From Candidatus Altimarinota bacterium (GTDB lineage Bacteria > Patescibacteriota > Gracilibacteria > JBDHUY01), in NCBI GenBank assembly GCA_039809385.1, contig JBDHUY010000006.1:67527-107526 (forward strand): DNA of 40,000 nucleotides, written 5' to 3'. Under the pieces are notes generated by a model. The model made no database searches. It saw only the letters and a program-made list of their open reading frames with translations, and had not been told where the DNA came from. The position numbers were made by a program, and so were the translations under genes. This document shows positions 1-40,000 of this stretch, piece by piece (position 1 is the first letter of the stretch; each line of letters opens with the position of its first letter).

Positions 1-759
1 CATATCGCGCGGATGGGGTGCGGTAAAGTGCACCCAGGGGATACCGATTTGATTTATTTCCCACAACAGTGCGGCAAAATCGTCCCTGTAAGGATTTTGA
101 GAACTCTTCCAGTCGTTATCTTCGGGATGATAGCTATTTACATTTTGGCCCAAGAGCGTAACAAGCTGATAATCGCGTTCTTTTAATGCACGGATTTCCT
201 GCAAGACTTCGACGCCGGTCCGGCTCTTTTCACGCCCCCTGGAATAGGGTACGATACAGAAGGTGCAAAACTTGTTACAGCCGCTCATGATGGGCACAAA
301 CGCTTCAAACGAGCTGGCATATTTTGACCCCAGCTTGAGATAGGCGACTGGCGAGTCGCTGGTAAGATCGTCGGTTACTTGTTCATAGCGCAGTTCGGTG
401 ATTTTCTTAGGAAGATTTTCGATTTCGGAGATCGGAAAATACAGATCGACCATCGGCATACGTTTCCACAGCTTCTTTTTGGTGTCATGTCCGACCATGC
501 AGCCGGTAACACCCAAGATCAGATGAGGTCTGGCTTCTTTCAATTTGCCATAATTGTGCATGAGTCCGTAGACGCGATCTTCGGCATTTTGGCGTACAGA
601 ACAGGTATTTAGAATAATAATATCGGCCCGTTCGGGCTGATCAGTTTCAGACATATCGATCCCTTCCAGCACCAATTTGAGGCGTTCGGAATCGCTTTTA
701 TTCATCTGACAGCCGAAGGTTTGGATGAAATAGTGTTGGGAGGAAGAGTTGGAATGCAT
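1..759 (-). CDS. miaB: MiaB-family radical-SAM tRNA methylthiotransferase; N-terminal 253 codons only, C-terminus lies beyond the window start
   Basis: My own translation of the minus strand from the ATG at 759-757 gives MHSNSSSQHYFIQTFGCQMN, the N-terminal Cys motif of MiaB. The radical-SAM motif FVPIMSGCNKFCTFCIVPYS is at 300-241. The frame stays open to base 1 (...FTAPHPRDM). It is missing from the ORF track because it runs off the edge. Confidence 0.8.
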   Translation of the reverse strand, partial: MHSNSSSQHYFIQTFGCQMNKSDSERLKLVLEGIDMSETDQPERADIIILNTCSVRQNAEDRVYGLMHNYGKLKEARPHLILGVTGCMVGHDTKKKLWKRMPMVDLYFPISEIENLPKKITELRYEQVTDDLTSDSPVAYLKLGSKYASSFEAFVPIMSGCNKFCTFCIVPYSRGREKSRTGVEVLQEIRALKERDYQLVTLLGQNVNSYHPEDNDWKSSQNPYRDDFAALLWEINQIGIPWVHFTAPHPRDM

Positions 760-993
760 AGGAACATGAACCGATACCAATATACGAATGTATACTAATA
801 CTACGGATTAAATACAAAACCCCAAGTCAAAATTATAGTCTACAGCCAGAAAGGTACAAAATAGTATTATTTCTCGATTCCGATGGTCAGGCATTTGCCC
901 GGTATATTTGACTATCTTCGTTTTCAAGTATGCCATCTGAACTTTAGAGGTGAGTATAGTATCCTTTTACCAAAAATCACTCTATCAGGCACT

Positions 994-1428
994 TTACTTT
1001 GTATGAACATCTGTTCCAAAGACAAACCGAATCAATTGATTGGATAGAATGAGTTGGATATTTTTTCGTCTCTCATCATCTTTTTGAAGAGCCAATACCT
1101 TCAAGAGGCTTATGAAAAATTCCGATTGACTAGCCAAATGCGCCTCAAGATAATTACATACTTCCTGATTCAGTGATTGTTCCCAAAAATACTGTAAATA
1201 TATCTTCTGGAATTTTTCATAGCATTCTTTCAGGACAATATCATTGGGCTGAGTGGAATCTGGATTGGACGAGTGCATCTGGGCAAATAGGGGTTGTAAT
1301 ATCTCCACAAGACCATCTGATACACGTTTGACATCAACATCGGTGTTACCAGAAGCATCAGGGCTATTGTTCATGGATACGGAAGAAAATAGTATTTTGG
1401 GCACTATTCTAGCAGTGTCAATATACAT
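994..1428 (-). CDS. hypothetical protein with no recognisable motif; alternative start MNNSPD at 1374
   Basis: 144-codon ORF in the same orientation as its neighbours. The sequence is non-repetitive and looks helical. No family recognised. Confidence 0.45.
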   Translation of the reverse strand: MYIDTARIVPKILFSSVSMNNSPDASGNTDVDVKRVSDGLVEILQPLFAQMHSSNPDSTQPNDIVLKECYEKFQKIYLQYFWEQSLNQEVCNYLEAHLASQSEFFISLLKVLALQKDDERRKNIQLILSNQLIRFVFGTDVHTK

Positions 1429-1515
1429 TGGCTATGGAAAATAAAATAATACGCCTTGGTTTGGCGAATTTCATAAAAGAATAGAATAGATAGATCACTA
1501 TTCCATTACCATCTA

Positions 1516-2007
1516 TTACGGAAGATCTTCCGTACAAGCCTTTTTCATGATATCCGAGGTAATCTTATCACAGATCGTCTTATCTTTTTTTTGTTTGGCG
1601 AGCGTTGAATAACAAGTCACGCGCAAAATGTCGTTGGCATCCTTTCCGATCTTTTCGCATACGCTTGGGTCAGTTTTCTTTACCGCCACATTTGTATAGC
1701 AAACTGCTTGTAAAGAGGAATCATTGCCAAACTTCGTATCACAAATACTGATATCACCCGAATTTCTGGCTTCATTGGACCAACAACCGGCTTCACAAAG
1801 TTGCTGTCCTTTACCAGTACTTCCTGTCAGAGCCTGGCATCCTGCCAGACAGGTATCGATATTTTGAACCGCTGCCTTCAGAGCGGTATTTTTTGCATCA
1901 TCCAAAGCCTTTGAGGCCGGACTACCGGAATAATTTGTCGGCCCGGTAGAAGTACAACCGGATACGATGGCCAGAAATAAAACTGCTGAAAAGAATAATT
2001 TATGCAT
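1516..2007 (-). CDS. Cys-rich lipoprotein
   Basis: The signal peptide ends in a lipobox (MHKLFFSAVLFLAIVSGC). The mature part has many Cys residues in a recurring pattern (ISICDTKFG, SVCEKIG, TICDKIT alternating with xxCYxxxA). Confidence 0.65.
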   Translation of the reverse strand: MHKLFFSAVLFLAIVSGCTSTGPTNYSGSPASKALDDAKNTALKAAVQNIDTCLAGCQALTGSTGKGQQLCEAGCWSNEARNSGDISICDTKFGNDSSLQAVCYTNVAVKKTDPSVCEKIGKDANDILRVTCYSTLAKQKKDKTICDKITSDIMKKACTEDLP

Positions 2008-2042
2008 ATACGGAGAAAAGGTAAAAGAGATAATGTTCTATT

Positions 2043-2423
2043 TCATGCGAAAAAATCGTCCAGTTCGTCCTGTTTTTCGGCAAACCCCCATCCTTCCACG
2101 ATTTTATGATTCACATCGAGGCGAAAGACATGCGCTCCGTCCATATCCACTCGTTTGCCTTTACGCTCTCCTCGAAAATGCACCGTCGCCACTACCAAAT
2201 TTGTATTTTCCATAAGGTGTTTCACTTCGAATTCCCATCGATCAAGCGGCGCCATTTTGGCAGGCATTTCGGTAAAGTAAGCTTCGCCGCGGTAATTGCC
2301 CGAAACTGGATTGCTTCCCGGAACATGCCAGACGAAATCAGGAGCAAAATAGGAACGTTCCAGTTCGGATCCGCCATGGGAGAAAGCATCGTACAGACGT
2401 TGAACTGTTTCAAGGTAGTTCAT
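2043..2423 (-). CDS. SnoaL/NTF2-like (ketosteroid-isomerase-fold) protein
   Basis: 126 aa. The N-terminus MNYLETVQRLYDAFSHGG plus the size and alternating beta-pattern (VATVHFRGERKGKRVDMDGAHVFRL...KIVEGWGF) are typical of the SnoaL_2/NTF2-like superfamily. Confidence 0.65.
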   Translation of the reverse strand: MNYLETVQRLYDAFSHGGSELERSYFAPDFVWHVPGSNPVSGNYRGEAYFTEMPAKMAPLDRWEFEVKHLMENTNLVVATVHFRGERKGKRVDMDGAHVFRLDVNHKIVEGWGFAEKQDELDDFFA

Positions 2424-2441
2424 AAAGAGAAGACTAAGAAG

Positions 2442-3074
2442 TTAGATGGTCTTGCTCTTGGTAGAAGGTCTCTTTTTGGGACTACGCTCCTCGAGTCTGA
2501 CCTGCAGACTGGCCAAAATACTGATACCGATCTGCATAGCCCATTCGCGTGCTTTTACATCGATATCGGCGCCGTGAGACGCGCGATTTAAGACCGATAT
2601 CAAGTCATCCAAGATACCCCGTTCCTGAAAAGAGATCAGCTCGTAACGAGTGAGATAAGAAAGCAATTCCCGTATTTTTAAATACTGAACTTGTTCTTCT
2701 CCCTGTTCGTTTTTTTGGGCTATCAGGCGCAATTTCTTTTCGATTTCAATGCGCAAGCCGGTCAATGATAGGTTCGGATCTTGATTATAGATCTGACGAA
2801 ACGTATCCGAAACTTTATCCGTTTTTTTCTGCTGATGCGAATTGAGCAAACCGGCATGTCTGGCCTGTTCGGCTACATCTTCCAGTTCTTTGAACTCAAT
2901 ACTGAGGTTGCCCCAGGCAAAGCTTTTGAGCAATGGATAAAACCACGGAAAGAGCGCAAACGCAAACAGAAAAATGGTTACCACGTCGATCGGTAGTTGC
3001 GGAAAGATGATCCGCAAGACAATGAGCAGAATCGCGATCAGACTGATCAACCAGGGAAACAGGGAACGGGACAT
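2442..3074 (-). CDS. membrane protein with a helical C-terminal domain (weak DUF4145-like resemblance)
   Basis: Two N-terminal hydrophobic helices (WLISLIAILLIVLRIIF, VVTIFLFAFALFPWFY). The C-terminal segment LRIEIEKKLRLIAQ...ILDDLISVLNRASHGADID weakly recalls the DUF4145 helical module. Confidence 0.55.
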   Translation of the reverse strand: MSRSLFPWLISLIAILLIVLRIIFPQLPIDVVTIFLFAFALFPWFYPLLKSFAWGNLSIEFKELEDVAEQARHAGLLNSHQQKKTDKVSDTFRQIYNQDPNLSLTGLRIEIEKKLRLIAQKNEQGEEQVQYLKIRELLSYLTRYELISFQERGILDDLISVLNRASHGADIDVKAREWAMQIGISILASLQVRLEERSPKKRPSTKSKTI

Positions 3075-3231
3075 GTTACAATCCGTAATTAAAGATGGAC
3101 GGACCGATAGAGAAACGATATGTCGTCAGCATACCATACCCGTTGGCAGGGTTCAACCAAGAAAACCAATCAAAATAAACATATTTTCGGTCAACATAAC
3201 AAGAAAAAATGCAACTATATCGCAGGAAGTC

Positions 3232-4320
3232 CTATAGTTCTGCTAAAATCTTTGCTAGGTTTTTACGTCCATTATCAGTCAGCAACTTGGTGTAAAGTTC
3301 GCATTGTGGCCATAATTGACGAAGCGTCATAATAAGAACAGTAGCATGCTGAAGGGAACCAACGTTGAGAGCATCAATGAGGTTCGATCGGAGGTTGGAA
3401 TAAATTGTCATTTCCTGGATATCAAATTGATGGTTACGGGAAAAGTGAATCCACTGCATCATGTCTTCCAAAGAAGCCTCTATATCAGGTCGTTTGAAGC
3501 TTACAGCCTTAAGGTTCGCATGTACTTTGTTGAGAAGCGCCATCTGAACAACCGTTCGAAAAGGAAATGGCGAATCATGGCGCATAACATGCAATATATA
3601 TTTCAGCGGCCCCGGAATTTTATACTCCGTTTCTGCGGAAACCAGACAGAACCAGAATTGAAGATCGTCCTTTTTCCCCAGGTTAATGAGCACATTAAGC
3701 AATGTCCCGTAATGATAGTGGACATACGCCAGGAGAAAATTCGTCAATCTTAAGGGGATGTTCCCTTCCAGTGCTTGTCGAAGTATCAAAAAAAAGTCTT
3801 CGTATTGCGGCGGATCGCTCACAAATCGATGGTGCAGCTCATTCTCAAAGAATCTGGCCTTCGCTTGGTCAGCGTAACGGGACATTCGTTGCAGAATAAT
3901 ATCTTGTTTGAATGCTTCAAAAAAAGAATCGATCGTGGCTGATGCAGCTTGTATAGCTTCTAGCAAGATTGAAGCATGGTGCTGTTGATTCAGCTGAAGC
4001 ATGTGCAATTTGGTTGTAAGAAAATCTTCTACGTCAAACTTTACGTCGAGGCACCGGGAGTTAATGTCCACAAGGGCATGAAACTGGGCGCAGATATTTT
4101 TATAATAATCCGATAGGGCAAACGACTTTCCACCATGACTATGAAAACCTTCATGTCTTGGATTTTTGTGATACTGATAGAAAAGTTCGATATACGAACT
4201 TAAAACCTTCAGACATTGTTCATATTCCTTGTAGATTTTTTCCCGTTCCGAATCATGCCTATTTGAGGTGACCGGCAACGTAAAATGGTCGCCTTCGAAA
4301 GGATCTGGTACATCAGCCAT
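3232..4320 (-). CDS. hypothetical protein, 362 aa, helical orphan
   Basis: Long uninterrupted ORF with normal amino-acid composition, no signal peptide and no recognisable motif. Confidence 0.6.
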   Translation of the reverse strand: MADVPDPFEGDHFTLPVTSNRHDSEREKIYKEYEQCLKVLSSYIELFYQYHKNPRHEGFHSHGGKSFALSDYYKNICAQFHALVDINSRCLDVKFDVEDFLTTKLHMLQLNQQHHASILLEAIQAASATIDSFFEAFKQDIILQRMSRYADQAKARFFENELHHRFVSDPPQYEDFFLILRQALEGNIPLRLTNFLLAYVHYHYGTLLNVLINLGKKDDLQFWFCLVSAETEYKIPGPLKYILHVMRHDSPFPFRTVVQMALLNKVHANLKAVSFKRPDIEASLEDMMQWIHFSRNHQFDIQEMTIYSNLRSNLIDALNVGSLQHATVLIMTLRQLWPQCELYTKLLTDNGRKNLAKILAEL

Positions 4321-4588
4321 GAAAAGTATGGTTTTCTTTAGAAAAAAGCGCCACTATGCTAACAGTCATTTATAAAATGTCAAACCATACTTTCGATTAT
4401 TTTTCCTTACATTGTTAAAGTAAATCGGATTATAGTCTCTATCAGTGTCACGAGTCTTTGTCATTCTGAAAACTCTAAAAAAAGCGTAGAAATAACATCA
4501 CAACAGATAAGATACGGTAAAGATTTACAGCGAATAATAGCCAAGTAAGCAGGAAGAGAAACAGAGAACTTTAATTTTACACCTTCCC

Positions 4589-4610
4589 GGCTTGATAGTA
4601 TGATCAAGCC
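4589..4610. promoter_or_regulatory. perfect 8-bp inverted repeat overlapping a candidate promoter upstream of crtI
   Basis: The repeat is ggcttgat-agtatg-atcaagcc. TTGATA (4592-4597), a 17-nt spacer and CATACT (4615-4620) form a sigma70-like promoter spanning the palindrome, about 100 nt upstream of the crtI ATG. Confidence 0.25.
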
Positions 4611-4714
4611 TGGCCATACTCATGGGCCGCAGACACAAAGAACATGGCTATGCTGGCAATACAGCAGAAAAAGAGATATCAGCTCGTTTACTTCTTTCTC
4701 CAATAGAAATTCCG

Positions 4715-6190
4715 ATGAAAAAAAAAGTTGTGGTTATCGGTGCCGGATTTGGCGGACTCAGCATTGCCGCCTTATTAGCTCAGGACGGCTATGACGTGAC
4801 GGTCGTAGAGAAAAACGATCAATCCGGCGGCCGGGGGATGATGTTTAGCGACGGCGAGTTCCGTTTTGATATGGGACCATCATGGTACCTGATGCCCGAA
4901 GTATTTGAGCGTTTCTTCGCGCTTTTTGATAAAAAACCGGAAGATTATTATCGCTTACAAAGACTGGATCCCTCTTACCGTATATTCTTTGGTCCCCAGG
5001 ATTGGGTAGATATTGTGGCAGACTTAGAGAAGAATCTGGAAACGTTCGAACAAATGGAGACTGGCGCGGCCCAAACACTGAAGAAGTATTTAGAAAAGTC
5101 CAAGTACCAGTATGAAGTTTCCATGCAAGAATTTTTGTACAAAGACTACACCTCGATTCTAGATTTTTTTAACAAGCGGATGCTCATAGAAGGCAGCCGG
5201 TTGAACGTATTCGAAAACCTGGACAAGTATCTCAAACGGAACTTTAAAAACGAGCGGCTGCGTAAAATTTTGGCGTACAGTATGGTATTCCTCGGTGGCG
5301 CGCCCAACAATACACCGGCGATCTACTCACTCATGTCGCATATCGATTTTAACCTGGGCGTATGGTACCCGTTGGGCGGTATGAATGCAGTTGCGCGGGG
5401 GATCGAACGTTTAGGAACAGAGCTCGGAGTGGAATTTGTGTACAACCAGGAGGTCAAAAAAATTCTGGTCAACAGCCAAGGCCGAGCTACCGGGATTCTC
5501 ACCAAGACGGGCGAACTCGCGGCCGATCTGGTGATCGGTAATGCGGATTATCACCATATCGAAACTGTACTCCTTGACCCGGAATACCAGTCGTATACGG
5601 AAGCATATTGGAAAAAAAGGACAATAGCCCCTTCGGCTTTTATTTTGTATGTAGGATTGACGAAGAGATTAAAGGGATTAATTCATCACAATCTGAGTTT
5701 CGAATATGACTGGATGAAACATTTTGATGACATTTTTAAAAATCCGGTGTGGTCCGAAAATCCCTCGTATTATATTTGCGCTCCGGCCAAAACCGAGCCC
5801 GGCATGGCGCCGCCGGGAGGAGAAAACCTGTTTATCCTGGTTCCGCTGGCTGCCGGACTCCGTGATACCGACGAGGTGCGGGAAAGGTATACCGAAAAGA
5901 TCCTGCGCCATCTGGAAGTCTTGTTAGGAGAGTCGATTATCGACGCGATAGCGGTAAAGCATATCTTCAGCCAGCGCGATTTCTTTACTACGTTCAATGC
6001 CTATAAAGGCACAGCGCTGGGGTTAAGCCATACACTTTTTCAGACAGCCTTTTTCCGCCCCCGGCATAGAAGCAAAAAAGTGAAAAATCTCTATTTTACC
6101 GGTCAGTATACGCATCCGGGCATTGGGGTTCCGATCTGTCTGATTTCATCCCAGATTGTACGAGATCTGATAACGAATCAATCCAGATAA
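4715..6190 (+). CDS. crtI: phytoene desaturase (CrtI family FAD-dependent carotenoid desaturase)
   Basis: MKKKVVVIGAGFGGLSIAALLAQDGYDVTVVEKNDQSGGR is the dinucleotide-binding fold. The C-terminal LYFTGQYTHPGIGVPICLISSQIV matches the bacterial-type phytoene desaturase signature region. I moved the start to the ATG at 4715, directly before the Rossmann motif. Confidence 0.85.
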   Translation: MKKKVVVIGAGFGGLSIAALLAQDGYDVTVVEKNDQSGGRGMMFSDGEFRFDMGPSWYLMPEVFERFFALFDKKPEDYYRLQRLDPSYRIFFGPQDWVDIVADLEKNLETFEQMETGAAQTLKKYLEKSKYQYEVSMQEFLYKDYTSILDFFNKRMLIEGSRLNVFENLDKYLKRNFKNERLRKILAYSMVFLGGAPNNTPAIYSLMSHIDFNLGVWYPLGGMNAVARGIERLGTELGVEFVYNQEVKKILVNSQGRATGILTKTGELAADLVIGNADYHHIETVLLDPEYQSYTEAYWKKRTIAPSAFILYVGLTKRLKGLIHHNLSFEYDWMKHFDDIFKNPVWSENPSYYICAPAKTEPGMAPPGGENLFILVPLAAGLRDTDEVRERYTEKILRHLEVLLGESIIDAIAVKHIFSQRDFFTTFNAYKGTALGLSHTLFQTAFFRPRHRSKKVKNLYFTGQYTHPGIGVPICLISSQIVRDLITNQSR

Positions 6191-6322
6191 TCAATGCGCC
6201 TAAAGATATTCTTTTTATTGAGGATACGTATTGACTGTACAAGATTAAGGAAAGTGTTCAGGTGGGATCTGGCGTATTTCAGTCGGTGGAAAAAAAGCAT
6301 CTGATAAAGAAAGCGTCTCTTT

Positions 6323-6913
6323 CTACACAACGGGTGAATTTTTTATCCAGCCTATCGGATGTACACTATTTTTCATAGCTCCATCTGGAGCGCGTAGGGA
6401 GAACTTCGCGTCAATCGTGATTCCGACTACGGTGTGTGGAGTAGCTGCTTGGGAAGTACAAACTATGTCGCCGATCTTTATTCCCTGTTCTTCGATATAG
6501 CGAAAGTTGGAATACGGGCTACTGGAACTAATACGATTCGAAGACGAAGTAAATGCCTGGAACGATATTGGTTCTTTCGTTATTTCACGCATTAAAGAGC
6601 AATATCGGGCATAGCATAGTTCCTGAGATTTACGTCTCATCCAATCCTCCACCACCAGAGATGCGGCACGTTCCTCGCTGGCATTTTGTGGATCGTTAGA
6701 CATTAGTTTATTGAGTCGATCGCGTGCAGCCGTAACCAGGCCAGCTACCTCGGCAGAAAACTGAGCATAAAAATCCTGGGCTTTCTTTTGCATCACCTGG
6801 ATGACTAACGCATGCATTCTATCTTGAGCTCTATCTTCAGGAGAATCTGGAACGCCATTGGTCATAAAAAAAGTATCGTAAACGTTATAAAAAGTACCAC
6901 TGGTAAAAAACAT
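6323..6913 (-). CDS. hypothetical protein, oppositely oriented inside the carotenoid cluster
   Basis: 196-codon ORF with no recognisable motif. It fills the gap between crtI and the synthase gene. Confidence 0.45.
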   Translation of the reverse strand: MFFTSGTFYNVYDTFFMTNGVPDSPEDRAQDRMHALVIQVMQKKAQDFYAQFSAEVAGLVTAARDRLNKLMSNDPQNASEERAASLVVEDWMRRKSQELCYARYCSLMREITKEPISFQAFTSSSNRISSSSPYSNFRYIEEQGIKIGDIVCTSQAATPHTVVGITIDAKFSLRAPDGAMKNSVHPIGWIKNSPVV

Positions 6914-6976
6914 TTCACAGAGCTGTCATATTGATTAGAATAAGCATACTTCTTTGTATTCTCGTAACAAATCAGT

Positions 6977-7813
6977 GTGATTACAGAAACAAATTCACAA
7001 GCATCTATTTTTAAAAGAGGCAGCACTACATTTTTCACCAGCAGTTTATTTTTTCCGAAAAAGGCACGCGAACAAGTAACAACCCTCTATGCTTTTGTGC
7101 GTACGGCAGATGACTTTGTCGATTCAATTCCTCAAGCAAAACAGAATTTCCTGAATTTTAAGCGGCAGTATTATACTACAATAAAAAAAGGCGGCAAGTG
7201 TAATTTTTCAGTTATTTCGAACTTTATCGTTTTACAGCAAACAGCACAATTCTCCCAGGAATGGGTTGACGCCTTTTTACACTCCATGGAAATGGACTTG
7301 CACAAAAAGAGCTATCAAGATTTTGTAGAACTGGACGAATATTTATACGGATCCTCCGAAGTGATCGGACTGATGATGGCAAAAATCATGCAGTTGCCCA
7401 ACGAAAGTCTGCCCTACGCCAGACAGCTCGGTAAAGCGTTCCAATATATCAATTTTATCAGAGATATTGCCGAAGACTGGGACTTGGGAAGAACCTACAT
7501 TCCTCAATCCGAATTAGCTAGATACAATCTTAAGACAATAGATCCGTCGGTAGCCAAGGCTGAACCCGAAAAATTCGCGTACCTTCTACGTAGACAACTT
7601 GATATTTTCGAACAATGGTTGAAAGAAGCAGAAAAAGGTTTTCATTTCTTACCCCGACACGCTAGAATTCCAATAAAAACAGCCACTGCCATGTACCGGT
7701 ATACCGCTAAAAAAATTATGCAGAACCCCTTGATCGTACTGCGGAACAAAGTAAAACCGCATAAACTCAGGATTCTCGCGCAAGCGATCTCTTATTTTTT
7801 GACCGAACGATAA
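6977..7813 (+). CDS. crtB: phytoene/dehydrosqualene synthase (squalene/phytoene synthase family)
   Basis: Family signatures are present: TLYAFVRTADDFVD (first Asp-rich region), YLYGSSEVIGLMM, and GKAFQYINFIRDIAEDWDLGRTYIP (second Asp-rich region). The start is GTG. C40 (CrtB) versus C30 (CrtM) cannot be decided by eye. Confidence 0.8.
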   Translation: MITETNSQASIFKRGSTTFFTSSLFFPKKAREQVTTLYAFVRTADDFVDSIPQAKQNFLNFKRQYYTTIKKGGKCNFSVISNFIVLQQTAQFSQEWVDAFLHSMEMDLHKKSYQDFVELDEYLYGSSEVIGLMMAKIMQLPNESLPYARQLGKAFQYINFIRDIAEDWDLGRTYIPQSELARYNLKTIDPSVAKAEPEKFAYLLRRQLDIFEQWLKEAEKGFHFLPRHARIPIKTATAMYRYTAKKIMQNPLIVLRNKVKPHKLRILAQAISYFLTER

Positions 7814-7820
7814 TTTCTCC

Positions 7821-8879
7821 ATGCAACGCTATCTGTCAACCAGAAGAGCAAAGATTCAACGCGCCATCCAGTATTTTCTCGGAAAAGAAAGACAACGATA
7901 CGTGTCAGTAAATCAATGGAGCAACGATGTATTCGACCGTCTCCTTGATTTTTGCCAGAAAGGCAAAATGCTACGTGGCATTATGGTCGTTTTTGCCTAT
8001 GAAGCCTGCGGGGGCAAGAATATGAGAATAGCTTACCAACTAGCTGCAGTTATGGAATTCCTCCATGCCACTCTCCTGATTCACGACGATATCATGGATC
8101 GCGACATACTGCGCCGCGGAACATACTCGATTCAAGGACAATACAACCGCTACGCTACACAAAAAGGCTACCAGGACGCCGAACATTTCGGACATAGTAT
8201 GGCAATCAACGTAGGAGACATTGGATTTTTTTTGGCGCTGAAGCTACTTCGGCAAACGATCAATGGGCACAAACACGAAAAAAACATGACAGAATTAGTC
8301 TATCAAGAACTTATTTCCGTGGGTCTGGCCCAGATGGAAGACATGGCTCTGGGTTTTGAGCAAGAAATCCCCGATCAGGGCCGGGTAAGTCAAATGTACT
8401 ACCATAAAACAGCTCGTTATAGCTTCATACTGCCTCTGCTGATCGGCACAATCCTTGCAGGTGGATCGCGCGTATTGCAACAACAATTTACAACAATGGG
8501 CGAATCACTGGGAATTTTATACCAGATCAAAGACGACGAATTGGGGTTGTTTGGCAATGCGGCAGAGGTGGGCAAAACCTCAGGGCTCGATATCATCGAA
8601 GGGAAAAAGACGATGGCCCTTTTGGCCCTATTTCAGGCATGCAACTTTACGGAACGGAAAAAACTGAAAACCATTCTGGGCATCCGGCAGACGAATACCG
8701 CCATGGTGCACTGGGTCATACGCTTAATGGAAAAATATCAGATCTCGGACGAACTGCATGCAAAAGAGGAGATAATAGGAGAAAAAGTGCGAAAGATTAT
8801 AAAGCGCCTCAAAGTCAAAGCAGAGTACAAAGACACGCTCAATGACTTTTTGGACTATAATCTCACGCGAACCCGTTAA
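7821..8879 (+). CDS. polyprenyl diphosphate synthase (candidate GGPP/FPP synthase)
   Basis: The first Asp-rich motif LLIHDDIMDRD and second motif YQIKDDELGLFG are those of trans-isoprenyl diphosphate synthases. It starts 8 nt after the synthase gene. Confidence 0.8.
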   Translation: MQRYLSTRRAKIQRAIQYFLGKERQRYVSVNQWSNDVFDRLLDFCQKGKMLRGIMVVFAYEACGGKNMRIAYQLAAVMEFLHATLLIHDDIMDRDILRRGTYSIQGQYNRYATQKGYQDAEHFGHSMAINVGDIGFFLALKLLRQTINGHKHEKNMTELVYQELISVGLAQMEDMALGFEQEIPDQGRVSQMYYHKTARYSFILPLLIGTILAGGSRVLQQQFTTMGESLGILYQIKDDELGLFGNAAEVGKTSGLDIIEGKKTMALLALFQACNFTERKKLKTILGIRQTNTAMVHWVIRLMEKYQISDELHAKEEIIGEKVRKIIKRLKVKAEYKDTLNDFLDYNLTRTR

Positions 8880-8884
8880 CCTCT

Positions 8885-9736
8885 ATGGATCTACAGGCAT
8901 TGCTGAAGTCATCCCGGCCGCGTTTCTGGCTCTATCTGGCTGGACCGTACGCGCTTGGGTATGCGGCCGGAGTAACAGACATCTATGCGCTGGGAAACTG
9001 GCATTTTTTGATCCATCTGATCTATTTTCTCGTGCCCGCCAATATCCTCCTATATGGCATTAACGATCTGTTTGACCGGGAGACAGATCGTACGAATCGA
9101 AAAAAAGATAAAAAGGAACATCGCTTAAAGCCAACGGAAACGCGCAATCTCATACGAATCGTATTAGTCGTAGGGATCTTAAGTTTCATACTATTGAGCG
9201 CTTCGAAGAGTCTAACCGAGTTTCTATTATGGCTGTTTTTTTTGGGACTCTCGGTATTTTACAGCACCCCGCCACTGCGTTTCAAGGCTCGTCCGGTGCT
9301 TGATTTTGTCAGCAATATTCTCTACATCGTCCCTGGCATATTGGCTTATACCCAGGTCACCGGGAAAATAGCTCCCGCCGAAATCTGGATCGCCGGGGCA
9401 GCCTGGACCGGCGCAATGCATCTGTACTCGGCGATTCCCGATATCGAGAGTGACAAAAAAGCCAAGATCTCTACTACGGCAACTCGGTTAGGTCATTCAT
9501 TATCGCTGTTGCTGTGCGTCCTGCTTTGGACAGTCAGCCTTCTTATCGCTCTTACCAAACAAGAGTTATGGCCCTGGAGCTTGATGGGCATTCTTTACCC
9601 CTTAATTCCGCTGGTATTGATCTTTCAAAAAAAAGAGATGGTGGAAAAGGTCTACTGGTATTTCCCGCTGCTCAACGGGATCATGGGTTTTGTGCTTTTT
9701 TGGCTGTTGGTTGGGCAGAGTGTGGCAGCTTATTAG
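8885..9736 (+). CDS. UbiA-family membrane prenyltransferase (candidate carotenoid/lycopene elongase-like enzyme)
   Basis: Polytopic membrane protein with the UbiA motifs NDLFDRETD (NxxxDxxxD) and IPDIESD (DxxxD). It starts 6 nt after the polyprenyl synthase gene. Confidence 0.75.
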   Translation: MDLQALLKSSRPRFWLYLAGPYALGYAAGVTDIYALGNWHFLIHLIYFLVPANILLYGINDLFDRETDRTNRKKDKKEHRLKPTETRNLIRIVLVVGILSFILLSASKSLTEFLLWLFFLGLSVFYSTPPLRFKARPVLDFVSNILYIVPGILAYTQVTGKIAPAEIWIAGAAWTGAMHLYSAIPDIESDKKAKISTTATRLGHSLSLLLCVLLWTVSLLIALTKQELWPWSLMGILYPLIPLVLIFQKKEMVEKVYWYFPLLNGIMGFVLFWLLVGQSVAAY

Positions 9737-9986
9737 ACAAGATAGACGAGAATAATTGGGCTGTGTGCGGTTTTACAATATTTCTTATGTACGATTAAAT
9801 TTCACGAACATTCCAAATCCTGAACCCCCTAGCCCCCTTATCAGGGGGAACGGAAAAAGTTCTTTCTTCAAATTACCATACATTTGTGTATTTGTGCCCT
9901 TTAGACTCGTTTGACTATTTCGACTTTTGTACCTGTCCTAATTTTGAATTTTGCACTTTTCACTTTGCATTTACTGACTACTCCTC

Positions 9987-10694
9987 ATGCCTCGTATCAG
10001 CATTATCATTCCAACTCTGAACGAAGAAAAGTATATTGGGAAACTATTACAATCGATTCAAGCGCAAAGTAAACAGCCAGACGAAGTATTTGTCGTCGAT
10101 GCGGGATCGCACGATAATACAAGGGATGAAATCGGACACTTTCCCGAGGTACGGTTTCTTCCGTTTCATCCGCCAGTAGGAGGACAACGTAGCGAAGGTG
10201 GGAGAAGCGCAACCGGAGACATCTTGTTCTTTCTGGATGCCGATACCGAACTAACACCGGATTTTATAGAAAGAAGTCTTCGCCACATTGAACGGCAAAA
10301 GCTGGAAATTGCCTGTCCGTATTATTGGCCACAGCGTTCAACCCCCGGGATAAAACTGGTGTTTGCTTTTTTCAACAGTATGTTTTTTCTGTTTCAAAAA
10401 ATCATCCCGAGCGGCGCAGGCCCCTGTATTATTGTCAAAAAAGAGTTGTTTGAAAAGGTAGGCGGCTTTCAGGGACAGTTGGTTTATGACGATATCGCAT
10501 TTATCCGTAGCGCTTCCAGAAAAGGCCGTTTTGGGATGGTTCACGCCACCATTTCGGTATCAGATCGGCGGTTTAAAACGTTCGGAACCTGGAGAACATT
10601 CGGTAAGTATCTTTTGCTGTCCTTCCTGTTCTCAATAGGCGCATTTCGCCTAGCCAATAGTATAAAATATCCCTTTGGCCGGCACAAATTCTAA
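9987..10694 (+). CDS. family 2 glycosyltransferase (GT-A fold)
   Basis: ISIIIPTLNEEKYIGKLLQSIQAQ, VFVVDAGSHDNT and FLDADT (DxD) are the classic GT2 N-terminal arrangement. Confidence 0.8.
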   Translation: MPRISIIIPTLNEEKYIGKLLQSIQAQSKQPDEVFVVDAGSHDNTRDEIGHFPEVRFLPFHPPVGGQRSEGGRSATGDILFFLDADTELTPDFIERSLRHIERQKLEIACPYYWPQRSTPGIKLVFAFFNSMFFLFQKIIPSGAGPCIIVKKELFEKVGGFQGQLVYDDIAFIRSASRKGRFGMVHATISVSDRRFKTFGTWRTFGKYLLLSFLFSIGAFRLANSIKYPFGRHKF

Positions 10695-11776
10695 ATAATA
10701 ATACCACCGCCCAAGACCTCCTCGTTCCGGTAAAAAACCGCAGACTGACCGGGAGTCAGCGCCCGAACGGGAGAATGAAACGCGAGCCGATAGGTACCGT
10801 TTTCTTTAACAAGATCGGCTTTAAAAGGATTTTTTGTATACCGCGGTTTTACCAAAACATTGTCGATACGGTCGGGGAAAACAGGATTCAAAAAAGTGAC
10901 ATCTTCGAGCCGACAGGAATCAGAAAACAGATCGGCCTCGTCGCCCAGCCAGACAGTATTGTCTTTCGTGTCGAAGCCAGTGACATAGAGAGGACGGGAA
11001 TAGCCTTTGATATGAATACCCCGGCGCTGACCGATGGTAAAATGAAAGAGACCATTATGGGTGCCCAAAACTTCCCCGTCTTTGGTCTTGAGCACGCCTG
11101 GCTGCTGGAGAGAAGTAGGCAAATAACGTTCCAGAAAATTATACGGCTTATCTTCGGGGTAAAAACATAAGTTTTGGCTTTCCTGATACTGGGTTCGTTT
11201 AAAACCGTCGAGACCGAACTTTTGGGCCAGATCCTTAACTTCTTCTTTAGTCAAATTCCCAAGCGGAAAAATCGTTTTGGACAATTTTTTTTGGTCAAGC
11301 GCATATAAAAAATAGGACTGATCTTTCGCCTTATCTTTGGCTTCGAATAAATGAAATATACCATTATTTTCACGAATAGAAGCATAGTGACCGGTAGCCC
11401 AGTACTGAGCACCGAATTCAGACAATTTATCGATCATGAGACCAAACTTCACATCCCGGTTGCACATAATACACGGATTGGGCGTCCAGCCCTTTTCATA
11501 GCCATTGAGATAATAATCGACTACCTTTTCTTTAAAAGCATCGACCAGATTCAGTACGTAAAAGGGTATATCGAGCTTATCGGCAACCTGCCGGGCCCGT
11601 AATTGGGTTTCGAGGGAACAGCATTTGTTCTCCTTGGCACCGTCGTACACGACCATCGGATCGACCCAGAAACGCAAAAAAACGCCCACCACATTGTACC
11701 CCTGCTCTTTAAGTAACATGGCGGTCACGCTGGAATCGACCCCTCCCGACATACCGACAACGACTGTTTTGGGCAT
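10691..11776 (-). CDS. mnmA: tRNA-specific 2-thiouridylase
   Basis: PP-loop VVVGMSGGVDSSV. The conserved blocks TPNPCIMCN, KFG and ATGHYA, and a length of 361 aa, are typical of MnmA. Confidence 0.9.
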   Translation of the reverse strand: MPKTVVVGMSGGVDSSVTAMLLKEQGYNVVGVFLRFWVDPMVVYDGAKENKCCSLETQLRARQVADKLDIPFYVLNLVDAFKEKVVDYYLNGYEKGWTPNPCIMCNRDVKFGLMIDKLSEFGAQYWATGHYASIRENNGIFHLFEAKDKAKDQSYFLYALDQKKLSKTIFPLGNLTKEEVKDLAQKFGLDGFKRTQYQESQNLCFYPEDKPYNFLERYLPTSLQQPGVLKTKDGEVLGTHNGLFHFTIGQRRGIHIKGYSRPLYVTGFDTKDNTVWLGDEADLFSDSCRLEDVTFLNPVFPDRIDNVLVKPRYTKNPFKADLVKENGTYRLAFHSPVRALTPGQSAVFYRNEEVLGGGIII

Positions 11777-11911
11777 ACTGATAGCATAAAAATTGTATCA
11801 TTTTCCATTGCCTCATCATACTGAAGCAGGCATCAAAAAACATGAATGCAGGGATATACTGGTCAAAAAGGCGCTTGGGCTATATATCCTATAGATTGCT
11901 CAAAGTTTTTT

Positions 11912-12868
11912 TCATAATTGAAAGACAAACTGTCCGACTTTTCCGTCTTGAAAACTTCCGAGACAAGCAAGGCCGTATTCGCCGAAATAATCGATAAGCG
12001 CTTCTTTAAGATAATATCGGGTCCGAAAAAGTTCAATCTCTTCCCCCGGCATGATAATGGTATGCGTACTGCGAAAATTTATGCTGATCTTTTGTTTGCT
12101 TTGAAAAAAGTAGATGAGTTCTATGCCCTTGGCCGGGATACTTTTGACAAGGCGTAGTCCCATGGTACCTGCCGCGGAAGGCACATTCAACTGCTGCAGC
12201 GGTAGAAAATAACGATGCTTTGCCGGGTCGTGATCTATTTTTGCGGAGACTTCTTTAAACAATTTCATGGTACTCATTTCGGTCTCGTCGGGACGCAGAT
12301 CTGTATCAAACCATAGAATATCGCCTTTGCGGAGCAGATTTACCAGGATATCCATAATCTCGGTAAGTACAAAACTGCCAAAAGTCGTTCCCAAAAAGAC
12401 ATATACTCTCGGAGCGTTCATATCGATAACTTCATTCATTTCGGCGATAAAATAGTATTTGGAAAAATCGCCGCGGATAAAGTGACAGGGAAAAGAAACA
12501 CCGCTGTAAGCAGCTTCGGCCAATTTGATCATTTCCGCGGAGGAATCAATGGCGACGTAGGAGAATTGAGACGATTGACGGGACAGGCTGTCCAGGAGCT
12601 CGTGTTCCTGACAACCATTCCCGCTGGCTAAGGAAATGAATACAAATGGGCGACCTTTCAGATGAGGTGCTATAATTTTTTTAAAGAACGGGGCATAGTG
12701 GGTAGGGTCGAGATTTCCCCCTTTTTGAATACGGTTTTGTCGCATGGAATAGTACTGGCTGGCGCCATTGGACATATACGAATATTTCTGATCGAGTGAC
12801 CGATGCCGCAAATCATCGATCAGATCCTGATTGACTTCGCGATCCGAGATAATATCAATATGATCCAT
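11912..12868 (-). CDS. SAM-dependent methyltransferase of the EgtD/Methyltransf_33 fold
   Basis: Block-wise resemblance to EgtD-type enzymes: FISLASGNGCQEHELLDSL (SAM motif I region), YVAIDSSAEMI, RGDF, VFLGTTFGSF, DILWFDTDL. No other ergothioneine genes are nearby. Confidence 0.6.
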   Translation of the reverse strand: MDHIDIISDREVNQDLIDDLRHRSLDQKYSYMSNGASQYYSMRQNRIQKGGNLDPTHYAPFFKKIIAPHLKGRPFVFISLASGNGCQEHELLDSLSRQSSQFSYVAIDSSAEMIKLAEAAYSGVSFPCHFIRGDFSKYYFIAEMNEVIDMNAPRVYVFLGTTFGSFVLTEIMDILVNLLRKGDILWFDTDLRPDETEMSTMKLFKEVSAKIDHDPAKHRYFLPLQQLNVPSAAGTMGLRLVKSIPAKGIELIYFFQSKQKISINFRSTHTIIMPGEEIELFRTRYYLKEALIDYFGEYGLACLGSFQDGKVGQFVFQL

Positions 12869-13090
12869 GGTATAAAAGAAAGAAATGCGACCTGGATATT
12901 ATACCGAAAAAGGGAAAACAGGCTAAAGTATTTCATCATTGTAGCCCTCAACAAAATTCAGTGATAGTTGACCAAAATGGAGAAAAAGCAATGTTCCGAA
13001 CAAAATTTTGACAACAAATCACAACAAGAATAGTGTTACAAGTGTCCACTTCCTTTCATTTCATTTTATTTCACTTTCTTTCATTTCTTT

Positions 13091-13390
13091 ATGGAAAATC
13101 CAACCAACCTGGCTATCGGGCTGTGGAAATTTAAGGATACGGTGCCGTTATCCAGATTATTGGAAGTTGCGCAGGATTGGTCGAAGGAACCTGCTTATAC
13201 ACATTTATATCTGCGTAAATGCTCCAAAGATCAACATGCGATCGGTTTTGAATATGAGCTTTCGGAAAAGAGTGAAAAAGCCCATCGCGACTATTTTGAC
13301 CAAACATCTGACCTGTTAAAGCGTTCTTTCGGCAACGATTTCGTGGGGTGGGACGTCAGTTCCGGCAACAATGTTCACATTGTCAAATAG
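13091..13390 (+). CDS. hypothetical protein (99 aa)
   Basis: ATG ORF preceded by a T-rich tract and followed by a strong hairpin. No motif recognised. Confidence 0.4.
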   Translation: MENPTNLAIGLWKFKDTVPLSRLLEVAQDWSKEPAYTHLYLRKCSKDQHAIGFEYELSEKSEKAHRDYFDQTSDLLKRSFGNDFVGWDVSSGNNVHIVK

Positions 13391-13420
13391 TCTTTGACCA
13401 AGAATGACTAAGATGTAGAG

Positions 13421-13463
13421 GAAGACCTGTCAAGAAACCCAAGAAAGTGGTCGACAGGTCTTC
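13421..13463. terminator. convergent-gene hairpin (11-bp perfect stem)
   Basis: gaagacctgtc (13421-13431) pairs with gacaggtcttc (13453-13463). It lies between the 13091 ORF (+) and dtd (-). Confidence 0.4.
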
Positions 13464-13464
13464 T

Positions 13465-13911
13465 TCAAAATGTATCGGTATCAAAGTTCAATGTAAACGG
13501 TCCGTCGTTCACCAAAGAAACCACCATATGCGCCCCGAAACGTCCGGTCTGGACCCGTACCCCGCCCTGTTCCAGTTCCCTAATACAGGATTCGTACAGA
13601 GGTACAGCCTGCTCGGGACGAGCGGCATTGGTAAAACTGGGTCTCCTGCCGGACGAAAGATCGGCATACAGCGTAAACTGGGAAATCAGCAAGATCTCGC
13701 CGCCAGCGTCTAAAATAGACAGATTCGTCTTGCCATCGCTGTCTGAGAAAAAACGAGTATTCAGAAGCTTATTGACCATTTTTTCGAGCGAAGAAACAGT
13801 ATCCTCATGAGAGATTCCCAATAATACCAGAGCTCCGGCTCCGATAGAACCGACAACCTCCCCATCGACCGAAACCGAAGCCGAAGTAACACGCTGAACG
13901 GTTGCCCGCAT
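13465..13911 (-). CDS. dtd: D-aminoacyl-tRNA deacylase
   Basis: MRATVQRV start, then SQFTLYAD, GRRPSF and NDGPFT motifs, about 148 aa. I moved the start to the second Met (13911), matching the canonical Dtd N-terminus. Confidence 0.9.
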   Translation of the reverse strand: MRATVQRVTSASVSVDGEVVGSIGAGALVLLGISHEDTVSSLEKMVNKLLNTRFFSDSDGKTNLSILDAGGEILLISQFTLYADLSSGRRPSFTNAARPEQAVPLYESCIRELEQGGVRVQTGRFGAHMVVSLVNDGPFTLNFDTDTF

Positions 13912-14035
13912 AGGATTTTTTGTGGTAAGGTACACAACGATATGTATTCTACACGGGATGATGGGCTACAGGCAAGCCAAGGATGTGTAAGATACACGAA
14001 AGATTCCTCCCTCTACCAATTTCAATAAGGTATCC

Positions 14036-15427
14036 ATGAAAATCGGCAGTATAACATACTTTTGGGTAAGTGTCTTCCTTCTCGCTGTTCTGGCAAGTCA
14101 TCTAGTGTTACCCTCGATCGCTTTTGCCGCCACAAATCTAACGGTAGGACCCCAAGATATTCGTTTTTCCAAAGCTGAACCGCTGGTGGGAGAAAGTATC
14201 CGTATCTATGCCAAGATCGCTAACCGCGGCAACGACGACCAGCGCGGCATCGTAAAATTTTTTGAAGGAAAAAACAAACAGATCGGCCCCGACCAGCCTT
14301 TTTCGATCCTGCAAAACAACACGGCCGACGTATTTACCGATTATACCAACCTGGCTTACGGCGAAAAAAATATCAGCGTGCGGGTGATTCCCTTCGGCAA
14401 GGCCGGCGAACTGATTACCTCCCAGACAACTTTGTTTGTCGACAGGGACAGCGACCAGGATGGAACTCCAGACCGCAAAGACGACGATGACGACAACGAT
14501 GGTGTCATCGATGAAAAAGACGCTTTTCCGTTTGATCCAAAAGAGTCGGCCGACAACGACAAAGATGGGATAGGCGACAATAAAGACAGCGATGACGACA
14601 ACGACGGCCTGCTGGATCAGGAAGAAGAAGCCAAAGGTACCGATCCGAAGCGGTTCGATAGTGACGGAGACGAGCGGGGCGATAAAGACGACATCTTTCC
14701 GCTGGATAAAAACGAATGGGAAGACAGCGATCAGGACGGTATCGGCAATAATAGCGAATCGGACGATGATAACGACGGTGTTCCAGATGAAGAGGACGCT
14801 TTTCCAAGGGATAAAAGCGAATCTCGGGACTTTGACCAGGATCGGATCGGCGACAATCGTGATCTGGATGACGACAACGACGGGCTATCGGACGGTCGGG
14901 AAAAGGACTTGGGTACGAATGCTCTGGACCCCGATACCGACGGCGACGGCACACTGGATGGACAAGATGATTTTCCGCTCGACAGTTCGGAGGATAAAGA
15001 TACCGATCATGACGGTCTGGGGGATAAGCTCGATCCGAACAACCGGAATAAGGGGCCACTCCTCAAATACCGCGTAGAAACGGATCTAAGTCCGTTTTTA
15101 CCGTACTTTTTTGACGCGGAACAAAGCAGCGATCCTGATGGAGAGATTGCAAAAATAGCATGGAAGATTGACAATCGTGTAATCGAAGAAACCGGTTTTG
15201 TGGATTTTTTTCTCATGCCGGGAAATCATACGCTGGAACTCACCGTAACCGACAATGACGGCGAATACCGGAAAAAAACTTTTATACTGTGGGTCTCTCC
15301 GGTGATCTACATTCTTATTATCCTTATCGGACTAACAATCTGGATAGTACGCAAAGTTTTGAAAAGACGTACGACAAAGCCGTTTACTCGGAAAGAGATC
15401 GAGCAAAAGAACTTAAGAAATAAGTAG
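14036..15427 (+). CDS. secreted/anchored calcium-binding surface protein (CARDB-like domain, thrombospondin type-3-like Asp repeats, PKD-like domain, C-terminal TM)
   Basis: N-terminal signal (FLLAVLASHLVLPSIAFA). Many DxDxDGxxDxxD units (DSDQDGTPD, DDNDGVIDEKD, DKDGIGDNKD, DTDGDGTLDGQD and others). A PKD-like segment DPDGEIAKIAWKID...LELTVTDNDGEY. C-terminal helix VIYILIILIGLTIWIV followed by a basic tail. Confidence 0.8.
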   Translation: MKIGSITYFWVSVFLLAVLASHLVLPSIAFAATNLTVGPQDIRFSKAEPLVGESIRIYAKIANRGNDDQRGIVKFFEGKNKQIGPDQPFSILQNNTADVFTDYTNLAYGEKNISVRVIPFGKAGELITSQTTLFVDRDSDQDGTPDRKDDDDDNDGVIDEKDAFPFDPKESADNDKDGIGDNKDSDDDNDGLLDQEEEAKGTDPKRFDSDGDERGDKDDIFPLDKNEWEDSDQDGIGNNSESDDDNDGVPDEEDAFPRDKSESRDFDQDRIGDNRDLDDDNDGLSDGREKDLGTNALDPDTDGDGTLDGQDDFPLDSSEDKDTDHDGLGDKLDPNNRNKGPLLKYRVETDLSPFLPYFFDAEQSSDPDGEIAKIAWKIDNRVIEETGFVDFFLMPGNHTLELTVTDNDGEYRKKTFILWVSPVIYILIILIGLTIWIVRKVLKRRTTKPFTRKEIEQKNLRNK

Positions 15428-15682
15428 TTTGAATTAAGAAATTTACGCAGGACTAGGTCTCTGACCTGGTGCTGTCCTTTTAGAAAACAGATTTATCCTT
15501 CATCCAAAAAGTACACCACTTACGATCCTACCTGAACGTTTTGTAAAAAGTTATGAATCAGATCAGGAGATCTGATCCTGCCAAGAATGAGCAGAAAAGA
15601 GACAACTAGTTATATGGAGCCATACGAGCAGGCGCAGCAGCGAAACTTTTATTCGGAAAATTACGAATATCAGCATTTAACT

Positions 15683-15994
15683 TTAGTCTGAATCGAACAT
15701 TTTCAAAGTTGCCTCTACACGAGCTAACAGCGTATCAAAAACGAGATGCGGGTGTAAGGAACGGTCGGTTATGATAAACTCGGTTAACCAAGGAGACAGA
15801 AACCACATTAAATGCTGTGGAGGAAGTCTTTCATCGCCCAATTGCTGAAAACGTTCCAAAAAAAGATTCAAAGCCTTTGAGAAATCATTAAAACGAGGCT
15901 GGCGAGAGACTCTTTCAGACGTCTCCTGAGACAAAGTTTGCTGAATTTCAAGCATATACAAAAAAGAAAAAGGCTCCAATTTGTTCAGACACAA
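15683..15994 (-). CDS. hypothetical protein; TTG start at 15994 lies inside the 5S terminator U-run, so ATG at 15955 is more plausible
   Basis: ORF directly downstream of the 5S rRNA on the same strand. No motif recognised. Confidence 0.4.
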   Translation of the reverse strand: MCLNKLEPFSFLYMLEIQQTLSQETSERVSRQPRFNDFSKALNLFLERFQQLGDERLPPQHLMWFLSPWLTEFIITDRSLHPHLVFDTLLARVEATLKMFDSD

Positions 15995-16005
15995 AAAAAG
16001 GCACT

Positions 16006-16124
16006 GTCCTGGCGGCTACCCACTCTCCCACCCGCAGTGCGAGCAGTACCATAGGCCTTGGAGAGCTTAACTTCTGTGTTCGGGATGGGAACAGGTGTGA
16101 CCTCTCCAGCATAACCACCAAGAC
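16006..16124 (-). rRNA. rrf: 5S rRNA
   Basis: The minus strand reads ...UCUUGGUGGUUAUGC...CCCAUCCCGAACACAGAAGUUAAGC...GCCGCCAGGA, which matches the universal 5S core. Helix I is extended by GGCACUGU/ACAGUGCC (15999-16130) and followed by a U-run. Confidence 0.9.
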
Positions 16125-16141
16125 AGTGCCTTTTTAGTATT

Positions 16142-16456
16142 TTATCTGTTATTTTTCCATAAGTCCGGACGTGTAGACCACCAGAGCAGAAACTCGTTTC
16201 TGTAGTGATTTACAGCGTTGATTAAATCACCATGCGTATCCAGATGTTTTAGGCCGTAGTGTTCCAGCAAAAATCGAGGATCGACATTAGGATTTTGACC
16301 AAAATGGTAATTCTGAAGAGTTGCTGAAGGCAAATGATCTCTCAATGACCTCAATTCTTCAGGCATTTGAGTCACAAAATCCGGGATGACTTCGCTATTA
16401 GCCGGAGTGTAATCCGGAGGAAGTTGACCCAGAAAAATATTTGTTTTTATTCTCAT
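16142..16456 (-). CDS. hypothetical protein encoded in the 23S-5S spacer
   Basis: 104-codon ATG ORF on the rRNA strand. It occupies most of the roughly 450-nt gap between the 23S 3' end (16574) and the 5S. Composition is non-repetitive and no motif was recognised. Confidence 0.4.
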   Translation of the reverse strand: MRIKTNIFLGQLPPDYTPANSEVIPDFVTQMPEELRSLRDHLPSATLQNYHFGQNPNVDPRFLLEHYGLKHLDTHGDLINAVNHYRNEFLLWWSTRPDLWKNNR

Positions 16457-16573
16457 ACATGCAGATTCATGAATCCCAAATACTGCTTGGGATTTTTGCT
16501 AAGTTATGGACCAGGACGTATTTTTCGTCCTTCTTGCCATAAACTACTAGTCAAATTTGAGCAGAAAGAAAAA

Positions 16574-19790
<3,217 letters not shown>

Positions 19791-19985
19791 AATATTTCTT
19801 TCCACTCGTATTGACTAGTAGTCCATAGCAAGAAGCTAGGAACTACCATTTTTTATTTTATCTGTTTTGTATGAATGAACGATAATCAAACGATCGTCTG
19901 ATTATCGGTATAGTTGACGATCAACTAATTGTGACAGATACGTTTGTGTCGTATCAAAAATATCTGTCCCGATATGTCAAAGGTC

Positions 19986-20011
19986 AAAAAAGGGTGTGAA
20001 TCCTCACACCC
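19986..20011 (-). terminator. terminator-like hairpin plus U-run inside the rRNA leader
   Basis: On the minus strand, GGGUGUGA-GGAU-UCACACCC (8-bp stem) is followed by U6. Confidence 0.45.
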
Positions 20012-20132
20012 TCAAGACCAAAACAATATACTTGGTTTTACGCAAGTGGGTGTTTACGTCTCAAGGTTGTGGGGAAAAAACTTCATTCAAACTTTGTTCA
20101 AAACTTGCTCTCTCAAAACAAGGAGCGTGGTT

Positions 20133-20190
20133 ATTGTTGCAAAATAGAAAAACAAAGTCAAATCATTTTTTTAAAATTTTTTAGCAATTC
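20133..20190 (-). promoter_or_regulatory. candidate rRNA promoter with A/T-rich UP-like element
   Basis: On the minus strand: TTGACT (20161-20156), a 17-nt spacer, then AACAAT (20138-20133). It is preceded by aaaaaattttaaaaaaatga. A boxA-like GUUUUGAACAAA lies downstream at 20094-20104. Confidence 0.35.
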
Positions 20191-20573
20191 GTCAAATTAC
20201 TAGCCGAATCGGCTACAATTAAGGATTTAACTTTCGTGAAAATTTAAAAAACCGATCACCCGGAAAGAAATTTTTATTACAATTATACAAAACTCAGCGA
20301 TACAATCAGAGAACAACCAACACAAATCTTTAGAAAGGGGCCGAAAACTTTGCTCCTCAAAAAAACGAATTCTCTGCGCAATACTGTTGGAAGAAAAGGC
20401 GTTCCTCAATCGTTTTACACGAACAACATAAAACCACATCCCAGCATCGGGAAGAATAGACAAGTATTATATACATGCCATCCACCGGCTTTATAGAATG
20501 TCTCCGCTCGGCCGCCAAATATTTCACAGGATACAGCTTCGATAGCAAAAGGCAACGATCTGGTTTTCCGGAT

Positions 20574-20609
20574 ACAAAAAAACCACCCGGATTAGGGGTG
20601 GTCTTTTTT
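20574..20609. terminator. bidirectional intrinsic terminator
   Basis: An A-run, a 7-bp stem accaccc/gggtggt (20582-20602) and a T-run. This is the second of two hairpins after the S-layer gene. Confidence 0.6.
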
Positions 20610-20625
20610 GAGAAACAAAACCTCA

Positions 20626-20655
20626 AGCGGGGATACAAGATCTTGTATCCCCGCT
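20626..20655 (-). terminator. 30-nt perfect palindrome directly after the S-layer gene stop
   Basis: agcggggatacaaga/tcttgtatccccgct form 15-nt perfect arms starting 19 nt downstream of the stop codon. On the minus strand it is followed by a U-rich stretch. Confidence 0.6.
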
Positions 20656-20673
20656 ATTTTCTATGACAACAAA

Positions 20674-23600
20674 CTAGTTGCTGACAGAGAGGTTGACGAA
20701 GCTGAGAGGCAGCTCATCGAAGAATTGACCGGACATATGGTCAAATGCGGCGATGGTACCACCCGGCTCTGAGTTGTCACTCCAGATGATGAAACATCCA
20801 TCAGCCTGTCGTGCAGCCAGAGATTCGGCTTCAAAGTTACAGCCAGCTTCTTCGGCAACGCGAGTCGAAACGGAGTGCGTACCGAAACCATAGATTCCGG
20901 AAGCAAAGTTCACGTCTCCCTTCACCACAAAGGTTCGGGAAGAGCCGCGATCAACCGTCTCTCCGCTCGAAGGATTGCTGTCGTCCAGATCGATTGTGAT
21001 CTGGCAGAGTTCTCCATCGGTCGGATTAGCATCAGAATTATCATCACACATTGCCACAACACTGTTGAGCTGATCGTTGTTCGGATCGCGAACAGTAATA
21101 TTGGATACACCCGCAGCCACAACACTCATGTCGAAGGTAACCCGGTTAAGGTCAAAATCGTTATGAGCATCCGAAGCGACTACAAAAGTGTACAGTGTTT
21201 GCTCAGATCCTTGTACCAGGGTCGTAGAACCAGGAGTTACATTGGCAAATGTGCCTTTGGTATCGGTAATGACAAAGTCATCGGAGAAACCGCTAACAGC
21301 GAGTTCGCCGGCTCCCAATTCCTGTCCCAGACTATCGGAAATGGCGTACACACCATCGGTAGCGGCAGGATCAAACAGACCCGGATCGGTCGGATCAAAA
21401 CCTGTGCCCTGACCGACGATCTCGGGGATCGTAGCCAGTGTCAGAACCTTACCGGTATCGATAGCCTGTGTAATGTCGTTGGTGATAGCCTTGACCGTTA
21501 CCTTGACACTTTGATCTTTGTTGATCTTCAGTGTGCTGGTCGATCCGAGGTTGAATTTCACCAGACCGTTCACCGCAGCGGCAGTCGTACTGCCACCCGG
21601 ATAACTCAATTCGTACAGGGAAACCCGACCGTCGGTATCATTGACCGTATTAAAGCTGCTGTCTACAGTTCCGAGAGAGAACTCACGAACCTGAACAGCA
21701 TCGTTTTTGGCAGTCATCTTCAAGACGAATACGCCCGTACCGCTGGACTCGGCTACGATAAAGCCTGAATCCGGAGTACTGTCATCGCGTACGACGGTCA
21801 GAGTACCGGTATTCTGGACCTGGAAGTAGGCCGTATTTGCCAGAGGCAGAGTAGGATTGAAGGTAGCACCGTTGCTGTTATCGTCTTCAATATCCAGATT
21901 GTTCAGCTGGAATCCGACAACGTTTCCGCCCGGAGCACCGGTAGAAATGTCGCAGCGCAATTCCATCTGTTTATCCGTATTTCGAGCCAAGGGGACATTG
22001 AGACCGTTGAAGGTCATCGTAGCGTTACCGGCAGCACCGTTCGGAACTTCGGCATCGCCCACCTGAGAACCTCCGATATAGAGGTAACAAGCCGGGATGA
22101 AGGAAGTGTCCAGATCGGTTCCGGCAGCGTCGAAGGTCTTGATGACCGCTTCGCGGATCGTCAGATCGGCAGCGTCGTTGGCGCGGATATTCCATTTGGC
22201 AAAGGTCTCCATCTGGACACCCGGTACGACATCTTCAGGACTGGTGAAACCGTCGTTGCGGCTTACCGTTACGAGAGAATTCTGAATAGTAACGACGTTA
22301 CCCGTAGCCTGTCCGACTGTATCGGTCGGAAGTACGTTTTCATCATTAGTATATTCAGCAGACTGTCCAGAGAGAAAGTCATGATCTCCAGCATCCTGAG
22401 CGCGGACAACAGCAGAGAATCTGTTTCCGGTTGTAGCAGCGTTGTCAATATCGGCAACGATCTTGATCTTGGTATCCTGAGTAACCGTGTAGGAAGAATC
22501 GAATGTCAAGATGTAATCGTTTGCTACCGTTCCTTGACATGGATTCGTGGTACCGCTGGCAACAAAATCGGTAGCCGTACCGGAGATACTGTCAATCAGA
22601 GAATCGCCGATATACAATTTGATATCGGACAGCTGATTGGCAACACCAGCAGGGGTGTTCTGATTGGAACAAACGTGTAAGTTCAAACCGTCGGCGCTGA
22701 AAGGCTGGCCGACATTGAGTTTGGCAACCAAGAGGGTGACCTCGTCGCTATCCAGTGCGACGGACTGTGTCGGAGGCGTCGAAGGATCGCGGGAAACCGT
22801 AATCGTACCTCCTTCAATAGTATAGGTAGGCAGGAAGTCGGTAGCACCGTCGGACCAGTTTCCGGTAGCGCCGAAACCAGTACTGGTTTCAAACGCTCGC
22901 AGGTCTTCAAGGTAGCGGACGCGGAACTGGATCGTGTCGTTATTGTCGCCATCGACGATATCGGCACGGATAGTATAGGTCCTGGTCTTACCGTCATCAA
23001 TCAAAGAGTTGATATTGTCGAAGATCAGATAATCTCCGGCAATCTGTACGGTAACAGGCAGTTTCTTGCCAGCCTCGTACAAACCGACATTGGCCAAAGC
23101 TACTTCAAGATCGGCACTGCCTTCGTTCTTGAAAGCAACATACTTGAAGTTGACCGTCTTATTGTCGGAAAGATTTTCCAGATCGAAACGACCGAGCTCG
23201 ACATCGGTATCGCCGATATCATAGTTGGTATCGTTCCCCTGAGGATCGTAATCCAGGCGAGTTACGAGGTAGCCGGAAGTCTGCATGGTAGCTCCGGTCA
23301 AAGGAAAAGTCCCGGTAACCTGAGCAGCTGTAGAAGCTACATCGTTAGCACTCTGAAGAGAGATAGCGTTATACTTGCCGGAAATCGGATTTCCGAAAGC
23401 ATCCAGAGCATCCATCTGAGCCATGACAACCAGATCGATCGAGCTGCCGGCTTTGACAACCAAAGCAGGGCTGAAGATCAGATTGATACGGTCATCAGTA
23501 GTAGGACTCTGGCGATTGGAAACGCGAACCCCGTTATACTCGACCCAAACCTTATCCAGATCATCAGCGTCACCCTGCCCGACACGCATAAGCGTCAAAC

Positions 23601-24522
23601 CGGAGAGCTGAATATCATTGGAAGCGCCGGCAGTCACACGATAGACAACATAGGTTGCCGAAGTGGTATTTGCAGGGACGATCTGAGCATTCGGAGTATT
23701 CGGAGAGAGCTGAATATCCAGAGTACCAGCCTTGGGGATATTGCTCGAGCTGTTGCTGTTACCATTTTTATTGGTATTAACATTGGCAGCGTTGCTGTTA
23801 CCGTTAGTAACAGGAGCATTGCTGTTGCCATTGCCGGCTACGCGATCTTTCGGACTGAGCGCATTCAGAGTGATTTTGGCCATCTGACCGCGTGTCAGTT
23901 TCTGATCGGGACCGAAGGTCGTAGCAGTCAGACCATCAAGAACGCTCTTGTTATAAGAGGTAGTGATGAAATCTTTGGCCCAATGGGAAAGAATATCGGT
24001 AAACGGAGCAGCCGGAGAGATCTTATTTGGAATACCGGCGCAGTTTACAGCGATCTTGGTAAATTCCGCGCGGGTGACAGGATTACCAGGACCAAATTGT
24101 CCGGTAGGAGTACCGGAAGAGGTCTTGTATCCGCTCATCAAACCGGCTTTGGTAACAGTGTAGATATAATCACTGGCCCATGATGCACCGGTTCCCCGAG
24201 CTACGTCAGTGAAGATAACCGGAGGATTGGTAGCATCGAGATCGGAGAGAATACCGACACGCTTGGCCATCTGATAACAGATCTTGGCGGCCTGATCGCG
24301 TGTGACATTATCCTCCGGAAAATATCGATTGCCCTTTTCAGATTTAGGGCCATCGACAAAACCCAGTTTGACCAGTTCATTGATATGATCGTGGGCAAAG
24401 TAGGTAGTAGGAACATCAACAAAGGTGTCGTTGGCCCGGGCGAGCGGAACCGTCAGGACGACTCCCAAGCTGATCATGGCAGTACTAAGAGCTGCCATTA
24501 GCTTTTTAAACCCAATATTCAT
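20674..24522 (-). CDS. S-layer-type surface protein with three N-terminal SLH domains and a large beta-rich body
   Basis: Signal peptide MNIGFKKLMAALSTAMISLGVVLTVPLARA. Three SLH-like units (FVDVPTTYFAHDHINELVKLGFVDG..., FTDVARGTGASWASDYIYTVTKAGLMSGY..., FTDILSHWAKDFITTSYNKSVLDGL...). An Asn-rich linker is followed by about 1000 aa of Thr/Val/Asp/Gly-rich sequence. I moved the start to the ATG at 24522, before the signal peptide. Confidence 0.85.
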   Translation of the reverse strand: MNIGFKKLMAALSTAMISLGVVLTVPLARANDTFVDVPTTYFAHDHINELVKLGFVDGPKSEKGNRYFPEDNVTRDQAAKICYQMAKRVGILSDLDATNPPVIFTDVARGTGASWASDYIYTVTKAGLMSGYKTSSGTPTGQFGPGNPVTRAEFTKIAVNCAGIPNKISPAAPFTDILSHWAKDFITTSYNKSVLDGLTATTFGPDQKLTRGQMAKITLNALSPKDRVAGNGNSNAPVTNGNSNAANVNTNKNGNSNSSSNIPKAGTLDIQLSPNTPNAQIVPANTTSATYVVYRVTAGASNDIQLSGLTLMRVGQGDADDLDKVWVEYNGVRVSNRQSPTTDDRINLIFSPALVVKAGSSIDLVVMAQMDALDAFGNPISGKYNAISLQSANDVASTAAQVTGTFPLTGATMQTSGYLVTRLDYDPQGNDTNYDIGDTDVELGRFDLENLSDNKTVNFKYVAFKNEGSADLEVALANVGLYEAGKKLPVTVQIAGDYLIFDNINSLIDDGKTRTYTIRADIVDGDNNDTIQFRVRYLEDLRAFETSTGFGATGNWSDGATDFLPTYTIEGGTITVSRDPSTPPTQSVALDSDEVTLLVAKLNVGQPFSADGLNLHVCSNQNTPAGVANQLSDIKLYIGDSLIDSISGTATDFVASGTTNPCQGTVANDYILTFDSSYTVTQDTKIKIVADIDNAATTGNRFSAVVRAQDAGDHDFLSGQSAEYTNDENVLPTDTVGQATGNVVTIQNSLVTVSRNDGFTSPEDVVPGVQMETFAKWNIRANDAADLTIREAVIKTFDAAGTDLDTSFIPACYLYIGGSQVGDAEVPNGAAGNATMTFNGLNVPLARNTDKQMELRCDISTGAPGGNVVGFQLNNLDIEDDNSNGATFNPTLPLANTAYFQVQNTGTLTVVRDDSTPDSGFIVAESSGTGVFVLKMTAKNDAVQVREFSLGTVDSSFNTVNDTDGRVSLYELSYPGGSTTAAAVNGLVKFNLGSTSTLKINKDQSVKVTVKAITNDITQAIDTGKVLTLATIPEIVGQGTGFDPTDPGLFDPAATDGVYAISDSLGQELGAGELAVSGFSDDFVITDTKGTFANVTPGSTTLVQGSEQTLYTFVVASDAHNDFDLNRVTFDMSVVAAGVSNITVRDPNNDQLNSVVAMCDDNSDANPTDGELCQITIDLDDSNPSSGETVDRGSSRTFVVKGDVNFASGIYGFGTHSVSTRVAEEAGCNFEAESLAARQADGCFIIWSDNSEPGGTIAAFDHMSGQFFDELPLSFVNLSVSN

Positions 24523-25481
24523 AGTAGAAACATGTTGGGTTAGAGAAATAAAACACCCAAGAAACACCACCTCGTGCTTTCAACGCGTAAAAACGTCGTC
24601 AAAAATGAGAAGGGGCGGGTGAGAGGTTGAAAGAAACGGAAAGATAAGGTTGGTATGATGGGGACACTCTTACATTATTATATGAAAACAATACGCAAGA
24701 GGAATTTCTGGGAGAAATTCTTCTCCCTGTTCCAGCCTTGTAAAAATCACGCGTTTCCTTCGAAAAACAGAAAACTTTCTTTTTGCGGAAATAGCCTTTT
24801 CTTTTCCCCAATTTTCAAAGATCGCTTCTTTTCGGCTTCGAAAATCAATAGAATTCGCAATCTACTGCACAAAAATCTTGTGCACAACTACACGGAGCCG
24901 ATTGTAGCAAATGGGTTTTTCTCTGTCAATAAAAACAAAAACCTTGTTTTCACGTCAGAAAGAGATTGCCCTACCAAATGGTGTTTGCCACCATCAAACC
25001 ATGCAAGATTGCGCTTTTTCCGTGACTCACATGTACAAACGAACCAAAAAGGACTTTGTTTCAAAAAAAATAATTGAAGTATTTTAATATTATTCTTTAA
25101 TAACACTTCTCCGATCCTTGTGGAGAAATAATCATCTAATGAAACCTAGGCCATAATGTGAGATACGTTTATCATATTCCCTCCTTACCGGTCTGCGTTC
25201 TTGCCAAGAAAGCGGTATCAATACGAGACATAGGTCCCTCGCAACGCCAAACGTGCTATTTGTTCGTTTTCTACGCAAAAAGAGCCCCTTACGTTCAAAG
25301 TGTACGCATACCGAAAACCCTTTTTCGTAATGAAAGAACCGACGATCAAGCATGCAGAGCCACCCCTCTGCGAATCTCACACAGTGCCAGATGGAGTGAT
25401 ATCCCCGAGGCTACTTCGATTTCTTTGGATGAAAGCATTTTCCCCTTTGTCACATTTCCTATTAAAAAGAGTGGCAAGTAG

Positions 25482-25510
25482 TTGCAGAAATTCGCTAAAA
25501 AGCTTATAAT
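25482..25510 (+). promoter_or_regulatory. near-consensus sigma70-type promoter
   Basis: TTGCAG (25482-25487), an exact 17-nt spacer, then TATAAT (25505-25510). Confidence 0.55.
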
Positions 25511-25554
25511 GCTATGAACCTTGCTAAAAATATAACTTTTCACAAAACAAAAAT

Positions 25555-25707
25555 ATGGCTTTGGAAAAACAAAAGTCGTCCGCCGCGGCAGATAAAACCA
25601 AAATGACCGCGAAGAGAACACGGGCAATGACCAAGAATTTTTTCGTCGTTCGCCCGATCGGTCTAGCTGAAGGAGCTGCCCCAACCAACCTTACTAAACG
25701 TGCTTAA
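25555..25707 (+). CDS. small basic ORF (50 codons), candidate leader peptide or small protein
   Basis: My own translation gives MALEKQKSSAAADKTKMTAKRTRAMTKNFFVVRPIGLAEGAAPTNLTKRA. It sits between the promoter at 25482 and the terminator at 25701, and its stop codon lies inside the terminator stem. It falls below the ORF-track length cutoff. Confidence 0.35.
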   Translation: MALEKQKSSAAADKTKMTAKRTRAMTKNFFVVRPIGLAEGAAPTNLTKRA

Positions 25708-25729
25708 TCTTTTCGTTAAGCATTTTTTT
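25701..25729 (+). terminator. intrinsic terminator/attenuator 33 nt upstream of the first surface-protein gene
   Basis: tgcttaa-tcttttcg-ttaagca (7-bp stem) followed by T7. Confidence 0.6.
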
Positions 25730-25761
25730 ACACACTTATTTACTTTTATTTACTACCAAGT

Positions 25762-28700
25762 ATGGAAAACAAGAAACCGACGGCAGCGGATATGAAGAGA
25801 AACTGGATTCTGTTCGGACTGATTCTGGGAGTTGCCGCACTGGCCGTGGCAGCCTATGTTATGAATCAAAACGCCCGGCAGTACAAGGGAGCCTCAATTG
25901 ATCCAAACGACATCAACCCCAGCCAAAACTTTACACAAATTGATGGTATCGGCGATACCGGAGGTCTGGGAATTAGTAATGGCTGCCCAAATAGTACGCC
26001 CTTTCTCTGTTCAGATGGGAGTTGTGCTTCAACCATCACTCAATGTGACCAGCTGTCTCAATGTACGACAAACTGTAATGCGGTACCGTCTTCTTTTGCT
26101 ACATCCTGTATCCAGCAAGGCGGAAGTTATTCCTGTGATAGCTGTGGATATGGCTGTGAAGGACTGCCTTCCTCAAGTTCGAGCAGTTCATCCGGTAGTT
26201 CCAGTGGGGGGTTTCAGATCTGTTATGTACAAAGCTGTAATACTTTGGGACAATGTGTAGGAAGAACTCAGAAAGTTGGAATCGGCGATCCTTGTCCAGT
26301 AAGTCAATGCTCCTCGGACGCGGTTTGCGGAATTTTGACCGATCCGTGCGGTGACGGAATTTGCTCGCTCGGTGAAAGTCCCATCAGTTGCCCGTCAGAT
26401 TGTAGTGGCGGGACCAGCAGCGGCGGCACGACCGCATTGTCAATCACCAATCTGAATCCAATTACGAGTCCGGTGGGTACAGCCACGACCGTTACCATCA
26501 CTGGAACCGGCTTCAATTCCACGACGAACACCGTCCGTTTTACTGGAACGAATTTCAATGCCGATATACCAGCAACAGTCCTATCAGGCGGTACTGGTGG
26601 ACAATGCGGAAACAGAATTTGTGAGACCGGTGAGACCAGTCTGAATTGTCCTTCGGATTGTCCTATAAATGCGGCGCAGTATAAATGCTCGTCCAGATTT
26701 ATTCACGGCCAACCGATCGAATTTTGCCGACAATGTACTACCGGAGAAACTGGTTGTACGAGTCAAGAAGAATGTTCACTCAGTTGCGGAACCGGACTTC
26801 TCAACTATAAAGATCAAAAAGATAGCTCTTTTGCCGAGGCCCTTGGGATACCTCGAGCCGAGGCTCTGTCTGGAATCCCACTTCAATGTGGTGACGGAGA
26901 TACAACGATATGTCAAAGCTGTTCCCAAATGGGAGGAGTCGGTTGTTTGCCAAATTGCGGAGGATCGGCCGATACCGGCAGCACTTGCTATGAATGCGCT
27001 AATCCATTAGACGTTTACTGTAAACCCAAAACGATTATCATTCGTCCGTTGGTCTGTGATCCGGCCTGTTCTGCGGGAGAATCCTGCATCGACGGTATAT
27101 GTATTTCTTCCGGCGGAGGTACCAGCGGCGGAGGTACAGGTACCGCGACGCAGCTTCAATTTGTAGTCCCGGACACTGCACCAGTCGGAAGTTATTCTGT
27201 TCGGGTCTATACCGGAGCACCGAATCCGAGGGCACTCGTGCTGAGCAATAGTCTTCCTTATACGATAACTCCGGTTTGCGGCAACAATATGTGCGAAGCC
27301 GGAGAAACGACTACGAGCTGCCCGGCCGACTGCGGAAATACGAATGTTAATTCCGGCAACGGAAATGGTAATGGCAATCCGAATTCCAACAACGGTAACA
27401 ACAATGGAGGATTGATGTGCGATCCCAATAGCATCCAGGCTTTTGGAACCCCCAGCACCGGTCCGGCTCCTCTGAACGTTCAATTCGGTACAACTCCCAG
27501 CAGCACCCAATGCAGCAACAGTTATACTTGCAGTTGGTTCTACGACGACGGTCCGCAGCAGGACGTTTTAACCGGTTGTACGCCGACACATACGTATAGC
27601 AGTGCGGGTACCTACCATCCCACCGTCACTATTACGAATAACAAAGGAGTAACAAGTACAAAGACCATTACGGTTACGGTTACACAGGGGGCGGCACAAT
27701 GCGAGCTACCGGGTGACGTCAATGCCGACAAGAAAGTCGATATTTCTGATCTGGCCAAAATGGCCGACTACCTGAGTTTGGCTATTCCTCTGGACGAGCC
27801 ATTAAGACTTTGCGGCAATGTGGCTCAACCTTGTAATAATGTGCTGGACATTTCGGATCTCTCGACACTGGCCGACTACCTGAGTCTGGCAATTCCGACA
27901 CTGCAAGTCTGTAGCAGCAGCGGCAGCATGAATAACAATACCAATAGTTCTACAGCGACGGTAACACTGTCCTCATTATCGCCAACCAGCGGTCCGGTTG
28001 GAACACTGGTAACGATAACCGGTGCGGGATTTACATTGAGCGGGAATGAAGTGTTCTTTGGAAACGGATATATCCCGAACGTTGCTTCCACGAACAACGG
28101 CACGACGCTCCAGTTCAGGGTTCCGGGCACGCTGGTCCCCAAATGTACCCTACTCCCTACGACAAGTTGTCTCCTGCCTGTCCGGATTACTGTGGAAGGA
28201 GCATACGACATTACTGTTGTAAATGGTCAGGGCGTACAGGGCCAAAAGAGTCTTAGTTTTACCGTAACCTCAGGCACTACAAGCGATACAGGATATAAGT
28301 GTGTCGGGACAACCAATAGTATTCCCCCAAGCTACATCTGCCAAGCCTGTACTATCGGCGAGACCGGCTGCAGTGATCTCAACAGCTGCCAGACAAGCTG
28401 CGGAGCATCAGGTAGTCAATTCAGCAGCGACACCTCGGCTGTCTATTTTCTAACGCAAGAAGCTACTCAGACATATAAAAACGATCTGGATACGCTACCT
28501 CTCTCTGCGGAGTTACAAACTTTGATAACAAACAGCGGTCTCAGTCTGCAGAATTTGAAAGACATCGCCGCGGGAGCCCCTTACGCGCGAGTAATAACCT
28601 ACACTTTGACGATTCCAACGGTCAATATAAAAACACCGGTTGTCTTATTCTATCAGAAAGACAAAAGCGGTACGCTGCGTAGCAACGGAGAACCGGTTAC

Positions 28701-29073
28701 TCTGACACAACCGGCGCCGTACACCTATCAGTTTAAAAAATACTACGCCCGGATCAAGGGAACCTCGCCAGCCAAATATTGTGAGGTAAGCGAAAAGGCG
28801 CCTCAAACTTGTCTGACGGTCAACGGCAGCGAAAAAGTAATCGACGATGCCTATTTTGATACGATCAATAATCGACTGATCCTGGGAAATGACACCTGGG
28901 TCAGTATCGACGGCAGAGAACTGGGATTAACTCAGCATTTGAAGAGTTATTTCTACAAAATCGAAACAAAGTATCCGCTGGATAACCTGATGGGGTGGCT
29001 GTGCTCCATGGAATACGTCGGATTACCGATTACTGACATCCAAAAGGCAAAAGCATGTTCTGCATATCAATAA
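25762..29073 (+). CDS. giant anchored surface protein: Cys-rich modules, IPT/TIG-like and PKD-like domains, dockerin-like module, unique C-terminal domain
   Basis: N-terminal signal anchor WILFGLILGVAALAVAAYV. Three CGxxxCExGExxxxCPxDC modules at 26347-26403, 26605-26661 and 27277-27333. IPT-like LNPITSPVGTATTVTITGTGF and LSPTSGPVGTLVTITGAGF. PKD-like GPAPLNVQF...THTYSSAGTYHPTVTITNNKG. The dockerin-like pair is listed separately. Confidence 0.8.
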   Translation: MENKKPTAADMKRNWILFGLILGVAALAVAAYVMNQNARQYKGASIDPNDINPSQNFTQIDGIGDTGGLGISNGCPNSTPFLCSDGSCASTITQCDQLSQCTTNCNAVPSSFATSCIQQGGSYSCDSCGYGCEGLPSSSSSSSSGSSSGGFQICYVQSCNTLGQCVGRTQKVGIGDPCPVSQCSSDAVCGILTDPCGDGICSLGESPISCPSDCSGGTSSGGTTALSITNLNPITSPVGTATTVTITGTGFNSTTNTVRFTGTNFNADIPATVLSGGTGGQCGNRICETGETSLNCPSDCPINAAQYKCSSRFIHGQPIEFCRQCTTGETGCTSQEECSLSCGTGLLNYKDQKDSSFAEALGIPRAEALSGIPLQCGDGDTTICQSCSQMGGVGCLPNCGGSADTGSTCYECANPLDVYCKPKTIIIRPLVCDPACSAGESCIDGICISSGGGTSGGGTGTATQLQFVVPDTAPVGSYSVRVYTGAPNPRALVLSNSLPYTITPVCGNNMCEAGETTTSCPADCGNTNVNSGNGNGNGNPNSNNGNNNGGLMCDPNSIQAFGTPSTGPAPLNVQFGTTPSSTQCSNSYTCSWFYDDGPQQDVLTGCTPTHTYSSAGTYHPTVTITNNKGVTSTKTITVTVTQGAAQCELPGDVNADKKVDISDLAKMADYLSLAIPLDEPLRLCGNVAQPCNNVLDISDLSTLADYLSLAIPTLQVCSSSGSMNNNTNSSTATVTLSSLSPTSGPVGTLVTITGAGFTLSGNEVFFGNGYIPNVASTNNGTTLQFRVPGTLVPKCTLLPTTSCLLPVRITVEGAYDITVVNGQGVQGQKSLSFTVTSGTTSDTGYKCVGTTNSIPPSYICQACTIGETGCSDLNSCQTSCGASGSQFSSDTSAVYFLTQEATQTYKNDLDTLPLSAELQTLITNSGLSLQNLKDIAAGAPYARVITYTLTIPTVNIKTPVVLFYQKDKSGTLRSNGEPVTLTQPAPYTYQFKKYYARIKGTSPAKYCEVSEKAPQTCLTVNGSEKVIDDAYFDTINNRLILGNDTWVSIDGRELGLTQHLKSYFYKIETKYPLDNLMGWLCSMEYVGLPITDIQKAKACSAYQ
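27712..27897 (+). other. dockerin-like duplicated calcium-binding segment within the 25762 gene
   Basis: GDVNADKKVDISDLAKMADYLSLAIP ... NNVLDISDLSTLADYLSLAIP. This is two F-hand-like repeats with the type I dockerin consensus (GDVNxDxxVxxxDxxxLxxYL); the second calcium loop is degenerate. Confidence 0.6.
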
Positions 29074-29136
29074 ATACTTCCACTTTTCTTCACCAAAAAT
29101 TTCTCATTACCTCTATAATTTAATTCATCGTTTTTT

Positions 29137-32100
29137 ATGAAACAATTGATCGAGAAACAAAGAGTGTGGCTCTACGCCGCACTGGGAGTGGGAGTATTGC
29201 TCCTGGCCGCCATCGCCTACTTTTTCACAAACGGGCGGCTGCTGACGTCAAACCTGATTCAGGCCACCGGATATCCGGTGAGCGTAGGGACCGTAGAAAG
29301 CCAGGTGACTGTCGGACCCAATCAAAGCTTTACGGTAAACTTGAAAGCCACCGGTGCGACTACCGCACGACCGCTGAAAGGCGTAAAACTGACACTTGAC
29401 CTCCCGAGTTCTTTGACAGGGAGCACTCCAACATTTAGCGCTGCCCCCGGGGTATCGGTCCAGGGAACCCCGCGGCTGGTCTCTGGCAATAAATTTGTAG
29501 TGTTAATGACTACCAGCATTACGAACGCCGATGCCCCACTGGGAACATTAACATTTCAGACCGGAGCAACCGTTACCAATAATACGCAGGTGTCTACTTT
29601 TAACCAGACCGGGACGCTTCTGGTCAGCGAAATATCGGGAACCGACGGAGTAGACCCGAACAGCTTTGTCACCTTCAATGTTCCCAACGGCGTATTGTTT
29701 AACTTGGTCGCCGGCAGCGGCGGGAACAATCAAAACACCAATAGTGGCGGCAATACGGGACCGTTTACCATCACCCATCGGGTTGTTAGCGGACAGGGAA
29801 CGATTAACCCCGCCAGTCCGATCACCGTCAACGGTGGCGACAGTGTCACCCTGGTTATCACACCCGGAACATGTAATGTACTGACATCTTTGACAGACAA
29901 CGGTGTCAATACTATGAACCGGGTCAGCCCGGTCGCGGCACTGGTCGCCGGTAACAGTTTTAATTATACGCTCGGAAATATTGATCAAAATCACGAAGTG
30001 CTGGTTTCGTTCGGAACCGATCCGGCTTGCGGAAACGGGAATGTCAATGCAGGAAATAATAACTTGAATGGCTTGAATGCGCCGGTCATTACCGCAATCA
30101 ACCCGACATCGGGGCCAACCGGCACAACCGTAACACTTACGGGTATTAATTTCAGTACTACCGGAAATACCGTTCGACTGACGAATGACGGCACCGGCGC
30201 TACTACCAATATTGTGCCTTCCGCGCAGAATACAACGTCGATCACCTTTACGGTTCCGGCCGGACTCCCGGTCGGTCCGTATACCGTCACGGTAGAAAAC
30301 GCCAACAATTTGACCAGTAACGGAGTGGCGTTTACCATCACGACCGGTGGTGGTGGCAATAATAATAACCAGAACGGTAATAACGGCAATACTAACCAGA
30401 ATAATGGAAACGGAAACGGCACTTTCACGATCGTCTTGAATCCGACTCAGGGACCGGTCGGAACTCCGGTTACAATCAGTACACCTGGCGGATTCCCCAA
30501 CGGTTCGACCAGCACAGTTACCTTTACCTGTCCGAACAATACTTCTGCCACGATCCAGGTAACGGCCTCAAACGGCACTCTGGACTTCAATGTTCCGGGA
30601 GGTCTGGCACAAGGCACCTGTACGGTAACCGTTACTAACGGTAACGGTACAGGTTCGGGGACGTTCACCATTACGGCCGGCGGAAACGGCAACCAGAACA
30701 ATGGGAACGGCTCATTGGGAGCAGTTACATTGACAAATATCAATCCGAGTAACACGAACTCCGGCCAAACCATTACGCTGACCGGTACCGGCTTCGGGAC
30801 GGCTGCCGGACAGACCAATACAGTCGTATTTGTTCCCACCGGTTACTGTCCGGGTCAGACCACGGTAACTTCTGCGGGAAACGCCAGCTCGGCTACCAGT
30901 ATGACCACCGTCGTACCGAGTTTGCGAGATTGTACCTATAACGTCTTTGTCCAGGTAAGCAACGGAACCCAGACAGTGAACAGCAACACCCTGCCCATTA
31001 CTATCGGTTCGGGTTCGTCCAACGGGAATGGAAACGGTAACGGCAATCCGAGCAATACCAGTGTCGGCATTACTCGCCTGGATCCGATCCAGGGACCGGT
31101 AACCACCGCGCTCGATATCTACGGATTCGGATTCGGTACTACGAACAACAATACGGTCTTCTTTGTCCCCGGCGGAAATTGTCCGGCTTCCCAGACCACC
31201 GTGGCGGTCAACAATGTCGATTCTACAGGCACATTCATCGACAACCTGGATATTCCCGATACCCTGGCAGTTTGTACCTACAGCGTCTATCTGTCTACGG
31301 GAGGCGTAAACAGCAACCCTGCCAAGTTTAACGTAACGGCCGCCGGAACCAATCCGGTTCAGCCGGCGACTATCAGCAATGTACAACCGAATCCAAGTCC
31401 TCAGGGTGGTCCGCTGACCATCACCGGTACGGGTTTCAATCCGGTTAATACAGTTACCATCACCTGCGGCGCTCAGACCGCGACTCTGACCAATGTACTG
31501 TCCAACGGCAATGAAATCAGGATCACGTTACCGGCAAATCTGGTCGGATCGTGTACCGTGGTAGTCGATAACGGCAACGGCCCGAGTAACGCTTTCCCGT
31601 TTGTCATTACTGCCGGCAACGCTAATCAAAACGGCAATAACAATAACACAAATGGCGGCAACGGAGGCAACAACAACAATAACAACGGCGGTCCCAACGT
31701 GCCTCAGAACGTGCGTGCCTTCGGCGATCCCCAGAGCAATCAGGTCATCGTGATCTGGGATCCGGTCACGAATGCTACCGGCTATAATATTTTCCGCATC
31801 AATGACGGACAAACGTGTGCTCAAGGACAGCAAGTAGGCAGCGTCGGAGCTCAAAATACGTTTACCTATAACGAAGGGACACCCGGAACATATCGTTACT
31901 GTGTTTCGGCAATCGTAGCGGGGACCGAAAGCGGTCGCGGCGGACCTTCCAACGCCGTCACAGTCGGAACAAACATGAACGGTTTCGTCGACGGTGGCAT
32001 CAATCCCGGCTTCCTGATCCTGCCGTTGAACTCGATTACCGGCATTCCGCTTACCGCCGACAACAATATCCCGGGCAATACGATTACTTGGACATTCCGC

Positions 32101-32352
32101 GGATTTAACCGCGACGGGACGGTCAATAACGGTCTGGTAACCGTAACTCCGACAACCGGAAGAACCACTACGGTAAAGCCGGTATTCGTTACCGCCAATG
32201 AAAACGGAGGTGTGGTGTTCGTCACAGCAACCGGAGATAACGGTACCTTCTCGACTATCCCGGTAATTGTGTGGAGACGCGGCGATACCGACGGAGATTT
32301 CGTTACCGGACCTGTCGATCAGAATAACGTGGTACGCGGATGGAATTACTAG
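29137..32352 (+). CDS. giant anchored surface protein: cohesin-like N-terminal domain, at least five IPT/TIG-like modules, FN3-like and Ig-like domains, C-terminal half-dockerin-like tail
   Basis: Signal anchor VWLYAALGVGVLLLAAIAYFF. A cohesin-like beta domain spans about 29269-29631. Repeats of the form INPTSGPTGTTVTLTGINF, LNPTQGPVGTPVTIS, LDPIQGPVTTALDIYGFGF, VQPNPSPQGGPLTITGTGF. FN3-like PQNVRAFGDPQSNQVIVIWDPVTNATGYNIFR. The tail reads GDTDGDFVTGPVDQNNVV. Confidence 0.8.
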   Translation: MKQLIEKQRVWLYAALGVGVLLLAAIAYFFTNGRLLTSNLIQATGYPVSVGTVESQVTVGPNQSFTVNLKATGATTARPLKGVKLTLDLPSSLTGSTPTFSAAPGVSVQGTPRLVSGNKFVVLMTTSITNADAPLGTLTFQTGATVTNNTQVSTFNQTGTLLVSEISGTDGVDPNSFVTFNVPNGVLFNLVAGSGGNNQNTNSGGNTGPFTITHRVVSGQGTINPASPITVNGGDSVTLVITPGTCNVLTSLTDNGVNTMNRVSPVAALVAGNSFNYTLGNIDQNHEVLVSFGTDPACGNGNVNAGNNNLNGLNAPVITAINPTSGPTGTTVTLTGINFSTTGNTVRLTNDGTGATTNIVPSAQNTTSITFTVPAGLPVGPYTVTVENANNLTSNGVAFTITTGGGGNNNNQNGNNGNTNQNNGNGNGTFTIVLNPTQGPVGTPVTISTPGGFPNGSTSTVTFTCPNNTSATIQVTASNGTLDFNVPGGLAQGTCTVTVTNGNGTGSGTFTITAGGNGNQNNGNGSLGAVTLTNINPSNTNSGQTITLTGTGFGTAAGQTNTVVFVPTGYCPGQTTVTSAGNASSATSMTTVVPSLRDCTYNVFVQVSNGTQTVNSNTLPITIGSGSSNGNGNGNGNPSNTSVGITRLDPIQGPVTTALDIYGFGFGTTNNNTVFFVPGGNCPASQTTVAVNNVDSTGTFIDNLDIPDTLAVCTYSVYLSTGGVNSNPAKFNVTAAGTNPVQPATISNVQPNPSPQGGPLTITGTGFNPVNTVTITCGAQTATLTNVLSNGNEIRITLPANLVGSCTVVVDNGNGPSNAFPFVITAGNANQNGNNNNTNGGNGGNNNNNNGGPNVPQNVRAFGDPQSNQVIVIWDPVTNATGYNIFRINDGQTCAQGQQVGSVGAQNTFTYNEGTPGTYRYCVSAIVAGTESGRGGPSNAVTVGTNMNGFVDGGINPGFLILPLNSITGIPLTADNNIPGNTITWTFRGFNRDGTVNNGLVTVTPTTGRTTTVKPVFVTANENGGVVFVTATGDNGTFSTIPVIVWRRGDTDGDFVTGPVDQNNVVRGWNY

Positions 32353-32473
32353 ACCACCGTACAACATACCGAGAGACTCTTCCTCTTCGCTATCGCTCAG
32401 ACAGAGTCAGAGTGACAGACCATCCACTCCCCGATCTCCCCACTCCGTTCTCCTTGCTAACCCCTTTAGCCCT

Positions 32474-33055
32474 ATGAAAAAACAATTCGTTGCCGTACTG
32501 GCCCTCTCAATGCTGCTAGCCGGCTGCGGTCAGTCCCAGCCTCAACGTCCGCAGACATCCGGAACGCCGGCAACTTCTACAACCAATGAAACCGGGAAGG
32601 ATGCTGGTCCCAAAGTCAAAAACTCCGATACAGGAAAGTTCCACGCCGTTTTCTCGCTGTCTAACGACAAACCGACCGTACGCGCCGGCGAAGAAATCGA
32701 AGTAGTGTTGCGGGTTTCAAACCTGGAAAAGCCGGTCTCTACCGTAACCGCATATCTGATGTTTAATAAAGACGTTTTAAACGCCGAAAGTGTAGACTTT
32801 AGCGATTCTGCCTTTCCGGTCGTATTCCGTAATAAAGTCGACAATGAAAGCGGAATGGTAGAAATGTCGAGCAGCAGCCGTACCGGCGTAACCGGCGACC
32901 AAAGCTATTTTGCCAAAGTGAAGTTCAAAGCGAAACAGGCGGGAACAAGCGACATTTTGTTCAACGCCGAAAAGCTGGCAGTACTCCTGGAAGACAACAC
33001 CGACGTGAAACCCGAAACAACCGATCTGCCCAAGTTGTCGGTAACTGTTCAATAA
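32474..33055 (+). CDS. cohesin-like domain lipoprotein
   Basis: Lipobox MKKQFVAVLALSMLLAGC. A single beta-sandwich-like domain follows: VRAGEEIEVVLRVSNLEKPVSTVTAYLMFNKDVLNAESVDF...ESGMVEMSSSS...YFAKVKFKAKQAGTSDILF, which matches the cohesin sequence pattern. I moved the start from 32267 to the ATG at 32474. Confidence 0.7.
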   Translation: MKKQFVAVLALSMLLAGCGQSQPQRPQTSGTPATSTTNETGKDAGPKVKNSDTGKFHAVFSLSNDKPTVRAGEEIEVVLRVSNLEKPVSTVTAYLMFNKDVLNAESVDFSDSAFPVVFRNKVDNESGMVEMSSSSRTGVTGDQSYFAKVKFKAKQAGTSDILFNAEKLAVLLEDNTDVKPETTDLPKLSVTVQ

Positions 33056-33176
33056 ATACGACCTTCTCCCTTTTAGGGAGAGGACAGGCAAGGAGGTACT
33101 TCCCTGTCCCTTCCTTAAAAAATAGAACATTGCTGTTCTTAAAGGAAACACATCTTATTCTCAAACAAAAATATAT

Positions 33177-34367
33177 ATGAAAAAGAGCTTCCAACTGGTG
33201 CTCGCGTCTCTGCTACTGTTGTTCGTCCAGAGTACGCCGGCTTTGGCCGCTCCGGATGCCGTTCTTTCTTTTACCCAAACTCCGGGAACGATTTGCGTGG
33301 GCCGGGACACAGCCTTTTCTATCCGGGTAAATACCGGATCGAATAATAATGTCTCAACCGTTACACCGTATTTCGAATATGATCCGGCATTTTTCGCTCT
33401 CCAGGGAACTGTTTCGACGAGCGGCGGAGCGTTTCCGGAAGTATACCGGAACAATCCTACCAGCAGCGGATTGGTAGAATTGTCGATGAGCGGGCAGCCC
33501 CAATCGGGAAGCAATTTGCTCGTGGCCAGTTTTAGCTTGCGTCCTACGCGTTCCGGTACCACGACGTTACGATTTGACTCAAAAGCGACCGTACTGATCA
33601 GTGACAATACCCCGGTGCTGGGATCTGCTCAAACCTTATCAATTACAATAAATCAAAACTGTTCGGGATCATCGTCCGGCGGAGGGTCTTCCGGAGGATC
33701 GGGTGGTGGAGGCTCCTCAGGTGGAGGGGGAGGCGGCGGAACGATCAGCCATCTGGCCTGTGTAAATAACCAGTGTACCCGGGTTGCCGGATTGGGCGCC
33801 GACGAATGCTCCCGCGTGGGAACCGGCTGCAGCTCTTCCGGTTCGTCTTCCGGCAGCAGCGGCAGCGGAACAGGTACCGGCAGTAGTTCGGGGTCGTCGT
33901 CGGGAAGCGGCGGAGTATCGCCCGACGAACTCGATCCGCAGTGCGAACAACCTGTTAACGTACACGCTGCGTCCAATAACGACGGCAGCGTAGAACTGCG
34001 CTGGGAGAACAACGATTCGCGCGTCAGTGCGTTCGAAGTACGTTACGGCACAGAAAGCAGCAATTATACAAAAACCGAATTTACCGCCAATATCCGCTCC
34101 CTGCTCATTACTGGCCTTGAAAAAGGTCGAACCTATTTTTTCTCCGTAGTAGCCTTCGGAGAATGCAATGCCAGCAACCCCAGCAACGAGGTGAGTGTTC
34201 AGGCACAAGCCGGATCGACCGGTATCGGATCCGGGAAACCGGCCGCCGGAACGGGAGCACTCCCCCCTAGAAGTACCTCGGCCGGAGCGGCATTGACCAT
34301 TCCGGCATTAATCGTGACGGGAATAACCACGTTTCTCGTGAGAAAGAAAAAGAAACCTTCAGCCTGA
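33177..34367 (+). CDS. secreted cohesin-like / FN3-like protein with a C-terminal sorting-signal-like anchor
   Basis: Signal peptide ending ALA-AP. Cohesin-like FSIRVNTGSNNNVSTVTPYFEYDPAFFALQG...GLVELSMSG...LVASFSLRPTRSGTTTLRF. A Gly/Ser linker, the 4-Cys module ISHLACVNNQCTRVAGLGADECSRVGTGC, and FN3-like PVNVHAASNNDGSVELRWEN. C-terminus: ALPPRSTSAG, a hydrophobic helix, then RKKKK. Confidence 0.75.
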   Translation: MKKSFQLVLASLLLLFVQSTPALAAPDAVLSFTQTPGTICVGRDTAFSIRVNTGSNNNVSTVTPYFEYDPAFFALQGTVSTSGGAFPEVYRNNPTSSGLVELSMSGQPQSGSNLLVASFSLRPTRSGTTTLRFDSKATVLISDNTPVLGSAQTLSITINQNCSGSSSGGGSSGGSGGGGSSGGGGGGGTISHLACVNNQCTRVAGLGADECSRVGTGCSSSGSSSGSSGSGTGTGSSSGSSSGSGGVSPDELDPQCEQPVNVHAASNNDGSVELRWENNDSRVSAFEVRYGTESSNYTKTEFTANIRSLLITGLEKGRTYFFSVVAFGECNASNPSNEVSVQAQAGSTGIGSGKPAAGTGALPPRSTSAGAALTIPALIVTGITTFLVRKKKKPSA

Positions 34368-34410
34368 TCTTTTTTTATCCGTTTTGTCGTTTTACTTTTA
34401 CATCTCACGT

Positions 34411-36930
34411 ATGGACACAAGCCAACCACAAACAAGCGGATCTCACCCCGGAGCACCGGCCGGCGTTAAATTCATTCATCTCGGTACTACACCCGCTTCT
34501 CATGCAGAGATGCAAAATCGAGACGATCTGAGAGAGGTTACCCCGAAAGTGAATACACAGAGCGCCGGCGAGAGTATACCACCGATAATACCGTCAGAAG
34601 GAAAAGGAACCGGTACCCCTCAACATCCCAAGCGCAAAAAAACCGGATTGGTAGCAGCGGTACTGGCGGGAGGAATTCTGGCGATAGGTGCTTTGTTTTT
34701 TACTCAGTCGTCGAACTTCTTTCGAGCCGACATTAACCCGACCGGCGATATTGCGTTTTTTCTCGAAAGCTCGAATCCGACAATCTGCGGAAACGGAGGA
34801 GTTTCAGACATTTCGATTGTGGTAACCGGCCAAACGCCGATTTCGACCGCTACAGCTTACTTGAATTATCCGGCAAACCTGGTCCAGGTAACTGCACCGA
34901 CAGTAACTGTACCGGCCGCCAGTCCATTTAGCGTAGTATTTCGCAACGAAATCGACTCAAACACGGGGCGGATCGAATTCTCGGTCAGTCCTGATGGTCA
35001 AGCACCGGCAACGTCGCCGGGGAGCGGCATAACTATTGGTACCTTCACGGTACGATCACTGCAAGAGAGCGGAACAGCCAACATAAGTTTCGATCTGGGA
35101 AAATCGGTAGCATTGGAACCGGGCAATATCAACTTGCTGCAGAGCGCCACCGGACTAAGTTTGACACTTGCCGATGCCAACTGTAATACGAACGGGAATC
35201 AGAATCAAAACGGGAACGGCAATAACAACGTAAACAATAACGGCAACAGCAATCAAAATGCTAACGCAAACCAAAACGGCAATGGCAATACCAACATGAA
35301 CGGAGGAAGCTCCTCCGGAGGCGGTTCTTCCGGCGGAGGAAATAATAACAATATCAACCAGAATCAAAACGGGAATACCAATGGCAATATCGACACGAAT
35401 GGAAATGCAAACGGCAATCAGAATAGCAACGTGAATACCAACACGAACGGAGGAAGCTCCTCCGGAGGCGGTTCTTCCGGCGGAGGAAATAATAACAATA
35501 TCAACCAGAATCAAAACGGGAATACCAACGGCAATATCGACACGAATGGAAATGGAAACGGCAACCAGAATAGCAACGTGAATACCAACACGAACGGAGG
35601 AAGCTCCTCCGGAGGCGGTTCTTCCGGCGGAGGAAATAACAACAATACCAATCAAAATCAGAACACCAATGCCAATAATGGGAATGGCAATACGAACTCG
35701 GGCATTACGCTCAATCCGCTGAATCCGTCTTCGGGTCCGGTAGGAACGACAGTAGTAGCCACGGGTACGGGATTTTCCCCCACCGGCAATACGATCACGC
35801 TCACCTGCAGCAATAATCAGATTCGTACCATTTCGAATGTTTCCAGTACGAACAACGGGACCCGCCTGGTCTTTGTCATTCCTTCTAATATAACCGTCGG
35901 CAGTACCTGCAGTGTTACCGTCACCAATAGCAACGGACAAACCAGTAACGCCCAGCCTTTTACCGTCACGTCTCCGTCTTCCAGCAGTGGTGGCGGTGGT
36001 TCGTCGGGCGGAGGCGGCGGGGGTGGTGGTGGAGGTCGCATTACCCACCTGGCGTGTTTTAACAATCAGTGCGTGCTGGCAACCGGTCCCGGTCCGGACG
36101 AATGTACCAGAGCCGGAATCGCTTGTACTTCAAGCGGCAGTAGCGGCGGCGGTACCACCAATCGTGCACCGGTATTTACCAATATCCAGCCGGCACCGTT
36201 TAGCGTCGGCAATCCCATAAATCCACCGATCCGCTTCGAAATAACCGACCCCGACAACGACGACATTGATCGTAACAGCATCCGGCTGGTCATCGACGGA
36301 GTCCAAGTAACCCCGACGATTACCGGCACCGATAATAAACGGATTTTCGTTTCGTACCAACCGAACAATTTGACTACCCCGCGACGGGTCTATGTACAGC
36401 TACAGGCAGCCGATACTCGTAATCCGGCGGCCGTCGGCACCTACGATTACTGGTTCATTATCGGTAATGACGAAAGCCGCGCTACGCTGTGTCCTACTCC
36501 CGGGAATCTGCGGGGAAGTGTTAGCGGCCAGAATATTACTTTAACCTGGGATCCGAGCCCCGATACCAATGTCACGGGCTATACCCTCTATATCGGAGAA
36601 TCGCAAGATAATCTGAACCGGGTAGAACAATTGGGCGCGATTACAAGTATAACGCTCTCGGGTTTTACCGCCGGGCGCCAGTACTATTTTGTTTTAACTG
36701 CGAGTGGCTTGTGCAGCGAAAGCGACTATTCGAATATGATCTCGTTGACTGCCGGGCAAGGACCGGCCAGCGGAACCTACCGGCCGCCTCGTACCAATCC
36801 GGCCTATCCGCCGGGGTATACGCCCCCGGTAAAATTTCCCGATTCGCTACCAAAGACCGGCCCGCCTCTGCTCATTTCCGCAGGCATCGGCGCCCTCTAC
36901 TGGGCAATGCGTCGGAAGAAGAAAAAATAA
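34411..36930 (+). CDS. membrane/cell-wall-anchored cohesin-like protein with Asn-rich tandem repeats, IPT-like and FN3-like modules and an LPKTG sorting signal
   Basis: TM helix LVAAVLAGGILAIGALFF. A cohesin-like domain spans about 34746-35175 (ISIVVTGQTPISTATAYLNYPANLVQV...GRIEFSVSP...IGTFTVRSLQESGTANISF). 49-aa repeats. IPT-like LNPSSGPVGTTVVATGTGF. 4-Cys module ITHLACFNNQCVLATGPGPDECTRAGIAC. FN3-like PGNLRGSVSGQNITLTWDP. C-terminus: LPKTG, a hydrophobic stretch, then RRKKKK. The start could be TTG at 34384 or ATG at 34411. Confidence 0.8.
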   Translation: MDTSQPQTSGSHPGAPAGVKFIHLGTTPASHAEMQNRDDLREVTPKVNTQSAGESIPPIIPSEGKGTGTPQHPKRKKTGLVAAVLAGGILAIGALFFTQSSNFFRADINPTGDIAFFLESSNPTICGNGGVSDISIVVTGQTPISTATAYLNYPANLVQVTAPTVTVPAASPFSVVFRNEIDSNTGRIEFSVSPDGQAPATSPGSGITIGTFTVRSLQESGTANISFDLGKSVALEPGNINLLQSATGLSLTLADANCNTNGNQNQNGNGNNNVNNNGNSNQNANANQNGNGNTNMNGGSSSGGGSSGGGNNNNINQNQNGNTNGNIDTNGNANGNQNSNVNTNTNGGSSSGGGSSGGGNNNNINQNQNGNTNGNIDTNGNGNGNQNSNVNTNTNGGSSSGGGSSGGGNNNNTNQNQNTNANNGNGNTNSGITLNPLNPSSGPVGTTVVATGTGFSPTGNTITLTCSNNQIRTISNVSSTNNGTRLVFVIPSNITVGSTCSVTVTNSNGQTSNAQPFTVTSPSSSSGGGGSSGGGGGGGGGGRITHLACFNNQCVLATGPGPDECTRAGIACTSSGSSGGGTTNRAPVFTNIQPAPFSVGNPINPPIRFEITDPDNDDIDRNSIRLVIDGVQVTPTITGTDNKRIFVSYQPNNLTTPRRVYVQLQAADTRNPAAVGTYDYWFIIGNDESRATLCPTPGNLRGSVSGQNITLTWDPSPDTNVTGYTLYIGESQDNLNRVEQLGAITSITLSGFTAGRQYYFVLTASGLCSESDYSNMISLTAGQGPASGTYRPPRTNPAYPPGYTPPVKFPDSLPKTGPPLLISAGIGALYWAMRRKKKK
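35302..35660 (+). repeat. 147-bp in-frame tandem repeat (two near-identical copies plus a diverged partial third)
   Basis: Copies start at 35302, 35449 and 35596. By direct comparison copies 1 and 2 differ at 3 of 147 positions. They encode GGSSSGGGSSGGGNNNNINQNQNGNTNGNIDTNGN(A/G)NGNQNSNVNTNTN. Confidence 0.85.
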
Positions 36931-37020
36931 CCGAATCCTTCTCTGCCTCCAATTCAAAAAACGCTCTCTTTCGGCAAAACGATCGAGGGCGTTTTTCAAA
37001 TCAAAAAACATCATTGAGTT

Positions 37021-37040
37021 TGTTAACTTATATGTTAACA
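37021..37040. promoter_or_regulatory. inverted repeat upstream of the antitoxin gene (candidate autoregulatory operator)
   Basis: tgttaac-ttatat-gttaaca, 33 nt upstream of the vapB-like ATG. Confidence 0.3.
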
Positions 37041-37072
37041 TTATTGTATACAAAATCTGTTACTATATACGT

Positions 37073-37363
37073 ATGAGAACTACAGCAACTGCGAAACGAC
37101 GGGTACACGTCGTTTTCTCACAAGATCTTATTGACGAGATCGACAAGCTGGTCGGAAAACGGAAACGCAGTGCTTTCATGAGTGAGGCGGCTAGGCGGAA
37201 GATGATATCATTGCGGCAATTACGAGCTTTGGACCAAGCTATCGGAGCCTGGAAAGACGAAGATCACCCTGAGTGGCAAAACGGATCGTCGGAATGGATA
37301 AGAGCTATGCGTCAAGAAAGCGAAAGCAGGTTCCAAGAACTTGAAAAACGCAGAGATTCCTAA
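37073..37363 (+). CDS. ribbon-helix-helix (CopG/VapB-like) antitoxin
   Basis: RRVHVVFSQDLIDEIDKLVGKRKRSAFMSEAARRKM is an RHH beta-strand/helix/helix pattern. The gene is small and lies directly upstream of a PIN gene. Confidence 0.65.
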   Translation: MRTTATAKRRVHVVFSQDLIDEIDKLVGKRKRSAFMSEAARRKMISLRQLRALDQAIGAWKDEDHPEWQNGSSEWIRAMRQESESRFQELEKRRDS

Positions 37364-37393
37364 CTGCTTTCTGTATAATAATTTCCGCATAGT

Positions 37394-37783
37394 ATGGCGC
37401 TTTTTTTGCTCGATAGCAACATCATAATCGATGCTCTAAACAGAAAAAATAACCAGGATAAAACAATACGCACATTGTTATTTCAAGAGCATGTTTTAGC
37501 CAGTTGTCCTATCACGATCTCGGAAGTATATGCTGGTATGCGCGATCATGAACGTGGGCGCATCGAAATATTGTTTGACTCCCTGCTCTTTCTGGAAATC
37601 ACAGAGCAGATCGCCCGTCAGTCCGGATTGCTGAAACGAGAATGGCAGCAAAAAGGGATAACTCTCTCGCTTCCCGATGCAACTTTGGCAGCGGTAGCCA
37701 TTGAAAACAATGCCATATTCGTAACCCAGAATGTGAAAGATTTTCCCATGCCTGAAATACACCTCTATCGGGATCTGCTTTAA
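37394..37783 (+). CDS. vapC: PIN-domain ribonuclease toxin (VapC-like)
   Basis: The N-terminus LLDSNIIIDAL carries the first PIN acidic residue. 129 aa, with a late ...LSLPDATLAAVAIENNAIFVTQNVKDF block typical of VapC. Confidence 0.75.
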   Translation: MALFLLDSNIIIDALNRKNNQDKTIRTLLFQEHVLASCPITISEVYAGMRDHERGRIEILFDSLLFLEITEQIARQSGLLKREWQQKGITLSLPDATLAAVAIENNAIFVTQNVKDFPMPEIHLYRDLL

Positions 37784-37797
37784 GCAAGTACGCCATA

Positions 37798-38655
37798 ATG
37801 AAGCCTAAAAAGAGATTCGGCCAGCATTTCCTGCGCGATGAAACCGTCCTGGACAGGATAGTGCAAGTAATAGATCCCACCCCGCAAGAAAACATCATCG
37901 AAGTAGGCTGCGGTACCGGGATTTTAACGAACGAGCTTCTGGCCAAGGGAGCAAACGTGCTGGGTCTTGAATTTGACCGAGACCTGATCCCGGTTTTACA
38001 AAAGAAATTCTCTGATCGGCCCAATTTTTCGCTGCTTCAACAGGATGTCTTGGATTTTATCCCCCAAACAGAAACCAGCTATACCCTGGTCGGCAATATT
38101 CCGTATAATCTGACGACGAAACTCTTTGAAAAAATCTTATTGTGGCCCCATAAGCCGAGAAGAATCGTTTTTCTGATCCAAAAAGAAGTTGCCCAGAAGG
38201 CGGTGAAGCAGGGCAAACACAATTCTCCCCTGGCCGTTTGTGTCGATATGCTGGGACACGCCTCCATCGCTTTTGACGTTCCGCCCTTTGTTTTTGATCC
38301 GCCGCCGAAAGTAGACTCGTCGGTGTTGGTTATAGAAGCGCCAGGAAAAAGAACAGACGATCCGTGGAAACTGTACGATTTTGTCCACAAAGTCTTCCGT
38401 ATGCCCAGAAAAACGCTACTGAATAATTTGAGTGCTATGTGGGGCAAAGACAGAGCAGGGGAAATTCTGCAAAAAGCCAACCTCGATCAAACCAGAAGGC
38501 CGGAAAGTTTATCGTTTGAGGAGCTGGATACGCTATTTAAAAAATATTGCAGATCTGACAATTGGAACGAATCAATCGAGAAGATGAATGGGATTTTGAA
38601 AAAGATTGATACAAAGAACCTTCCTTCTGCAAGAGAACAATTAGAAAATTTGTAA
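37798..38655 (+). CDS. rsmA: 16S rRNA (adenine1518/1519-N6)-dimethyltransferase
   Basis: KKRFGQHFL, EVGCGTGILT (SAM motif) and GNIPYNLTT are canonical KsgA/RsmA motifs. Confidence 0.9.
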   Translation: MKPKKRFGQHFLRDETVLDRIVQVIDPTPQENIIEVGCGTGILTNELLAKGANVLGLEFDRDLIPVLQKKFSDRPNFSLLQQDVLDFIPQTETSYTLVGNIPYNLTTKLFEKILLWPHKPRRIVFLIQKEVAQKAVKQGKHNSPLAVCVDMLGHASIAFDVPPFVFDPPPKVDSSVLVIEAPGKRTDDPWKLYDFVHKVFRMPRKTLLNNLSAMWGKDRAGEILQKANLDQTRRPESLSFEELDTLFKKYCRSDNWNESIEKMNGILKKIDTKNLPSAREQLENL

Positions 38656-38824
38656 CAGACACTGAAATAATAGCTGAGAATCTCTCTCTAAATCTATACA
38701 AAATCCGAGCAGGAAAGTCTTTCCGAAACGCAGCTTCGGTATCATTTCGACCGGACTCTGGAAGCATTATTTCGGGAAATTTTATGAAGCTTTTTGAAAA
38801 TCTTTTGAAGTTTTACAGCCGATA

Positions 38825-38853
38825 TGGGGGGATCCCACCGGAGTCGAACCGAG
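38825..38853 (-). other. tRNA 3'-end-like fragment (T-arm, acceptor 3' strand and encoded CCA) with no matching 5' half
   Basis: The minus strand reads CUCGG-UUCGACU-CCGGU-GGGAUCC-C-CCA, which includes a GGUUCGACUCC T-loop. No complementary 5' acceptor strand, D-arm or 7-nt anticodon loop lies within the next 150 nt. Confidence 0.3.
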
Positions 38854-38974
38854 TTTTTTGTTTCGGTGTAAACAACAGCAGGTGACGGTTTTTGAAGTAC
38901 GTTCATGGTCATAGTAAACAAGTCGACTAGTATTGTATCACTCAAAAAGAAAAGCATGAAGAATTGTTACGATT

Positions 38975-40000
38975 CTACCATTTCCACACTTTCTGCCATA
39001 AATCCTTTCCCTTCTCAACCAGGCCGGCAAACGGGTAGGTTCGAGGTGGCGGATCCGGTGAAGGCAATTGTTCGATTTTTTTCTGCAAGTCGGTGCAATG
39101 ATCGTAAAAAAGCGTATTGATATTTAACAGATCGGCCGGACTTTTGCTGTGAAAGATCGTGCGATGCAACAAGGCCCGGAGGCGGCTGTCCGTCATTTTT
39201 TTTGCAGCGAGTATTTCGGGGTGACCGCTTTTCCGGGGCGGAACAAATAGTTCCAACATTTTATAAAAACGATCCATCAGCACGGCTTCGAGTTTGGACC
39301 ACATAACTTCGCGCAGATACGAAGCTGCATCCGCTTGATTTCCGAGATAGTCGGGAGAAAGCGAGAGATGTAAGAAATGATACAGTTCTTGTGCATCCTT
39401 TTCCTGAAGCCAGCAATTTTCGGTAGCTGATCTGCTTTCGAGCACCGCGCCCAGACGCGTCGCAATATCCTGTGCCGTGTCTTTCAGGATCCAGCTGCGC
39501 ACCACATTACTCTGGAGGTAGAGGTTGATCGTATCGGTACCATCGCGATTTCCCCGCAGGACGGCTTGTTCGAGCTGGGTAAAAAAATCTTTACGATACC
39601 GCTCGCGCGCAGAAAGAAAAACAGGAAGAGTGTCCTGATTGTCAGCCTTGGCGCAACTTTCGAACATATCTCCCAGCTGACGTTCAATAGCTCGTTTTAC
39701 ATCTTTATAGAGCCTGTTGCGGAAAGTCATGTCTTCCAAAAAGATGGAAGCGTCCTCCTTCAGATCGGTATGGAGCCATTGTTCAAATCCGCGCGACAGG
39801 GTGTTCAGGCATTGCCCCAAACGATGAGCCCTGTTCAGCGAAAGATTTTCGGTGCCGGCAACCGCACGCTCCACCATCCCTGAAGCGAGCTGCGGTAGCG
39901 CATCGATATGATAAAGGCAGATATTGGTAAGGTAAAAGCGGTCTACTTGCGCGGTAAAAGATGAAGGCTGCCGAAGTCTGCTAAAAAACCATTCCCGGAA
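38975..40000 (-). CDS. hypothetical helical protein (partial); the frame stays open upstream of the annotated Met to the window end
   Basis: My own translation of 39878-40000 in frame shows no stop (FREWFFSRLRQPSSFTAQVDRFYLTNICLYHIDALPQLASG-MVERAV...), so the true start may lie beyond the window. No motif recognised. Confidence 0.55.
   Translation of the reverse strand, partial: FREWFFSRLRQPSSFTAQVDRFYLTNICLYHIDALPQLASGMVERAVAGTENLSLNRAHRLGQCLNTLSRGFEQWLHTDLKEDASIFLEDMTFRNRLYKDVKRAIERQLGDMFESCAKADNQDTLPVFLSARERYRKDFFTQLEQAVLRGNRDGTDTINLYLQSNVVRSWILKDTAQDIATRLGAVLESRSATENCWLQEKDAQELYHFLHLSLSPDYLGNQADAASYLREVMWSKLEAVLMDRFYKMLELFVPPRKSGHPEILAAKKMTDSRLRALLHRTIFHSKSPADLLNINTLFYDHCTDLQKKIEQLPSPDPPPRTYPFAGLVEKGKDLWQKVWKW

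What the first reader, a model, noticed from the sequence alone, without database searches (positions are those of the whole stretch)
25762..36930. Enzyme-free cohesin/dockerin-like surface scaffold: five co-oriented genes with complementary modules and several kinds of anchor
Seen in sequence: five consecutive plus-strand genes encode only structural modules.
- Gene 1 (25762-29073) carries a duplicated dockerin-like segment (27712-27897) and a unique C-terminal domain of about 230 aa.
- Gene 2 (29137-32352) has a cohesin-like N-terminal domain, at least five IPT/TIG-like modules and a C-terminal half-dockerin-like GDTDGDFVTGPVDQNNVV.
- Genes 3-5 (32474, 33177, 34411) each carry one cohesin-like domain.
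- Genes 3-5 are tethered differently: a lipobox; a signal peptide plus a C-terminal sorting-like signal; and a TM helix plus LPKTG.
- I could not recognise any glycoside hydrolase, protease or other catalytic motif in any of the five.

Established knowledge: calcium-dependent cohesin-dockerin pairs assemble cellulosomes. Cohesin-like and dockerin-like modules outside cellulosomes are predicted widely but are functionally almost uncharacterised.

Inference: this locus could build a hierarchical, self-assembling cell-surface structure in which the dockerin proteins plug into membrane- or wall-anchored cohesins. Its role would be adhesion or cell-cell attachment rather than polysaccharide degradation.
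Basis: partly seen in the sequence, partly recalled or inferred. Interest (0 to 1): 0.8.

Follow-up and report, generated by a model that had tools for sequence, protein, structure and literature searches.

The report
Enzyme-free cohesin–dockerin cell-surface gene cluster
An uncultivated bacterium carries five adjacent genes for large surface proteins, one with a dockerin "plug" and three (perhaps four) with a cohesin "socket" tied to the cell in different ways, so it looks like cellulosome-style snap-together parts reused to fasten a non-enzymatic surface fibre to the cell.

Summary
The five plus-strand genes are real, and most of the module calls hold.

- **Cohesins:** G3 has a Pfam Cohesin domain (45 bits, cut-off 24). 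Its AlphaFold model (pLDDT 91) matches only cohesins in the PDB. G4 and G5 carry homologous cohesins (BLASTP 5e-12 and 5e-9 to G3).
- **Dockerin:** G1 has an internal two-repeat dockerin. It scores just below the Pfam cut-off because its second calcium loop is degenerate. The only full-length orthologue, from a different sample, has a canonical dockerin (39.7 bits).
- **G2:** It has five TIG modules. Its N-terminal "cohesin" is supported only indirectly: the orthologue scores 21 bits (E=3.5e-4) and G2 itself gives no hit. Its "half-dockerin" tail is only an EF-hand-like calcium loop.
- **Anchors:** The lipobox, the signal peptide plus C-terminal helix, and the helix plus LPKTG are all present. 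G1 and G2 also have N-terminal membrane helices.
- **Enzymes:** No catalytic domain was detected, but about 900 residues remain unassigned.

My reading is a non-cellulosomal cohesin–dockerin anchoring system that probably displays an adhesin-like fibre. No binding was tested, and the hierarchical assembly is not shown. This is a new variant of a known kind, in a lineage with almost no sequenced relatives.

The parts
25762..29073 (+). G1, 1103 aa, 66 Cys: dockerin-bearing surface protein
   Evidence: ORF. Pfam PKD, TIG and sub-threshold Dockerin_1. Full-length 48%-identical orthologue P0008.
25804..25863 (+). G1 N-terminal hydrophobic helix (aa 15-34): signal anchor or long signal peptide
   Evidence: Hydropathy scan. 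Conserved in P0008.
26443..27270 (+). G1 TIG domain split by a Cys-rich insert of about 185 aa (halves at aa 228-275 and 460-503)
   Evidence: A local TIG HMM matches positions 3-47 and 49-87 in two separate places. Conserved in P0008.
27442..27681 (+). G1 PKD domain (aa 561-640)
   Evidence: Pfam PKD_4, 40.6 bits. PDB collagenase PKD hits.
27700..27912 (+). G1 dockerin (aa 647-717). It has two repeats with near-identical helices (DISDLAKMADYLSL and DISDLSTLADYLSL). The first Ca loop, DVNADKKVDISD, is canonical and the second is degenerate. Four conserved Cys are present.
   Evidence: Pfam Dockerin_1 at 16.2 and 22.0 bits, below the cut-off of 22.9. The orthologue scores 39.7 bits. The profile hits only PDB dockerins.
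27961..28275 (+). G1 second TIG domain (aa 734-838)
   Evidence: Pfam TIG. Local HMM, 101 bits.
28372..29073 (+). G1 orphan C-terminal domain (aa 871-1103), function unknown
   Evidence: Only P0008 is related, at 41% identity and E=5e-27. No Pfam hit. The single-sequence AF2 model is unusable, pLDDT 37.
29137..32352 (+). G2, 1071 aa: N-terminally anchored Ig-repeat fibre
   Evidence: ORF. Pfam TIG. An orthologue follows the G1 orthologue on L003.
29269..29706 (+). G2 N-terminal beta domain (about aa 45-190), possibly a divergent cohesin
   Evidence: No Pfam hit. hhalign against the locus cohesins gives 0.1%. The 61%-identical orthologue hits Cohesin at 21.2 bits, E=3.5e-4.
30085..31620 (+). 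G2 five TIG modules (aa 317-404, 430-515, 530-625, 645-736, 745-828)
   Evidence: Pfam TIG, 60.9 bits, 3 stretches. The local HMM finds 5 domains.
32284..32319 (+).
   Evidence: Regex and shuffles give P=2e-4 for a hit in the last 25 aa. No Dockerin or EF-hand HMM hit.
32474..33055 (+). G3, 193 aa: lipoprotein with one cohesin. Lipobox LLAGC at nt 32513-32527 (lipid-modified Cys18 at 32525-32527). Cohesin at nt 32639-33052.
   Evidence: Pfam Cohesin at 45-46 bits, above the cut-off of 24.1. AF2 pLDDT 91.2. The top 50 Foldseek hits are all cohesins. Lipobox read directly. Weak lipoprotein signal-peptide HMM hits.
33177..34367 (+). G4, 396 aa. Signal peptide (aa 1-24). Cohesin at nt 33249-33662. 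Gly/Ser linker. 4-Cys module at nt 33744-33830. fn3 at nt 33948-34199. C-terminal LPPRS, hydrophobic helix and KKKK at nt 34260-34364.
   Evidence: Cohesin against G3: BLASTP 5e-12, hhalign 97.4%. fn3, 40.5 bits. The tail gives a weak Gram_pos_anchor hit, 12.8 bits against a cut-off of 20. Hydropathy.
34411..36930 (+). G5, 839 aa. Helix at nt 34639-34710. Cohesin at nt 34744-35184. Asn/Gly linker containing a 147-nt tandem repeat at nt 35287-35664. TIG at nt 35704-35976. 4-Cys module at nt 36040-36126. Ig-like domain at nt 36160-36423. fn3 at nt 36496-36735. LPKTG sorting signal at nt 36847-36927.
   Evidence: Cohesin against G3: BLASTP 5e-9. TIG. fn3, 31.3 bits. Big_5 weak. Tandem repeat. LPKTG and helix.

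Best explanation
This is a non-cellulosomal cohesin-dockerin anchoring system in the envelope of an uncultivated bacterium.

Components:
- G1 is a long, disulfide-rich protein built from Ig-like modules. It has one internal type-I-like dockerin and an orphan C-terminal 'tip' domain.
- G3, G4 and G5 each present one cohesin. G2 probably does too.
- The cohesins are tethered in different ways: G3 by a lipid, G4 by a C-terminal membrane helix, G5 by a sortase-type LPKTG signal, and G2 by an N-terminal helix.

Proposed mechanism (inferred, not shown):
- The G1 dockerin, folded around calcium, inserts its helices onto the 8-3-6-5 sheet of one of these cohesins.
- This fastens or braces G1 on the membrane or wall, so that its tip and the TIG/fn3 fibres project from the cell.

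No enzyme is carried. The output is most likely attachment to another cell or surface, or envelope architecture, rather than polymer degradation.

Shown: the identity of the modules, their folds, the anchors and the gene order.
Inferred: pairing between the modules, calcium dependence, and the adhesion role.
For: Cohesins:
- G3 scores above the Pfam cut-off.
- The G3 model is confident, with pLDDT 91.2 and pTM 0.84.
- Its top 50 PDB matches are all cohesins, with TM 0.66-0.81. They include non-cellulosomal cohesins from C. perfringens and A. fulgidus.
- G4 and G5 are homologous to G3.

Dockerin:
- The first Ca loop is canonical.
- The orthologue scores 39.7 bits.
- PDB hits are exclusively dockerins.
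- The two helices are nearly identical, as in dual-binding type I dockerins (sequence).

Signs that the modules belong together:
- The 40-kb window holds exactly one dockerin and three verified cohesins, all inside this five-gene run.
- Residues invariant among the three roughly 30%-identical cohesins fall in predicted strands 3, 5, 6 and 8 (14 of 42 positions). Only 3 of 38 fall in strands 1, 2, 4, 7 and 9 (Fisher p=0.006). Strands 3, 5, 6 and 8 form the dockerin-binding sheet of known cohesins, which is consistent with a shared ligand.
- The G1-G2 order is conserved in the only related contig.

No enzymes:
- No catalytic family was found by Pfam, NCBIfam or PDB searches.

Precedent:
- Sortase-anchored single-cohesin ScaE is described in PMC12484212.
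- Non-cellulosomal cohesin/dockerin surface proteins in ANME archaea are described in PMC9012536.
Against: - No binding was predicted or measured.
- G1's own dockerin scores below the Pfam cut-off, and its second calcium loop (NVAQPCNNVLDISD) has lost key Asp residues. It may bind weakly, in one orientation only, or not at all.
- G1 has its own N-terminal membrane helix, so it does not obviously need a cohesin to stay on the cell.
- Cohesin-dockerin pairs are often encoded apart, so the true partners may lie elsewhere in the genome, which I could not see.
- About 900 residues have no assignment and could hide an activity: G1 aa 40-226, 276-459 and 871-1103, and G2 aa 195-316 and 940-1047.
- Conservation evidence rests on a single partial relative.
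- No sortase gene lies in the window.
Confidence: 0.55

Rival explanations
1. The co-located modules do not pair with each other. The anchored cohesins G3-G5 are general docking sites for dockerin proteins encoded elsewhere in the genome, possibly including enzymes or substrate-binding proteins. G1's degenerate dockerin has another partner or is vestigial.
For: - G1's dockerin is sub-threshold and its second loop is degenerate.
- G1 has its own membrane helix.
- In cellulosomal and ANME systems the partners are usually dispersed, and dockerins sit on diverse proteins (PMC9012536).
- Only 40 kb of a contig of at least 107 kb was visible.
Against: - This is the only dockerin in 40 kb, and it lies directly upstream of all the cohesins.
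- The dockerin helices are well conserved between G1 and its 48%-identical orthologue, which argues against decay.
Confidence: 0.2
2. This is a conventional enzyme or toxin display system whose catalytic part is unrecognised. The orphan G1 C-terminal domain or its Cys-rich regions would be a novel hydrolase or effector delivered at the cell surface.
For: - About 233 aa at the G1 C-terminus and about 370 aa of Cys-rich sequence have no family assignment.
- The structure prediction of the tip failed, so a catalytic fold cannot be excluded.
Against: - No Pfam, NCBIfam or PDB similarity to any enzyme.
- The weak distant hits of the tip domain are to repeated Ig-like or beta-sandwich segments.
- The low-confidence model is mostly beta strands. 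This looks more like a binding module.
Confidence: 0.12
3. These are independent envelope and S-layer-zone structural proteins. The cohesin folds would serve as generic beta-sandwich spacers or carbohydrate- or wall-binding modules, and the dockerin as a calcium-binding stabiliser, with no plug-socket assembly at all.
For: - The cluster sits next to an SLH-domain protein and near a TSP3 calcium-repeat protein, so this is an envelope-protein neighbourhood.
- Many predicted non-cellulosomal cohesins have no known partner (own knowledge of Peer et al. 2009, cited in PMC6487960 and PMC9012536).
Against: - Conserved residues concentrate on the sheet that binds dockerins in known cohesins.
- Every experimentally tested cohesin family, including the archaeal and C. 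perfringens ones that are the best structural matches, binds a dockerin (PMC9012536 and own knowledge).
Confidence: 0.13

Closest known systems
Cellulosome anchoring scaffoldins with a single cohesin (Ruminococcus flavefaciens ScaE, sortase/LPXTG-anchored; Clostridium thermocellum OlpA/OlpC, SLH-anchored)
   Same: - One cohesin on a cell-bound protein receives a dockerin-bearing partner.
- G5 has the same logic as ScaE: a cohesin plus an LPXTG signal.
- The OlpA and OlpC cohesins are among the structural matches (PMC12484212).
   Different: - No dockerin-bearing enzymes, no CBM and no multi-cohesin primary scaffoldin.
- The anchors include a lipobox and a C-terminal membrane helix. The review I read lists only sortase and SLH as typical anchors.
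- The SLH domains sit on a separate neighbouring protein.
- The dockerin is internal, in a protein that has its own membrane helix.
Non-cellulosomal cohesin-dockerin pairs of Clostridium perfringens (GH84C/GH33 cohesins, FIVAR-dockerin toxin complexes)
   Same: - These give the best TM-scores to the G3 model: 2jh2 and 2vo8 at TM 0.79-0.81.
- 2w1n is a cohesin-fn3 double module, like G4 and G5, which also combine a cohesin with fn3.
   Different: - The C. perfringens modules are appended to glycoside hydrolases and assemble enzyme complexes. Here no enzyme is detected.
- Sequence identity is only 16-18%.
Archaeal non-cellulosomal cohesin/dockerin proteins (Archaeoglobus fulgidus; ANME archaea)
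   Same: - The organisms are not cellulolytic.
- The proteins are single-cohesin.
- A proposed role is attaching proteins to the outer cell layer and mediating cell-cell contact (PMC9012536).
- A. fulgidus cohesin 2xdh matches the G3 model at TM 0.75.
   Different: - This host is a bacterium with lipobox and LPXTG anchors.
- The modules are in one compact co-oriented cluster.
- The dockerin sits on a Cys-rich Ig-repeat fibre rather than on ABC-transporter binding proteins or S-layer proteins.
Ruminococcus bromii amylosome
   Same: A cohesin-dockerin assembly used outside cellulose degradation (PMC4611034, title and abstract seen).
   Different: The amylosome organises GH13 amylases. This locus has no detectable glycoside hydrolase.

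Membership tests
Cohesin (Pfam PF00963) | Profile-HMM score above the curated cut-off (24.1 bits) | tested here: met
   - G3 scores 45.1-46.4 bits.
- G4 and G5 give no direct Pfam hit. They are homologous to the G3 domain: BLASTP 5e-12 and 5e-9, hhalign 97.4%.
Cohesin (Pfam PF00963) | Nine-stranded beta jelly-roll fold | tested here: met
   The G3 AF2 model (pLDDT 91.2) is all-beta with 9-10 strands. The top 50 Foldseek PDB hits are all cohesins, best E=5e-9. G4 and G5 were not modelled separately.
Cohesin (Pfam PF00963) | Membership of the G2 N-terminal domain | tested here: inconclusive
   - G2 gives no hit at E<=10.
- hhalign against the locus cohesins gives 0.1%.
- PDB profile search finds no cohesin.
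- The orthologue domain scores 21.2 bits, E=3.5e-4, below the cut-off.
Cohesin (Pfam PF00963) | Binds a dockerin on the 8-3-6-5 face | not testable with these tools
   Indirect evidence only: invariant residues are enriched in predicted strands 3, 5, 6 and 8 (p=0.006).
Dockerin type I (Pfam PF00404) | Profile-HMM score above the cut-off (22.9 bits) | tested here: not met
   G1 scores 16.2 bits in the whole protein and 22.0 bits as an isolated segment, with the first repeat only. The colinear segment of orthologue P0008 scores 39.7 bits over positions 1-56 of 57, so homology is secure even though G1 itself falls short.
Dockerin type I (Pfam PF00404) | Two tandem F-hand repeats, each with a 12-residue Ca loop (D/N at positions 1, 3, 5, 9, 12) followed by a helix | tested here: inconclusive
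   - Repeat 1, DVNADKKVDISD, is fully canonical.
- Repeat 2 in G1 is NVAQPCNNVLDISD, with a 2-aa insertion and loss of D1 and D5.
- P0008 has the canonical DVTCDGRIDISD in repeat 2.
- Both helices are intact.
Dockerin type I (Pfam PF00404) | Calcium-dependent folding and cohesin binding | not testable with these tools
   Needs ITC or pull-down with and without EDTA, or a co-fold.
Dockerin (G2 C-terminal tail as 'half-dockerin') | HMM or helix similarity to a dockerin repeat | tested here: not met
   No Dockerin_1 or EF-hand hit at E<=10. Only the loop DTDGDFVTGPVD is present. The following QNNVVRGWNY does not resemble the G1 helices. The loop fits a TSP3-like calcium motif equally well (compare).
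Cellulosome (or amylosome-type enzyme complex) | Dockerin-bearing catalytic subunits | tested here: not met
   The only dockerin protein in the window has no catalytic family hit.
Cellulosome (or amylosome-type enzyme complex) | Scaffoldin with multiple cohesins and/or a CBM | tested here: not met
   Each cohesin protein has a single cohesin, and no CBM was detected.
Sortase substrate (LPXTG cell-wall sorting signal) | LPXTG motif, then a hydrophobic stretch, then a positively charged tail at the C-terminus | tested here: met
   - G5 ends LPKTGPPLLISAGIGALYWAMRRKKKK. The HMMs did not report it, and no sortase gene lies in the window.
- G4 has LPPRS instead of LPXTG, with a weak Gram_pos_anchor hit of 12.8 bits against a cut-off of 20. 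It is better read as a C-terminal membrane helix.
Bacterial lipoprotein | Signal peptide ending in a lipobox L-[AS]-[GA]-C | tested here: met
   G3 begins MKKQFVAVLALSMLLAGC. Several lipoprotein signal-peptide models hit aa 1-40 weakly.

The most novel reading that the evidence does not exclude
The cluster is a self-contained, enzyme-free attachment organ of a deeply divergent, possibly symbiotic bacterium.

- A disulfide-stapled dockerin latches a Cys-rich fibre with an orphan tip domain onto four cohesins.
- The cohesins sit at different depths of the envelope: lipid, membrane and wall.
- G2 acts as a cohesin-plus-calcium-loop adaptor.

If so, cohesin-dockerin chemistry would be used here for cell-cell or host adhesion rather than for enzyme display.
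Probability: 0.2. Interest if true: 0.7.

Novelty: new variant of a known kind. Interest (0 to 1): 0.45.

Why it matters
Cohesin and dockerin modules outside cellulosomes are predicted in many bacteria and archaea, but almost none has a known partner or role. Here the candidate plug and all the candidate sockets lie in one 11-kb cluster with no enzyme attached. That gives an unusually clean test case with five small recombinant domains. If binding is shown, it would:

- document cohesin-dockerin pairing as a general envelope-assembly or adhesion device;
- add lipoprotein and membrane-helix tethering to the known sortase and SLH anchors;
- give a function to proteins that otherwise have almost no relatives among about 15 billion predicted proteins.

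Tried and rejected
**Homologue and locus searches**
- Word-index homologue searches with the G1 tip domain and with the three-cohesin profile found only the query organism.
- The genome-contig scan with the G1/P0008 alignment chose uninformative N-terminal patterns and found nothing.
- A second genome-contig scan used the adjacent rsmA gene to pull in syntenic loci. It returned 74 loci at 26-40% identity, mostly Patescibacteria and Campylobacterota MAGs.
  - None carries a related cohesin upstream.
  - Neither synteny nor firm taxonomy could be obtained. The pattern-based sampling is biased, so I do not claim a phylum.
- Two metagenome scans gave nothing or only generic dockerins in unrelated proteins (L078, L079).

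**Structure**
- Single-sequence AF2 of the G1 tip domain was unusable, with pLDDT 37. I made no fold search with it.

**Other**
- Promoter and terminator scans were at chance level.
- An exact-match lookup of G4 and literature searches for the SRA runs gave nothing.
- I considered a sortase-assembled pilus. I rejected it because there is no pilin motif, no sortase gene nearby, and only one protein with a true LPXTG.
Full report
**The observation**

- G1: 25762-29073, 1103 aa
- G2: 29137-32352, 1071 aa
- G3: 32474-33055, 193 aa
- G4: 33177-34367, 396 aa
- G5: 34411-36930, 839 aa

The gaps between them are 63, 121, 121 and 43 nt. Promoter and terminator consensus scans were at chance level. I therefore call this a co-oriented cluster and not a proven operon.

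**Cohesins**

- G3 matches Pfam Cohesin at 45-46 bits, against a cut-off of 24.1.
- G4 and G5 give no direct Pfam hit. Their N-terminal domains are homologous to G3's. G3 against G5 gives BLASTP 5e-9. G3 against G4 gives 5e-12, and hhalign of a G3+G5 profile against G4 gives 97.4%.
- An AlphaFold2 model of the G3 domain, using only the three paralogues as its alignment, was confident: pLDDT 91.2, pTM 0.84, all-beta.
- All top 50 Foldseek matches in the PDB are cohesins (best E=5e-9, TM 0.66-0.81).
- The highest TM-scores are to the non-cellulosomal cohesins of Clostridium perfringens (2jh2, 2vo8). The Archaeoglobus fulgidus cohesin 2xdh matches at TM 0.75.

Residues invariant among the three roughly 30%-identical paralogues are unevenly placed. 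Fourteen of 42 positions in predicted strands 3, 5, 6 and 8 are invariant, against 3 of 38 in strands 1, 2, 4, 7 and 9 (Fisher p=0.006). From established knowledge, the 8-3-6-5 sheet is the dockerin-binding face of known cohesins. I infer a shared ligand. The strand equivalence rests on strand order only, because I had no model coordinates.

**Dockerin**

- G1 aa 647-717 contains two repeats.
- The first has a canonical calcium loop, DVNADKKVDISD.
- The two helices are nearly identical: DISDLAKMADYLSL and DISDLSTLADYLSL.
- The second loop is degenerate: NVAQPCNNVLDISD.
- Pfam Dockerin_1 scores 16.2 bits in the whole protein and 22.0 bits for the isolated segment, just under the cut-off of 22.9.

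An exhaustive HMMER search found a single full-length orthologue, P0008 (1322 aa, 48% identical), from another sample. Its colinear segment is a canonical dockerin, with GDVNGDNRVDISD and GDVTCDGRIDISD, and scores 39.7 bits over the whole model. A profile of the two segments hits only dockerins in the PDB (16 of 16 at E<=1, best 3.9e-4).

The G1 segment is therefore a true dockerin with one decayed calcium site. Four Cys (C647, C684, C691, C717) are conserved in both proteins. They may form disulfide staples, which is my inference.

**G2**

- Five TIG modules are confirmed.
- The N-terminal domain gave no cohesin signal in G2 itself. Pfam found nothing. hhalign against the locus cohesins gave probability 0.1%. 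A PDB profile search found no cohesin.
- The 61%-identical domain of the G2 orthologue on contig L003 hits Pfam Cohesin at 21.2 bits, E=3.5e-4, below the cut-off of 24.1. I rate G2 as a probable but unproven divergent cohesin.
- The tail loop DTDGDFVTGPVD is unlikely by chance (P=2e-4 in the last 25 residues). It has no dockerin HMM support, and its following residues do not resemble the G1 helices. It could equally be a TSP3-like calcium motif, like those in the protein at 14036-15427.

**Anchors (read directly from the sequence)**

- G3 has the lipobox LLAGC.
- G4 has a signal peptide ending ALA|AP. Its C-terminus has LPPRS, a hydrophobic helix and KKKK. This gives only a weak Gram_pos_anchor hit, and I read it as a C-terminal membrane helix.
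- G5 has a helix at aa 77-100 and a textbook LPKTG, hydrophobic stretch and RRKKKK.

**Other modules**

- G1: a PKD domain, a second TIG, and a first TIG split by a Cys-rich insert of about 185 aa.
- G4 and G5: fn3 domains. G2 has only a weak fn3-like region.
- G4 and G5: a shared 29-aa four-Cys module.
- G5: an Asn/Gly linker encoded partly by a 147-nt tandem repeat.

**No enzyme found**

Pfam, NCBIfam and PDB sequence searches of whole proteins and of every unassigned segment gave no catalytic family. About 900 residues remain unassigned. The G1 C-terminal domain has one relative among 1.84 billion representatives. Its single-sequence model failed, with pLDDT 37.

**Context and relatives**

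- The whole 40-kb window contains exactly one dockerin and three verified cohesins, all in this cluster.
- A three-SLH-domain protein (20674-24570, minus strand) diverges from G1.
- In the only related contig, L003 (7.5 kb), the G1 orthologue is followed by the G2 orthologue. The contig ends before G3-G5 could appear.
- All five proteins are singletons at 90% identity in the 15-billion-protein collection.
- Scans of genome and metagenome collections found no further related block.
- The neighbouring rsmA is at most 40% identical to anything retrieved, with Patescibacteria MAGs on top. I leave the phylum open.

**Most likely mechanism**

This is a non-cellulosomal cohesin-dockerin anchoring system. 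I infer the following:
- The G1 dockerin plugs into the cohesins of G3, G4 and G5, and perhaps G2.
- This fixes or braces a disulfide-rich fibre of Ig-like modules, with its orphan tip domain, to lipid, membrane and wall anchor points.
- The function is adhesion or envelope architecture.

There is no multi-cohesin scaffoldin, and the only candidate adaptor (G2) is unverified. What is shown is one plug and several alternative sockets.

**Comparison with known systems**

- The logic matches single-cohesin anchoring scaffoldins such as sortase-anchored ScaE (PMC12484212).
- The fold is closest to the C. perfringens and archaeal non-cellulosomal cohesins.
- Non-cellulolytic cohesin/dockerin surface proteins have been proposed to mediate attachment in ANME archaea (PMC9012536).
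- A dockerin-domain envelope protein is essential in a cultivated member of the Patescibacteria (PMC10633639).
- The differences here are the compact, enzyme-free, self-contained cluster, the lipobox and membrane-helix tethers, and the internal dockerin in a protein that carries its own anchor.

I rate it a new variant of a known kind. Interest is moderate. It is a clean, directly testable case for the long-open question of what non-cellulosomal cohesin-dockerin pairs do.

Noticed in passing
window 16007-19790 (- strand): 23S rRNA (16572-19790) is 3219 nt against a 2925-nt Rfam model, about 290 nt extra. 5S lies at 16007-16122. There is no 16S rRNA and no tRNA anywhere in the 40-kb window, so the rRNA operon appears unlinked.
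   Followed up: no
window 20674-24570 (- strand): A 1298-aa protein with three SLH domains and a long beta-rich region, probably an S-layer or wall-bound protein. It diverges from G1 across a 1.2-kb ORF-poor spacer. No SLH protein lies in the ~2 kb upstream of the G1 orthologue on the related contig L003.
   Followed up: partly
window 14036-15427 (+ strand): A 463-aa protein with 12 DxDxDG-type calcium loops (bacterial TSP3 repeats) plus a PKD domain. It is another calcium-binding surface protein near the cluster.
   Followed up: partly
window 4622-9736 (+ strand): A run of isoprenoid or carotenoid-type genes: flavin amine-oxidase/desaturase-like, squalene/phytoene synthase, polyprenyl synthetase and UbiA prenyltransferase. 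It is followed by a GT2 glycosyltransferase at 9987-10694.
   Followed up: no
window 37073-37783 (+ strand): A small ORF (96 aa, no family hit) followed by a PIN-domain protein. This looks like a VapBC-like toxin-antitoxin pair, lying between G5 and rsmA.
   Followed up: no
window 26443-27270 (G1 aa 228-503): The first TIG domain of G1 is interrupted after its first half by a Cys-rich insert of about 185 aa. The insert contains CGxxxCExGET...CPxDC motifs. This nested-domain arrangement is conserved in orthologue P0008.
   Followed up: partly
window 33744-33830 (G4) and 36040-36126 (G5); P0008 aa ~285-313: A 29-aa four-Cys mini-module (I[ST]HLAC.NNQC...G.G..EC.R.G..C) is shared by G4 and G5. 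It is also present in the G1 orthologue P0008 but absent from G1 itself.
   Followed up: no
window 35287-35664 (G5 linker): A 147-nt tandem repeat, 2.6 copies at 96% identity, encodes the Asn/Gly/Ser-rich spacer between the G5 cohesin and its TIG. It is a likely length-variable linker.
   Followed up: no
window 27700-27912 (G1 dockerin): Four Cys are conserved between G1 and P0008: two flank the dockerin (C647, C717) and two bracket the second calcium loop (C684, C691). They may form disulfide staples that compensate for the degenerate second calcium site. This is inference only.
   Followed up: no
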